This document shows, piece by piece, positions 1 to 59,826 of a DNA stretch of 59,826 nucleotides (within the stretch, counting starts at the first letter, position 1; each line of letters begins with the position of its first letter). A model generated the notes under the pieces. That model was given only the letters and a program-made list of their open reading frames with translations, was not told the DNA's origin and did no database searches. The DNA is taken from contig JAPDKB010000016.1 of assembly GCA_029258795.1 (NCBI GenBank), positions 1 through 59,826 of the forward strand. Direction: 5' to 3'. Origin of the DNA: an archaeon (GTDB lineage: Archaea > EX4484-52 > WAPT01). The translations under genes and the position numbers were made by a program.

Positions 1-393
1 ATGGCAGAGGTGCTCAAAATACTGAAGGAGTATGTTGGCCCTACAGGAGGGGGAATACTGTACAACATAGGAGTGGAAGCTGGAAAGGAATATTTCAAGG
101 CACATCATGTGGAAGGAGAAAGCATGGAGGACACGATAGGAAAGTTCTTCGGATTTCTTATGTATTCTGGCTATTCCAAAATAACGTTCGATGGTGAGAA
201 AATTATAGTTCCTTCATCACCAACAGCGGACATGTGGAGCAGGAACATAGGAGAGAAAACAAAGACATGTTATTACCTCTCTGGCCTTTTTGCAGGGTTC
301 CTTTCAGAGCTGTTCAAAAAGCAACTTGATGTCAGAGAGGTTAAATGCATGGCCGCAGGCCATGACAGGTGTGAGTTCGAGATATTTGGATGA
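1..393 (+). CDS. V4R (vinyl 4 reductase)-domain small-ligand-binding protein, possibly 5'-truncated by the window edge
   Basis: Typical V4R motifs: LYNIGVEAG, CYYLSGLFAGFL and C-terminal EVKCMAAGHDRCEF. Confidence 0.85.
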   Translation: MAEVLKILKEYVGPTGGGILYNIGVEAGKEYFKAHHVEGESMEDTIGKFFGFLMYSGYSKITFDGEKIIVPSSPTADMWSRNIGEKTKTCYYLSGLFAGFLSELFKKQLDVREVKCMAAGHDRCEFEIFG

Positions 394-407
394 AAAGATT
401 TATATAA
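392..407 (+). promoter_or_regulatory. Putative archaeal BRE/TATA promoter of the KaiC-GTPase fusion gene
   Basis: Purine-rich GAAAAGA followed by TTTATATA about 55 nt upstream of ATG 461; GGTGA RBS just before the start. Confidence 0.5.
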
Positions 408-460
408 AACTGAATTCCCATAATATAAGAGTAGAAGATGCTCAGAGAGGGTGATGTGAG

Positions 461-1603
461 ATGAAAATAACCACGAGCATACCAAAACTGGACGAAATAC
501 TAGAGGGTGGGCTTCCAGTACATGCGAATGTTCTTCTGTTTGCTGACCCGCTTGCGGATGCTGCGACATTCGCTCAGCAGATCCTATCCCACAGAATAGA
601 TGAGGAAGATGTAGGTATATACCTCGTAACCAACAAGCTTCCGAAAGATGTTGAGAACAACATGTACAAACACGGATTCAACACCAATGGTATAGTGTTT
701 ATAGATGGTCTCTCCTACACTTTGAAAAGAAAGAGTGACTCAAAATACGTGATAGACGAAGTAATTACAAGCGGTAAGCCTGCATGGGAGAGAGCAAAGG
801 AACTGTGGATGAAAGCCATCCAGGAAGAGAAAGGGCAGAAATTAGCGGTGTGGGATTGTTTGGAGACGTTCATGGGTTTTGTGGACGAAATAATAGATTT
901 TGTAAATGAGGTTAAGAAGTTGAATGAAGAAAACAAAACAACCTCACTATTCATACTGACGAATTGGGGTTACGATCCCAAAGATATAGAAAGAATAAAG
1001 GAGGCTTTCGATTTGGTGATAGACCTTGCTACAGTCTCCAAGAAACTGATGTACCTTAACTATTACAAAGTCAATCATAAACCAGCAATACCATTCAAAA
1101 TAACTTTAACCGGAGTCACACTTTATATACCAAAGATTCTCATCACCGGTCCATACAACGCAGGAAAATCCACACTTGTTAAACAGCTGTCCGAAACTGC
1201 GGTCAGCATAGACAGGCTCGGTACAACAATAGCGTTGGACCACGGATATGTGGAGAAGAAGGGATTTGCATGTAACATATTCGGTACACCGGGTCAGGAG
1301 AGATTCGACTGGATAATGGAAGTGTTGTCAAAGGATGTGTGGGGTGTGATATTAATAGTGGATTCCACAAAACCGGAATCATTCCCGCGAGCGCTTGAAA
1401 TGCTTGAAAAAGTGAAATCTGAGAACATACCGTTCATAGTGTTTGCTAATAAACAGGACGTGGAGGGAGCGTTGCCTCCTGAAGAAGTGAAGGAAAGATT
1501 GGGTGTGCCGATTGTTGTTGGTGGATCAGCAAAAACAGGAGAGAATACTGAAAAAGCTTTGTTAACACTGTTTGAAGAAATACTGAAAAGAAGGGTGTTT
1601 TAA
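461..1603 (+). CDS. Fusion of an inactivated KaiC/RAD55-like ATPase domain (N-term) and an MglA-family small GTPase (C-term)
   Basis: N-term TSIPKLDEILEGGLP (KaiC/RAD55 start), but Walker A reads ADPLADAAT. C-term G1 GPYNAGKST, G2 TTIALDHG, G3 GTPGQERF, G4 NKQD, G5 SAK. Confidence 0.85.
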   Translation: MKITTSIPKLDEILEGGLPVHANVLLFADPLADAATFAQQILSHRIDEEDVGIYLVTNKLPKDVENNMYKHGFNTNGIVFIDGLSYTLKRKSDSKYVIDEVITSGKPAWERAKELWMKAIQEEKGQKLAVWDCLETFMGFVDEIIDFVNEVKKLNEENKTTSLFILTNWGYDPKDIERIKEAFDLVIDLATVSKKLMYLNYYKVNHKPAIPFKITLTGVTLYIPKILITGPYNAGKSTLVKQLSETAVSIDRLGTTIALDHGYVEKKGFACNIFGTPGQERFDWIMEVLSKDVWGVILIVDSTKPESFPRALEMLEKVKSENIPFIVFANKQDVEGALPPEEVKERLGVPIVVGGSAKTGENTEKALLTLFEEILKRRVF

Positions 1604-1611
1604 ACACCCTT
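1591..1611. repeat. Perfect 10-bp inverted repeat AAGGGTGTTT-T-AAACACCCTT
   Basis: Read directly; overlaps the stop of 461..1603 and lies 20 nt upstream of a TTTATATA box at 1631. Confidence 0.7.
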
Positions 1612-1696
1612 TCAACAGCATTCCATAAACTTTATATAGTAAAAAACCCAAAATGAAATCCGGTTATGATAAAAAAGTTAAGGAGGGTGTGGAAAG

Positions 1697-2071
1697 ATGC
1701 CTAAAGAAGAGGAACTTAAGGAAGCTGTCGGAGATCTGAAAAATGTTTCCGGAGTAGTTGGAAATGCAGTGGTTACACCAGATGGTCTGCTGATATTCTC
1801 AGACTTGCCGGACACCGTGAACAAGAGAGCACTGGCTGCGATGGCAGCAGCTATAGTGGGTACAGGAATGCAGGTTACCAAGGAATTGAACATCGGGACA
1901 CTGAGCCAAGTGATGGTAGAAGCGCAGGAAGGTAAGTTCATATCCATTAGCGTTGGTACGGATGCCGACTCACCCATCCTGTCAACGCTGGTTGAACCAA
2001 AAGCAAACCTTGGTCTCGTGCTTCTGGAGATGGAAAAAGCAGCCAAAAAAATCCAGAAAATCATGGCGTGA
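1697..2071 (+). CDS. Roadblock/LC7-domain protein (MglB-like GTPase partner)
   Basis: 124 aa; GVVGNAVVTPDGL, LAAMAAAIVG and ANLGLVLLEM are roadblock signatures; adjacent to an MglA-like GTPase. Confidence 0.9.
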   Translation: MPKEEELKEAVGDLKNVSGVVGNAVVTPDGLLIFSDLPDTVNKRALAAMAAAIVGTGMQVTKELNIGTLSQVMVEAQEGKFISISVGTDADSPILSTLVEPKANLGLVLLEMEKAAKKIQKIMA

Positions 2072-2738
2072 TTTCTATCCCTTTTTCACTTATTTTGAAG
2101 TTGAGATTTACTGGTAGTGTTTTGGTTTCTTTCATTCTATTTATTTTGATTGTTCTCTTATCACCTTCCATAGAGAAGTAAATCGTACCGTCGGTAAGGC
2201 TGTTAAGAGCAGTTATTACATCAGGCGTGTGCATTCCCTCTTCCACAGTTATCAACTCTGTTATGCCCACACCTTTTAGACGAGCTGAGAGCATCGATAT
2301 AAACCTGAGACACAGGTCCTTGGGGACGAATAGAAACATGGTGGATATGGAATCTACAACAACTCTCCTAACATTCTGATTTTTCATCTCCGTAAGCGCT
2401 TTCGTTATGGCTATCGTGAAATTGGTAAGATTAGCAGGATTCACAACATCCTTCCCTTCTTCCTTACCCATCTGCCATGAGTAAGCATCTATAAAGCGTA
2501 ATGGCTTGCCTGAAACATCCCATCCAAAAGATTTCATGTTATTGATTACCTCATCAGGGGCTGCATTGAGAGTTATGTAAATCGCTCCTTCTCCATTTTT
2601 AAGACCTTCATATATGAACTGGTTACAGAATGTTGTTTTACCCGCACCAGGAATACCTATCAATAAAATGGATGCTCTCTCGGGTAATCCTCCTTCCAGA
2701 GCTTCATCGAATTTAGGGATGCCTGTTGGTACTCTCAT
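2061..2738 (-). CDS. KaiC/RAD55-family ATPase (single domain, intact)
   Basis: PTGIPKFDEALEGGLP, Walker A GIPGAGKTT, Walker B VVVDSIS. Confidence 0.9.
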   Translation of the reverse strand: MRVPTGIPKFDEALEGGLPERASILLIGIPGAGKTTFCNQFIYEGLKNGEGAIYITLNAAPDEVINNMKSFGWDVSGKPLRFIDAYSWQMGKEEGKDVVNPANLTNFTIAITKALTEMKNQNVRRVVVDSISTMFLFVPKDLCLRFISMLSARLKGVGITELITVEEGMHTPDVITALNSLTDGTIYFSMEGDKRTIKINRMKETKTLPVNLNFKISEKGIEITP

Positions 2739-2835
2739 AACACCACCTTGCTGAGTTAATGTGTGCTTGGTTATTTTTATGCAGTATTATGTTTATTAAT
2801 TTAGTGAGTTATATAAAAATTGTGGGTGGTGTTTG

Positions 2836-4083
2836 ATGAGTAAGATTGCGGTGATTAGTTTTGTCTGCGAGTCCATGATTCCGCTCGTTGAAATGATGGC
2901 AACAAGAATTGTGGCAAGTGGTCATGAGATTGTGGACGAAAACAGAGCTGAAGTGGTTGTAATTGCTAGTTGTGCGCTGAGCGCATCCATAAAAAGAAAA
3001 TGCATTAAGAGGGCGCAACTAGCATCCAGTAGTGGAAAAAGGGTGTTAATGATTGGCTGTCTTCCGGAAATATATGAAAAGGAGTTGCTCTCTTCCGTTC
3101 CTAACGCGAGCGTGGCAGGCGTGACCTCTTATCTGAAGATTGGAGAAATCATTAAGAAGATGCTTGAAGGTTATAGGGTAAGGAGGTTTGATGACCCACC
3201 AAGAATTCCCGTTGGTGGTGGGTGGAACAGGATAAATCCGTTGGTGGCATACATCCCCATAAGTGAGGGTTGTTCATGGAACTGCTCTTTCTGCATGTGC
3301 AGGATAGCGAGAGGCTCACTCATATCTTATCCTCCCGAAAAGATTGTGTCTTCCATTATAAACGCTGTTGAGAACTCCGCAAAAGAAATCGTGCTGGTGG
3401 GTGATGATGTTGGTGCTTATGGGCGTGATGCAGGAATGACTTTACCTTCCCTTCTCAGAAAAGTGCTGACCATAAAAGGGGATTTTAAGGTAAAGCTAAG
3501 CTACATCAATCCAGCAAGCTTGCTGAATTGTTTCGATGACCTGCTTTCCTGCTTGACCCATCCGAAAATGTACAGGTTTTTGCATCTCAACATTCAGAGC
3601 GCATCTAACCGCGTGCTTTCTGCAATGAAAAGAAAGTATAGCGCTGAAAATGTTGCGGAAATGGTGGAGAAGTTGAGATCCTCTTTCAATGGATTCACCA
3701 TCCTCATGGACGTTATGGTCGGGCATCCTGCAGAGAAGGATGAAGATTTTGAGGAGACCGTGTCCTTTTTGAATGATGTCAAGCCCGACTCCATTAACGT
3801 TCATACGTATTCTCCAGTAAAACCTGATGAGGAAGTCATTCCTTCGTGGAAGGTAAAGCAGAGGTATGAAGAACTGCTCTCTCTCAAGAAAAAACTCGAG
3901 CAAGAAAGCTCCAAGAAATGGATCGGGTGGAGTGGAGAAGTTACGGTGGTGCAAGTTTCTAACGGCATGTCCCTCGGAAGAAACTATGCCTATCGTGATG
4001 TGCTTATTAAAAGAAAACTCGAGCCCGGAACGAAAACGAACGTGGAGGTGAGAGATTTCCGTGAGTTTTTACTGCTTACCTGA
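2836..4083 (+). CDS. MiaB/MtaB-like radical SAM methylthiotransferase (divergent)
   Basis: Three N-terminal UPF0004-type Cys (FVCES, IASCA, IGCLP), radical SAM CxxxCxxC (EGCSWNCSFC), TRAM-like C-term GRNYAYR. Confidence 0.8.
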   Translation: MSKIAVISFVCESMIPLVEMMATRIVASGHEIVDENRAEVVVIASCALSASIKRKCIKRAQLASSSGKRVLMIGCLPEIYEKELLSSVPNASVAGVTSYLKIGEIIKKMLEGYRVRRFDDPPRIPVGGGWNRINPLVAYIPISEGCSWNCSFCMCRIARGSLISYPPEKIVSSIINAVENSAKEIVLVGDDVGAYGRDAGMTLPSLLRKVLTIKGDFKVKLSYINPASLLNCFDDLLSCLTHPKMYRFLHLNIQSASNRVLSAMKRKYSAENVAEMVEKLRSSFNGFTILMDVMVGHPAEKDEDFEETVSFLNDVKPDSINVHTYSPVKPDEEVIPSWKVKQRYEELLSLKKKLEQESSKKWIGWSGEVTVVQVSNGMSLGRNYAYRDVLIKRKLEPGTKTNVEVRDFREFLLLT

Positions 4084-5937
4084 CAGTGCTTTTTTTATGA
4101 TCTCCACAGCATCCTTGCCGTCTATCCTGCCAGCGTAGACCTTCATCACCTCACCCATTATCATCTTGAAGCTTGCCTTTTCCCCATGCTTCTTTATCAG
4201 CTCTTTGACTAGATTCTCAACTTCGGATTTGTTAGCTTTCCGCAGATTCTTTTCCTTCACCACCAACTCTGGCTTTTTACCCTCTTCTACGCACGCCTTA
4301 AGAATTATCGGTATGGCATCTCGTGATATGACACCTTCATCTAAAAGGTGGAGCACGCTCAAGATGGTTCTGTCATCAAGCTTATCTATATCCACATTCT
4401 CCCTGCTTTTGAGATCAGGAATGGTGTTGACAAGCGTTACTGCTACCACTTTCGGAGGGACGTGCTTAAGCTTCACTACCGCCTCCTCGAAAATGAGATA
4501 ATAATCAGAGTTTATGAGCTGTGTTGCCAGCTCCTTTCCTATGCCAAGAGAAAGGTACTTCTCCATTTTTTCTTCAGGAGTTTCTGGAAGATTGGCTCTC
4601 GTTTCCTCTATCATATCCTCGATTATGAATATCGGTGGCACATCAGTTTCGGGGTACATTCTGGCCGAGCCGGGCAACGGACGCATATACTGTGTGTCAC
4701 CATTCTCAAGCGCTCTCCTTGTCTCTTCAGGAACTCCCTCTGCCAGCATCTCCACCCTTTCTCTCACAACCTCAAGCGCTTTCTCTGCTTCCTCCCTTTC
4801 GTCTTCCTTTTCAAACAACACCATCACCACCAAATCCTTTGGTGATGCTTTGCAATTTTTCCTGAGCGCTTCAACCTCTCCTTCACTGATTCCATAACGG
4901 CTGAGGTCTTCATCGGTGTGAATTATACCCTTCATTTTTGTTTTAGCTCTCACGTAGTCTGCTACCTCTCTCCCAAGAGTTCTGAAATCATTGAGCTTTC
5001 TGGAAAACATTCCTGAAAAGTTGTTTATGGTTATGGCAAGGGCTTTCTTGTTTTTAAGCAACCTGCTGCGCGTATCTTTAAACACCTCACCAACATCAAA
5101 AATTCTGGAGACCTTCGGCTTCTTACCCTTTAACTCGTTTTTTATCTCAACCAGCGATTTCTGCCTCTTCACTTCATTTTCCACAAGCTTCTCCATCACG
5201 CTTAAGTCCTGAGCTCCTTTTATCTCGACTCTCGCTCCCTCCTTTATCGAGATGTTTATGTCCTGTCTTATACTACCTATCCCTCTCATCACCTTACCCG
5301 TAAACCTCAAAAGCTCGCCCAGCTTTCTTGCGGCGTCCACAACTTTTTCGGGGGAATTAAGGACCGGTTCCGTCGCTATCTCCACAAGCGGAATGCCCAA
5401 CCTGTTCAGCCCGTAAGCAACATAATCATCTCCCCTCTCAATTATCTGCGCACTCTCTTCCTCCAAGCAAATGGTTGGTATGGGCACATCTCCAAACGAG
5501 CATTTGAGCTTGCCATCAAGCCCTATTATGGCTGTCCTCTGAAATCCCGTCGTGTTTGAACCATCTATAACTATCTTCCTCATAAAATGGACTTCATCAA
5601 CTATTTTTGCATTGAGAAGAAGCGCTATCTCAACCACTATTTTTAGTGCTTCCTCATTCACCTCGTGTGGGGGTTCTTCATCCATCTCCACAAGACATGT
5701 ACTCTTCTTATATGTTCTGTAAATGTATTTCCTCCCTTTCATGTGTTCATGCAGTGCTGCAGGGTCGATTTCTCCGAGCTCGCTCTTGCTCAGCCTCAAA
5801 TACCTGTGAAAAGTTGAGGTGTGTTCATCTTCAAGAAGAGAATCACAATTGCAAAAAAGCTTGTGCGTTTTCAACCTCCTGTGGATTTCTATACCGCACT
5901 TGAGCCCGAGTTTTTTGTAATCCAGCACTTCTCCCAT
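4069..5937 (-). CDS. gatE: Glutamyl-tRNA(Gln) amidotransferase subunit E
   Basis: GLKCGIEIH, KLFCNC, RKIVIDGSNTTGFQRT, RLGIPLVEIAT, RPLPGSARMYPETD. Confidence 0.97.
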   Translation of the reverse strand: MGEVLDYKKLGLKCGIEIHRRLKTHKLFCNCDSLLEDEHTSTFHRYLRLSKSELGEIDPAALHEHMKGRKYIYRTYKKSTCLVEMDEEPPHEVNEEALKIVVEIALLLNAKIVDEVHFMRKIVIDGSNTTGFQRTAIIGLDGKLKCSFGDVPIPTICLEEESAQIIERGDDYVAYGLNRLGIPLVEIATEPVLNSPEKVVDAARKLGELLRFTGKVMRGIGSIRQDINISIKEGARVEIKGAQDLSVMEKLVENEVKRQKSLVEIKNELKGKKPKVSRIFDVGEVFKDTRSRLLKNKKALAITINNFSGMFSRKLNDFRTLGREVADYVRAKTKMKGIIHTDEDLSRYGISEGEVEALRKNCKASPKDLVVMVLFEKEDEREEAEKALEVVRERVEMLAEGVPEETRRALENGDTQYMRPLPGSARMYPETDVPPIFIIEDMIEETRANLPETPEEKMEKYLSLGIGKELATQLINSDYYLIFEEAVVKLKHVPPKVVAVTLVNTIPDLKSRENVDIDKLDDRTILSVLHLLDEGVISRDAIPIILKACVEEGKKPELVVKEKNLRKANKSEVENLVKELIKKHGEKASFKMIMGEVMKVYAGRIDGKDAVEIIKKALSGKQ

Positions 5938-5963
5938 GATATTTCACACCCTTGGTATGCTTT

Positions 5964-6536
5964 TCAACTTACGTTATGAACAAGCATCTCCAGAAATCCT
6001 TTAGAGGCTTCAAACGATTCTTTTGCCCTCTCCTTGCTCACCTCGAAGAAGAGGGAGGCGTAAGCTTTGTTGATGAATTTGGATGCTGCCCTTATTATAT
6101 CTCCACTATCTTTGTAAGTTGGCAGTTTAGAGGCAATTATTATGAATTTGACCAGCCCCTGAGGAGAACATCTCTCAATGTTTTCTGCATCACTCACCAC
6201 TTTTTCCTCATTCGTTTTTGGCTCTCCCTCTCTTTCCCACACCCGAAAATCATGCTTCCTTATCGTATTCATTATCGCGATTCTCTTGTCACTCGGAATT
6301 CCAAGCTCCTTAAGTATCTTATCAGCTGCAATTGCACTCTCCTCGGCGTGGCTGACAACGTTCTTTCCATCAAAGGCAATGTCGTGTAAAAGCGACGCTA
6401 TTCTCACTATATTTTTGTTGACCTCGACGCGCTCAGCTATGTGCTCAGCATTCTCCATAACTCGTAAAGCGTGCGGATACCCGAAAAGGATGTCATGTCC
6501 CAATCTCGCCTTAACGATGCGATGAAGCTCTTCCAT
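5964..6536 (-). CDS. HD-domain phosphohydrolase
   Basis: H...LLHDIA...H...H...DAE HD-superfamily pattern; start taken at ATG 6536. Confidence 0.8.
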   Translation of the reverse strand: MEELHRIVKARLGHDILFGYPHALRVMENAEHIAERVEVNKNIVRIASLLHDIAFDGKNVVSHAEESAIAADKILKELGIPSDKRIAIMNTIRKHDFRVWEREGEPKTNEEKVVSDAENIERCSPQGLVKFIIIASKLPTYKDSGDIIRAASKFINKAYASLFFEVSKERAKESFEASKGFLEMLVHNVS

Positions 6537-6590
6537 AATAGCTAATGCGAGAAGGAACATTTTAAAGATTTGTCACGACAAACTTAGAAC

Positions 6591-7937
6591 ATGTATGCTA
6601 AAGAAATAATCGAAGTTCTGAAAAAAGCGGGGGCATCTGAAGGAGATTTCATCAGAGTAATGCTCAGAGATGGCTGTGTTCGTGAAGGAATTCTCATGCC
6701 CCGTTCCGAGTTCGGAAACGAAAAATGTCTGGTCATCAAGTTAAAGAATGGTTATAACATAGGGATTTCTGCCAAAAAAATAAAGAGTGTGGAAGTTATC
6801 GAAAAAAGAAAAAAGAAAGATACCATACCACAAAGAAAACCATCAAAGACAAAAGGAGGGAAAAAGCCAAAAGTTGTTATCCTGCACACAGGAGGGACGA
6901 TAGCTTCGAGAGTGGATTACGAAACGGGTGGTGTTAAAGCCCTATTTTCTCCTGAAGAGCTGCTTGACCTATTTCCTGAGATGGAAAAGTATGCGTTGAT
7001 CGATTCAAAACTTATAGCCAACGCTCTCAGCGAGAACCTGCGTTTTGGACATTACAACAAGATGATAGATGCCATTGAGAAGGAAATAAAAAAAGGTGTG
7101 GATGGCATCATACTGACTCACGGGACTGATACTATGGCTTACACCGCTGCAGCCATTGCGTTTGCTTTTGAAAACCTACCCGTTCCCGTGATTTTGGTTG
7201 GGGCGCAGCGCAGCTCCGATAGACCGAGCAGCGATGCTGCCATGAACCTCATCTCGGCTTTGCAGTTCATAACCACCACTGATTTTTGCGATGTAGGTAT
7301 ATGCATGCACGCAACAACAAGCGATGACTACTGCCACATACTGCCAGCTTGCAAAACAAGAAAGATGCACACATCAGCAAGATACGCTTTTCAAGCAATA
7401 AACGCTAAGCCATATGCTAAAGTGTGGTGGAAGGAGGAGAGGGTGGAATTCTTACAGGACGATTATGTTAGGAAGAGTGATGTGAAGGGCAAGCTCGTGG
7501 TCAGAAAGTTCAGGGAAGATATTAAGGTGGGATTGCTGAAGGCACACCCCCACCTCATGCCGGAGGAGGTGCTTGCTTACCAGGGTTTTGATGGAATGGT
7601 GATAGAGGGTACAGGGCTGGGACATATTGGAATAGAGTCCTTTGATGAGTTAAGCAAGGAGAATGAGGAGGTCATGAAAGCTCTGAAAAAGGTGATCGAA
7701 AGCGGAACCATCGTTGTTATGACCTCTCAATGTCTTTATGGCAGGGTGAACATGAACGTGTACAGCACGGGAAGAAAGCTGCTGAAGATGGGCGTGCTTG
7801 GCAATCTCACGGACATGCTCCCGGAGGTTGCCTTTGTGAAGCTCGCCTGGCTCCTCAGCAACTTCAAAAAGGATGAAATTCCGAAGCTCTGGCACACGAA
7901 TCTTCGGGGAGAAATCTCTGACAGGACGTTAGAGTGA
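6591..7937 (+). CDS. gatD: Glutamyl-tRNA(Gln) amidotransferase subunit D
   Basis: KLKNGYNIG N-domain, TGGTIASRVDYETG, HGTDT, GAQRSSDRPSSD. Confidence 0.97.
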   Translation: MYAKEIIEVLKKAGASEGDFIRVMLRDGCVREGILMPRSEFGNEKCLVIKLKNGYNIGISAKKIKSVEVIEKRKKKDTIPQRKPSKTKGGKKPKVVILHTGGTIASRVDYETGGVKALFSPEELLDLFPEMEKYALIDSKLIANALSENLRFGHYNKMIDAIEKEIKKGVDGIILTHGTDTMAYTAAAIAFAFENLPVPVILVGAQRSSDRPSSDAAMNLISALQFITTTDFCDVGICMHATTSDDYCHILPACKTRKMHTSARYAFQAINAKPYAKVWWKEERVEFLQDDYVRKSDVKGKLVVRKFREDIKVGLLKAHPHLMPEEVLAYQGFDGMVIEGTGLGHIGIESFDELSKENEEVMKALKKVIESGTIVVMTSQCLYGRVNMNVYSTGRKLLKMGVLGNLTDMLPEVAFVKLAWLLSNFKKDEIPKLWHTNLRGEISDRTLE

Positions 7938-7942
7938 TGAAT

Positions 7943-9361
7943 TCAGGACAGCGCTTCATCAACATACTTTTTGTATGCTGTGTAAAGAGCTTGTTTTGAT
8001 ACGCCAGTGTCCACATTTTCAAAGCCAAATCTGTGGCTCAAATCCTTCTCCTCGAGATATGAGTCCAGCACGATTCCCTCTTTACTTGCCACCTTCTTCC
8101 AAGCTGAATAGTTCATACCGTATTTGTGGGCTTTCAATAAAAGTTCACCTATCTTTTCATCACCAATACTGAGAATTGCCTGCAAATGAGCCCGTTTGGG
8201 GTTTGTTAGGTGTACCATAACACCCATTTTTCTCAAACTTCTCGCTATCGTCATGTTCTTTCGAGAAAGAGATTCGATTTCATCGACGGGGGCAAATTGG
8301 AACGGTGTGTGTGGCTTGGGCACAAAAATGGAGAATGTGCATTTAATATAGATTCCTTTTATTGATGTGCAGTCCTTCACCAGCTTAACCACATCGCGTA
8401 TATCCTCCTCTCTTTCGTAAGGAATACCTACCATAAAATACAGCTTAACAGTTCTAACTCCATTTTTCTTTGCCATCTTTACAGCTTGTAACACATCATC
8501 ATCGCTAAAATTCTTTCCCACAAGGTTTCTCAACCGCTCGGTGGTTTCTGGCGCGATGGTCAGAATTCTCGGCTTCACTTCCTTCAAAAAATCGCGAAAC
8601 TCAAGCACATCCCTAACATGGAAGGATGGGGTTGCTACATCGAACTTGCGGGAGCGCAAATAACGATATATCTCTGGGAGTTCTGGGTGAGAGAAGATAT
8701 CTGAGCCCACAAGCATTATCTTTCTATACCTGTTTTTGGGCACTCTGCTCATTATTAACTTGACATTATCCAGAGTTCTGTAACGGCATGTACCTCTCGT
8801 CCAACCGATCAGGCAGAATTTACACTTGTTCCTGCATCCTCTCTGCACCTCCAGAAAGAACTCCTCATCACTTCCGCTTTCTGCAGGGTGTCTATCTCCC
8901 AACAACTTGCACAGCGCGACTTTTACTTTTTCTTTTCCCTTTTTCCACACATGCTCTGATCTCTCTATCACCTGCTCAACACCGTAATTTTTCATCTCAT
9001 CGAAAAAAATTTCGCCATCTCCAATGAAAAACGCGTCGATAATGGAGGAAAGTGGGGCAGGATTCACCACCACAGGCCCGCCCATGATGATAAAGGGCTG
9101 TTTTTCGTTGTTTTCAGTGCTCTTCCCCAACGAAAAACCTGCTTTCTCCAGAATTTCAATGAGGTGGAGGTAATCATTTTCATAGTGACAGCTTATCAGT
9201 ATCATATCGTGCTTTTTTAATTCGGAAAGCTCGGTTGAATCGAGAAAATAGAACCTGCTCCTTAATCCCATCCTCATGAGTTCATCTCTCAGAAAGTAGA
9301 TGGAAAGTGCTTTTTCTCCCACCTTTCTTCTGTTAGGATAAATTATGGCTACATTTTCCAT
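7943..9361 (-). CDS. Radical SAM protein (B12-binding-like N-domain, COG1032-type)
   Basis: EVQRGCRNKCKFC, TIAPET, KLYFMVGIP, FVPKPHTPFQ. Confidence 0.85.
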   Translation of the reverse strand: MENVAIIYPNRRKVGEKALSIYFLRDELMRMGLRSRFYFLDSTELSELKKHDMILISCHYENDYLHLIEILEKAGFSLGKSTENNEKQPFIIMGGPVVVNPAPLSSIIDAFFIGDGEIFFDEMKNYGVEQVIERSEHVWKKGKEKVKVALCKLLGDRHPAESGSDEEFFLEVQRGCRNKCKFCLIGWTRGTCRYRTLDNVKLIMSRVPKNRYRKIMLVGSDIFSHPELPEIYRYLRSRKFDVATPSFHVRDVLEFRDFLKEVKPRILTIAPETTERLRNLVGKNFSDDDVLQAVKMAKKNGVRTVKLYFMVGIPYEREEDIRDVVKLVKDCTSIKGIYIKCTFSIFVPKPHTPFQFAPVDEIESLSRKNMTIARSLRKMGVMVHLTNPKRAHLQAILSIGDEKIGELLLKAHKYGMNYSAWKKVASKEGIVLDSYLEEKDLSHRFGFENVDTGVSKQALYTAYKKYVDEALS

Positions 9362-9389
9362 TCCATACCATTTAGCTGCTAAATTTTAA

Positions 9390-10097
9390 TTACTCCACTT
9401 CCTTTGTTTCAACTATGAGAAAATCCGCGTAGCTCGGCAGCGTTATAACTAGCTCTAACTCCGTGCCATTAACAACCAGATGTGCCACAGCTCTTCCTCT
9501 CGGCAACCCCCTCCCATACATCTCAGCATAAACATAACCCGTGCCATTTTCATAAACATCGTTTATCCTCATTCTAACCGTGCCATCAAAAAACGTGTTC
9601 TCCTTTACCAGGTACACACCCTGAATAATCTGGCTGAGATTTATCTCCTGCCAGTTGGTTTTAGTGCCGACCTTCGAGATGTTTACTTCAAGATACGAGT
9701 TCCTCATCGTTATAACATTACCGTTATCAATAACATCAACATCATCACCCTCAGCTATTATTAAATCCCCTTCTCTTATCATGGTGCTTCTCGCGACTAT
9801 GGGTGCTTCCGTCTTCATTCTGAACTCTATCGTGTTGGACTCGTTGTCTACAATGAGAACTCCTCTCCTAACATTCACACTTACCAATCTTGTGGAGCCC
9901 CTACCTTCGGCAACAACTTCTTTTAGAGCGGAGTTTAAGTTGCTCATCATCTGCTTTGCATTTTCAAACGCTGCTTTGTCACGCAACTTTTGAAAGAATG
10001 GTGTTGCCATCGTGAGAACTAGCGCTATAACGAATACTGCGATAGCCACATAAAGCGTGCTTGCAAGCAAAGGAGATACCGCCTTTCTTTTGCCCAT
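9390..10097 (-). CDS. Archaeal type IV prepilin-like protein
   Basis: Class III signal peptide MGKRKA|VSPLLASTLYVAIAVFVIALVL. Confidence 0.75.
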   Translation of the reverse strand: MGKRKAVSPLLASTLYVAIAVFVIALVLTMATPFFQKLRDKAAFENAKQMMSNLNSALKEVVAEGRGSTRLVSVNVRRGVLIVDNESNTIEFRMKTEAPIVARSTMIREGDLIIAEGDDVDVIDNGNVITMRNSYLEVNISKVGTKTNWQEINLSQIIQGVYLVKENTFFDGTVRMRINDVYENGTGYVYAEMYGRGLPRGRAVAHLVVNGTELELVITLPSYADFLIVETKEVE

Positions 10098-10131
10098 TAA
10101 TGTATTTTCTTGTGAGCAACTATATATATGT

Positions 10132-10716
10132 TCAGCAGGTTTCGAGGTTCGATGTTCTTATAATCATCACGTTCCCTTCCTCATCCTCCACCACTGCTAT
10201 CGCTGCCGAGCTGAAGCCGGAGGGGGCTGAAGTCCTGAAGCAAAAATCATTTTCACCAGCATAAATTCTCAGAGTGATTTGATCTAACTCCTGTGCGCTG
10301 CTGACTGTAATGTTGCGCATGCTGAGAGGAGCAACCAGCACGGGAGGATAGCTGTTCGTTTCAGTAATTAATTTGAAAGTTGCATAATTATTTGCACCGT
10401 TGAAAAAATGCGCCACCCCCTGAAAATCCTGCTTCTCAACAACGATGATGAATGTTGATTCTCTCATCCCCCGCTCAATGAAGTAGGAGTGGAGTTCAGC
10501 ATGCATCGAGATTGATTTTTTGAGCAGGTCACTCTTATTTTCACAAGTTAGGAGAGACGAAGCTGCTGCATCCATGTAAGCTCCCATCACCTCCTTGAAG
10601 GGCTTGCTCATCATTTTTTGATATGGTGCTGAACTTATCCTAGGAATGGAGAGAATCGATGCTACACTCAATATTATGAGCATAGCTCCAACCAACAGCC
10701 ATTGTCCTTTTCTCAT
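10132..10716 (-). CDS. Prepilin-like protein (KG|Q class III signal)
   Basis: MRKG|QWLLVGAMLIILSVASIL; ATGA overlap with the upstream gene. Confidence 0.7.
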   Translation of the reverse strand: MRKGQWLLVGAMLIILSVASILSIPRISSAPYQKMMSKPFKEVMGAYMDAAASSLLTCENKSDLLKKSISMHAELHSYFIERGMRESTFIIVVEKQDFQGVAHFFNGANNYATFKLITETNSYPPVLVAPLSMRNITVSSAQELDQITLRIYAGENDFCFRTSAPSGFSSAAIAVVEDEEGNVMIIRTSNLETC

Positions 10717-11336
10717 GAAACCACCAATTCCATTTCACCCATAACATTAGGATTAACCTCGTACGGCACAAATATCCTTACCACATTTTCTTCTTTGGTG
10801 AGGACTTCGTGATACGCTTCGCTGGCATACTCTCTTTCTGTTCTGAGTATGGCCCATGTAGGATTGTCACACGTAACTTTAATGGATGCAAGCCCGCTTG
10901 TCTCGTTTGAAAGATCCACCACAGCAATATCGGAAAAAGTGAATGAAATGGTGGAACTTGCGCTCACCTCACATGTTGTACTGGAAGGGTTCAGGAGAAT
11001 CAAGATTATCTTGTCGTGGTTTTCCATTATGTCCAGTGTTGCCGTTGTGTTAGCAAGCTCCACACCCTCCTTCACATAAGTCACTCTTATGCCTGTTTTG
11101 AGGGGTGCCAGATTGTCGTTCATCCAGTTAGATACGGCATCGATATCTCCCTCCAAAAAATGGGCATCCATCACACCGGACCTAAACAGAGTTGTCAGGG
11201 CTGTGCTCGCCCTTTCGAATTTTATCATGTTCTCATCACTGGGAGCGATAGGTGTGGCTGTGAAAATCCATGTTATAAAACCCACCATCATAACAAAAGC
11301 AATTGCGCTTTCAACGATGTTGACATACGCTTTCAT
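10713..11336 (-). CDS. Prepilin-like protein
   Basis: MKA|YVNIVESAIAFVMMVGFITWIF: short basic leader, Glu near +5/+6, hydrophobic helix. Confidence 0.6.
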   Translation of the reverse strand: MKAYVNIVESAIAFVMMVGFITWIFTATPIAPSDENMIKFERASTALTTLFRSGVMDAHFLEGDIDAVSNWMNDNLAPLKTGIRVTYVKEGVELANTTATLDIMENHDKIILILLNPSSTTCEVSASSTISFTFSDIAVVDLSNETSGLASIKVTCDNPTWAILRTEREYASEAYHEVLTKEENVVRIFVPYEVNPNVMGEMELVVS

Positions 11337-11342
11337 GACGAA

Positions 11343-12551
11343 TCACTTCCACAAGCTCAGTGTGCATGTTGTAACTTTCATACTTCCGTTCTTGTAAAGT
11401 AAAGTAATTGGAAATCTTCTTACCCACACGTTGGTGTGGCGTGGAATGCTCCTCCCAAATGAGTAGTTCGCTACAGTAATGTTGAAATGATACCCTGTAA
11501 TGCCCAAATTCTGGGTTAATTGTTCGTAGCTCATCTCGCTCAACATCTCGAGTTCTTCTACCGGCACAACAGTTAGGTGAATCGGTGCGTTCATTTTCAG
11601 TTCGTTGAGAGTGAAAAGTTCTTTCTCGCAGATAGCGCATGTGTAATCAGTAGGACATAGGAAAATCTCTAATTTTTTGATGTCTTGGAACGATACTTTA
11701 ATCTGAGTTGGAGAAACACGCATCGACACCTTCATGTTTTTTCCTATGAATGATACAGCCACACCACCGCCGTACAGCGATAGAATATCCGTGGTAAGTT
11801 CTGCATTCAGTCCGTTTGAAAGAGTATGGGTGGTGGTGCCATCAAAATATTCTGTAAATATATTCCTGAGTGTGAAAGTATAGTTGTTGGGGGTTGTGGA
11901 TTTGATCCATAATCTGGGTGAGTATGCATCCAATTCAATGCTCACGTTTCCAAAATCCACGTAACCATAACCACACCTATCTTCTTCTTTTTCTATCGAT
12001 GTTGTGGGTAAGGATGTGGGAACTGCTAGCAGTTCCTCACCATTGTAAACAATGGAGTTTATGGATGTTGGTGTGTACTGCACGACCACTTTGCTGTTTT
12101 CCAGCGTGCCGGAATGAACATCAATATCTGAGACGCATGTGTAATTGGAAATGCGGTTGGAAATTATGCACACAAGCGGAATTGTTGTGTTCATGGAAAC
12201 TTCCAGCCGGGAAATTGAAGAACGATAATAAGCTGGGACAAGTTGAGCGTTCTGGAAGCATACAATCGTGCTATCATTTTTGACATCAAAATACGTTCGA
12301 TAATAGGAGGCATTACACAAACTTCCACGAAATTGGAATGACGACACATCATTTCCAAGACCAGAAATGGTGTTCATCATCATCAATGAAACCTTATCTG
12401 GGCTAATCGTGGTGGAATAAGTTTCCAAGAAGTGTGTTTCGCTCAGCTTTATAGTTAGAATCACGCTGCTCATGAATATTATAAAAGCGACAGCCCATTC
12501 CAAGTGTGTGGATGCCGTTCTATATTTTTTACTCTTTCCAAATGACCTCAC
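11343..12551 (-). CDS. Large prepilin-like/adhesin protein
   Basis: Basic leader ...KKYRTA|STHLEWAVAFIIFM with Glu at +5; beta-rich, Ser/Thr/Asn-rich body. Confidence 0.6.
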   Translation of the reverse strand: MRSFGKSKKYRTASTHLEWAVAFIIFMSSVILTIKLSETHFLETYSTTISPDKVSLMMMNTISGLGNDVSSFQFRGSLCNASYYRTYFDVKNDSTIVCFQNAQLVPAYYRSSISRLEVSMNTTIPLVCIISNRISNYTCVSDIDVHSGTLENSKVVVQYTPTSINSIVYNGEELLAVPTSLPTTSIEKEEDRCGYGYVDFGNVSIELDAYSPRLWIKSTTPNNYTFTLRNIFTEYFDGTTTHTLSNGLNAELTTDILSLYGGGVAVSFIGKNMKVSMRVSPTQIKVSFQDIKKLEIFLCPTDYTCAICEKELFTLNELKMNAPIHLTVVPVEELEMLSEMSYEQLTQNLGITGYHFNITVANYSFGRSIPRHTNVWVRRFPITLLYKNGSMKVTTCTLSLWK

Positions 12552-13066
12552 AGAAGATCTACCTCCACCTTACTAACTCCATCAACAACTCCTTCGTTTC
12601 TGAAAAGTATCGTGCTTGTGCCATAAGCCACATACCATTTTTTGGTGAAAGAACAGTCATCACACCCCACCAATATTCGGATTATTTTCTCTTCCTCAAC
12701 TGAATACCCCACAGTTACTCGTCCGTAATCTTCATAAGTCCCAGAAAAAATCAAACCCGCACGCTCGATTATTTCAGCGTCCCTTTTCGTGAAAAACACG
12801 TATGTTTTTGATGGAATGGTGGCTGCTGTGGTTATCATATCGCTTTTATTGAGCCATACCGTTCCATAATTGTTAAAGCTGAGCATCCCCACAGTATAGC
12901 TATTCGTTCTTCCGAAAACCAGGGGAATGTGCTGGTCCGCATAACTTTCCGTGTATGCATCACCAATTTCGATGGTAAGAGTCATGGCAAAAACACTATG
13001 CTGTATTAAGATAAGTGTGATTAGTACCCATACCATTAATATAAAAAAATTCAATGATTTGGCCAT
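12548..13066 (-). CDS. Secreted/membrane hypothetical protein, first gene of the pilin-like operon
   Basis: Start reassigned to ATG 13066 (MAKSLNFFILMVWVLITLILIQHSVFA signal-like); ATGA overlap with the next gene. Confidence 0.6.
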   Translation of the reverse strand: MAKSLNFFILMVWVLITLILIQHSVFAMTLTIEIGDAYTESYADQHIPLVFGRTNSYTVGMLSFNNYGTVWLNKSDMITTAATIPSKTYVFFTKRDAEIIERAGLIFSGTYEDYGRVTVGYSVEEEKIIRILVGCDDCSFTKKWYVAYGTSTILFRNEGVVDGVSKVEVDLL

Positions 13067-13127
13067 GAATTTAAAACGGTTATTGAACAATAAAAAAATG
13101 TCTTTTTGGATGGAAAGGGTGAGTGTT

Positions 13128-14465
13128 ATGAGTGAGAGCGATTCATCCAACACAATTCTGCTCAAGGATTGTTCGTTTGTGGTTACCCAGAATCCGAATA
13201 GAGATGTTCTGAAAGATGTCTCCATTTTGATTGAGGGTGGGAAAATAACAAAGATCTTCAGAACATCCACACCCACCCAGAACGTGGAAAGAGTGGTGGA
13301 TTGCAGAGGCAAAATAGTGATGCCCGCGCTTATAAACGCTCACACCCATGCTGCCATGACACTGCTGCGCGGATATAATGATGATGCGGAGCTTCATTCC
13401 TGGCTGCAGTCGGTGTGGAAGGTTGAAGCGAAGCTAACAGGAAAGGATGTCGAAATAGGTACTCTTCTCGCATGTCTTGAGATGTTAAAGACCGGCACAT
13501 GCTGCTTTGTGGACATGTATTTCTTTATGGATTGTGCTGCAAGGGCTGTTGAAAAATCCGGCATGAAAGCTTTGCTCGGTCATGGAATGCTGGATTTCGG
13601 TGATGAGAGTAAGAGAGAGGAGGAGCTTAAGGAGACGAAGAGGTTCATTAAGTTTGTGGAGGAGCTCGGAAATCCAAGGATACGGGCTGTGGTTGCGCCT
13701 CATGCCATTTACACCTGCTCTCCAGAACTGCTGGTTGAAGCTAAAAAGGTCAGCGAAAAACGCGGTTTGCTTTACACAATCCATCTTTCCGAAACGAGAA
13801 AAGAAGTGCATGATTGTTACAGAGAACGTGGAAAGTATCCTGTGGAATATCTGGATGAGCTGGGAGTGATTGATGATAGGTTTGTCGGATTTCATGCCGC
13901 GTGGATGACGAGGAAGGAGATAAGCTTGCTGGCATCAAGAAAAGCCACGGTGGTGAACTGCCCTGCCTCAAACATGAAGCTCGCTACGGGTGGAGCTTTT
14001 CCCTTCAGGGAATATACTGACGCTGGAGTTAACTGCTGCTTAGGTACGGATGGCGCCTGTTCAAACAACTCCCTCAACATGCTTGAGGAAATTAAGTTCG
14101 CTGCTCTCCTTCAAAAATGGTTCAGGTGGAACGCTCAGGAGATGGTGGCTCAGCAAGCTCTGGACATGGCCACCATCAACGCTGCTGAAGCGTTCAAGCT
14201 GAACAACGGAAGCGTAGAGGTTGGCAAAGTTGCTGATGTTGTTGTTCTTGATGCCTCGTCCTGCTTCCTTCTGCCTCATCACAGCATAGTTTCCAATATT
14301 GTTTATGCGTCATCACATCTTGCGGTGGAGCATGTGATTATTGATGGTGTGGTTGTGATTGAAAACGGCAGACATGCGTGGTTGGATGAGGAAAAAATCA
14401 AGGATGATTTTCTTAAAACCGCTGAGCGTCTCGTCAGTGAGGTGAAAGAAGAGGGTGAGGAATGA
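13128..14465 (+). CDS. Amidohydrolase, MTA/SAH (5'-deoxyadenosine) deaminase family
   Basis: MPALINAHTH, APHAIYTC, IHLSET, NCPASNMKLA, LGTDGACSNN; start at ATG 13128 after GGGTGAG RBS. Confidence 0.9.
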   Translation: MSESDSSNTILLKDCSFVVTQNPNRDVLKDVSILIEGGKITKIFRTSTPTQNVERVVDCRGKIVMPALINAHTHAAMTLLRGYNDDAELHSWLQSVWKVEAKLTGKDVEIGTLLACLEMLKTGTCCFVDMYFFMDCAARAVEKSGMKALLGHGMLDFGDESKREEELKETKRFIKFVEELGNPRIRAVVAPHAIYTCSPELLVEAKKVSEKRGLLYTIHLSETRKEVHDCYRERGKYPVEYLDELGVIDDRFVGFHAAWMTRKEISLLASRKATVVNCPASNMKLATGGAFPFREYTDAGVNCCLGTDGACSNNSLNMLEEIKFAALLQKWFRWNAQEMVAQQALDMATINAAEAFKLNNGSVEVGKVADVVVLDASSCFLLPHHSIVSNIVYASSHLAVEHVIIDGVVVIENGRHAWLDEEKIKDDFLKTAERLVSEVKEEGEE

Positions 14466-15137
14466 ATGAGGTGTATTGCCCTTCTCTCTGGCGGGAAGGA
14501 TAGCTGGTATGCGCTTTATCTCGCACACCTTAACTCCTTCGAAATCATGAGAGCTGTGAGCTTTATTCCGGGAAGGGATGATAGCTACATGCTCCACCAT
14601 CCTGCTGTCGAATGGATTGGAAAGCAATGTGAACTTGCAGAAATACCTCATTCCGCGTTCCATGTAAGCGGAGAGAAAGAGGTGGAAGTGGAGGAGATGA
14701 AAAACAAGCTGAAGGATGTTGTGAACACTACTAATGCGGAATGTCTGGTGTGCGGGGCGGTGTGGAGCGATTATCAGAAGAGCAGAATTGATTTTATAGC
14801 GGAGGAGCTGGGGGTGATGAGCTATGCTCCTCTCTGGAGAAAGGATGAGGAGATGTTGCTGAGAGAGATGGTTGAAGAGGCGGGATTCTCCTTTATAGTA
14901 ACACAGGTTGCTGCTTACGGACTTGACGAGTGGGCAGGTAAGATTATTACCGCAGAAAATCTGGAGAGTTTCATTGAAGATCTGCAAAAAGCTAGAAGCA
15001 ATGTGATGGGAGAGGGTGGAGAATACGAGAGCTTTGTGACATACATGCCTCTCTTCAAAAGAGAAATTAGGGTTGAATCTTTCGATTTGATGAAGCAGAA
15101 GGGTACAGCGGAAATCGTCATTCACTCTCTTCACTAA
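14466..15137 (+). CDS. dph6: Diphthine--ammonia ligase
   Basis: PP-loop LSGGKDS, DSYMLH, SDYQKSRI, PLW, GEGGEYES. Confidence 0.9.
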   Translation: MRCIALLSGGKDSWYALYLAHLNSFEIMRAVSFIPGRDDSYMLHHPAVEWIGKQCELAEIPHSAFHVSGEKEVEVEEMKNKLKDVVNTTNAECLVCGAVWSDYQKSRIDFIAEELGVMSYAPLWRKDEEMLLREMVEEAGFSFIVTQVAAYGLDEWAGKIITAENLESFIEDLQKARSNVMGEGGEYESFVTYMPLFKREIRVESFDLMKQKGTAEIVIHSLH

Positions 15138-15585
15138 GAGTTAGCATGGCATCGTAGATTGCCTGTTTTATGTGGTAAGCTCCCAGCATCTTCTGCTGAT
15201 CGTCTCCTTCCTCGATCAAGCTTCTCCCACCTCTCAGCTCCGCGAGCATGTGAGCATAGCGGGTAGGAATGACACCCTTGAGGCTCATTTTCATCATCAT
15301 GTTTCTGTAGCGCTCACGGCCCTCACTCTCATTCATATAACTCTCCATAATATGTCGCAGGTTTTCATACCCTTTAGAACAAACAAGTGCAGCGTGAATT
15401 ACGCATGCTTCAGCTTTTTGAGCAAGTTCCTCTAGCTTCTCGTAATCTGTTTCTGGTTCGGATACCAAACTTACAGTTGATGTGTAAATCTCTCTCAACG
15501 TACGATAACATGGCTTCAAAGATCGCAATTTAATCTTCCAAAAGATGTCGTTGATGTTATTCCCTTCCATATCCGTCACCATCAT
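15118..15585 (-). CDS. Hypothetical protein
   Basis: 155-aa helical ORF filling the gap between dph6 and tbp; no recognisable motif. Confidence 0.55.
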   Translation of the reverse strand: MMVTDMEGNNINDIFWKIKLRSLKPCYRTLREIYTSTVSLVSEPETDYEKLEELAQKAEACVIHAALVCSKGYENLRHIMESYMNESEGRERYRNMMMKMSLKGVIPTRYAHMLAELRGGRSLIEEGDDQQKMLGAYHIKQAIYDAMLTLSEESE

Positions 15586-15721
15586 GCCATGTTTTTACTC
15601 CTAAAGATTGATAAATTTTTGTTGAAACCTCGCTCCCTTGCGTTTCAGGCACCTTCATTTAAAAATAAAAATCTTTCCTTCGCATAATACTCCAAAGATA
15701 TCAAGATAAAGAGGTGTTGAT

Positions 15722-16267
15722 ATGACTAACGGCTCTGTCTCCATACACAATGTTGTTGCGTCCTGCCACACTGATTCTAAAATCCCGCTCGCTAAGATAG
15801 CTATGGAGGTTGAAGGGATAGAGTACGAACCAGAACAGTTTCCAGGGCTTGTTTTGAGATTGAATGAGCCGAGGGCTGCAGCACTCATCTTCAGCTCTGG
15901 TAAGATAGTATGTACAGGCACGAAATCTCCCGATGAAGCAAAAAGGGCTGTCAATAACCTCATCGAACTGATGAGGAGTATAGGGATACAGATAAACGAG
16001 GTTAAATCGATCGATATTCAGAACATCGTGGCATCAGCATATCTCGGAAGAGAGGTTAACCTAAACAAGATAGCTTACGAGCTTGATGACTGCGAGTATG
16101 AGCCGGAGCAGTTTCCGGGTCTGGTGCACAGAATGGAGGAGGAAGACGTTGTCTTCCTGATATTCACGTCTGGAAAAATCATATGCACTGGTGGAAAGAG
16201 CGTTGAGCAGATAGAGAGAAGCATCGAGAAACTGAAGCAAAAGCTCAAGGCCATAGGCGCGCTTTAA
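15722..16267 (+). CDS. tbp: TATA-box binding protein
   Basis: Two repeats of NVVAS/NIVAS ... EYEPEQFPGLV ... LIFSSGKIVCTG. Confidence 0.98.
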   Translation: MTNGSVSIHNVVASCHTDSKIPLAKIAMEVEGIEYEPEQFPGLVLRLNEPRAAALIFSSGKIVCTGTKSPDEAKRAVNNLIELMRSIGIQINEVKSIDIQNIVASAYLGREVNLNKIAYELDDCEYEPEQFPGLVHRMEEEDVVFLIFTSGKIICTGGKSVEQIERSIEKLKQKLKAIGAL

Positions 16268-16350
16268 TTATTTTTTTACAGAAGGAAGTGGCGACATTTA
16301 CCTTGGTCTCACTCCAAACAAATTAAAATGTTGGAGACATACCACTCCAT

Positions 16351-18360
16351 ATGGAATATGACGAATTAGTTCAGCGGCTGGAGCTCTTTTTTTCAGAAGT
16401 TGCCTATAAGGAAGTGCTGGAGGCAGTACAGAAAAAGACAAGCATAGTTGTTGATTTTCAGAAGTTGGAGCTTTTTGACCCTGAAATGGCCGATTTTTTG
16501 GTTGAAAATCCTGATGATTTCTTTAAGGCTGCTGAAGAAGCCCTGCTCTCCATAGATGTGGGTGAAGAATGGGAAGGTAAGGTGAATGTAAGGTTCTCCA
16601 ATCTGCCTGAGGATTACATAATTCCTATCAAACACATAAGGAGCAAGCACATAGACAAATTTATTGGAATAGAAGGGGTTATAAAACTCGCTTCCGAAGT
16701 CCGTCCGGAAATAACGGCTGCAACCTTTGAGTGTGGATATTGTGGACAACGCATAACCATTTTGCAGGAGAAGCCATCCTTGAGAAAGCCATCAATGTGT
16801 GAATGTGGCAACAAGAAACATTTTGAGCTGGTGGATAGAAGGCTCGTGGATATACAGCATGTGGTGGTGGAGGAAATTCCGGAAAAGATTGAAGGAGCTC
16901 AACCTTCCAAGATTTCCGTGTTTCTTAGGGATGATCTCGTCGATCCGAAGTTTCAGAAGAGGGTGATGCCCGGAACGAAGGTCAGAATCTACGGAATACT
17001 GCGGGACAGGCCGCTGGGTATTGCTTCTGAAAAGGAAACGAAAAGGAGGGAGCTTTACATAGAGGTGAATTACATAGAGCCCATAGAGCTTGAGTTTGAG
17101 GAGATAGAAATAACGGAGGATGATGAGAAGGAGATAAAGAAGCTCGCCAAACGCCCGGATATTTATGATCTACTGATAAAGTCGATAGCTCCCTCCATTT
17201 ACGGTTATGAGGACATAAAAGAAGCTGTGGCACTTCAGCTCTTTGGAGGAGTGAGGAAGGAGAGACAGGATGGTACTGTTACAAGGGGAGACATCCACAT
17301 TCTGTTGGTTGGAGACCCCGGAGCGGGTAAGTCAGCTCTGCTTAAATATGTTGCTAAGCTCGCTCCAAAAGCCAGATATGTGGTGGGTAGGGGTGCCACC
17401 GCCTCCGGCTTAACCGCCACAGTGGTTAGAGATGAATTTTTGAAGGGATGGGCTCTAGAGGCTGGAGCGCTCGTGCTTGCGAACAAGGGTATAGCGGTTG
17501 TGGATGAGATTGACAAGATGTCCCCTGAAGACAGAGTGGCTATGCACGAAATCATGGAGCAGCAGACATGTACTGTTGCCAAAGCCAACGTGCAAGCCAC
17601 ATTGCAGGCACAAACAACCATACTGGCTGCTGCAAATCCTAAATTTGGAAGATTTGATGCTTATTCCTCCCTTCCCGAGCAGATAAACCTGCCAGAAACC
17701 CTGCTGTCCAGATTTGACCTCATCTTTGCAATAAGGGATGTCCCTGACCCAGATAGAGATAAGCAGCTGGTGAAGCATATATTAAGATTGCATGAAAATC
17801 CGGAAAGTGAGAAACCACCAATTGACCCGCTGCTCCTTCGTAAATACGTAGCTTATGCGAGAAACAACGTGTTTCCTAAGCTAACCAAAGCTGCTGAAAA
17901 ATACATAGAAGATTTCTATGTCGGGCTCAGAAGCAGGTACAGTGGGGAAAATAGCCCGGGAGTGCCCATCACCACAAGGCAGCTTGAAGCGATAATAAGG
18001 CTGGCTGAAGCTTCAGCACGAGTGAGGTTATCAGGTAGAGTGACGAAAAAGGATGCTGAAAGGGCTGTTAGAGTGATGAAAAATTATTTGATGAAGCTGG
18101 GTCTTGATCCGGAGACGGGACTGCTCGACATAGATAGGATAGAGTCGGGAATTTCGGCAAGTCAGCGCAACAAGATAAAACTCATGCTCGCTCTTATAGA
18201 AAGGTTACAGGATGAGAGTGATGAGAGGATGGTGAATGTCAATGATCTCATCGTTGCGGCAAAATCGAGCGGTATTGAGGATGCTGAAGAAATCATAGAT
18301 AAACTTAAGAGTAGTGGAGAAATCTTCGAACCACGTCCGGGATTTGTTAAGAGGGTGTGA
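16351..18360 (+). CDS. mcm: Replicative helicase MCM
   Basis: Zn finger CGYC...CEC, RGDIHILLVGDPGAGKS, VDEIDKM, AAANPKFGRF, LLSRFDL, C-terminal wHTH; no intein. Confidence 0.98.
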   Translation: MEYDELVQRLELFFSEVAYKEVLEAVQKKTSIVVDFQKLELFDPEMADFLVENPDDFFKAAEEALLSIDVGEEWEGKVNVRFSNLPEDYIIPIKHIRSKHIDKFIGIEGVIKLASEVRPEITAATFECGYCGQRITILQEKPSLRKPSMCECGNKKHFELVDRRLVDIQHVVVEEIPEKIEGAQPSKISVFLRDDLVDPKFQKRVMPGTKVRIYGILRDRPLGIASEKETKRRELYIEVNYIEPIELEFEEIEITEDDEKEIKKLAKRPDIYDLLIKSIAPSIYGYEDIKEAVALQLFGGVRKERQDGTVTRGDIHILLVGDPGAGKSALLKYVAKLAPKARYVVGRGATASGLTATVVRDEFLKGWALEAGALVLANKGIAVVDEIDKMSPEDRVAMHEIMEQQTCTVAKANVQATLQAQTTILAAANPKFGRFDAYSSLPEQINLPETLLSRFDLIFAIRDVPDPDRDKQLVKHILRLHENPESEKPPIDPLLLRKYVAYARNNVFPKLTKAAEKYIEDFYVGLRSRYSGENSPGVPITTRQLEAIIRLAEASARVRLSGRVTKKDAERAVRVMKNYLMKLGLDPETGLLDIDRIESGISASQRNKIKLMLALIERLQDESDERMVNVNDLIVAAKSSGIEDAEEIIDKLKSSGEIFEPRPGFVKRV

Positions 18361-19115
18361 TGCTCATGAAGAAGAGATGGCCAGCAGTAAGATGCAGGAT
18401 AAGGGATATTATCGCGGGACACTATGTGTCCTCAGGAGACCTCTCACCTTCATATGTGCTATTGCCTTACGGTATGAAAGCGTACAAAACCATGGTTTAT
18501 GGTGTGGTCACGCAAACCTATGTTAATGATGAGAAAACATATGGGTTTGTGGTTATTGAAGATGGTACCGGAAGGATAAGGGCGAAGTTCTTCCAGAAAA
18601 CCAAATTGGTGGATGAGATAAATAAAGGAGATTGTGTTGCGGTCATCGGCAGGGTTAGAGAGTATGCTGACGAGAGGTATATTGTGGTGGACGGTATCAG
18701 AAAAATGAGAAAAGTTGATGAGGAGCTTGTGTTTCGGATGGATGTAATGAAGAGCATACTAAACATCATTAAGAAAGTTCGAGAGATAGCTGATAAAATT
18801 AAAGGTAGCGAAACTCTTGAGGAGGTTATGAAGTTATGCTCTTCCTATCCAAAGGAGCTTGTTGAAGGCACCTATGAATTAAGAAGTCATCTTGAATCCA
18901 GTAAGATTGAAGAGGTGGAGGTGGAAGACAGGAGAGATGCTAGAGAAATCATATTAAATGTGATTAAAAATAATGATGAGGGAGATGGTGTTGACTACAC
19001 AACCATAGTTCAGCTTGCCGGCTTGCCCGAGAGTGTGGTGGAGAAAACTCTTGATGAGCTGCTTGAAGAAGGCACTTGCTACGAGCCAAAGCCGGGTAAG
19101 ATAAAGCTTGTGTGA
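18357..19115 (+). CDS. RPA32/Rpa2-like ssDNA-binding protein (OB fold + C-terminal winged helix)
   Basis: IEDGTGRIRAKFF, VAVIGRVREY, C-term LLEEGTCYEPKPG. Confidence 0.85.
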   Translation: MMLMKKRWPAVRCRIRDIIAGHYVSSGDLSPSYVLLPYGMKAYKTMVYGVVTQTYVNDEKTYGFVVIEDGTGRIRAKFFQKTKLVDEINKGDCVAVIGRVREYADERYIVVDGIRKMRKVDEELVFRMDVMKSILNIIKKVREIADKIKGSETLEEVMKLCSSYPKELVEGTYELRSHLESSKIEEVEVEDRRDAREIILNVIKNNDEGDGVDYTTIVQLAGLPESVVEKTLDELLEEGTCYEPKPGKIKLV

Positions 19116-19125
19116 GGTGAAGAAA

Positions 19126-19536
19126 ATGAAGATGAGTTATGAAGAGCTATTGAAAAGAGCGAGGAAACAGCTCCCAGAAAGTGTGCTAGTACGGGAGAGG
19201 TGGGAGATGCCCAAAATCACATCCTTCATAATAGGTAACAGAACGATAATCAAGAGATTTCTGGAGGTGTGCGATTATATAAGGCGGGATCCCAAACACC
19301 TTTTAAAGTACCTCGCAAAGGAACTGGGAACGCAGGGTGAGATAGAAGGGAGCGATGTTGTTTTCCAGGGTAAATTCAACAACGCGACTATAACCAAAAA
19401 GTTCGAAAGGTATGTAAAGGAGTATGTGCTCTGCAATGAATGTGGTAAGCCTGACACAAAGCTGATAAAAGAAGGTAGAATACTCCTACTCAAATGTGAG
19501 GCGTGCGGAGCCATTAGATCTGTGGAAAAAATATGA
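19126..19536 (+). CDS. eif2b: Translation initiation factor aIF-2 beta
   Basis: YEELLKRA, GNRTII, KELGT, YVLCNECGKPDT...CEACGA; ATG 19126 after GAGGTGA. Confidence 0.95.
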   Translation: MKMSYEELLKRARKQLPESVLVRERWEMPKITSFIIGNRTIIKRFLEVCDYIRRDPKHLLKYLAKELGTQGEIEGSDVVFQGKFNNATITKKFERYVKEYVLCNECGKPDTKLIKEGRILLLKCEACGAIRSVEKI

Positions 19537-19547
19537 AATGATGTGGT

Positions 19548-19862
19548 ATGTGTGCATTCTACCTAACCGTAAGGAACAGTGTAAATGGTAATGTTGTCGC
19601 GGTTTGCGATAAAGAGCTTGTGGGTAAGAGGTATGAAGAGGGCGAGCTTGTGCTCGACCTCACCAGCAACTTTTTCTTTGAGGAAGGAAAAACTGAGGAA
19701 GTGGAGGATTTGGGTGTGATTGTGGATGCGATCAAAGATGCATTCACATCAAACATAGTCGGAAATAGGGTGGTGGGTGCTTTAATTGAGCGCGGTGTTC
19801 TTAAGGAGAGCGGAGTGAAGGTCATAGCTGGAATCAAATACGCTATGACGTTCAAAATATAA
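19548..19862 (+). CDS. DUF424 family protein
   Basis: VAVCDKELVGK..EG, NIVGNRVV; conserved position beside aIF-2beta/NMD3. Confidence 0.8.
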   Translation: MCAFYLTVRNSVNGNVVAVCDKELVGKRYEEGELVLDLTSNFFFEEGKTEEVEDLGVIVDAIKDAFTSNIVGNRVVGALIERGVLKESGVKVIAGIKYAMTFKI

Positions 19863-19886
19863 ACATCAGGTTGTATTTCTAATTTA

Positions 19887-20618
19887 ATGGCGAGAAGAAA
19901 AAAGCTGATCAGGGTCTGTGCAAAATGCGGAAAGGAGAGTAAGGATTTGGTTGATAATTTGTGTGAAAGTTGTAGAGCTGAAAGCCCAAAAAAGAATGCG
20001 TTGGAAAGAGTTCTCAAAGTCGGATGGTGTGAGTGTGGAAGTGTCAGTGTTGATGATAAGGAGGTGGGCGAGGTTTTCGATGTTGATGATCTGATAGCTC
20101 TTGTGGTGGGGAGTACCATAGAAAAAGAGCTGAAACCATCCGGAAAAATTGAGGCAGAGGTGGAAGAAATAAAGGAAAGGGAAAAAGGTACGTATCATGT
20201 TAAAGTGAGGGTCGGGCAGGAAATAATGGATCTTGTTCTTAAAATCAGAAGGGTTAAATGCGAGCGCTGCAGGTATTTGCTTGGTGGATATTACGAGGCA
20301 ACAATACAATTAAGAGGGGACGCATCCTTCGTGGATGAAATGGTCGATCTCTGCAAAAAAATTGTTGAGAAGGAAAGGAGAATGGATAAGAAATCTTTCA
20401 TAACGGATGTTGAGAACGTTAAAGGCGGGACTGACGTGAAAATAGGGTCAAAACGCGTAGCCAAGAAAATCGTGAGACACGCTAAAAAATATAAACCTGT
20501 CATCACAAAATATTCAAAAAAGCTTAAAACAGTGAAGGATGGAAAAAAAATTTACAGGTACACATTTTTGATAAGGGCTGATGAAAATGGGGAAAAAGGA
20601 GATAAAAAAAGAAAATGA
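19887..20618 (+). CDS. nmd3: NMD3-family large-subunit maturation protein
   Basis: CAKCG..LCESC, CERC..GGYYEATIQLRG, GTDVKIGS. Confidence 0.85.
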   Translation: MARRKKLIRVCAKCGKESKDLVDNLCESCRAESPKKNALERVLKVGWCECGSVSVDDKEVGEVFDVDDLIALVVGSTIEKELKPSGKIEAEVEEIKEREKGTYHVKVRVGQEIMDLVLKIRRVKCERCRYLLGGYYEATIQLRGDASFVDEMVDLCKKIVEKERRMDKKSFITDVENVKGGTDVKIGSKRVAKKIVRHAKKYKPVITKYSKKLKTVKDGKKIYRYTFLIRADENGEKGDKKRK

Positions 20619-20931
20619 AGTGTTGACAGACGAGGAAATTGAAAAGAAAGTTGTTTTGCCTAAAGGCAATCAGGTTTTGGGTGTGGTGGAGTCACGTCTG
20701 GGTTTCGGAAGGATGAATGTCATATGCTCAGACAAGAAGATACGGGTTTGCAGAGTGCCTGGAAGGTACAAAAGAAAGATATGGATCAGGGAGGGAGATG
20801 TGGTTATAGTTGAGCCGTGGCCGTATCAGGGTGAAAAGAAGGGAGACATAATTCACAAGTTCAGGCCGATAGAGGTTGATTGGTTGAGGAGGAAGGGCTA
20901 TTTGAAAGAACTGGAGGAGTTCATGGTTTGA
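20581..20931 (+). CDS. eif1a: Translation initiation factor aIF-1A
   Basis: GVVESRLG, CSDKKIRVCRVPG, WIREGDVVIVEPW. Confidence 0.95.
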   Translation: MKMGKKEIKKENEVLTDEEIEKKVVLPKGNQVLGVVESRLGFGRMNVICSDKKIRVCRVPGRYKRKIWIREGDVVIVEPWPYQGEKKGDIIHKFRPIEVDWLRRKGYLKELEEFMV

Positions 20932-21006
20932 GAAAAGTTTTCAGTTCGCTGTTTGTTTCTCTTTAAGAAGTCAAAATATATAAGGTGGTTCTGCGATGAA
21001 TAGAGT

Positions 21007-22620
21007 ATGGAACGCAAACATTTCCAAGGGTTGTTAGGGTGTGTGATTTTAATCATGTTAGTAGAACCTGTTGTTTACTCAGCAGCAAACACCACCCTCA
21101 TGTTCTGGAAAGGCGATCTCAATCTTCAGATCGATAAATCCGTGTATTCTTCCGGAGAGGTGTTAAACGCAAGAATTCACATTTCGAATGGTGAAAATTA
21201 CTCGATAACCGACGGCAAATTGGTTATAGAGATCGTAAAGGGATGTAATGAGCCTGCCTATCCAGCTCAGTTGTCTGATTGCGATAATGTGATCTATGAG
21301 GAGGTTTTAGAACACATCACATTACTACCTCTATCAAGCAGGGAAATATCGTGGAATTTCACCATTCCATCTTATTTTTCAGCGGGGGATTACAGATTGG
21401 ATGCTTTTTTCATCGCTAATCGCGCCCCTCTGAAAGGCATTCATTTCATATTTTTACCTGGAGAATGGACACGATTCAAAGTATCAAGTAGTGGAAATTA
21501 TCCTCTTCTCAAAATTTTGAGAACTAAAACTGAATTCGGGAGAGAGCTTGGCCAGGTGGCCGCACCAGTTAACAGCGGGGCGATGTTCAATGGTTCAGTG
21601 TGGATACAGGCGGAAAGTGCTGAAGCAATTGGCAAGAAATTTATATTGAAAATTGGTATCTGTAGCTGGGACGATACTGAATGTGAAGATTATGCCAAAA
21701 TATTACCATTCACCATGGATTCTCAATTGAAAGTTTTGAATGTGATGCTTCAAGCCCCCTCAAAGCCAGATGCGTACGCGATAAGAATAGAGGTTGTGGA
21801 TGAGAATGGGGTGTTACATTCTCTTTACAGGAGTAGAATAATTGTGACCGGTGTGACTGCAAAGATAAGAAAAGTGGGGATACTCTACCCGTTCCTAAAA
21901 CATGACGAAGTTAATGAAGTTTATGTGTTGGTGGGTACATCGCCAGACCATTACACAAATCCTGTGGTGCAGAATGTTGAATGCTCTGTAAAAATCACAA
22001 CAATAGATGGCGAGAAAATATATGAAGACAAAAGATTGATTCCAGAACTTTCCCCTACAAAGATATTTGAGCCACTTAAATTTAGAGTGAGTAGCGATAC
22101 CAAACTGGACGAATTTACCCTGTGTGTATATTTAAAATCCTCTTCTGAAGTGTATGACACTTATTGTTTTGATGTCAGAAAACAGGACTTCGAATATGTG
22201 AAAGACGTTAAGTACAGCGTTCAGAACGTTAAATATTATGAGAATGAATCGCTTTTGGAAGTTAAACTATGCGCCTTCAACGACATATTCGATGAACCTG
22301 TCCAGACAACAGCTATGGTGCAACTTTATTTATCCAACGGGTCGAAGATAGGTGGAATCGAGAAATCTGTAAATGGCTGTGCTACCCTTTCCTTTTCAAA
22401 TGTCGATGCAAAAAACGAGTGTGATTTGGTTGTTTATGATAAGATTTTCAAAAAACAGTATGTATTTAAGCTCATTCCAGAAAAGTATTCATCAAAAGAT
22501 GTAGAGAGTTTAGAAAAAATAAAAGAAAAAGAAAGCTCTAACAAAAGTGGTGTGACTAAAATAATCATTGTATTGTCCTGTGTGAGTGTTATTTTAATCC
22601 TAATACTTTCAAGAAGGTGA
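21007..22620 (+). CDS. Secreted, C-terminally membrane-anchored hypothetical protein
   Basis: N-terminal signal-like stretch, Ig-like beta-rich body with paired Cys, C-terminal TM helix ending RR. Confidence 0.7.
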   Translation: MERKHFQGLLGCVILIMLVEPVVYSAANTTLMFWKGDLNLQIDKSVYSSGEVLNARIHISNGENYSITDGKLVIEIVKGCNEPAYPAQLSDCDNVIYEEVLEHITLLPLSSREISWNFTIPSYFSAGDYRLDAFFIANRAPLKGIHFIFLPGEWTRFKVSSSGNYPLLKILRTKTEFGRELGQVAAPVNSGAMFNGSVWIQAESAEAIGKKFILKIGICSWDDTECEDYAKILPFTMDSQLKVLNVMLQAPSKPDAYAIRIEVVDENGVLHSLYRSRIIVTGVTAKIRKVGILYPFLKHDEVNEVYVLVGTSPDHYTNPVVQNVECSVKITTIDGEKIYEDKRLIPELSPTKIFEPLKFRVSSDTKLDEFTLCVYLKSSSEVYDTYCFDVRKQDFEYVKDVKYSVQNVKYYENESLLEVKLCAFNDIFDEPVQTTAMVQLYLSNGSKIGGIEKSVNGCATLSFSNVDAKNECDLVVYDKIFKKQYVFKLIPEKYSSKDVESLEKIKEKESSNKSGVTKIIIVLSCVSVILILILSRR

Positions 22621-25600
22621 GAATTATGAAAATACACAAAATAGGAAAGATTGTGTTTGTAATATTTACAGTTTTGTTAATTCTGAATGTAAAATCTCCC
22701 AGCACATTTGGCTGGTACAATACTGAGTGGAAGTTTAGGGTACCCATACAGGTGAATTATGCTGGAACTTCGATGGTGGAAAATTACCAACTAAAATTAA
22801 CGGTGGACTATTTGGACGGGATGAAATGCGATTTCTCGGACCTCATGTTTACGCAGGTTGTTAATGGGGTGGAAACCGAACTGCCGTACTTTGTTGAGTC
22901 CTATAACGAGTGTGAGAATGCCATAATATGGATCAAAATGTCGAAACTTAATGTGGGTAACAATATTGTTTACATGTATTTCGGAAATGAAAACGCTGCA
23001 TCAAAGAGCAATCCAGATTCCGTTTTCATTCTTTATGATGACTTCGAGGGTTCGAGTTTGGATACTGAGAAATGGGGAGTTTTTGACGTCACGGATGGGG
23101 ACATAATTTCTGTCTCGGAAGGATATTTAAGAATGATATATTCGGGGGGTGAGCTAATAGATGGTGCTGAAGCTCGAATATTCTCTAAAAAGAAATTAGA
23201 TATGAGCAAGGAATACATCATAGAATGGGAAGGTACATTCTACCATACTCCGGGATATAAGGGAATTGTGGTAGCATTCACCAACACAACCGGTTATCTC
23301 GGATTCGTATACTATGACACAGGTACGGGAAATTACAGGCACGATCTAAGGTTGGAAGTGAAGGGTAAACAATACAATGAAATTCTGTACGGGATTGCAG
23401 AGCCCATAAGCGGTGAATTTCAATTAATAAAAGGTAAGGACTTCTCCGAATGTGTGCTGCCAACAGGAGATAAAATACATAGCAACCATGTACTTACTGG
23501 AGAAGGAAAGGTTAGTTTATGGGTGGATTCGTGGGGCGACTATGGAGATAACATCGTAAACGCGAGCTGGGATTGGGTTCGTGTGAGAATGTATGCATAT
23601 CCAGAACCCACCTACTCGTTTGGAAATGTAGAGAAAAAATCAACAGGCGTGCCATGTACAAGCGATGATGAGTGCGAAAGCGGACATTGTGCTGTTGATT
23701 ACGATGAAGATGGGGCTTGGTGTATGCCTCCAACATCATGTGCGCATGATGGAACAGAATATAAAGATGGTGCGTATGCACCAGAATGTTATTCTTGGAA
23801 CAAAGCAATTAGATGTGTAGATGGTGAATGGAAGGTTACGTCTTGTGGGTTATTCCGGCTCTGTAAGAATGGCAAATGTGTCTGGAAGGATTCTGACGGG
23901 GATGGTGTGAGGGATAAGAATGATCAGTGCCCGAACACACCAAAGGGTTGTGAAGTCTATGATAATGGTTGTCCCAAAGCCCCATTCACATACTATATCA
24001 AAAATGATGTTTCCGCCTCTTGTCCTGGTTCGTCCATACCTGTGGATCCTGAGCATAAATGCCTGAGCACTGCACAAAACCCTACAATAAAATTCTACCT
24101 GAGGGATGGAAGCGGTAATCTCTATCCCGGAAATTCCGACCCTTACTGTGATCCGCTTCATGGAACTGAGGGGTGGCACGATGCGGAAGATGGTAGATAT
24201 TATTGTGAGTTCTCCATTCCTTCCACACTTCCTCCCGGCACTTACACGCTGATAGCAAAGTACGATCTTGGTGGTAGAACGTACCAAGATACCATAAAAA
24301 CAGGTTTTGTGGTAGAAAGCCAGTGCTCGCTGAATGTAAGATGCGGGCATGGAGGTCGTATGACAAGCACGCCCGCAGTGAGTGTTTCTCTTTCAGGCTG
24401 TAAGAATATTGGAGGAACGTACTACTGTAAAAGCGGGAGCTCCATCGATATTACCCAGATAAATACTGTGGTACCTCACTGCAGTAATGGTGCATGGGGC
24501 GGTTCAGTCACCCCGGGCATTCTTGCATGGGTTTATTCTGGTAATGTTATGGTAGCAGAAAAGGATAACAAATATGCTGGTTGTTCATTACCAAGTCCAT
24601 TTTCAAATCACCGAAAATACCTTTACAGTTTGACTGTAGGTTTCAGATGGCCGTGCAACATTGGGTGGGGTTCTGGTGCACAATCAAAAAGCATATACGG
24701 CGTGTACACTTTTCAGAACCCTGGACACTACACTCTCTACATTGACATGATAAATGCTGTGTGCGACTCTCCTGATTATATATGCCCCACTAAATCTACA
24801 TTGTGTGCTATTGGAAGCATGAGTAATGATTGGTGGGGGTTTGAAGAAATTGCCAGATATAACATCTATGTTATTGATCCTAAGGTCACATTCGTGTCTG
24901 TACCCAGCACGCCTCAAATCTTTGATGGAAAGGAAAAGCTTGAAATTACTTGGAAATTGAAGAATACAGGTGTTGGTAAAATCAATCTCGTTGTTACACC
25001 CCTATGCCCATCAGGATGGACGTGTGAGGTCTCACCACAGGAAATTAAAGGAATGACCGTGGGTCAAGAAGCGTATGTAACACTAAAACTGTATAACAAA
25101 AAACCAGCACAGCAAGTGAGCACAAAAGAGATGGAAGTGGGTATCAAAGTAAGGTATAGTGACGCTTACGGCCTTTCGATAACAAAAGAAGACTCAAGCA
25201 AAACAAGGATCGTTTTGGATAATAAGGCGCCAGAGGTAAGTTTGAGCGCTCCCGACGGATACGGATGGAGCGCATCGAGCTTACGCTTCAAGATAACTTG
25301 TGATGATAACCCTTACGATAGTGGATACGGCACTTATGGCGGATGTTCCAAAATATACTATCTTGTTGTGAATGAGAATGACGCATGTCCGCAAGATTTG
25401 AGCAGTTACAACACTCACACTTCAACTCCTCAAGAAGTTTTGAATTTTGAAGGTGAGGTTAGTTGTCCGTCAGGAAACGCTTGCAAAAAGAAAGTGTGCT
25501 TTGCAGGAGAAGATCGCTTCTCTCAGAGGTCTGAAATTCACGAAAGTGGTGTTTTCAAAATAGATAGGGAGCCTCCCGAACTAAGTAGCGAGTTTGTTCC

Positions 25601-26504
25601 AAATCCAGTGTTATCTTCAGTTCATTCAACCATAAAGACCTCCGAAGAACATTTCTATATCAAGGTTAAGTGTGATGATAAGGAAGGAAGCGGGTGCTCG
25701 CAAATCAGAGTTACATCTCCTTACTTACAGTGCGCACAGACTTCATGCAGTGATAGTTGTAGTGTAACCACGACATGCGAATCTCAACTTGAGTTCATAG
25801 CTCCTTATTGTGAAGTAGGAAAACATGAATACGAATACACAGCAATAGTAAAGGATGCTGTAGGTAATGAAAATTCTCGCACTTATTCATTACAAGTTAA
25901 ATGGAATGAAGGTTGTACGTGCTCTTCATCAGACGAGTGTTATCCGGGCTCATCCTGTCGCAGAGGTGTGTGTGGAGGTGGAGAAGACGACTCTGAAGAA
26001 ACTGGGGGAGACACAGGAACCTTCACCGGACATACCCACGTGGAAATAATATCTCCTCGAGTTAGTACTACCAGTGACGCATTCCTAATTCCCGTTGGAT
26101 CCACCTATCGCATCATTCTTTCTGTTAAAAATGAAGATATACTGCCAGAGACGTATGTAATTGAAATTAATTCCAATCCCAAGTATCCTTGGAGTACCTG
26201 GGTGTGTTTTGAAGGTAAGTGTGGTACTAATCAACCAAGGAAATATATTGTCACGTTGGAGAGGGGTGAAGAGGTCAGAATCCCATTTTTAATACATGCG
26301 TATCAACTCACCATAAACCCCGTTAACATTAACATCAGTTTAAATGGCATTGTGCTGGGCAGCGAAAACAACCTCAATCTTAAATTTAAAGTGGTTCCCG
26401 CTGAAACAGAGAGTGCGGAAGGTGGTGAGATGCCGGGCATCGGTGTTGTAAACCTCTTGGCAATATCCATTCTCGCTACTCTGTTCGTGGCTTTCCTTAT
26501 TTAA
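22617..26504 (+). CDS. Large Cys-rich cell-surface protein with DUF2341 domain, TSP3-like Ca-binding motif and C-terminal anchor (alternative start ATG 22626)
   Basis: WYNTEWKFRVPI...DFSDLMFT...ELPYFVE...IWIK...YMYFGN...YDDFE (DUF2341); DSDGDGVRDKNDQCPNTP; CTSDDEC/CSSSDEC modules; terminal MPGIG + hydrophobic helix. Confidence 0.8.
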   Translation: MRIMKIHKIGKIVFVIFTVLLILNVKSPSTFGWYNTEWKFRVPIQVNYAGTSMVENYQLKLTVDYLDGMKCDFSDLMFTQVVNGVETELPYFVESYNECENAIIWIKMSKLNVGNNIVYMYFGNENAASKSNPDSVFILYDDFEGSSLDTEKWGVFDVTDGDIISVSEGYLRMIYSGGELIDGAEARIFSKKKLDMSKEYIIEWEGTFYHTPGYKGIVVAFTNTTGYLGFVYYDTGTGNYRHDLRLEVKGKQYNEILYGIAEPISGEFQLIKGKDFSECVLPTGDKIHSNHVLTGEGKVSLWVDSWGDYGDNIVNASWDWVRVRMYAYPEPTYSFGNVEKKSTGVPCTSDDECESGHCAVDYDEDGAWCMPPTSCAHDGTEYKDGAYAPECYSWNKAIRCVDGEWKVTSCGLFRLCKNGKCVWKDSDGDGVRDKNDQCPNTPKGCEVYDNGCPKAPFTYYIKNDVSASCPGSSIPVDPEHKCLSTAQNPTIKFYLRDGSGNLYPGNSDPYCDPLHGTEGWHDAEDGRYYCEFSIPSTLPPGTYTLIAKYDLGGRTYQDTIKTGFVVESQCSLNVRCGHGGRMTSTPAVSVSLSGCKNIGGTYYCKSGSSIDITQINTVVPHCSNGAWGGSVTPGILAWVYSGNVMVAEKDNKYAGCSLPSPFSNHRKYLYSLTVGFRWPCNIGWGSGAQSKSIYGVYTFQNPGHYTLYIDMINAVCDSPDYICPTKSTLCAIGSMSNDWWGFEEIARYNIYVIDPKVTFVSVPSTPQIFDGKEKLEITWKLKNTGVGKINLVVTPLCPSGWTCEVSPQEIKGMTVGQEAYVTLKLYNKKPAQQVSTKEMEVGIKVRYSDAYGLSITKEDSSKTRIVLDNKAPEVSLSAPDGYGWSASSLRFKITCDDNPYDSGYGTYGGCSKIYYLVVNENDACPQDLSSYNTHTSTPQEVLNFEGEVSCPSGNACKKKVCFAGEDRFSQRSEIHESGVFKIDREPPELSSEFVPNPVLSSVHSTIKTSEEHFYIKVKCDDKEGSGCSQIRVTSPYLQCAQTSCSDSCSVTTTCESQLEFIAPYCEVGKHEYEYTAIVKDAVGNENSRTYSLQVKWNEGCTCSSSDECYPGSSCRRGVCGGGEDDSEETGGDTGTFTGHTHVEIISPRVSTTSDAFLIPVGSTYRIILSVKNEDILPETYVIEINSNPKYPWSTWVCFEGKCGTNQPRKYIVTLERGEEVRIPFLIHAYQLTINPVNINISLNGIVLGSENNLNLKFKVVPAETESAEGGEMPGIGVVNLLAISILATLFVAFLI

Positions 26505-26526
26505 ATTTCCACTCCAATAATCCTTC

Positions 26527-27267
26527 ATGCCTGAGTTCCGGGAAGAGAAGATATTTGATGAGAATGATTACAAGTACTTTTCAAAGGTCTTCGATTTCTT
26601 CACGCTTGACGCGATAAGAACTCTGGAAATCAGGCGGGTGATAAAGCGAGCTCTCGGAGTGATAAAGGAAGGAAAGGAGTCCGTCATAGTGCTGTGTGAA
26701 GGTCCGGAAGGGGACTATAGGATTTTGAAAATTTACAAGATAGAGACATCTGATTTCAAAAGGATGGAGGACTACATAGTTGGAGATGCACGCTTCAAGT
26801 CCGTAAGAAAGAAGAAGCGCGATCTTGTTTACCTGTGGTGCAGAAAGGAATTCTCAAACCTCAAGAAAGCGCAAAAAGCCAACGTCTCTGCTCCGGCTCC
26901 GCATGCCTTCATGAAGAACCTGCTTGTGATGGACTGTGTGATGGATGGAGATGAAATAGCAAGACCGCTGGATGAAATTGATAGGGAAGAGCTTGAGAAT
27001 CCGGAGGAGTTCTTCTGGATGGTGGTGGATGAGATGAAGAAGCTCTATAAGAAGGCAAAGCTGGTTCATGCAGACATAAGCGAGTTCAACATTCTGAAAA
27101 GCAATAACAAGCCTGTGCTGATCGATTTTGCTCAGGCCGTCATGCTGACACATCCCATGGCCGAGAGGTTTCTGAAGAGGGATGTAAGGAATCTCATAAG
27201 GTTCTTCAAGAAAGAGTACAGGATCAGTGTGGAAGAGCAGGAGGTGCTTCAATACATAAAAAATTGA
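26527..27267 (+). CDS. rio1: RIO1-family serine kinase/ATPase
   Basis: GKESV, KIYK, WCRKEFSNL, LVHADISEFNIL, IDFAQAV. Confidence 0.93.
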   Translation: MPEFREEKIFDENDYKYFSKVFDFFTLDAIRTLEIRRVIKRALGVIKEGKESVIVLCEGPEGDYRILKIYKIETSDFKRMEDYIVGDARFKSVRKKKRDLVYLWCRKEFSNLKKAQKANVSAPAPHAFMKNLLVMDCVMDGDEIARPLDEIDREELENPEEFFWMVVDEMKKLYKKAKLVHADISEFNILKSNNKPVLIDFAQAVMLTHPMAERFLKRDVRNLIRFFKKEYRISVEEQEVLQYIKN

Positions 27268-27286
27268 AGCATAATAAAGTTGTTGC

Positions 27287-27850
27287 ATGGTGGAAGAAGA
27301 ACGAGGTGATTCTCTCCAGCTGTTTGAGGAATTTCTGCGCATCCCTGAAGAGAGAGTGGCCGTACTCATAGGCAGGGGCGGGAAGGATAAAAAGGAGATA
27401 GAGAGGAAGTTGGAGTGTAAAATTGAGGTCAGTTCGGACGGAGAAGTCACAATTAGAGGAGCTGATCCATTAAACGTCATGAAAGCGAGAGAGATCGTGC
27501 TCGCCATTGCCAGAGGTTTCTCCCCGGAGAATGCTATGAAGCTTCTGGATTTGAGATTGATGCTTGAAATAATAAACCTTCAGGAACTGCTCGGCAGAAA
27601 CCCGAACAGGATAACCAGACAGAAAGCGAGGATAATAGGCACACACGGCAGCGTTAAGAAACAGATAGAGCACATGACCAACACGCTGATTTCGGTTTAT
27701 GGTAAAACTGTAGCGATAATAGGCCCACCTTCAAACGTTAGAGTGGCAAGGGAAGCGATCATCATGCTTGCGGAAGGAGCTAAGCACACCACCGTTTACA
27801 GCTTCATAAAAAGGAACGCCTATGCCATAGATGATTATCCCTTCAAGTAG
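27287..27850 (+). CDS. KH-domain pre-rRNA processing protein (Pno1/Dim2)
   Basis: RVAVLIGRGG, AIARGFSPE, ARIIGTHG, YGKTVAIIG, GAKHTTVY. Confidence 0.92.
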   Translation: MVEEERGDSLQLFEEFLRIPEERVAVLIGRGGKDKKEIERKLECKIEVSSDGEVTIRGADPLNVMKAREIVLAIARGFSPENAMKLLDLRLMLEIINLQELLGRNPNRITRQKARIIGTHGSVKKQIEHMTNTLISVYGKTVAIIGPPSNVRVAREAIIMLAEGAKHTTVYSFIKRNAYAIDDYPFK

Positions 27851-27913
27851 CGAATTTTTTATTAATGGGTTAGGACTAAACATTTAGTGTCCCCTTCTCT
27901 AAGGTGAGCTGAA

Positions 27914-29719
27914 ATGAGCGGCAGGGATTTTGCCAGGAAGCTTGCGGAAATGCAGAAAGAGATAAGCGTAGCTGAATTTTTCGAGAAGAACAGACATCTC
28001 CTTGGCTTCGAGAATCCGACCAAGGCCATGCTGACCTGCGTTAGAGAAGCGGTTGACAATGCTCTGGATGCGTGTGAGGAAGCCAAGATACTTCCGGAGA
28101 TTTATGTTGAGATTAAAGAACTGGATGATTCCAAGGAATACTATAAAATCGTGGTTGAGGACAACGGTCCGGGTATAATGAAGGACAAGGTGCCGCTCGT
28201 CTTTGGTAAGCTTCTCTTTGGCTCGAAGTTTCATCGGTTGAGACAGAGCAGAGGGCAGCAGGGTATAGGGATAAGCGGAGCCGTGCTCTATGCTCAGCTG
28301 ACAACGGGCAAGCCAGCCAAAATATACTCAAGGGTTGGGGACGGAAAGGTTCATGTTTTCGACATAATGATAGACACAAAGAAAAACGAGCCCAACGTGG
28401 TCAACTACATGGAGTTTGAGGGAGATGGTCATGGCGTGAGAATAGAGCTTGAAATAAAGGGTCGCTACACCAAGGGAAGGCAGTCCGTGCTCGAATATCT
28501 CAGGGCCGTTTCCATGATGAATCCGTTCGCAAGGATAGTTTTCCTTGGTCCGGATGGAAGGGAGATCGTGTTTGATAGAAAGGTGGAGGAGCTGCCTCCC
28601 GAAGCAAAGGAAATAAAGCCACACCCCCACGGCATAGAATTTGGGATGTTCCTCAGAATGCTGCAGGCAACGAAAGCAAAGAGTCTGGTTAACTTCTTCA
28701 TGAACGAGTTCTCAAGGATAGGGAAGGATACAGCCACGGATATCTGCACTCTTGCTGATATCGATCCATCAAGAAAACCTGTAAGCTTAACCATGGAGGA
28801 AGCGGAAAAAATATGGAATGTTATGCAGAACATGAAATTCTATGCACCACCGACAAACTGCCTCTCTCCGGTTGGTGCCGAAGCCATAGAGAAAAGCTTG
28901 AGAGTTGAGCTCAACCCGGAGTTTGTGGTGGCGGTAAGCAGAAAACCTGCTGTTTACAGAGGTAATCCCTTTCTGGTTGAGGTCGGCATAGCTTATGGTG
29001 GCGATTTAGATGCTGAAGGTCCTGTAACCATCTATCGCTATGCCAACAAGATGCCGCTGTTGTATGAGCAGTCAGCATGCGCCATAACCAAAGCCATAGC
29101 AGAGGTGGACTGGAGAAGATATGGGTTGAGCCAGCCGAACGGCAGCTTGCCTTACGGCCCATTGGCAATAGCGGTGCATTTCGCCTCCGTTTGGGTGCCG
29201 TACACCTCTGAAGGTAAGGAGGCCATAGCAGCTTATCCGGAAATCATGAAGGAGATAAAGCTCGGCCTGCAGGAAGCCGGCAGAAAGCTCGGCGCTTATC
29301 TTTCAGCAAAGAGAAAGGAGAGAATGAGGCAGAAGAGGATAAGCATATTCATGCGCTACTCTCCAGAGATAATCACAGCCGTAAAGCGTCTGTCCAATGT
29401 TGATGAAAAGGTTGTGGAAGAAGCGCTGATGAACCTGCTCAAATCAAGGGGGCTTTACCAGCAGGAGGATGCGGAAGTGGTAGCGGAGGATGTTGTGTAT
29501 GAAGCAGAGCAGGTTGAGGAAAAGGTAGAGAGAGTGGAGCATGCTCATGAAGAAACTAGCGCTTCGGGCGGCGATGCTGATGTGGAGATGATGAAATCCG
29601 AGGGCGCTGAAGAAAAGAAAATGGAGACTTTCGATGAGGGTGGAAGCGAGGAGAGAAGCGCGGATGAGAGCACGGATGAAAGCAACGCTTCCCTCAAAAG
29701 ATGGATGGTGATCGAATGA
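27914..29719 (+). CDS. top6B: DNA topoisomerase VI subunit B with long acidic C-terminal tail
   Basis: [44 protein letters not shown]. Confidence 0.97.
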
Positions 29720-30816
29720 GGGACGATGTTAGCGATGAGGAGATAATTGAAGCTTTGAGCGAGATAGGAAGGAAAGTGCTCATGCAGATGATGGAGGGCG
29801 AGAATCCCTACATAGAGATGAAGGTCAGAACGCTGTCAAACGTTTACTTCGATGAGAAGGAGAGGATAATCAAGCTTGGAGACATGACGCAGAAGCGCTA
29901 TTTTCTCAACGTTGGTCAGGCAAAGAAGTTCATGCAGACATTGCTTGTGGCCGAGAGGATAAAGTGGCTGCTGGAGCAGAACAGAAGCCTGAGTAAGAGG
30001 CAGCTTTTCTACACGCTGAAGCACACCATTCCGGGCACGAAAGAAAATACTTTTGATGAACAGGATGAGAGTGATGATGTGCTTGAGGATCTGGAAGTCA
30101 CGATTGACGTGCTTGTGGAGCGCTTTAACATCATAGCCGATTCCAAGGGTGTGATGGCTGGTCCGCTCGTGGTGGAGGATAAGGGCGATATAATAGATCT
30201 GACGAAGATGGGTAGCGCGGGTTATGCTGTGCCAGGTATAGTTGAACCGGATGTTGTCAAGTTCAAGGAGTGTTCAGCCGAGTATGTTCTTGTTGTTGAA
30301 AAAGCAGCTGTGTGGAATTTGCTTAATGAGGACAGGTACTGGGAGAAGGAGAACTGCATACTGCTTACAGGTAAGGGTCAGCCCTCCAGAGCTGAGCGCA
30401 GGATGGTGCATCGCTTGCACAAAGAGCTCGGCCTGCCCGTCTATGTTTTTACCGACATGGATCCGTGGGGATACTATATCTACTCCGTTTACAAGCAGGG
30501 CTCAATAAATCTGGCACATTTCTCCATGAAGTGTGGTGTGCCTGAAGCAAAGTTCATAGGGTTCTGCACATCTGATGTGAAAGAATTTGACATGCCGAGT
30601 GATGCCTTCATCAAGATGAAGGACATAGATTTCAAGAGAATCAAGGAACTGAAGAACTACGAGTGGTTCAAGAACAGGGAATGGCAGAAGGAGCTTGAAA
30701 ATTTAAGAAAGTTCGGCTACAAGATAGAGCAGGACGCTCTGGTTATGAAGGGACTGGAGTTCACGGCAAAGGAATACCTGCCAACCAAGATTGAGAACAG
30801 GATGTTTCTGCCGTGA
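29716..30816 (+). CDS. top6A: DNA topoisomerase VI subunit A (Spo11-like)
   Basis: RQLFYTLKH (catalytic Tyr), VVEKAA, TGKGQP, TDMDPWG; ATGA overlap with top6B. Confidence 0.97.
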
Positions 30817-30827
30817 GGTGAAAAAGT

Positions 30828-31643
30828 GTGCTGAGGAATCTCCTTTATCTGTTCAGAAACATGCGGCTGTGGGACGGTAAGGGATATATCGGAATGCTGT
30901 TCTTGGGTTTGCTGCTGAACAAAACATTAATTCCTGTAAGAGAGCTGATGGCATTTGCCGCAGCATCCATGCTATTTGTTGGTTACGCTTTCAGCATAAA
31001 CAACTGCTTCGATGTTGACACGGACAGCGTGAACAAACGGAAGAAATCCAAGAATCCGGTTGCAAGCGGTGAGATCAGCAGGAGCGGTGCGATGCTCTTT
31101 TCTTTTATTCTTATCGCATCCGGAACCCTTATCGTTGCTCGTTTCTTCAGCAGAACCATGCTTTTGATTTATGTGATGATGGGTTTTCTTGCCACAATCT
31201 ACTCCGCACCGCCCAGACTTAAAGCCATACCGATACTGGATGTCGTGTCCCACGGCTTTTTCTTCGGAATGCTGCCCGTTTACTTCGGTGCTTATTATGA
31301 TGGAGCTCTCACAGCGAAAGAACTGTGGGTTGGAGTTGCCTTTTTCCTCTATTCCTGCTTCCTTCAGCTCAGGAATCTGCTTGAGGATTACAGGAGTGAC
31401 GCTGTCGCAGGCCTGCGCACAACTCCCGTGGTTGTCGGTCCCACCAGCTCCATCATTCTATCTGTGTTGAGCGGGGCACTGAGCAACATGCTTGCTGCAT
31501 GGATAATTGCAAGCTCTTATCCCATTCTTCTGGTTTTTTCTTTTTTGATTTTTGTTTTATTCGTGTTTTTGGGCAGAGAGAAACTCAACAGAATTTTGGA
31601 TTGCACCATGGTGATGCTATGCATCCTGCTGATCTTGGATTGA
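30828..31643 (+). CDS. UbiA-family prenyltransferase
   Basis: FSINNCFDVDTDSVN, NPVASG, YSAPPRLK, EDYRSDAVAGLRTTPV; multiple TM helices. Confidence 0.85.
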   Translation: MLRNLLYLFRNMRLWDGKGYIGMLFLGLLLNKTLIPVRELMAFAAASMLFVGYAFSINNCFDVDTDSVNKRKKSKNPVASGEISRSGAMLFSFILIASGTLIVARFFSRTMLLIYVMMGFLATIYSAPPRLKAIPILDVVSHGFFFGMLPVYFGAYYDGALTAKELWVGVAFFLYSCFLQLRNLLEDYRSDAVAGLRTTPVVVGPTSSIILSVLSGALSNMLAAWIIASSYPILLVFSFLIFVLFVFLGREKLNRILDCTMVMLCILLILD

Positions 31644-32518
31644 AGAAAAGATTCAGGTTGTTGAAGGAGTGCAGGTATGTAAGAATCCTGCAAACGCTGG
31701 CGGGAGTTCTCGCAATAATATATCTTTTAACGATGGTGAATGGTGAAGAGCTCCTGATCGCCACCAAAAAATTGACGCTGTCCAACATCATTTTATGCGG
31801 TTCCCTGTCGTTGATTCATCTCCTCGCTTCATCCATGAGATGGTACATCTTCATCCCGAAGGGACGGAAGAAAGAAGCTTCTTATTTCGATGTGGTCAGA
31901 GCAAACCTTCAGGCCCATTCTTTTTTGACATCTCTGCCTATGGGTGTGGGGCACCTGATCAAACCGAAGCTGCTTCCGGGAAAATATACGGGCAACCTTC
32001 TGTCGCTCATGTTAAGCCAGGCCATGGAGATGAACGCGCTGCTCTTCATTTTCATATTCATGAAGACCGGCGCTAAAGCGTGCGTAACCGCCATGATCGT
32101 CTGGATGCTGGCTGTTTTGGTCGGGAAGCGGGTAAGAGGGAGTCACAGGCTTTTGAAAAAAATCAGGAAGGCAACCTATGGCAGGCGGTGGTCGTGGCAC
32201 GAAGCACACGTATTTGCGGGTGTGATTTTGGGTGCGGTAACGCTGATGGCGCAGGCAACAGGGCTCGTTCTTTCCTTCAAATCGTTTGGAGTGGAGATAT
32301 CGATGAAGACGGCCATTCTTGCCGTGCTCTTCAGCCATGGTATGGGAGTCATCTCGCCATTTCCCGGAGGACTGGGAGGTAGCGAGCTCGGAATTGCTCT
32401 GGTAACGGGACAGACCACCACATCGGTTCTTGCTGCTTTTACCTACAAACTCATCTTTCAGTATGCTTACTCCGTTGCGGGGTCGTTGCTTCTCATTCGA
32501 AAGGGTGTTGAGAGGTAG
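31620..32518 (+). CDS. Lysylphosphatidylglycerol-synthase TM / flippase-like membrane protein (start uncertain)
   Basis: MRWYI, ISPFPGGLGGSE motif, polytopic hydrophobic pattern. Confidence 0.75.
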
Positions 32519-32525
32519 TGAGGTC

Positions 32526-33713
32526 ATGAGGGTTGCACTGGTGAGTGACTGGTACTATCCGGTCATAGGAGGTGTGGCAAGCCACATGCATTCTCTTGCG
32601 CTCAAACTCAGGGATAAGGGGCATGATGTCGCGATAGTAACCAATAACTGGGAGACGGGTAAGGAGGTTGAGCTTGAAGAAAAAGGTGTGGAGCTCATAA
32701 AGGTTGAGGGGAAGATCAGCCCGGTTGTGAGGGTGAATCTATCCGTGATGATGGGATCGATTCACACGCTAACAGAAACGATAAGTGACTTTGACGTTGT
32801 GCACGCGCACCACGCATTTGTACCGCTTTCCTTCCGGGCCCTAAGCGCCGCTGAGGAGCTTGGCATACCATCGGTGCTGACCACTCACACTATATCCTTT
32901 ATGCACGAGTTCAAGCTGTGGAAGGTGGTTGGAAAGCAGCTCTCCCTCGTTGGGGCGGGGATAGGTGATGCGAGGAAGATAATTGCCGTCAGCAATGCAG
33001 CAGCGAAATTCATAGAACACTTCCTGAAACCGGAGGAGAGGGAAAAGGTATGCGTGGTGCCAAATGGTGTGGATATCAACAGGTTCGTTTCACCAAAGCC
33101 GGAGGAAAAAGAGAGGATTAAGGAGGAGCTTGGCATAAACGCGGAGTGTGTTGTGCTCTACCTGAGCAGGATGAGCCTGAGAAAGGGTCCGAACATCCTT
33201 CTTAAAGCTTTTGGCAATCTTCTGAAGGAACTCGATGAGGAAAGGAGAAAGAACGTCAAGCTGATAATGGCCGGTGGGGGTGAGATGCTTCCGGCTCTCA
33301 AAGCGCAGGCAAAAATCCTTGGAATCGGGGAAAGTGTCGTATTTACGGGCAGGGTTGATGATGATATCGTGCCAAAGCTGTTCAGAATAGCTGACGTCTT
33401 TGTGCTTCCATCCATCACGGCCGAGGCGTTCGGTATGGTTATTCTTGAAGCCATGGCCTCCGGCATACCTGTCGTGGCAACAGAGGTGGGCGGCATACCG
33501 GAAATAGTGAAAAAATCGAAATGCGGGATTTTGGTTGAGCCGCTGAACGATGCTGAGCTGTCGAAAGCGGTCCTGAAACTGCTTGAGGATGAGGAGCTCC
33601 GCAGAAAGATGGGAAGAAAGGGAAGGTATGCCGCTGAGAAGCACTACAGCTGGGATGTTGTGACGGAGAACGTGTTGAAAATCTACAGGGAAGTCATGGA
33701 AGCTCGCTCGTAG
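32526..33713 (+). CDS. GT4 glycosyltransferase, PigA-like (GlcNAc-phosphatidylinositol synthesis family)
   Basis: MRVALVSDWYYPVIGGVASH, VPNGVD, RMSLRKG, EAFGMVILEAMASG. Confidence 0.85.
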   Translation: MRVALVSDWYYPVIGGVASHMHSLALKLRDKGHDVAIVTNNWETGKEVELEEKGVELIKVEGKISPVVRVNLSVMMGSIHTLTETISDFDVVHAHHAFVPLSFRALSAAEELGIPSVLTTHTISFMHEFKLWKVVGKQLSLVGAGIGDARKIIAVSNAAAKFIEHFLKPEEREKVCVVPNGVDINRFVSPKPEEKERIKEELGINAECVVLYLSRMSLRKGPNILLKAFGNLLKELDEERRKNVKLIMAGGGEMLPALKAQAKILGIGESVVFTGRVDDDIVPKLFRIADVFVLPSITAEAFGMVILEAMASGIPVVATEVGGIPEIVKKSKCGILVEPLNDAELSKAVLKLLEDEELRRKMGRKGRYAAEKHYSWDVVTENVLKIYREVMEARS

Positions 33714-33766
33714 CACTTTAAAACTTTTTAAACATTTTCTAGAAATAGATAATTTAGATTTCTGCT

Positions 33767-33842
33767 GCCCCCGTAGCTCAGCAGGTAGAGCGCGCGGCTG
33801 TTAACCGCGTTGTCCCAGGTTCGAGTCCTGGCGGGGGCGCCA
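33767..33842 (+). tRNA. tRNA-Asn(GTT), intronless, CCA encoded
   Basis: Acceptor GCCCCCG/CGGGGGC, anticodon arm CGCGG-CTGTTAA-CCGCG, T arm CCAGG-TTCGAGT-CCTGG. Confidence 0.97.
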
Positions 33843-33855
33843 TTTTGCTATTTCT

Positions 33856-34278
33856 TCACGGTACACCAAACCACACAAGCAATACGAAAAAGCACTGTCT
33901 CATCGCGAGCAGCAGTGGGAATTCCGTTTTTGTTTTGAGCTTGTAAACTGAGAGCCAGATGTTGAGCGAGAGCATCCAGAAAACCTGTGGATACGGCATG
34001 AAGATCAGCATCTCTGAAACCCTGTCACACGCTATATCCACCACATCATCGCCTTCTTTTCTTTCCATTCTCGCAGCCACACCATCCAGATAATCCAGGA
34101 ACCACACGCATCCGAGTATCATCACCGCCAGCGTTTTATTCAACACCCCGTAAAAATACAGCACGGGATAAAGAGCACTCACAACCACAGAGATCCGGCT
34201 GATGATATTCGCTTTCGGTAACGGTATTCCTTCCCACAACACATCTAGAACTTTATAGTGGCGAGTCCAGAAGCCCAT
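33856..34278 (-). CDS. Short CDP-alcohol phosphatidyltransferase-family protein
   Basis: ANIIS..., DYLDGVAAR...G...DIACDRVSE motif. Confidence 0.75.
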   Translation of the reverse strand: MGFWTRHYKVLDVLWEGIPLPKANIISRISVVVSALYPVLYFYGVLNKTLAVMILGCVWFLDYLDGVAARMERKEGDDVVDIACDRVSEMLIFMPYPQVFWMLSLNIWLSVYKLKTKTEFPLLLAMRQCFFVLLVWFGVP

Positions 34279-34628
34279 ACCATCACGCTCATCACCGCTT
34301 TTATCTTCAGGGAAAGGTTGTAGTCCACCTTTTTCTCAATGAAAGGGTAGAAAGGTCTCGTTTCCCCAGTAACAAAATCAAGGAAGATGTGGGTGATCAC
34401 GCCGCAGGCAAAAAGGTGGTGGTGCGTGAGGGATGCTATCAAAACCACCAGCGAAAGAAATGGCAGCTCGTGAAACCACGTTCTCGATTCCGCCCTCCTG
34501 AACTTTCGCTTGGCATACACATACACCTTGTCCAGATCAGGGAACAGGCTTCCAAAAGTGAGTTCCTTTGAGAAAATGAGCGTTCCCGTCATGAAATGCG
34601 CAAGTATGACATGACTGACAAAATCCAT
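34245..34628 (-). CDS. Membrane metal-dependent hydrolase (YdjM-like)
   Basis: SHVIL, GSLFPDLD, RTWFHE, HIFLDFVT, PFYPF. Confidence 0.75.
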   Translation of the reverse strand: MDFVSHVILAHFMTGTLIFSKELTFGSLFPDLDKVYVYAKRKFRRAESRTWFHELPFLSLVVLIASLTHHHLFACGVITHIFLDFVTGETRPFYPFIEKKVDYNLSLKIKAVMSVMVWASGLATIKF

Positions 34629-34682
34629 GGATGTAACGCGGATGGCAATCTACTTATCTTTTATGGTGATAGGTAAAATATT

Positions 34683-35101
34683 ATGGATGAAGATTCGTCC
34701 TATGATGTAAAACAGCACGAGAGGATAGCGGAGATTCTTTATGATGTGGCGCGGGTAACCGATCTACCGCAGGACTCATCACAGATTTATTCCCGCCTCA
34801 GGCAGACAATCAGGGACATGCGAACCGTGCTGAGAGCTGTGGCAAACTGCGAGTACAGGATGGGGGTCATCCTTCCTGGGAACTGTGGTACGGGCACATA
34901 AAGGAGTGCGATGATGGAAAGATGTTCTATCCTGAATTCGTGGTGATGCTACGCAAGTGTGAAGAGTGTGGGTATGTGGAAAGAAGGGAGGATGGATCAT
35001 TTCATATCACGGAGAAGGGTATGGAAATTCTGAAGTACGTGGATGAAGAAGCTCTCAAAGAACACGTTGATTTCGTGGTGAGGTGGACGATGCGGAGGTG
35101 A
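34683..35101 (+). pseudogene. Probable frameshifted winged-helix protein (or two small ORFs, 34683..34901 and 34922..35101)
   Basis: The -1 frame is open 34745..35101 and encodes ...PSWELWYGHIKE...LRKCEECGYVERREDGSFHITEKGMEIL; one extra G in the G5 run at 34862-34866 joins both frames into 139 aa. Confidence 0.5.
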
Positions 35102-35181
35102 TCCAAGCTGTTCTTTTCTATCCTCCATTTAAAATTTAAAAAATGAATCCACCAAAAATTACGGTTGTTATTGCTGAGAAT

Positions 35182-35258
35182 GGGGCGGTAGCTCAGCCTG
35201 GGAGAGCGCGCGGCTGAAGACCGCGGTGTCCGGGGTTCGAATCCCCGCCGCCCCACCA
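35182..35258 (+). tRNA. tRNA-Phe(GAA), intronless, CCA encoded
   Basis: Acceptor GGGGCGG/CCGCCCC, anticodon arm CGCGG-CTGAAGA-CCGCG, T arm CGGGG-TTCGAAT-CCCCG. Confidence 0.97.
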
Positions 35259-35294
35259 TGACTTTAAAAAATTTCCCGGCATTTTCTATTTCTT

Positions 35295-35888
35295 ATGGCA
35301 GGAAAGGAAGAGGGCGAAAAAAAGCAGAAAAGCAAGATAATAGCTCATGCTGAGCTCCTGCAGAACAGGGTTATAGTTTGGGATGAGGAGGAAGGTAACA
35401 GAATCTACAGCGAGAAGTACTTCGGAAAGTGGATTGAGGAAGAGAAGGTTAAGTTCTTGCAGCTGATGCTGGAAGAAGCTATGCTTCTCCTTGAGAGGGG
35501 TTTTATCGAGATAAAGGAGGGCAGGAAAAAGCTGGATGTGAAGGAGTTCTACAGGAGATGCTGCGAGATCGATCCTGAATTTCCGTTCAAGTACATAGTT
35601 TACAGGGATCTGAGAAATCGCGGCTTCATAGTTAAATCCGGCTTCAAGTTCGGCACGCACTTCAGGGTTTATGAGAGGGGTGTCAACCCTTACAAGAAGG
35701 GGGAGAAGAGTCCAAGAGAGCACACCAAGTACAACGTGCATGCTGTACCTGAGAACGTTGACTGGAGTCTTGCTGATCTTTCAAGATTCGTGAGGCTCAG
35801 CCAGAACATAAGAGCAAAGCCATTGCTCGCTGTTGTGGATGAGGAAGGTAGTGTTACGTACTACATCATAAAGCATGTCAGTCCGTAA
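35295..35888 (+). CDS. endA: tRNA-splicing endonuclease (single-unit, alpha4-type size)
   Basis: LEEAMLL, VYRDLRNRGFIVKSGFKFGTHFRVY, AVVDEEGSVTYY. Confidence 0.92.
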   Translation: MAGKEEGEKKQKSKIIAHAELLQNRVIVWDEEEGNRIYSEKYFGKWIEEEKVKFLQLMLEEAMLLLERGFIEIKEGRKKLDVKEFYRRCCEIDPEFPFKYIVYRDLRNRGFIVKSGFKFGTHFRVYERGVNPYKKGEKSPREHTKYNVHAVPENVDWSLADLSRFVRLSQNIRAKPLLAVVDEEGSVTYYIIKHVSP

Positions 35889-35919
35889 AAAAATTAATCC
35901 CCTTACTGAAAAAACACAA

Positions 35920-37464
35920 TCAGGGTTTCTTTAATTCCCCAAACCTCATTTCTCCTTCTATCAGCTTTTCCAGAATACTTGGAAGCTCGTCAATCTTGAC
36001 TCTCACCTGCTCCCTGCTATCCCTATCCCTTATCGTCACCGTACCATCCTCAAGCGTGTCATAATCTATGGTTACACAATAGGGTGTGCCTATCTCATCC
36101 TGCCTTGCATACCTCCGCCCTATGCTTCCCTTCTCATCGTAAAATGCAGCGAATTTTTTCTTCAGCATCTCATAAACATCTCTGGCTTTTTCTGACAGCC
36201 CATCCTTGCTCACGAGCGGGAACACCGCAACCTTGTATGGCGCGAGTTTCGGATGGAGTTTCAAAACAACCCTTCCATCCTCCTCATGATAGGCATCGAT
36301 TATGAAGACGAGGAATGCTCTGTCCACACCCTGCGATGGCTCAGCAACAACATAAGGCACCACTTTCTTTTTTGTCTCCTCATCAAAATAGGTCAGGTCT
36401 TTCCCGCTGAACTTCATGTGCTGCTGCAGATCATAAGTTGTTCTGTTGGCTATGCCGTGTATTTCCTTCCAGCCGAATGGAAACTTGTACTCTATGTCCC
36501 ACGTGTCAAGGGCATAGTGGCTCCTCTCCTCTGGCAGATGTTGTCTTATCCTGAGCTTTTCCGGGTTGACGCCAAGGTCCACAAACCACTTATACATCTC
36601 ATATAGCCAGTAGGCATGCCACCTCGTCTTGATTATGTTCTTATCCAGCGCTTCACAGATTGTCATTTTTTTGTGGCTCTCGCCCTTCTCCTGCATTTCA
36701 GCAGAAAGCACATTCATCTCGAAGTCCAGAATCTCATCAGTTAAATATGGGCAGTCGTTCACCTTATCAGGATGTATAAAATACTCAATCTCCATCTGTT
36801 CGAACTCCCTCATGCGAAACAGAAAGTTGCGCGGGCTTATCTCGTTTCTGTATGCCCTGCCCATCTGCGCTATACCGAACGGAAGCTTGACGCGCGTTGT
36901 TTCCATAATGAGCTTGAAATTGGTGAACATCAGCTGGGCTGTCTCCGGCCTCAAATATGCTATGCTGCTCTCATCTTCAGTTGGCCCAACGAAGGTCTTG
37001 AACATCAGGTTGAATGTTCTTGCAGGAGTGAGCTCACCACCACATTTAGGGCATTTTATGTTATGCTTCTTTATCATCTCATTTATCTGCTCGATTGTTA
37101 TGCCATCAACCGCTATTCCAACAGCATCCTCAATTAAATGATCTGCTCTATGCCTCGTGTGGCATTTCTTGCACTCAACAAGCGGGTCAACGAAGCTGTC
37201 AACATGTCCAGAAGCTTTCCAAACCATGGGATGGTTGATGGTACATGCATCTATACCCACAACATCGTCACGCTGCCTTACAAACCTGTTCCACCACTCA
37301 TCCTTGATGTTCTTTTTGAGCTCCACTCCCAAAGGTCCGTAATCGTAAAAGCCCGCAAAACCACCATATATCTCGCAGGAAGGATAGACAAAGCCCTTCC
37401 TCTTGCAGAATGTGGCTATTTTTTGGATGAAAGTTTTCATTTCCTTTTCGTCAACTTCAGCCAT
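35920..37464 (-). CDS. glyS: Glycine--tRNA ligase (alpha2, archaeal/eukaryotic type)
   Basis: YDYGPLG, YLRPETAQ, RNEISPR, REFEQMEIE, EPSQGVDR, SIGRRYARQDEIG. Confidence 0.97.
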   Translation of the reverse strand: MAEVDEKEMKTFIQKIATFCKRKGFVYPSCEIYGGFAGFYDYGPLGVELKKNIKDEWWNRFVRQRDDVVGIDACTINHPMVWKASGHVDSFVDPLVECKKCHTRHRADHLIEDAVGIAVDGITIEQINEMIKKHNIKCPKCGGELTPARTFNLMFKTFVGPTEDESSIAYLRPETAQLMFTNFKLIMETTRVKLPFGIAQMGRAYRNEISPRNFLFRMREFEQMEIEYFIHPDKVNDCPYLTDEILDFEMNVLSAEMQEKGESHKKMTICEALDKNIIKTRWHAYWLYEMYKWFVDLGVNPEKLRIRQHLPEERSHYALDTWDIEYKFPFGWKEIHGIANRTTYDLQQHMKFSGKDLTYFDEETKKKVVPYVVAEPSQGVDRAFLVFIIDAYHEEDGRVVLKLHPKLAPYKVAVFPLVSKDGLSEKARDVYEMLKKKFAAFYDEKGSIGRRYARQDEIGTPYCVTIDYDTLEDGTVTIRDRDSREQVRVKIDELPSILEKLIEGEMRFGELKKP

Positions 37465-37560
37465 GCTTTCCCCCTCACTACCGGATTTTGATTATTGGTA
37501 ACGTTTAAATTTAAAAAACTACATAAATCAGGCAAAGCCAAATCAAGAGGTGTTAGGAGC

Positions 37561-38280
37561 ATGCGCTACAGAATAATAGGCAAGCCATCCTACAGTCTGG
37601 TTGAGGCTTATCTTGATGCCGGGGAGGAGATAGTGGCTGAGGCAGGAGCCATGGCTTACATGAAGAATGTGGAGATGGTGACAGAAACTGGAGGAGTTGG
37701 TGGAGCTATAAAGAGAAGCTTGCTCGGTGGAGAGAGCTTCTTCCTGAACAGGTATAGATGTATGGCTGGAAAGGGTGTTGTTGGACTCGCCCCAAACTAT
37801 CCCGGAGATGTTGAGCTTGTGGAAGTGAGCGGCACGCTTTACGTGCAGAGCGGGTCATTTCTCGCTGGAGCGCCAACACTCAACATAGACATAAAGTGGG
37901 GCGGAGCAAAAGCGTTTTTCAGTGGAGAAGGGCTTTTCCTGCTCAAGATAAGCGGAACGGGATGGCTTTTCATTTCCTCCTTCGGCGGGCTGGAAAGAAT
38001 TGACTTGCAGAACGATGAAATAACGGTTGATACCGGGCACATAGTTGCATTTACCGAAGGGCTTGAGTGGAGCGTTGGTAAGGCAGGAAACCTCAAATCG
38101 CTCTTTTTCAGCGGGGAGGGGCTCGTTGCGAGGTTTAGGGGCACCGGCTCCATCTGGGTGCAGACGAGAACAACAGACGGCTTCCTGTACTGGGTTGCGT
38201 CGCACCTCCAGCACAGCGGAAAGAGCAAGGCAGCTATTGCAGGAGGTTTGCTTGGAGCCCTGATGGCCGGCAAAAAATGA
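37561..38280 (+). CDS. TIGR00266/AIM24 family protein
   Basis: AEAGAM, GGESFFLN, GEGLFL, VDTGHIVAF, SGEGLV..F.G.G..WVQTR; start ATG 37561. Confidence 0.9.
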   Translation: MRYRIIGKPSYSLVEAYLDAGEEIVAEAGAMAYMKNVEMVTETGGVGGAIKRSLLGGESFFLNRYRCMAGKGVVGLAPNYPGDVELVEVSGTLYVQSGSFLAGAPTLNIDIKWGGAKAFFSGEGLFLLKISGTGWLFISSFGGLERIDLQNDEITVDTGHIVAFTEGLEWSVGKAGNLKSLFFSGEGLVARFRGTGSIWVQTRTTDGFLYWVASHLQHSGKSKAAIAGGLLGALMAGKK

Positions 38281-38347
38281 AGGATTTAAAAAGCATTTTC
38301 TGCTTATTTTTACCTATCGTTTTTCATGCTGAAAGGGTGATTGCTGA

Positions 38348-39442
38348 ATGGTAAAGCTCGATCCCTGGGGTTCAGCGCAGGTAAAGAGCTATAAAAAGCT
38401 GATGAAGGAATTCGGCATCCAGCCGTTCAGTGAGATACTTAACAAGCTTGATGACCCACACCCTTACATGAAAAGAGGTATAATATACGGGCACAGAGAT
38501 TTTGGGAGGGTTGCAGAAGCGATGAAAAAACATGAGAAGTTTGCAATGATGACCGGCTTCATGCCATCTGGTAAAGCACACCTTGGCCACAGAATGCTGA
38601 TGGATCAGATAGTGTGGTACCAGAAAAAGCGCGCTTTGGTTTACGTTTGCATAGCAGATGTTGAGGCGTACACCGTCAGGAGGATAAGCAGGAAGGACTG
38701 TCTGAAGTTTGGAATGGATTATCTTGCTTATCTTGCAGCAATGGGTCTCGATGCCACCAAAGCTGTGCTGTACTTCCAGAGCGGGAAAGATGGCAAGTAT
38801 CATGCTTTCAGCAAGCTCGCAGCAAGGAAGGTCACGTTCAACGAGCTTGAGGCTATCTATGGGAGCCTGACCCCCGGCAAGATAGTATCAGCCCTGACGC
38901 AGGTGGCTGACATTTTGCTCCCGCAGCTGGAGCATGGTGCCATGCCAACGGTTGTGCCCGTTGGCTCGGATCAGGATCCGCACATGAGGTTAACGAGAGA
39001 TATAGCCGCGAGGACGAAAGCTGAGTATGGCTTCATACTTCCAAGCTCAACGTACCACAAGTTCCAGACCGGGCTTGATGGTGGAAAGATGAGCTCCTCA
39101 AAGCCCTCTTCCTTCATAGCGCTTGATGAGGACGAAAAAAGCATAAAAAAGAAGGTGATGAATGCTGTTACCGGTGGAAGGATAACGCTGGAGGAGCAGA
39201 AAAAGCTGGGGGGAAATCCGGATGTATGCACGGTTTTTGAACTATTCGCTTACCATGTTGAAAAGAATGATAAAGAACTGAACAGGATTTATGATGAGTG
39301 TAAAGCTGGCAAAAGGTTGTGCGGGCCATGTAAGAAAGAATGTGCCGAAAAACTGGCTGCGATGTTAAAGGATTTAAATGAGAAAAAGGAAGTGGAGAAG
39401 GAAAGGATAAAAGAATTCGTGGTGCTGCCGGATGGAGCTTGA
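38348..39442 (+). CDS. trpS: Tryptophan--tRNA ligase
   Basis: LDPWG, GFMPSGKAHLGH, QVADIL, DQDPH, KMSSS, TGGR. Confidence 0.95.
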   Translation: MVKLDPWGSAQVKSYKKLMKEFGIQPFSEILNKLDDPHPYMKRGIIYGHRDFGRVAEAMKKHEKFAMMTGFMPSGKAHLGHRMLMDQIVWYQKKRALVYVCIADVEAYTVRRISRKDCLKFGMDYLAYLAAMGLDATKAVLYFQSGKDGKYHAFSKLAARKVTFNELEAIYGSLTPGKIVSALTQVADILLPQLEHGAMPTVVPVGSDQDPHMRLTRDIAARTKAEYGFILPSSTYHKFQTGLDGGKMSSSKPSSFIALDEDEKSIKKKVMNAVTGGRITLEEQKKLGGNPDVCTVFELFAYHVEKNDKELNRIYDECKAGKRLCGPCKKECAEKLAAMLKDLNEKKEVEKERIKEFVVLPDGA

Positions 39443-40919
39443 GAGGAATGAGGCGCTTGTGTTAAAAGCAATGATAGATGGGAACGAGTACAGCGTGAAT
39501 GAGCTTGTTGAAAAAACGAAGCTGAACATAGCAGCAGTTGTCAAGGCGCTGGAAGGGCTGAAAGTGAGGAAGTTGGTGGAGGTCAGAGAAGAGGAAAAGG
39601 ATGTTCTTGAGCTAAGTGAGGAGGGAGAGAAAGCTTTAGAAGAAGGGGTTGTGGAGAGAAAGCTTGTCAAGGAACTTGTGGAAGCTGGTGGAAACAAGCC
39701 AGTTGATGATATAGAAACTCAGCCGAAGGATGTTGCCATAGGATGGGCGATAAAGAAGGGCTGGGTCAAGCTGGAAAAGAAGGACAACAAGAGATTTGTT
39801 GTGGTTACAGCGAGAGGAAAGGAGCATGCTGATAAGGAGGACGAGCTGGAGAAAGCTCTCAGGGACATAGCTGAGGGCAGGAAGGTTGAGGACAAGCTGA
39901 TCAAAATCCTGCGCTCCAGAGGGCTGGTGGAAGCTGAGAAGAAATCGGAAAGGTACGCAAGAATAACGAAGGAAGGTGAGAAGGTTGCTGGAACCATAAA
40001 GGAAATAAAGGAGGAGGTGACGCTTCTCACGCCGGATCTCATAAAGACGGGCAAGTGGAAGGAAGTGGAGATCAAGCGCTACGATGTGAAGGACCCTGTT
40101 AGAGAGATTTATCCTGCAAAGAAACAGCCATACAGAGCTTTTCTCGATGAGGTGAAGAGGAAGCTCATCTCCATGGGCTTCAAGGAGATGGAAGGCCCGC
40201 TGATCGAGCTGGAGTTCTGGAACTTCGATGCTCTATTCCAGCCGCAGAACCATCCCGCAAGAACTTGGACGGACACCTACAAGCTGAAGCATCCAAGCCA
40301 CGGAAAGCTTCCAGCAAAGAAAATCGTTGAGAGGGTCAAGAAAACCCATGAAAATGGGTGGAAAACTGGCTCGAAGGGCTGGCGGTACAAGTGGAGTGAG
40401 GAAATAGCCAGCCAGTTGATGCCCCGTGCTCAGGGTACAGCATTATCTGCAAGAACTCTTGCCTCTCTTCCTGAAATTCCGGGTAAGTATTTTGCGATAG
40501 CAAGATGCTACAGACCGGATAAGCTTGACGCCACGCATCTCATCGAGTTCAATCAGGTTGAAGGTATAGTGCTGGGTGAAGAGCTGAACTTCAGGCATTT
40601 GCTTGGAATACTCAAAACCTTCGCCAAGGAGGTTGCAAGAGCAGAAAAGGTGAAGTTCTATCCTGATTATTATCCCTTCACCGAACCCTCCGTGCAGCTG
40701 TCCGCAAAACATCCCGAGCTCGGATGGGTTGAGTTGGGTGGAGCGGGAATATTCAGAGAGGAGGTAACAAAGCCGCTGGGCATAGACGTGCCCGTCATAG
40801 CATGGGGGCTTGGAATTGACAGGCTTGCGATGTTCAAGCTCGGCATAAAGGATATAAGGTACCTGTTCAGCTACGATCTTGAGTGGATAAGGAAGCACAA
40901 AGCCATCATCACGCTTTGA
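39432..40919 (+). CDS. pheS: Phenylalanine--tRNA ligase alpha subunit
   Basis: FWNFDALFQPQNHPAR, DATHLIEFNQVEG, YPFTEPS, AWGLGIDRLAM. Confidence 0.97.
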   Translation: MELERNEALVLKAMIDGNEYSVNELVEKTKLNIAAVVKALEGLKVRKLVEVREEEKDVLELSEEGEKALEEGVVERKLVKELVEAGGNKPVDDIETQPKDVAIGWAIKKGWVKLEKKDNKRFVVVTARGKEHADKEDELEKALRDIAEGRKVEDKLIKILRSRGLVEAEKKSERYARITKEGEKVAGTIKEIKEEVTLLTPDLIKTGKWKEVEIKRYDVKDPVREIYPAKKQPYRAFLDEVKRKLISMGFKEMEGPLIELEFWNFDALFQPQNHPARTWTDTYKLKHPSHGKLPAKKIVERVKKTHENGWKTGSKGWRYKWSEEIASQLMPRAQGTALSARTLASLPEIPGKYFAIARCYRPDKLDATHLIEFNQVEGIVLGEELNFRHLLGILKTFAKEVARAEKVKFYPDYYPFTEPSVQLSAKHPELGWVELGGAGIFREEVTKPLGIDVPVIAWGLGIDRLAMFKLGIKDIRYLFSYDLEWIRKHKAIITL

Positions 40920-40934
40920 AGAGGGTGGGATTTC

Positions 40935-42608
40935 ATGCCAACGGTTGAAATTTCAAGGAAAGACCTTGAAAAGCTGGTCGGAAGGAAAGCTTCGAGCATG
41001 GAAGGGCTTGAGGAATGGCTGATGTGGGTTAAGGGCGAGATAGATGATGTTGATGGAGACACCATAAAAGTTGATGTTAAGGACACCAACAGGCCTGACC
41101 TGTGGAGCGTTGAGGGCATGGCAAGGGAAATTAGAGGGCATCTCAAGATAGAAGGGGGTCTGCCACACTACACTGTTGGAGAAGCTTTAACTGAGGTTTT
41201 CGTTGATAAAAAGCTGAAAGATATAAGGCCTGTGATTGGCTGTGCCATCGTCAAAAACGTGAAGTTTGATGATGAGTCGATAAGGCAGCTGATGCAGCTG
41301 CAGGAAAAGATACACCACACCTTCGGAAGGAAGAGGGAGTATGTTGCGATAGGCGTTTCCAATTTCGACAAGATAAAGCCACCCATCTTTTACAAGGCTG
41401 TGAAACCGGACGAGCTGAAATTCCCCCCGCTCGGATTTGAGGAGGAGATGACACCAGCTGAGATTCTTGAGAAGCATCCGAAGGGACAGGAGTACGGGCA
41501 TCTTGTGGAGATGTTCAAGCGCTATCCCATAATAGTTGATTCTAAGAAGGAGGTCATTTCAATGCCGCCCATCATCAACTCCAACACCATAGGCAGGATA
41601 GATGAGAACACCAGGAACGTTTTCATCGATGTTACTGGATTGAGGGAGGAGGATGTCTTCACAGCCCTCAACGTCATGGTTACGGTCCTTGCTGATAGGG
41701 GTGGAGAAATATATGGAGTTGTGGTTCATGATGTTAATGGTAAGAAGCTTGTGCTTCCAGATCTGACCCCAAAAAGCGTTGAGGTGGAGAGCGAGAAGAT
41801 AAGGAGAATTCTTGGTATAGAGATCTCCGACCACGAAATAGTTGAGCTGCTGAAGGATGCAAGATATGATGCTGAAGTGGTGAAGGATGGTGTTATTGTT
41901 GCAAAATACCTCCCTACAAGAAACGACATCCTCCACTGGAGGGATGTGGCGGAGGACGTTGCTATAAGTTTTGGTTATAACGACATTCTGCCCGCTGAAC
42001 TTGCTGTCTCAACTCATGGCGAGCTTAGCAGGAGGGAGCTACTCTCCGATAAAATAAGAGAGCTCATGTTGGGTTATGAATTGCAGGAAGTGATGACATT
42101 CACTCTGACAAACAAGGAAGTGCTCTTCACCAAGATGAACAGAAAGGAAGAAGATGTGGTGGAGATAGCCAACCCCGTCTCCTCAAGCTGGACAACGATA
42201 AGAAACACAATCCTCCCATGCCTCATGGAGTTCTTGGCCAGAAACAAGCATGTGGAATATCCGCAGCGCATCTTTGAGGTGGGGGATGTCGTCGAGATAG
42301 ACGAAAAAGCAGAAACTGCAACCAGAACGAAAAGGCATCTCGCCATAGCCATCGCTTCCAGCACCGCCTCTTTTACGGAGATCAAGGAGATTGTGGAATC
42401 TTTTGCAAAGCAGCTTGGATTGAAGTTCGAGTATGAGGAAGAGAAGGATGGAGCGTTCATAGAGGGAAGGTGTGCTAGAATCATGCTCGGGAATAAAAAG
42501 ATTGGAGTGATGGGAGAGATAAATCCTGCTGTTCTCAACAACTGGGAGTTAGAGATGCCGGTAGCTGCTGCGGAGATAGAGCTTGAGGAGATTATGAAGC
42601 ATTTGTAA
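40935..42608 (+). CDS. pheT: Phenylalanine--tRNA ligase beta subunit
   Basis: MPTVE, NRPDLWSVEG, SMPPIINS, RNDILHWRDVAEDVAI. Confidence 0.97.
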   Translation: MPTVEISRKDLEKLVGRKASSMEGLEEWLMWVKGEIDDVDGDTIKVDVKDTNRPDLWSVEGMAREIRGHLKIEGGLPHYTVGEALTEVFVDKKLKDIRPVIGCAIVKNVKFDDESIRQLMQLQEKIHHTFGRKREYVAIGVSNFDKIKPPIFYKAVKPDELKFPPLGFEEEMTPAEILEKHPKGQEYGHLVEMFKRYPIIVDSKKEVISMPPIINSNTIGRIDENTRNVFIDVTGLREEDVFTALNVMVTVLADRGGEIYGVVVHDVNGKKLVLPDLTPKSVEVESEKIRRILGIEISDHEIVELLKDARYDAEVVKDGVIVAKYLPTRNDILHWRDVAEDVAISFGYNDILPAELAVSTHGELSRRELLSDKIRELMLGYELQEVMTFTLTNKEVLFTKMNRKEEDVVEIANPVSSSWTTIRNTILPCLMEFLARNKHVEYPQRIFEVGDVVEIDEKAETATRTKRHLAIAIASSTASFTEIKEIVESFAKQLGLKFEYEEEKDGAFIEGRCARIMLGNKKIGVMGEINPAVLNNWELEMPVAAAEIELEEIMKHL

Positions 42609-42636
42609 TGCACACTAGAAGCTGGGTGTAGGTATC

Positions 42637-43008
42637 GTGTTGAAACCAGTCTTGAAAAATGGCAAGTTGGAAGTTAAAATAAAAAGGAAGAAGGATTCAC
42701 AAAACCAAAAATATAGAGGAGTGTTGTTGAGTGAAATAGCTAAACGATTTAAAGAAGAGACTGAGAACACGGGCAAGTTATACTGTGGTGGGGGAGCCGG
42801 ATATAGTCGCCACGACAAAGCATTCAGATTATATAGTAAAGTTCTCAGCGAGTTTAGAAGGAAATATCCTGAAAAGTACGAGGAAGGCTTTGATGCGTTT
42901 AAAGCAAATGAGGAGAAGAAGCTTCAGGAAGTGCTCGAATTTCTCAGAAGTAAAGTAAAAATAAAACTGGTTGATAGCAAAGAACATTTTGAGGTCCAGA
43001 TAAAATAA
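42637..43008 (+). CDS. Hypothetical basic protein (possibly 5'-truncated)
   Basis: 123-aa Lys/Glu-rich ORF with GTG start and no clear RBS. Confidence 0.5.
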   Translation: MLKPVLKNGKLEVKIKRKKDSQNQKYRGVLLSEIAKRFKEETENTGKLYCGGGAGYSRHDKAFRLYSKVLSEFRRKYPEKYEEGFDAFKANEEKKLQEVLEFLRSKVKIKLVDSKEHFEVQIK

Positions 43009-43009
43009 T

Positions 43010-43687
43010 TCAAAGGAACTCCACGTTCCTCACGTCAAATACAATTTCTTTACCATCCACAATATGTAAGCAACCCTCACATCTTATGGTCTTGTTTTTA
43101 GCAAGCCCTAATCTTTCAATTTCATCCTTGCTTTTGAACTTTAGGTATTTAACCCTACTTCTATTTCTTCTCGGTTTAGGGTCCAACGTCACTGTAAAAA
43201 GATCAGTAAAAGGCGGACAATTAGCTTTTGTCGGGTCATATATTGCTTTGATCTCTCCCTGCAAAATGACTCTTCTGCCCTGCTTTTCGATAACAGAGAA
43301 GTCGTTGGAAGGGATTGCGCCAGAACAAATAGGACAAGCTGCTATGTATTTTCTAAGCACAATTGTGTGTTTATCTTTCCCCTCAATTATTTCAGCGTCT
43401 TTTATCCCACACACATTACCCTTCAATACCTTTTCTACAAATCTCAAAGCACATTTGTAAGATATCGCCTGTATTTCAATTTCATCCACAGATTCTTTCA
43501 CGAGTTTTTCCAAGTCTTTAATGGCGCTATCAAAATCGACCCATCCACATTGCGCGAGATAAGCGCATAAGCGTGAGCAGTATTTACCTCTTGAGGCATA
43601 CACTCCTATCTTTATTGCTTTATCTTCAGGTATTGGTTTTCCGCAGTTGGAGCAAATCGATAAGTATCTCGTATGATTCACCCTCAC
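43010..43687 (-). CDS. Hypothetical Zn-finger protein
   Basis: CSNC...YCSRLC treble-clef-like finger, second CPIC, beta-rich C-terminus. Confidence 0.65.
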   Translation of the reverse strand: MRVNHTRYLSICSNCGKPIPEDKAIKIGVYASRGKYCSRLCAYLAQCGWVDFDSAIKDLEKLVKESVDEIEIQAISYKCALRFVEKVLKGNVCGIKDAEIIEGKDKHTIVLRKYIAACPICSGAIPSNDFSVIEKQGRRVILQGEIKAIYDPTKANCPPFTDLFTVTLDPKPRRNRSRVKYLKFKSKDEIERLGLAKNKTIRCEGCLHIVDGKEIVFDVRNVEFL

Positions 43688-43725
43688 ATAAATAATTTTT
43701 AAAAAGCATAACCACTTGATTTTTA

Positions 43726-44070
43726 TCAGTGAATTTCATATACATACTTCTTACCCTCTTTTGTAATCTGTCCATGACCTTTTGCAACCATACATAAAAG
43801 GATTGCTTGAACCTCATATTTTTGTTTCCATCCAGTTGTTTCTAAATATTGATCATAACCTTTAGAGTTGATAATGTTTATTGCCTCACTAATTGATATT
43901 TTCCTGCCTTTAAAAATATCAAGAAACATGTTTACAATCTCTTTACTTATGGTTCGTCTAGAAATCTCTCCGCTTTTACCTATTGGCCCCTCTACGATAT
44001 AAGAATCGTTTTCTTCATATATGCAGTATTCATTTCTCAATTTTATTGTAGTTAGATGTTTCAACATCAT
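43726..44070 (-). CDS. Hypothetical protein, possible winged-helix C-terminus
   Basis: Ends ...AILLCMVAKGHGQITKEGKKYVYEIH (helix + wing pattern). Confidence 0.55.
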   Translation of the reverse strand: MMLKHLTTIKLRNEYCIYEENDSYIVEGPIGKSGEISRRTISKEIVNMFLDIFKGRKISISEAINIINSKGYDQYLETTGWKQKYEVQAILLCMVAKGHGQITKEGKKYVYEIH

Positions 44071-44111
44071 GTGATATACAATTGAAAAAATTTTAATTCA
44101 TTAGTGCTTAT

Positions 44112-44309
44112 TCAGGATCTAGCATTTTTATTTTGATACTTAAGCTTGTTTTTTCTTATGACTCTTTCCATCTCCCCTTCCGCCAGCTGTCTAAATGAGA
44201 AAATATTAACCACTCCCTTTTTTAAGGATTATTTATATTTTTCCTAACTTTTATCCTTGTAGTGATCTTTCATCAGAACTATTTTCATATCCGGGTTCCG
44301 CTCTAACAT
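44112..44309 (-). pseudogene. Decayed small ORF with two in-frame stops
   Basis: Strong GGAGGTG RBS then MLERNPDMKIVLMKDHYKDKS*EKYK*SLKKGVVNIFSFRQLAEGEMERVIRKNKLKYQNKNARS*. Confidence 0.35.
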
Positions 44310-44443
44310 GACACCTCCAGCTAATCTTTGGATATACACAAGTGCCAAAAGGTTATTTACAAGAACTATGAAGGAAATTAGAAATATAAGATTAAATTTG
44401 TAGGTATTGAAAAAGATGTTTTTCGAAAAGGAGATGATGTGAG

Positions 44444-47400
44444 ATGGATATGAATAAAAAATTATTGAAAAAGAAAGAAGAGGAGAAAATGGATGAAATC
44501 GAAATTAAGAAAGAAAAACTAGCCAAAAAGGAAAAGCCGATTGGTGTTGAAGAGGCACGAAAATTAGAAGAATTGAAAAAAGAAGTATCAAAGCCATCTA
44601 TTATAATCAGAGAAGAAGAGGAAGAACTCACAGAAGAAGAAAAGAAAGTGTTAGTGATTCTCGAAATGGTTAGTAAGAATAAGAACGGGTTAAGAGTTAC
44701 AGGATTTCAAATAAAAGATTTTTTGGAATTAATATTTCCAGAAATCGATATAGATAAAGTCTATTCCCAATTGAAAGAAAAAAATTTAGTTTCTCAGCGA
44801 AAAGATTCAGAGGAGTTTTGGTTAACTTATAAAGGGGAAGAAATAGCTAAAAAATGTGAAGAACTTAAACGACCAATTTTGGAAAAAGTAAGCCATCTTT
44901 TAGAAAGTGTTCTAGAGAAAAATGAGTTGCTAAAAAGAATGTTGTATCTTTCCTATTTAGATGAATGGAAATTTAAGGCATACTATCTTCCGAAGATTAA
45001 AGACAATCTCACAGAAAAACATCAAGTTCTTTGTACATTTATCTGCGACGAAGAGTTTTTACAATTACCTTCCGTGGAGAAATTGGTTAGAAAAGTAAGA
45101 AAAGAAGAACCACCATTACTTGAAAAAGAACTAGAAAACCTTTGTGAGGATAGCGACTTTCTAAGAGCTCTCCTTATCTTGAAACTTAATGAGTTAAAAG
45201 ATAAACTTGGTTTGGGTATAGACTCTTCTTTATATTATGGAAATTATGTAGAGGGTCTTACTAAATTTATGGAAAAATCAAAAGTAAACGAGATCATTAG
45301 TAGGTTTTTAATGTTAGGTATAATCGATTCTGAAAATTTGTTTAATCTGAACGTAGAAAAGGTTCTTCTTCGTAATGATAATCTTCAAAAAATTAAAGAA
45401 ATGTTAAGTTTTGACGAGAATGAGTTAGAAAAAGAAATAAAATGCAACTGGTACCTGTTCGTAGATTTAAAAAGGATGTTAGATGGTTATACTCCTTCTA
45501 ACCTTGAAAAATTCATAAAAATGAATGCTGTTCTTCTTTCTAAGGATAGAATATTAGTGAGATCTGAATTAAGAAAGATTTATGATAAAATTGTCAATTA
45601 TATTGAAACTAAACTCAAAGAAAAAATTGGTGATATTTCTAATGTTGTAATTCTTCTGTTTTACGATAGGGACAGAATTAAGAAATTAGAAGGAAAAATA
45701 GTAATCATTTTAGAAGGAGATATTGATGATGAACATATCTTGGAAAAAAACGTTATTTTGAAAGTATCTCCTAAAGAAATTGGTATGGAAACTACTAGAA
45801 AGATAAATGAAGAATACAATGCTATCGGAAAAATAGAAAATTTGGACAATGTGAAGGATAGATTTAATTTATGTGAATGGGTTAAGGTTGAGGATAATTA
45901 TTACGTAAAGAAAGCTAAAGAGATTATCGAAGATAAGAAGACTCCTAAAATTTCCTTTAATGAGTTCATGGAGGAGATAAAAAAAGATCCCAAACTTTCT
46001 TTTATGTTGTTTATCGCTTCTACAAAGTACACTTCTCGAAGTGGCATGAGATACTATTCCGAAGATATTCTCTGGTCTGATGTTTGGATAAATATGAAAA
46101 GGATCTTCCCAAATATTACGGAAAAAGAATTTTCAGAATTAAAAAATAAACTGTTAGAACTCGCTAAAAGGGCTAGGGTGAATATTGTATTGTTTGATGA
46201 AAAAGAAAAAGTATATGAGAAGTGTAAGAAAATTCTAACAGAGGAGATTCTAAAAAGAGTTGTGGATCTAGATGAAAATTCTAAAAAAATGTTATTCACA
46301 TTCTTAAAATTAATTTCATTAGAAGAAGATGATTACCCTTACAATTTTTTCTGGTATGTTGAGTGGGGCAGTTGGAAGAATAAATTTCCTATTCTTTATG
46401 AGTTTTTCTTTAAGGAAAAATACGAAGGTGATTTGGAAAGGTTATGGAGACTCATTAATAGTGTTGGACTTGGAATAGAAGCTACTTGGATTCATTCTCA
46501 TGGCCCGTGGAAAGGTAAGGAATTGCATAGGCGCGTTATTTATTTTTTCAAAGAAATTAAAGAAGAAATAGAAAAAATTTTACAAGACGAAATAAAAACC
46601 ATAAAAATTGATATCTCATTATTCTCAGAGAGTATAAAAGAAAATATTATAGAGCTTATTGGATTAGATTTTATTCTTTCTAAAAATGGTTTCTGTAATA
46701 AGGAAGAATTAAGAGATTTTCTTTGGAATATATCTTTGAAAGCTTGGAAAGAGTTTGAGTCCTTTGAAGGAATAATCTCACCTAAAGATGAAGAAATAAT
46801 TGTGATCAACCCCTTAATAATAGAAGAAATCCAAAAGTTTGTAAAATTAAGGAAGAGAGAAATTATTGAAAAAACAAGTAAAGAACTTATAGAAATACTA
46901 AGGTCTTCCGAGGATTTTGGAATTGATATTACATTTGACAAAGAATTATCAATCTATAGAGGAATTATCAGAACAAAAGAAGGGGAGGAAATAACCTTAA
47001 TCATAGCTCCTTGGTATCTTCCACGATACGAAAACTTATTCGGAAGAAAAACACTATTGATAGTTACCTCTCAACCAGATTATGAACAATTAAAGAGAAT
47101 CATTAAAGAAAAAAATGATGAGATCGCCATTCTTTTCCTTCATAGGAAGGATGTTTACATCTATTCGTCTTTCGAAGACAATTCAATTATAAATCTAATT
47201 ATAAAAAACACGTCTCAATACGAGTATGAAATTAAAGAAAAAGAATTAGAATTTGAGGAAATAGAAAAGAAAGAAGAAACAATAGAAAAGGTTTTAATTT
47301 CGAAAACTAGAGAACTTAAAGCAGAAAGGGAAATTTTAGATGAGATTTTTCCTTCATTAGGTACAAAATGTTTCTCTTCTTTGTTTGATAGTAGCGGAAA

Positions 47401-48427
47401 ACCTAAATGTGTTATACTTATAGGGAAAGGTGATGGAAAAGATGTAATAGAGAGTCTTATGAAAAAAGAACTTGAATATTGGGGATATTCTACATTCCAT
47501 ACTAAGCAAATAGAATGTATTAAAAAGGATGAAAAAGAGGAAATAAAGACTTACGTAAACACAGAATTTATCGAAGATCCTGTAAAAGTGATTGAGTATA
47601 TAAGCAATCCTAAATACAGGATAGTAACAATAACCCTTTACCCAGAACTTTTGGAATTAATAGAGAAAATAGTCGAGAGGTTAAAAGAAGTTGAAACACA
47701 GGGGCTTAAATATATACTCTTCCATATACCTGTTGAAGGATTACCTAATGAAATAAAGGATAAAATTGAAAAAAGATCCTCAATCCCCATTTATATCATC
47801 AAACTCTTAGAAGGCGAATCTATTTGGGATGCCAAAAATAGGTTATTAAAGTTTTTTGGAGAAGGTATAACTACTAGAACCTTGTTAGAATTTGAAAGCT
47901 TAGATTCATGGTGGAATAAATTCCAGCAGGATCTACCAGACATCAGAGACAAACTCAGGGAAGAAATATCAAGAGATCCTGAGATAGACTTTCCACAATT
48001 GGATGAGGAAGATGATCTCCATTATTTGATGAAGGCAATAGTTTATAAATATCTAAAATTACGAGGTTATGAAGTGAGAATAGAAGAGCCTCAAACTATA
48101 GAGGAGAGAAAAATAAGGCCAGACCTTATCGCTTACAAGAAGGGAAAAGAAATTTATGTGGAAATAGAAACGGGATATCCAACTAAAGACGAGAAAGAAG
48201 AGTTTGGTGAGGTTATAAATCCTGAAAAGCGTCTTAAAAGTAGTAAAAAATTAGGAAAATATAAAAACAAAGATGTTATGTTGGTCGTTCCTAATGAATT
48301 TGGAATAATCCATAAAAGGAGATTTAAAAGTTGGAAAAATTACTTTAGGACCAAACATAATGTGAACCTTTCTATTTATGTTATTGACTGGTCCTCATAC
48401 CCGTGTAAGTTAATCAGGTTGGCTTAA
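44444..48427 (+). CDS. 1327-aa multidomain protein with a C-terminal PD-(D/E)xK-like nuclease domain
   Basis: C-term HYLMK...GYEVRIEE...RPDLIAYKKGKEIYVEIETG; N-term wHTH-like LKEKNLV...FWLTYKGEEIA; degenerate P-loop-like VILIGKGDGKD. Confidence 0.7.
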   Translation: MDMNKKLLKKKEEEKMDEIEIKKEKLAKKEKPIGVEEARKLEELKKEVSKPSIIIREEEEELTEEEKKVLVILEMVSKNKNGLRVTGFQIKDFLELIFPEIDIDKVYSQLKEKNLVSQRKDSEEFWLTYKGEEIAKKCEELKRPILEKVSHLLESVLEKNELLKRMLYLSYLDEWKFKAYYLPKIKDNLTEKHQVLCTFICDEEFLQLPSVEKLVRKVRKEEPPLLEKELENLCEDSDFLRALLILKLNELKDKLGLGIDSSLYYGNYVEGLTKFMEKSKVNEIISRFLMLGIIDSENLFNLNVEKVLLRNDNLQKIKEMLSFDENELEKEIKCNWYLFVDLKRMLDGYTPSNLEKFIKMNAVLLSKDRILVRSELRKIYDKIVNYIETKLKEKIGDISNVVILLFYDRDRIKKLEGKIVIILEGDIDDEHILEKNVILKVSPKEIGMETTRKINEEYNAIGKIENLDNVKDRFNLCEWVKVEDNYYVKKAKEIIEDKKTPKISFNEFMEEIKKDPKLSFMLFIASTKYTSRSGMRYYSEDILWSDVWINMKRIFPNITEKEFSELKNKLLELAKRARVNIVLFDEKEKVYEKCKKILTEEILKRVVDLDENSKKMLFTFLKLISLEEDDYPYNFFWYVEWGSWKNKFPILYEFFFKEKYEGDLERLWRLINSVGLGIEATWIHSHGPWKGKELHRRVIYFFKEIKEEIEKILQDEIKTIKIDISLFSESIKENIIELIGLDFILSKNGFCNKEELRDFLWNISLKAWKEFESFEGIISPKDEEIIVINPLIIEEIQKFVKLRKREIIEKTSKELIEILRSSEDFGIDITFDKELSIYRGIIRTKEGEEITLIIAPWYLPRYENLFGRKTLLIVTSQPDYEQLKRIIKEKNDEIAILFLHRKDVYIYSSFEDNSIINLIIKNTSQYEYEIKEKELEFEEIEKKEETIEKVLISKTRELKAEREILDEIFPSLGTKCFSSLFDSSGKPKCVILIGKGDGKDVIESLMKKELEYWGYSTFHTKQIECIKKDEKEEIKTYVNTEFIEDPVKVIEYISNPKYRIVTITLYPELLELIEKIVERLKEVETQGLKYILFHIPVEGLPNEIKDKIEKRSSIPIYIIKLLEGESIWDAKNRLLKFFGEGITTRTLLEFESLDSWWNKFQQDLPDIRDKLREEISRDPEIDFPQLDEEDDLHYLMKAIVYKYLKLRGYEVRIEEPQTIEERKIRPDLIAYKKGKEIYVEIETGYPTKDEKEEFGEVINPEKRLKSSKKLGKYKNKDVMLVVPNEFGIIHKRRFKSWKNYFRTKHNVNLSIYVIDWSSYPCKLIRLA

Positions 48428-48462
48428 GCTCCTTTTTAATTCTTCCTATAATATCCATTTTG

Positions 48463-48482
48463 GGAGTGAAATCCTTCACTCC
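48463..48482. terminator. Hairpin GGAGTGAA-ATCC-TTCACTCC between convergent genes
   Basis: 8-bp perfect stem at the island right edge, overlapping the stop of the small minus-strand ORF. Confidence 0.35.
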
Positions 48483-48658
48483 TTCTTCCCGTTCGGCAGA
48501 ACCTTGTCAAGCGTTTTTCTGAGCTCCTCAAGCTGATGCACGTTCAGAAAGATTTTGCACGAATCTCCAAATTTCAGTATAAAGTCGTATCTCATTCCGT
48601 TGTGTTCTTTCACGTCAACCTTATCTTCATTATCCAGATGTATGGTCCCCTTGAACAT
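48476..48658 (-). CDS. Small hypothetical protein
   Basis: 60 aa from ATG 48658, protein-like composition, host-like G+C. Confidence 0.5.
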   Translation of the reverse strand: MFKGTIHLDNEDKVDVKEHNGMRYDFILKFGDSCKIFLNVHQLEELRKTLDKVLPNGKKE

Positions 48659-48815
48659 CGGGCAATGCACCCAATGGTAATCAAATTCCTCCGTAAACTA
48701 TAAAAGCTTTCACAATGTTGAGAGGTCGAGACACTCGCAGTACAATTATATTTGAAGCTCAGAGGTATTAATGACTTTCTCTTCTCCAAAAAAGAAATGA
48801 ATAAAAAGCTCGTCA

Positions 48816-49589
48816 CTACTTCCTCAAGAATCCGAACAACCTTGCAAGCAATCCAGCTTCTTTCGGTTTGGGTGGTGTCCATTCTATGCCTGCAAGCTTT
48901 GCCGCAAGCACCTTCATCTCTATTGCGGCTTTTGTTTCTGGAGCCAGCATCACTAAAGGTGTTTTGGATGCTATAGATTCGTGTATCTTTGGTTCTTCAG
49001 GGATGGTGGAGATGACAGGATATCCGAGCAATGATTCAACATCATCAACCGTGAGTTCATGCAGTTTTCCTGTGACTCGGTTCAGCACCACCCCCAGAAT
49101 GTGGGAGCCAAACTCCTCTGAGAGCTTTATCACTTTTAGCGCATCCGTCACAGAGGGCAGATCAGGATTCGTGACGACGAGCACTTCATCCGTTGCCTCA
49201 AGCCCGCTCAGCGGCTCCCTTCCCAAGCCAGCAGCCCCGTCCAGAATCACGAAATCGTGAGTTCCGAGCAACTCGAGAAATATTTCAGCAAGTTTGTCTG
49301 GCTTTGTTGATTTCAGGTCTGAGATGGATATACCTCCCGGAATAACCTTAAGTCCTGATGGATGCACGTATATCGCTTCATCAATGGTCGCATCTCCCCT
49401 GAGCACATCATGTAATGTTTTTGGATAAAGAGGCACCCCCAAGTGGAATCCGAGGTGGGGTGTGGTTAGGTTTCCATCAACCAGAAGCGTGCTCACTCCG
49501 AACTCGTTGAGCGCTGCACCCAAGTTGGAGGCTACAGTTGTCTTACCGACACCTCCTTTTCCAGAAGCAACACAGATGAGTCGTGTCAT
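48816..49589 (-). CDS. minD: Archaeal MinD-family ATPase
   Basis: ASGKGGVGKTT, VDGNL, LDGAAGLG, C-terminal amphipathic GLLARLFGFLRK. Confidence 0.93.
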   Translation of the reverse strand: MTRLICVASGKGGVGKTTVASNLGAALNEFGVSTLLVDGNLTTPHLGFHLGVPLYPKTLHDVLRGDATIDEAIYVHPSGLKVIPGGISISDLKSTKPDKLAEIFLELLGTHDFVILDGAAGLGREPLSGLEATDEVLVVTNPDLPSVTDALKVIKLSEEFGSHILGVVLNRVTGKLHELTVDDVESLLGYPVISTIPEEPKIHESIASKTPLVMLAPETKAAIEMKVLAAKLAGIEWTPPKPKEAGLLARLFGFLRK

Positions 49590-49648
49590 CCATCATCACC
49601 GTTTTTAATCTTGTCTTAAAATATCGATAGAAAGTAATTTATAAGTTT

Positions 49649-50779
49649 CTAATAGGGATCCCAGTCCCTCACCTCATCGTAAGACGGGTAAGAGCCGTAC
49701 GGATACTGCTGAAACAGCTTGCCCCATTCCGTTTTCAGGAATTCCTTTATCCTTCTCTTGCCGATAATCGGATACCATATCCTGTCATGGTAAACCTCAG
49801 AAGCCATTATGAAGAGCTTGAAGATGGGTGAGTGAAACAGCAGGTTGTGCAACCATTTTATTCTGTAAGTTCCCTTCCTCAACCTCTGATCCCATGCTAT
49901 AACCGGGCTTTTCTTAACTTCAAAGCCAAAGTTGAGCTTGAGCACATCCCTCTTATCCATTCCCACTATATCTATCTGCTCCACATCCGCATTGCCCAAT
50001 CCAAGCTCGTGAGCCATCTTGATGTAGGGTATCTTGAAAGGGTCAAATCCTATTATATGTGCAGCAAGCGCATCTATTGCAACCTGATCCTCGCTGGCAA
50101 GGACGAGATTGCCGTAGTACGGCTCCATTGTTCTCGGACCAGCCCCATTTCCACACACGCAGCCGTCCATCACCGCAAAGACGGATTTGTGGATTTCCTT
50201 CTGTATGATGAGAAGATCAACGAGCACCTCATGAATTTTGAGATGCGCATGATGCCTGTACTTCGGGATGAGCCCGCCGAAAGCGTTCTTCATGGCTCCA
50301 GTGGTTATGGTATGGCCGTGGGTTTTCATGGTTGGCAGATGTACCATATTGGTGTTCATGAACATCTTTGGCACAAGTATCCTATCGCCAAAAATCTCAT
50401 GCATCGCCAGCAGCTCATGCTTTGGCTTGTAGGGAACCCATTCGACATTGGTTAAGGGCACGTATTCCACGCTGTGCTTCTCAAGAACCGGCAACCACTT
50501 GTTGAGATACGCTCCCTTCCAGGGGTGAGTAACCACGGTTTGATTTTCCACAGCCACCACATCTTTGTATCCCTTCTTCCTCATGAAGCCGAGCACGGCA
50601 TCCAGCTGCCATGGTGGAGTGGAGCACGCGGGAAAGAACAGACTCCAAGAAAGGTTTATTTTGATGACGCATCTATGCCTTTTATCAACCACCTTCTCAA
50701 ATGAGGCAAGCTCCATGCATTTTGCATAGCTTTCCACAACTTCTTCCGGGCTTGTTTTCACAACCGCTACCAAGCTCAT
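49649..50779 (-). CDS. DUF362-domain protein
   Basis: IKINLSW...PACST, LPTMKTHGHT..TGAMKNAFG, G.GP, DQVAIDA. Confidence 0.85.
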   Translation of the reverse strand: MSLVAVVKTSPEEVVESYAKCMELASFEKVVDKRHRCVIKINLSWSLFFPACSTPPWQLDAVLGFMRKKGYKDVVAVENQTVVTHPWKGAYLNKWLPVLEKHSVEYVPLTNVEWVPYKPKHELLAMHEIFGDRILVPKMFMNTNMVHLPTMKTHGHTITTGAMKNAFGGLIPKYRHHAHLKIHEVLVDLLIIQKEIHKSVFAVMDGCVCGNGAGPRTMEPYYGNLVLASEDQVAIDALAAHIIGFDPFKIPYIKMAHELGLGNADVEQIDIVGMDKRDVLKLNFGFEVKKSPVIAWDQRLRKGTYRIKWLHNLLFHSPIFKLFIMASEVYHDRIWYPIIGKRRIKEFLKTEWGKLFQQYPYGSYPSYDEVRDWDPY

Positions 50780-51693
50780 GCTTCTCTCCTCCCGTAAGTG
50801 TAAAGTGCAATCACCCCTATCATCACTCCCAGCCAGAGTGTCACAGCCCTTGTAACCAGAGTTATCGCTGACGCCTCAAGTTGAGGTATGCCAAATCTTG
50901 TAAGGAGGTACATCATAGAGAGTTCTGTAGCCCCTATACCTGCAGGAAGCATGGTGATCACACCAGCAAGCGTGCTGACGCTGAACACAAATATTGCATG
51001 AAACACTGAAATGTTTAACCCAAAGGCACCTACTGTTATATATAAAGCCAAACACTCCATCATCCAGGACAGTATGCTAAGGATCGTCATTTCAATGGTT
51101 AAGCGAGTGCATAGTACTTCCTTCATAACCTTATCAAACTTCCTGCTTATCCCAAACCTCCTTACCAAAAAATTTGTAAAGCTCTTGGAGCGCATAAAAA
51201 CAATTCCCATAACCACAAGAGATAGGAGAATTATCAAAGAAATAACCATGCTCTTCAAGTTCATTTCAAAACTTCCACGCAGAAAAAAGTACACTGATCC
51301 CAAAGCTGCAAGAGAGATCATGGCAAGCAGATCCGTCGTTCTTTCTGCCACAACAACAATAGCCCCTCTGCTGAACTCTACTCCTTGAGCTTTTTTGAGG
51401 AGGTATGCCTTCACAAGCTCTCCAGCCTTGCCGGGCGTTATCGTCATGCTCATCCCGCCGAGAAATATGAGCAGGCTGGACTTCATGCTGATGTTTATTC
51501 CTGCTTTTTTGCAGTACACCTCCCACTTCACGAATCTCAAAAAATAGTTGGTTAGCGTAAAAATCAGTGCAATTGCTACAAACTGAATTTTCATCCTTGC
51601 AAACGCTTCAACCAGCTTTTCCGCGTTGGAATACAGAGCAATGAGAAGGTAGAAGAGCGCTGCTCCAACGACCACAGCTATACCTTTTTTCAT
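50776..51693 (-). CDS. Lysylphosphatidylglycerol-synthase TM / flippase-like membrane protein
   Basis: RFVKW, TPGKAGELVK, ERTTD, LPAGIGATE; start ATG 51693; ATGA overlap with DUF362 gene. Confidence 0.85.
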   Translation of the reverse strand: MKKGIAVVVGAALFYLLIALYSNAEKLVEAFARMKIQFVAIALIFTLTNYFLRFVKWEVYCKKAGINISMKSSLLIFLGGMSMTITPGKAGELVKAYLLKKAQGVEFSRGAIVVVAERTTDLLAMISLAALGSVYFFLRGSFEMNLKSMVISLIILLSLVVMGIVFMRSKSFTNFLVRRFGISRKFDKVMKEVLCTRLTIEMTILSILSWMMECLALYITVGAFGLNISVFHAIFVFSVSTLAGVITMLPAGIGATELSMMYLLTRFGIPQLEASAITLVTRAVTLWLGVMIGVIALYTYGRREA

Positions 51694-51901
51694 CAAAGCT
51701 ATGCTGCTTCGCAAACTTTAAATAGGTGTTACTCTTAATTTTATGGCATCATGCGTGTCAGCTTTCTTAATAGAAACAGGAAGGACCGAGCTGAGAAAGA
51801 GCTCGAAAGGCTACTTCTAAGGCTAGTAGTACTTCTGCAGTAAATTACTCTCACAGGTTTTTCCTCCGTCCTTTCCTGCATTTTCCGTTTGTTTTTCTTC
51901 C

Positions 51902-52282
51902 ATGTTCAAAAAAATTACGGGGGTGGTGTGTGTGCGTTGCGCGTGGGAATCCGGGGAGAAGACAGGGAAAATAGACATAAATGAAATTTACAAAGAGATG
52001 GCAAAACTCAACAAGTATGAGAGTGAGGAAGATATGAGAAGAAGGTTTCCCGAAGATCATGTGCGGGAGATAGTGGGATTTTTCAGCAACCCCAATAAAA
52101 GCGTGAGAGAGCTGGCAGAAATCGCCTATAAAATTTACGATGAAGCAGACAGAATAGCGGCAAGCTACGGATATGATGAGAGGCCTATAGAAAGGATAGC
52201 AACCAACGGAAACAAGATGATAGTTTACGTTGCCGGAGGCAGACCTCTCGTTTACTGGAGAAAAAACGGCAGCATAATTTAA
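51902..52282 (+). CDS. Hypothetical protein
   Basis: 126-aa ORF, charged helical composition; start uncertain. Confidence 0.55.
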   Translation: MFKKITGVVCVRCAWESGEKTGKIDINEIYKEMAKLNKYESEEDMRRRFPEDHVREIVGFFSNPNKSVRELAEIAYKIYDEADRIAASYGYDERPIERIATNGNKMIVYVAGGRPLVYWRKNGSII

Positions 52283-52343
52283 ATTAATTCATCGAGAGGT
52301 AATTGTTGTCAGCGGGACATCATTAATTATGAAAGGGTGAAGC

Positions 52344-55190
52344 ATGATGAACTTCAGAGAGATTGAAAAAAAATGGCAGGAAGTATGGGAAAGGGAAAAG
52401 GTGTTTGAAGCGAATGTGGATGAGAGCAGGCCAAAGTTCTTCATAACCTTTCCATACCCTTATGTTAACGGCGCACCCCACATAGGGCACGGCTACTCTT
52501 TCCTCAGAACTGACGCGTATGCCAGATTCAAGAGAATGCAGGGCTACAACGTTCTCTTTCCTCAGGGTTTTCATGCTACTGGAGAGCCAATAGTGGGTGT
52601 GTGGGAGCGCTTGAGAAAGGGTGATAAAAAACAGGTGGAAATTCTGAAGAAAAGCGGGGCAAGCGATGAGGATATAGAGAGGTTCAAAGAAAAGCCCGAG
52701 AACATAGTTCTTTTCTGGATGAAAAGATGGATTGAAGACCTAAAAATGGTGGGTGCTTCCATCGACTGGAGGAGAAAGTTTGTAACAACAACAATAACTC
52801 CTGCTTACTCCCGCTTCATAGAGTGGCAGTACAACACATTAAAAAAGAGGGGATACATAAAGAAGGGCACGCATCCCGTCATCTGGTGTCCGCACTGCCA
52901 GAGTCCAACAGGAGACCACGACAGGTTGGAGGGTGAAGGGGAAACTCCAGTTGAATACGTTCTGCTGAAGTTCAAAATGAAGGATGAAAATGCTTATCTT
53001 GTAGCTGCAACTTTAAGGCCGGAGACGATTTTTGGTGTGACCAACATGTGGATCAACCCCGCTGGAACGTATGTTAAAGCGAGGGTGAATAATGAGTTGT
53101 GGATTGTGAGTAAGGATGCTGTGGAAAAGCTCAAGGATCAGCTTAAGGATGTGGAGGTTGTTGAGGAGTTCAAAGGAAGTGAAATTCTTGGCAAGAGGTG
53201 TATTAATCCTGTTGATGGGAGGGAAATTGCTGTGCTTCCCGCAAGCTTTGTCGATACCTCCAACGCCAGTGGAGTGGTGATGAGCGTTCCCGCTCACGCG
53301 CCGTTTGATTATGCTGCTGTGATGGACCTCCTGAAGGATGAGAGTACCCTCCAGAAATATGGTGTTAGCAAGAAAGAGCTGCAGCCCATAAGTTTGATAG
53401 AGGTTGAGGGTTTTGGGGATGTGCCAGCAAAGGAAATCGTAGAGAAGATGGGGATAGAATCGCAAGCTGAAAGAGAGAAGCTGGAGGAGGCAACCAGAAA
53501 AATCTACAAGAAAGAGTTCCACCTCGGAAAGCTCAAGGACATCTGCAAGCAGTTTGCCGGGATGAAGGTTTCCGAGGTGAAGGAGAAGATAATTGAGTGG
53601 CTGAAGGGGGAGGGCATAGCAGACAGCATGTGGGAATGCTCCGGCCTAGTTGTTTGTAGGTGTGGCACGAGATGTCACGTCAAAATTTTGAAGGATCAGT
53701 GGTTCCTCGCCTATTCCGATGAAGAATGGAAGAAGAGAGCCCTTCAGCACATTCAAAAAATGAAGTTCTACCCTGAAGAGGTAAGGCAGCAGTTCATAAA
53801 CACGGTGGAATGGCTTAAGGACAAGGCATGCGCAAGAAAAACCGGACTCGGCACACCTCTGCCCTGGGACAAGGAATGGATTGTGGAAACGCTCTCCGAC
53901 TCCACAATCTACATGGCTTATTACACCATAGCGAGGGTTATAAACGAGAAGGGTGTGGATGCTTCAAAGCTGACGGATGAGGTTTTCGATTACATTTTCC
54001 TTGGAAAGGGGGAGCTTGATGAGGTTGCAAGAAAGAGCGGGCTTGATAAAGAGCTGATAGAAGAGATGAAAAGAGAGTTTGAATACTTCTACCCCGTTGA
54101 CCTGAGAAACAGCGGAAAGGACCTGGTGCAGAACCACCTGACCTTCTTCATCATGCACCACGTTGCGATATGGGAGGACATGCCCGAAAAATGGCCTGTA
54201 GCCATTGGAGTTAACGGCAGGGTGATGGTGGAAGGAGAAAAGATGAGCAAAAGCAAGGGTAACATAATCCCGTTGAGAGAGCTTGTGGAGAATTATGGTG
54301 CTGATCTCATAAGGCTCAACCTCGTGTGTTCAGCTGAAGGGATGGAGGAAGCGGATTGGAGGGAGGAGAATATAAAGGGCTACTCCGCTAGGCTCAACTA
54401 TCTGGATGAGGTTGTAGGGCAGCTTGAAAAGATGAAGGGCAAACAAAAAGGAAATGCTGAGCGCTACCTGATGAGCAAGCTACAGAAGATCATAAAGGAA
54501 AGCACGGAAGCGTGTGAGGAAATGAAGTTCAGGACAGCAATAAACCATGCCCTTTTTTACGCGACAAACCACCTCAAATGGTATTTCAGGCGTGTGGGTG
54601 GCGTTGAAAACGCAAATTCAGATGTAATACGGGCTTTCCTGGAAGGAATTATAAAGCTCATTGCTCCTGTAGCTCCGCATTTTGCTGAAGAGATGTGGCA
54701 CAGAATGGGTAATGAGAGCTTGATAGTGGTGGAGGGCTGGCCTAATTGGGATGAGAGCTTGATTGACGAGAAAGCGGAAGCCGGAGAGAGCATGCTGATG
54801 AACCTTGAGGAGGACATAAGGAACATAATGAATCTTGTGGGGAAGAAGCCAGAACTCGTTAAGATTTACGTTGCATCGGAATGGAAGAGAAGGGTGCACG
54901 ATCTCGTGCTGAAGGAAAAGGAGAAAGCGATGAAATTGATAGGAAGTGACTCTTACTTCCATGAAGTCAGGAAAGACGCCATAACTCTGGTGAAGACCCT
55001 CATCAGAAAATATTATGAACTTGAAAAGACAGTATTAAATCAGGATGAAGAACTCGAGCTGCTGAAGGAAGCCACACCGTTCCTGGAGAAAGAGCTTGGA
55101 TGCAGGATTGAAGTGACGCGCGAGGAAAACAGTAGCTCTGAGAAAGCAAAGAAATCTCTGCCTTTAAAGCCGGGTGTGGAGGTGTTGTGA
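52344..55190 (+). CDS. leuS: Leucine--tRNA ligase (archaeal type)
   Basis: FPYPYVNGAPHIGH, DHDRLEGE, TLRPET, SVPAHAPFD, LSDSTIYMAYYT, KMSKSKGN. Confidence 0.97.
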   Translation: MMNFREIEKKWQEVWEREKVFEANVDESRPKFFITFPYPYVNGAPHIGHGYSFLRTDAYARFKRMQGYNVLFPQGFHATGEPIVGVWERLRKGDKKQVEILKKSGASDEDIERFKEKPENIVLFWMKRWIEDLKMVGASIDWRRKFVTTTITPAYSRFIEWQYNTLKKRGYIKKGTHPVIWCPHCQSPTGDHDRLEGEGETPVEYVLLKFKMKDENAYLVAATLRPETIFGVTNMWINPAGTYVKARVNNELWIVSKDAVEKLKDQLKDVEVVEEFKGSEILGKRCINPVDGREIAVLPASFVDTSNASGVVMSVPAHAPFDYAAVMDLLKDESTLQKYGVSKKELQPISLIEVEGFGDVPAKEIVEKMGIESQAEREKLEEATRKIYKKEFHLGKLKDICKQFAGMKVSEVKEKIIEWLKGEGIADSMWECSGLVVCRCGTRCHVKILKDQWFLAYSDEEWKKRALQHIQKMKFYPEEVRQQFINTVEWLKDKACARKTGLGTPLPWDKEWIVETLSDSTIYMAYYTIARVINEKGVDASKLTDEVFDYIFLGKGELDEVARKSGLDKELIEEMKREFEYFYPVDLRNSGKDLVQNHLTFFIMHHVAIWEDMPEKWPVAIGVNGRVMVEGEKMSKSKGNIIPLRELVENYGADLIRLNLVCSAEGMEEADWREENIKGYSARLNYLDEVVGQLEKMKGKQKGNAERYLMSKLQKIIKESTEACEEMKFRTAINHALFYATNHLKWYFRRVGGVENANSDVIRAFLEGIIKLIAPVAPHFAEEMWHRMGNESLIVVEGWPNWDESLIDEKAEAGESMLMNLEEDIRNIMNLVGKKPELVKIYVASEWKRRVHDLVLKEKEKAMKLIGSDSYFHEVRKDAITLVKTLIRKYYELEKTVLNQDEELELLKEATPFLEKELGCRIEVTREENSSSEKAKKSLPLKPGVEVL

Positions 55191-56020
55191 TGGTGAAGAT
55201 TGAAATGCCAGAACATCTTGAATTTGTGGAGATAGATAAGGATGATCCTTCCCGCATAGTTGTGGAAGGAAACGAGGTTGTTGGGGATGTGAGGTTGTTT
55301 AAGGAGATGGCGATGCTTTACTATGATAACATGGGCTCTTGGGTTGATGCCATGGACTTCAACACACCTCTCTACTACATGTTCAGAAACGTTTGCAGAA
55401 ATGATGACTGTGCCGCGATATCGCAAAGCAAGCTTAGATACGACATAACCATAATGCTTCCGATGAAACTCGGAAATGAATATAATAAGACGGCCGGTCA
55501 CTACCACCCTCTCGTGCCCGGAGCCAGAATAAGCTATCCTGAACTCTATGAAGTTCTGCATGGTACGGGGTATTTCATCATTCAAAGGGTGACGAACAAG
55601 GTTAAAGTGGAAGACGCCATGATAATCAAAATAGAAAAGGGTGATAAGGTCATAATCCCTCCGGATTACGGTCATGTGATGGTGAACAGCGGGAGGGACT
55701 TGCTCATTACAGCGAATTGGGTCTCCTCAGCCTTCTCAAGCATTTACGAGCCATATAGAGAGATGAAGGGTGCATGCTATTACATCCTTGAAGAGTATCT
55801 CCAGCCAAGAATAATAAAGAATGAGGCATACGATGATGTACCTGATCCAAAGATTGTAAGGAGTAGAGCTCACAAGTTCCTGGGTTTGAGCAAAGAAGAA
55901 TCCATGTACAAGTTTGCGAAAGAGCTGGAGAAACTGCAGTTCTTGAACACTCCCCAAAACTTCCCAGCTCACTTCAACACATCAGTAATTTTTGAGGTCC
56001 TCGACAACGCTTCCGGCTGA
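55187..56020 (+). CDS. Cupin-type glucose-6-phosphate isomerase family protein
   Basis: LRYDITI, EYNKTAGHYH, YPELYEVLHG, IPPDYGH, KGACYY. Confidence 0.85.
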   Translation: MMVKIEMPEHLEFVEIDKDDPSRIVVEGNEVVGDVRLFKEMAMLYYDNMGSWVDAMDFNTPLYYMFRNVCRNDDCAAISQSKLRYDITIMLPMKLGNEYNKTAGHYHPLVPGARISYPELYEVLHGTGYFIIQRVTNKVKVEDAMIIKIEKGDKVIIPPDYGHVMVNSGRDLLITANWVSSAFSSIYEPYREMKGACYYILEEYLQPRIIKNEAYDDVPDPKIVRSRAHKFLGLSKEESMYKFAKELEKLQFLNTPQNFPAHFNTSVIFEVLDNASG

Positions 56021-56227
56021 AAACATCGCAAGCTTCATTTCCATCTTTCTAATTTTCCTTTCCAGTCTTTCCATCCTCTCTGCAAGCTCAAGTATTGCAA
56101 CCCAGAGCTGAGCTATTGCCGGCTCTTCAGATTTCTCGTAAGCTTCCTCATGCTTAGCTATGCTCGCCAGCAAGTTTAACAGCACTCTCTGCTTGCTCTC
56201 CCCAAGCTCACCTACCCACTCGGACAT
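55982..56227 (-). CDS. Small coiled-coil hypothetical protein
   Basis: AY..S..PAIAQLWVAILEL followed by heptad coiled coil. Confidence 0.6.
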   Translation of the reverse strand: MSEWVGELGESKQRVLLNLLASIAKHEEAYEKSEEPAIAQLWVAILELAERMERLERKIRKMEMKLAMFSAGSVVEDLKNY

Positions 56228-56290
56228 GGTTATTTAAATTTTGCGCCATCTTTTAAATATTCACTCTCGTGTTGTGAAAGGAATTTTGGT

Positions 56291-57010
56291 GTGATGCTCA
56301 TGAAAGAGGGAGAGTTTGTGGAGATAGAATATACTGGAAGAATTAAGGAAAGCGGGGAGGTTTTTGATACCACAAGTGAGGAGATTGCAAAGCAGGCAGG
56401 CATATACTCAAGGCACATGATGTACGGCCCAATAGTGGTGGTTGTTGGAGCGGGCCATGTCATAGATGGGCTTGATGAAGCGCTGAAGGAGATGAAGGAA
56501 GGTGAGGAAAAGACCATAACACTACCTCCTGAAAAAGCGTTTGGAAAGAGGGAGCAGAAGCTTGTGAGGATATTTCCAACCAGCTATTTCAAAAAGCAGG
56601 GAATAACTCCAAGAGCTGGACAGATCATGTATTTTGGTAATGTGGAGGGCCGAATAGTGAGTGTTTCTTCTGGTAGAGTCATAGTTGATTTCAACCATCC
56701 TCTTGCTGGAAAAACCGTGGAATATGAAGTGAAAATTTTGAGAAAGGTAAAGGATGTGGAGGAACAAGTGAAGTCAATATTTAAGTATCACACCTTCATG
56801 CCGGATGAGGGTTTCAGCGTGAAGATTGATGGCAAGAAAGCAATCATATCCATCAAGATGGTTGTGGCAGACCACCTAAAGAAGAAGGTGGAAGAGGAAA
56901 TCAAGGAGTATGTTGATGGGGTGGATACTGTTGAGTTTGTGGAGGAAAAGGACGAAAAGCACTCTGAAAGCGAAAAACCGAAAGAAGAAAAAGCAAGTCC
57001 TAAAGCTTAA
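56291..57010 (+). CDS. FKBP-type peptidyl-prolyl isomerase (long archaeal SlyD-like type)
   Basis: EYTGR...FDTT, GLDEAL, PPEKAFG, VDFNHPLAGK. Confidence 0.95.
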   Translation: MMLMKEGEFVEIEYTGRIKESGEVFDTTSEEIAKQAGIYSRHMMYGPIVVVVGAGHVIDGLDEALKEMKEGEEKTITLPPEKAFGKREQKLVRIFPTSYFKKQGITPRAGQIMYFGNVEGRIVSVSSGRVIVDFNHPLAGKTVEYEVKILRKVKDVEEQVKSIFKYHTFMPDEGFSVKIDGKKAIISIKMVVADHLKKKVEEEIKEYVDGVDTVEFVEEKDEKHSESEKPKEEKASPKA

Positions 57011-57061
57011 AAATTTAAGGGCACTATTAAGTCATAAATTTTCACTGTGAAGTGATGTTGT

Positions 57062-58180
57062 ATGATTGAAAGAGAAGGAAGAGGGGTGGAAAACGTGGTT
57101 TCTGGAGATGCTGAAATAAAGGCTCATGCTCGTAAAAGTGAAGCAGACAAGGAGCTGGAGGAACTGTTGAAATCAAGGAAAGCTGAGATAGTTGTTGTTG
57201 GATCAGGTGGTGCGGGAAACAACACAATTTCAAGGTTAATGCAGGTTGGTGTTGAAGGAGTTAAGACCATAGCGATAAACACGGATGCTCAGGACTTGCT
57301 CTACACTGATGCTGATGTGAAGATCCTCATAGGTAAGGAGATAACGAGGGGTCTTGGTGCTGGCGCGAACCCGAAGATTGGTGAAGCAGCAGCCAAAGAA
57401 TCCAAGGAAACCATAAAAAAAGCTCTTGAAGGAGCGGACATGGTTTTCATCACGTGCGGATTGGGTGGGGGAACCGGGACTGGCTCTGCCCCGATAATAG
57501 CTGAAATAGCGAAAAAGCTTGGAGCTCTAACGGTTGCGATAGTAACGCTTCCCTTCTCAATGGAAGGAGCGCACAGAGCAGCCAATGCCAAGATGGGGCT
57601 GGAGCAGCTCGAAAGCGTGGTTGATACGCTGATAGTCATACCCAACGATAAACTGTTGGAGATTGTGCCTGATGTATCCATAAACACAGCTTTCAAAGTT
57701 GCCGATGAGATTCTGGTTAATGCAGTAAAAGGTATTGCAGAGCTCGTAACCAAGCCGGGACTCATCAATCTGGATTTCGCGGACATAAAAGCTGTCATGG
57801 ATAGTGGAGGTCTTGCCTTGATAGGTATGGGTCAGAGCGACACAGAGAATAGAGCTTATGAAGCTGTGCAGAAGGCACTGAACAATCCGCTTCTTGATGT
57901 GGACGTTGAAGGGGCAAGAGGTGCATTGATAAATGTAACGGGTGGACAAGACCTCACGCTGAAGGAAGCAAAGGAGGTTGTCAATGCCGTGACATCTCGG
58001 CTTTCTCCAGACGCCAAGGTCATCTGGGGTGCTCAGATTGATAGAAGCTTAGGCGAGTCGCTGAGAGTTATGATCATCGTTACAGGAGTGCAGAGCCCGC
58101 AGATATATGGGCCTGAGAGAACATTCAGCGATGAGAAGAAGAAGGACATAGAAAGGAAGCTTGGAATTGACTTCATCTGA
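57062..58180 (+). CDS. ftsZ: Cell division protein FtsZ
   Basis: GSGGAGNN, NTDAQDL, GLGGGTGTG, NLDFAD. Confidence 0.98.
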   Translation: MIEREGRGVENVVSGDAEIKAHARKSEADKELEELLKSRKAEIVVVGSGGAGNNTISRLMQVGVEGVKTIAINTDAQDLLYTDADVKILIGKEITRGLGAGANPKIGEAAAKESKETIKKALEGADMVFITCGLGGGTGTGSAPIIAEIAKKLGALTVAIVTLPFSMEGAHRAANAKMGLEQLESVVDTLIVIPNDKLLEIVPDVSINTAFKVADEILVNAVKGIAELVTKPGLINLDFADIKAVMDSGGLALIGMGQSDTENRAYEAVQKALNNPLLDVDVEGARGALINVTGGQDLTLKEAKEVVNAVTSRLSPDAKVIWGAQIDRSLGESLRVMIIVTGVQSPQIYGPERTFSDEKKKDIERKLGIDFI

Positions 58181-58202
58181 CCTTCTTAACATTCTTTCAT
58201 TT

Positions 58203-59633
58203 TCATCCTTTTCTTATAGAATCAGCAGCAATTATACCGGAAATCATTGCATCGGCATTACCCTTGCATATCCCATTCATATCTCCCAGAACGTACATCT
58301 CCCCTTCCAGCTTTTTTTCCGTTTCAAGTTTCATCGTAAAGGGGTCAACGTTTATTTCTGAGGGTTTCAGGACTATTAAAGGAGCGTACATTAATAGGGA
58401 TTCCTCTGAAATCCCTTCAATAACACGATTAAGCTTATTTATTCCATCGTAGAGGTTGGAAATTATCCTTCCGGGATATGCCATACTTATATCTCCAGGA
58501 ATTGCCTCTTCAAAGGAGAGTGTTGGTTTCACCAGCTTGGCTTTTTTAATTCTCTCTTCTGTGCTTCTCCTGCCCATTTCGTAGTCCCTGAGTCTCTGCA
58601 CCAGAGGTTTTTTCCCTCCCAACTTCAGTGTGAGATTGAAGATGTCTCTTCCATAAGAAGGTGCATCTTCGAAGGGCTCTGTAAATCTAACCTCCATTAC
58701 CAAACCCATAACAGTGTTGTTGCTTTTTCTTCTTTCGTCAATTATTCCGCTCACCGATTTAATGCCATTGCCATAATCCACAACTGCAACCCTTCCGTTA
58801 GGGTAATAACCGAAAGTGCGAACAATATCGTCCTTCTTGGTCCCCATTGTGAGTTTTGGCTCACCCATGTAGTTCATAGCAGGAGGAAATATGGTGGAAG
58901 GGGCTTCAAGAGCCACTCCTACTAGCAGGTTTTTCTTCCCCTCCTTCTCCCATATATAACCTCTTGCCTTGAGATCATCGTAAATCCCGTTTGCCACACC
59001 TTCCCGCCCACATGCCAGCAGCACAGCCTCTCTATATTTAATTCTATCGCCGGAGTTCAAAACAACATAATTCTTATCTGGAACAACCCTCTTCACCTCC
59101 CCATTAACCACATCAACGTTGGAGCATTCTTTGTTCAACCGCTGATAAATGTGATTTAAGAGGGCATAGGTATTGCGTACCCCTCCCAAAGACAGAATGT
59201 CAGATACCGTGACTTCAATTCCTTTCGGGTTACACTTCTTGATAAACTCCTTTATCTCTTCCATTTTTTCTGGAGGCGGGTACTCCTCATAATTCAACTC
59301 CGCATCTTCCACCCAGTTGCGTAGGAGGCCTTGTGCTCTTTCTTCTAGTGCTAAAAACTCTTCAGCCTTACCACTTTCATAAAAATAATTCTGTAATTCC
59401 CCACCCGGCCTCCTGTAGTGCGGCTTAGTTTCCAGTTCATTTTTTGAAGAAAAGATGAACTTTCCATTGTTCGGTTTTGTGCAAAGATAGCGTTCCCCAA
59501 CCCCATCAGATGAATAGTTTTTAGGGTCTATGACACACACAGAACAATCATCCTTGTTGTCTAACTCTATGGCTGCGGTTGAGCCAGAAATCCCGTTTCC
59601 AACGATCACAACATCATAAGCTGACCTTTCCAT
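58203..59633 (-). CDS. FAD-dependent dehydrogenase-like protein (COG2509-type), divergent
   Basis: YDVVIVGNGISG, LACGREG, GRRST..RI, PTL..AIPGDIS, YVLGD. Confidence 0.75.
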   Translation of the reverse strand: MERSAYDVVIVGNGISGSTAAIELDNKDDCSVCVIDPKNYSSDGVGERYLCTKPNNGKFIFSSKNELETKPHYRRPGGELQNYFYESGKAEEFLALEERAQGLLRNWVEDAELNYEEYPPPEKMEEIKEFIKKCNPKGIEVTVSDILSLGGVRNTYALLNHIYQRLNKECSNVDVVNGEVKRVVPDKNYVVLNSGDRIKYREAVLLACGREGVANGIYDDLKARGYIWEKEGKKNLLVGVALEAPSTIFPPAMNYMGEPKLTMGTKKDDIVRTFGYYPNGRVAVVDYGNGIKSVSGIIDERRKSNNTVMGLVMEVRFTEPFEDAPSYGRDIFNLTLKLGGKKPLVQRLRDYEMGRRSTEERIKKAKLVKPTLSFEEAIPGDISMAYPGRIISNLYDGINKLNRVIEGISEESLLMYAPLIVLKPSEINVDPFTMKLETEKKLEGEMYVLGDMNGICKGNADAMISGIIAADSIRKG

Positions 59634-59722
59634 GCCATTGAGTTAATATTAGCGGGAAAATTTTTAAATGAAGCTCTGGAGATGTTTTGTGTTCCCCCAA
59701 TTTTTAAATTAGCTGATGGTTT

Positions 59723-59826
59723 TTAGAGAAGCCCCACTATCAGAAGAACCACCGCTAATATTGTTAAAACCAAAAGGGATTTTGTAAGGCCTTTTTTCTT
59801 CTCCTCCATTCCTTCCTGCACACCGG
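59723..59826 (-). CDS. 3' end of a membrane-protein gene running off the window, possibly type II/IV secretion F (TadC/ArlJ-like)
   Basis: Frame reads GVQEGMEEKKKGLTKSLLVLTILAVVLLIVGLL*. Confidence 0.4.
   Translation of the reverse strand, partial: GVQEGMEEKKKGLTKSLLVLTILAVVLLIVGLL

Follow-up and report, generated by a model that had tools for sequence, protein, structure and literature searches.

The first 2,738 nucleotides of the window (by which the whole stretch of 59,826 nucleotides of archaeal DNA analyzed here is meant) probably harbor a copy of a switch module that is conserved among archaea, in which a fusion of an inactivated KaiC-like domain with a small GTPase, a Roadblock protein and a KaiC-like partner would come together on a shared scaffold. 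What conservation shows to be the core of this module, as far as comparison of sequences can tell, is the linker-less fusion, the gene of which immediately precedes that of its own Roadblock/MglB-like protein. The four open reading frames are found, with the expected Pfam domains, exactly where a preliminary description had placed them: the 3′ part of a V4R-domain gene (1..393, plus strand, 130 codons, Pfam V4R); the fusion protein of 380 aa (461..1603, plus strand, Pfam KaiC and Arf/Ras), made up of the inactivated KaiC-like domain (residues 1-215, 461..1105, plus strand, Pfam KaiC PF06745) and the small GTPase domain (core residues 224-380, 1106..1603, plus strand, Arf/Ras and TIGR00231); the Roadblock/LC7 (MglB-like) protein of 124 aa (1697..2071, plus strand, Pfam Robl_LC7); and the single-domain KaiC-like partner of 225 aa (2061..2738, minus strand, Pfam KaiC), the gene of which does converge on the Roadblock gene with an 11-nt overlap (2061-2071). 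In the mechanism that we favor, the Roadblock protein would regulate the cycle of the GTPase, acting as a GAP in analogy to MglB, while the dead KaiC-like domain would anchor the GTPase on a RecA/KaiC-type oligomer common to the fusion and the convergently encoded partner, and the partner would more likely sense or bind ATP than burn it, since it has kept its P-loop while the group to which it belongs has lost the Glu pair; these steps, if they hold, would make the module a nucleotide-dependent scaffold with a GTPase switch rather than a KaiC clock.

The N-terminal part of the fusion is, judging by its motifs, a KaiC-family domain that is catalytically dead. Its residues 4-193 match KaiC (PF06745) with 38.6 bits against a cut-off of 26.6, and neither of the two marks of an active ATPase is there: Walker A (GxxxxGK[ST]) is missing, with ADPLADAAT standing opposite the partner’s GIPGAGKTT, and TNK is found at the position of KaiC’s FEE. 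The loss of Walker A extends to all 16 aligned homologues and to 71 of 75 loci, and the Glu pair, which follows the second strand of KaiC, has a catalytic role. The best Foldseek match of the domain is PH0284 of Pyrococcus horikoshii (2dr3; TM 0.76-0.81 normalized to the target), an entry of six chains that fits a ring-forming fold. Alignments of the whole two-domain model with full KaiC span 412-454 columns at an rmsd of 11-14 Å, too poor a fit to say anything about how the domains are arranged. The likeness to PH0284 and to the KaiC CI domain is one of fold, for the dead domain and the partner alike, the difference being that the dead domain lacks both the P-loop and the Glu pair and the partner lacks the Glu pair; the KaiC of the cyanobacterial clock, moreover, is a two-domain protein, which neither of them is. 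Among the KaiC-like proteins of the genome, the best match of the dead domain is the partner itself (33% identity over 145 aa, E 2e-19).

The GTPase domain (residues 225-375 matching Arf with 53.3 and Ras with 49.9 bits in Pfam, and TIGR00231 with 73.1 bits) carries the complete set of motifs: GPYNAGKST (G1), GTT (G2), GTPGQ (G3), NKQD (G4) and SAK (G5). T255, T256 and G275-Q279 are unchanged across 16 of 16 aligned homologues, and GTPGQ, like GTT, is present in 69 of 75 fusions of near-full length, among them the one in the window. In the AF2 model of the fusion (pLDDT 90.2, pTM 0.82), the strand 218-229 passes from the KaiC-like domain straight into β1 of the GTPase. The nearest solved structures by sequence are Rab1 and Arl3 (E 6e-12 and up), and MglA is not among the best 60 of 555 solved-structure matches. 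The designation “MglA-type” given to this domain earlier is correct as regards all of the motifs quoted for it, and applicable in the sense of the wider MglA family (groups 2-5), but not in that of the Myxococcus-type MglA: according to the portion of PMC4316618 dealing with these motifs, bona fide (group 1) MglA has an intrinsic arginine finger beside the G2 threonine and TVPGQ as its G3, while groups 2-5 have GTPGQ, a threonine replacing the G2 arginine and a coupled MglB with a conserved Asp-Gly. The window’s fusion has G-T255-T256 with no arginine finger as its G2 and GTPGQ as its G3, which is the groups 2-5 combination; by its motifs and its coupled Roadblock, the domain is accordingly assigned to the group 2-5 type of the MglA family, as read from the sequence.

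It is to groups 2-5 with their MglB, which take in archaeal group 4 as well as CvnD/CvnB of actinobacteria, that the module is likened here (Wuichet and Sogaard-Andersen 2014, the sections of PMC4316618 on these groups). Common to both, by the same sections, are GTPGQ, a Thr rather than the intrinsic Arg next to the G2 Thr, a [NT]KxD G4 and a directly adjoining Roadblock gene with an Asp-Gly pair; unlike groups 2-5, the GTPase here is joined to a dead KaiC-like domain and comes with a KaiC-like partner. That survey, as described in the same part of PMC4316618, was limited to proteins of at most 240 aa, which is why it is without fusions. Neither a conservon-type histidine kinase nor DUF742 turned up when the genes of the window and 150 neighbor ORFs from related loci were scanned with Pfam.

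As for the Roadblock protein (1697..2071), it matches Robl_LC7 (PF03259) with 45.2 bits against a cut-off of 23 and is the single match to the Roadblock profile among the ORFs of the genome, in which the fusion is likewise present once. Its Asp29-Gly30, the pair expected of an MglB coupled to groups 2-5, is unchanged in 58 of 58 Roadblocks adjacent to fusions, and the protein is presumed to be the cognate regulator of the fusion’s GTPase; the GAP role on which the analogy draws is, in the relevant part of PMC4316618, one shown for group 1 MglA/MglB only.

The fusion is not a chance joining of two genes, as is evident from its 606 homologous matches (full-length relatives at 34-89% identity) and 376 genome loci, which are found in Aenigmat-, Nanohalo-, Micr-, Alti-, Woese- and Undinarchaeota, Bathyarchaeia and Methanobacteriaceae; the family has 85 cluster representatives at E≤1e-30. 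Within its own phylum, the fusion is present in just three of 28 genomes that are at least 80% complete, all three belonging to one genus, and its role can therefore not be an essential one. Where at least 600 bp of downstream sequence is available (70 loci), a Roadblock gene follows on the same strand in 61, with a gap of at most 150 bp in 55. Of the 45 loci whose flanks both reach at least 1.6 kb, 32 have a KaiC-like gene no more than 1.6 kb away from the fusion, with the Glu-less type seen at 28 loci and the Glu-Glu type at 15. The idea of a recurrent uncharacterized archaeal module is thereby borne out for the fusion, the Roadblock gene and the KaiC-like gene. Text searches of the literature, outside of which the 2017 work of Makarova and co-workers itself fell, returned no paper that describes the fusion or names it together with the Glu-less partner. 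A scan for promoter-like (5 vs. 6.9 ± 2.4 in shuffles) and terminator-like sites (3 vs. 2.0 ± 1.6) is uninformative, as its consensus patterns are bacterial and the host is an archaeon.

The partner (2061..2738; KaiC PF06745, 143.8 bits) had previously been called a KaiC with intact motifs, which is only partially so: Walker A (GIPGAGKT) and the Walker B Asp (RVVVDS) are kept, but the FEE of three solved KaiC sequences aligns to L-N-A, the Glu pair having become Asn58-Ala59. Six other KaiC paralogs of the genome, in which there are about 9-10 KaiC-family genes, retain EE or EQ at this place, a Glu-Glu example being C7:45350-46036. Out of 74 KaiC-like neighbors of fusions, 45 are without the Glu pair and 29 are with it, and in 26 of these 45 Glu-less relatives Walker A, the Walker B Asp or both are gone as well. 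The Glu-Glu proteins form a separate group in the tree (support 100/99), monophyly of the Glu-less group being moderately supported (81/34; 86% of bootstrap trees). By alignment, the partner corresponds to one half of KaiC and not to the two-domain protein (~500 aa) of the KaiABC clock, and its AF2 model (pLDDT 94.9) has PH0284 as its best Foldseek match (TM 0.80-0.87). Going by these motifs, the partner probably binds a nucleotide, yet is a poor or non-hydrolyzing ATPase, even though the loss of the Glu pair is no proof that all ATP turnover has been lost.

The multimer modeling of the fusion with its KaiC paralog, suggested in the preliminary description, does place an interface between the KaiC-like domain and the paralog. 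The complex scored 0.72 (0.72, 0.76 and 0.00 in the individual runs), compared to 0.00 for the best of three controls, against a mark that, in calibration, 116 out of 157 solved complexes attained but only 2 out of 215 mismatched pairs, counts that are a rough guide here because our own alignments were used. Partner pLDDT is at least 86, and the agreement of contacts between runs is low (at least 9%). The interface involves fusion residues 28-198 (among them the dead P-loop at 30-35 as well as positions 58-60) and partner residues 89-157, and none of the listed interface residues come from the GTPase domain; the partner is thus predicted to sit on the dead-KaiC domain of the fusion, although the passing of the complex model may reflect only its likeness to the solved KaiC/PH0284 hexamers. 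A decaying, Glu-less partner group, together with the predicted seat on the dead P-loop face, would argue for a GTPase switch mounted on a pseudo-ATPase scaffold and not for a clock.

The same observations bear on whether one is dealing with two independent units instead, that is, a GTPase/Roadblock pair for which the dead KaiC serves oligomerization or stability, and a KaiC-like gene that serves another pathway. We deem this rather unlikely, despite the partner being encoded on the opposite strand, KaiC neighbors being common in a genome so rich in KaiC-family genes, and 17 of the 45 well-flanked loci having no Glu-less KaiC at a distance of up to 1.6 kb (among them those of Altiarchaeota and several Nanohaloarchaeota, which have just the fusion and the Roadblock gene). 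Set against these points are the 28 well-flanked loci where a Glu-less KaiC does lie this close, spread over several phyla and in varying orientation relative to the fusion, the position of the partner as the closest relative of the dead domain in the genome, and the complex model having passed its controls. Correlations of distances with those of the fusion are all high (r 0.87 for the Glu-less KaiC at 41 loci, 0.90 for the Glu-Glu KaiC at 22 and 0.91 for the Roadblock at 53) and hence single out no partner; that Glu-less and Glu-Glu neighbors are not separated by them sits well with independence.

The V4R ORF (1..393) lies 67 bp upstream of the fusion on the same strand and is without its 5′ end, as the first base of the window is also that of contig C6. 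The V4R domain reported previously is real (PF02830, 62.6 bits vs. a cut-off of 31, residues 86-128, with a Cys-rich C-terminal motif seen in the translation), but the ORF is truncated by the contig start. Window positions 1-61 are an exact overlap with the reverse complement of C5:1-61, and contig C5 (reverse complement) probably adjoins the window start, a putative join for which this 61-nt overlap is the basis; the V4R frame is open over 190 codons in the joined sequence, and the full gene probably has 179-190 codons and starts on C5, where a second V4R gene (224 aa) precedes it.

According to the proposal made initially for this locus, a ligand-sensing V4R feeds an active KaiC hexamer, the ATPase or phosphorylation cycle of which times several attached GTPase domains. 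The adjacency, at least, is physical (the V4R-fusion junction is bridged by record 10 of run X2 from another study, spanning 312-1323), the partner retains Walker A and B, and locus L015 of Aenigmatarchaeota has an orthologous V4R (50% identity full-length) plus a longer V4R neighbor directly after its Roadblock gene, with more distant V4R genes near the fusions of L046, L064, L066, L082 and L050. Yet V4R is present within 4 kb of the fusion in just 6 of 80 loci; none was found by tblastn in the same-genus loci L004/L005, where synteny with the window starts at base 450, and 23 unnamed neighbor ORFs concealed no V4R either (Pfam, E≤0.05). The genome of 1.17 Mb has 12-13 V4R ORFs, one of which (C1:187578-187971, 91% nt identity to window 1-393; 98% protein identity over 129 aa) has no KaiC or GTPase neighbor, and other loci have Protoglobin, FIST or PAS as sensor-type neighbors. 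The partner, moreover, is without the Glu pair of KaiC, and in relatives of the partner the P-loop goes missing too. Neither an “active” KaiC timing the GTPases nor V4R as a dedicated input is supported, and the proposal as a whole appears improbable. V4R is an optional, lineage-specific neighbor and not a core part of the module. PMC2253512, a paper on V4R, has no mention of GTPase, Roadblock or KaiC.

ArlH is a KaiC-like protein of the archaellum that binds ArlI, which suggests a further reading, one of a pilus-motor adaptor: the dead KaiC and the Glu-less partner, ArlH-like, would dock on a PilB/ArlI-type (T2SSE) ATPase, and the GTPase would control pilus assembly. The pili that had been claimed 7-10 kb downstream amount to a sub-threshold DUF7289 match; a complete type IV pilus operon is found on C5 instead. 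If the reverse complement of C5 adjoins the window, this operon comes directly upstream of the module and points the same way, the genes there being those for a T2SSE ATPase, a Glu-pair KaiC and two T2SSF proteins, two small ORFs, and genes for a DUF2341 protein and for the two V4R proteins. L019-L022 likewise have a Glu-Glu KaiC and a T2SSE ATPase following the module, and the best match of that ATPase in the genome is the T2SSE of C5 (E 4e-187); KaiC genes beside pilus loci have been described (PMC4858521). T2SSE, however, adjoins the module in just 4 of 80 loci, all of one lineage, what stands upstream in the same-genus L004/L005 is a GH38 gene plus an unknown one, and the C5-C6 join is itself putative, which leaves the adaptor reading unlikely. 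For the switch module that we favor, the V4R pair (and the pilus operon, if C5 joins) are species-specific local context, candidates for input and output but outside the conserved machine. A speculative extension, to which we give little credence, is a mixed RecA-type ring with alternating dead and ATP-binding sites that displays several GTPases and is docked on the pilus ATPase as ArlH is on ArlI; if true, a Ras-like GTPase with a Roadblock regulator would govern how archaeal pili are assembled or placed, and archaea would have their own equivalent of polarity control by MglA/MglB, built on a KaiC-type scaffold.

KaiC-like ATPases, inactivated “iKaiC” domains included, have been proposed as the main signaling hubs of archaea, reportedly by Makarova, Galperin and Koonin in 2017. 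The module resembles this in the expansion of the KaiC family in a small archaeal genome and in an inactivated KaiC-like domain being joined to a signaling domain. Ras-superfamily GTPases with Roadblock regulators, in turn, underlie polarity control in bacteria and Rag/Ragulator signaling in eukaryotes, and the module physically unites the Ras-superfamily GTPase/Roadblock and KaiC-like proteins across many archaeal phyla. The 2017 work is cited on KaiC-like ATPases in a passage of PMC5847659. With the MglA/MglB of Myxococcus xanthus and Thermus thermophilus (group 1), the module has in common a small GTPase and a Roadblock-fold regulator, and possibly type IV pili, but differs in having GTPGQ and not TVPGQ, and no intrinsic Arg finger. 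The resemblance to the eukaryotic Rag GTPases with Ragulator/LAMTOR, which are regulated and scaffolded by Roadblock-fold proteins, is one in principle only. A search, albeit a weak one, for longer fused forms (666-2000 aa) found none; Rag GTPases carry a Roadblock domain at their own C-terminus, and such a fusion is seen here in P0163 only, a KaiC-like/GTPase/Roadblock triple fusion.

The conserved unit at the start of the window is a dead KaiC-like domain (one without Walker A) fused to a small GTPase and accompanied by a Roadblock gene, usually together with a KaiC-like partner that lacks the glutamate pair of KaiC (Glu-less). ORF calling in the window, i.e., contig C6 read from base 1 of a 1.17 Mb genome in 23 contigs, located all four genes where the preliminary description had placed them: a V4R ORF (1..393, + strand, 130 aa; Pfam V4R, 62.6 bits), the fusion (461..1603, + strand, 380 aa; Pfam KaiC, 38.6 bits over residues 4-193, and Arf, 53.3 bits, and Ras, 49.9 bits, over residues 225-375), a Roadblock/LC7 gene (1697..2071, + strand, 124 aa; Pfam, 45.2 bits) and the partner (2061..2738, − strand, 225 aa; Pfam KaiC, 143.8 bits), the last two ORFs overlapping tail to tail by 11 nt. 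The observations of that description were largely right, and its interpretation, a V4R sensor feeding an active KaiC ring that times MglA-type GTPases, was right in part.

The fusion gave 606 matches in a 90%-clustered protein collection, with full-length relatives (labelled Aenigmat-, Micr- and Altiarchaeota) at 34-89% identity, and 2092, 365 and 85 cluster representatives at E ≤ 1e-3, 1e-10 and 1e-30, respectively; the representative search also returned P0163, a single 527-aa protein in which a KaiC-like domain, a small GTPase and a Roadblock domain are joined. Species-representative genomes hold 376 loci with a fusion relative, and gene order was counted in the best 80 of these, among which a Roadblock gene lies downstream on the same strand within 1.4 kb at 61 of the 70 loci with at least 600 bp downstream (within 150 bp at 55 of the 70), and, at 32 of the 45 loci flanked by 1.6 kb or more of sequence on each side, a KaiC-like gene stands no farther than 1.6 kb away (a Glu-less one at 28 of the 45, one with the Glu pair at 15). 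The fusion and Roadblock gene stand alone at Altiarchaeota loci and several Nanohaloarchaeota loci. The source genome has one fusion, which is its sole MglA-like GTPase, one Roadblock gene and about 9-10 KaiC-family genes, its signalling paralogs (12-13 V4R-domain ORFs included) being many for a genome of this size. Within its own phylum, the fusion was found in 3 of 28 genomes at least 80% complete, all three in one genus, and in 3 of 41 relatives, a patchy spread that suggests transfer or repeated loss. A literature search, which did not cover the likeliest source (Makarova et al. 2017), found no description of the fusion. At two Aenigmatarchaeota loci (L007:8050-8538 and L014:8024-8533), an unnamed gene of ~170 aa and a gene for formaldehyde-activating enzyme (Fae) come after the module.

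The partner had been described as an active KaiC with intact motifs, which holds for Walker A (GIPGAGKT) and Walker B (RVVVDS), but the FEE of three solved KaiC sequences, whose glutamates we take to be the catalytic ones, aligns to L-N-A, placing Asn58-Ala59 at the Glu pair and leaving the proposed KaiC timer unsupported. Six other KaiC paralogs of the genome retain EE or EQ. The pair is present in 29 of 74 KaiC-like ORFs beside related fusions, all 29 with Walker A and B intact, and absent from 45. Among the latter, both Walker motifs persist in 19, Walker A is degenerate in 7, Walker A has been lost together with the Walker B Asp in 18, and in 1 the Asp alone is lost. In a maximum-likelihood tree of 93 rows, the Glu-pair proteins form one side of a branch (support 100/99), as do the fusion N-domains (100/100) and, with weaker support (81/34; in 86% of bootstrap trees), the Glu-less group. 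The best KaiC-like match of the dead domain within the genome is the partner (33% identity over 145 aa, E 2e-19), both having Asn at the first Glu position.

The fusion was modelled with a pLDDT of 90.2 and a pTM of 0.82, and, as strand 218-229 of the model passes straight out of the KaiC-like domain into GTPase strand β1, no flexible linker is predicted; the partner model reached a pLDDT of 94.9, and PH0284 (2dr3) was the best structural match of both the fusion N-domain and the partner. The complex of the two scored 0.72 (runs 0.72, 0.76 and 0.00; best control 0.00), passing a mark that 116 of 157 solved complexes reached in calibration, as did 2 of 215 mismatched pairs; these counts apply only roughly here because own alignments were used. 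The partner retained a pLDDT of at least 86 in the complex, and contact agreement between runs was at least 9%. All listed fusion contacts fall within residues 28-198 (including the dead P-loop, 30-35, and positions 58-60 and 195-198), those of the partner fall within residues 89-157, and the partner's own P-loop lies outside the interface. The predicted interface is of the protomer-protomer type of RecA/KaiC rings, so the pass may derive from likeness to solved rings; the model supports, rather than proves, fusion-partner binding, and the Glu-less partner probably binds the dead domain.

The GTPase half (NCBIfam small_GTP, 73.1 bits) contains every motif quoted for it (GPYNAGKST, GTT, GTPGQ, NKQD and SAK), and its "MglA-type" label needs refining. 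In the survey by Wuichet and Sogaard-Andersen (PMC4316618), group 1 MglA carries an intrinsic Arg beside the G2 Thr and TVPGQ as G3, whereas groups 2-5 have Thr in place of that Arg, GTPGQ as G3 and MglB partners sharing a conserved Asp-Gly pair. With GTT as G2 and GTPGQ as G3 (each in 69 of 75 near-full-length fusions), the window GTPase departs from group 1 and resembles groups 2-5, as does the adjoining Roadblock protein, Asp29-Gly30 being invariant in 58 of 58 Roadblock proteins adjoining fusions. That survey took in proteins of at most 240 aa, which places the fused form outside it. The closest solved GTPases by sequence are Rab1 and Arl3, not MglA.

The V4R gene had been counted as part of a four-gene set, and this did not survive comparison. 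Its ORF is truncated at the contig end; window 1-61 is identical to the first bases of another contig, C5, in reverse complement, and joining the two keeps the V4R frame open over 190 codons, with a second V4R gene (224 aa) ahead of the cut one. In run X1, bases 1-370 fall in small, variant-rich contigs and one 13,392-letter contig matches 370-2800 without any difference, while a single contig of run X2, from another study, bridges 312-1323, so the V4R-fusion junction is genuine. At two same-genus loci (L004 and L005, fusions 89-90% identical), synteny with the window starts at base 450, spans the KaiC-like gene and reaches into the MiaB-like and GatE genes; neither locus has a V4R upstream of the fusion, and the V4R-fusion adjacency is young. 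V4R lies within 4 kb of the fusion at 6 of the 80 loci; when 150 of 195 other neighbour ORFs were scanned with Pfam, it appeared at four loci (L015, twice, L046, L064 and L066), and different sensor-type genes (Protoglobin, FIST and PAS) appeared at others. The one clear orthologue, at L015 (50% identity, full length), is placed after the Roadblock gene, again with a longer V4R partner. Given this scarcity, the same-genus loci without it, the other sensors elsewhere and the 12-13 genomic copies, V4R is an optional neighbour, at best one among several exchangeable inputs. A second V4R pair (222 and 179 aa) lies at C1:186078-189471, on a further contig; its complete 179-aa gene shares 91% DNA identity with window 1-393, the long V4R genes being visibly more diverged by eye, which suggests that the short gene was recently duplicated or gene-converted, the likely cause of the contig break.

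Pili had been proposed 7-10 kb downstream as a possible output, where 9390-13312 (− strand) holds five same-strand ORFs, the first with a sub-threshold DUF7289 match (24.4 bits, cut-off 27) and the other four without a Pfam match. A complete type IV pilus-like operon is found instead on the minus strand of C5, of which 1-13000 probably adjoins window base 1: a T2SSE pilus ATPase (7156-8847), a KaiC with the Glu pair (6344-7096), two T2SSF genes (5271-6347 and 4352-5260), two small ORFs (3813-4355 and 3339-3809) and a 783-aa DUF2341 protein (972-3323), followed by two V4R genes (225-899 and 1-217), with a further KaiC at 11094-11816. If C5 joins the window, this series would stand directly upstream of the fusion, in that order and in the same direction. 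The same kind of T2SSE ATPase follows the module at L019-L022 (best match in this genome, the C5 copy, E 4e-187), adjoining it in only 4 of the 80 loci; V4R and pili are local context of this copy, apart from the conserved unit.

Beyond the module, the window continues with a MiaB-like radical SAM gene (UPF0004 and Radical_SAM; 2833-4083, + strand), GatE (4069-5937, − strand) and GatD (6591-7937, + strand), the order of the first two being kept at L004 and L005. Farther along, G+C drops to 0.29-0.30 at 44001-48000, against 0.39-0.51 elsewhere in the window, a stretch filled by one 1327-aa ORF (44444..48427, + strand).
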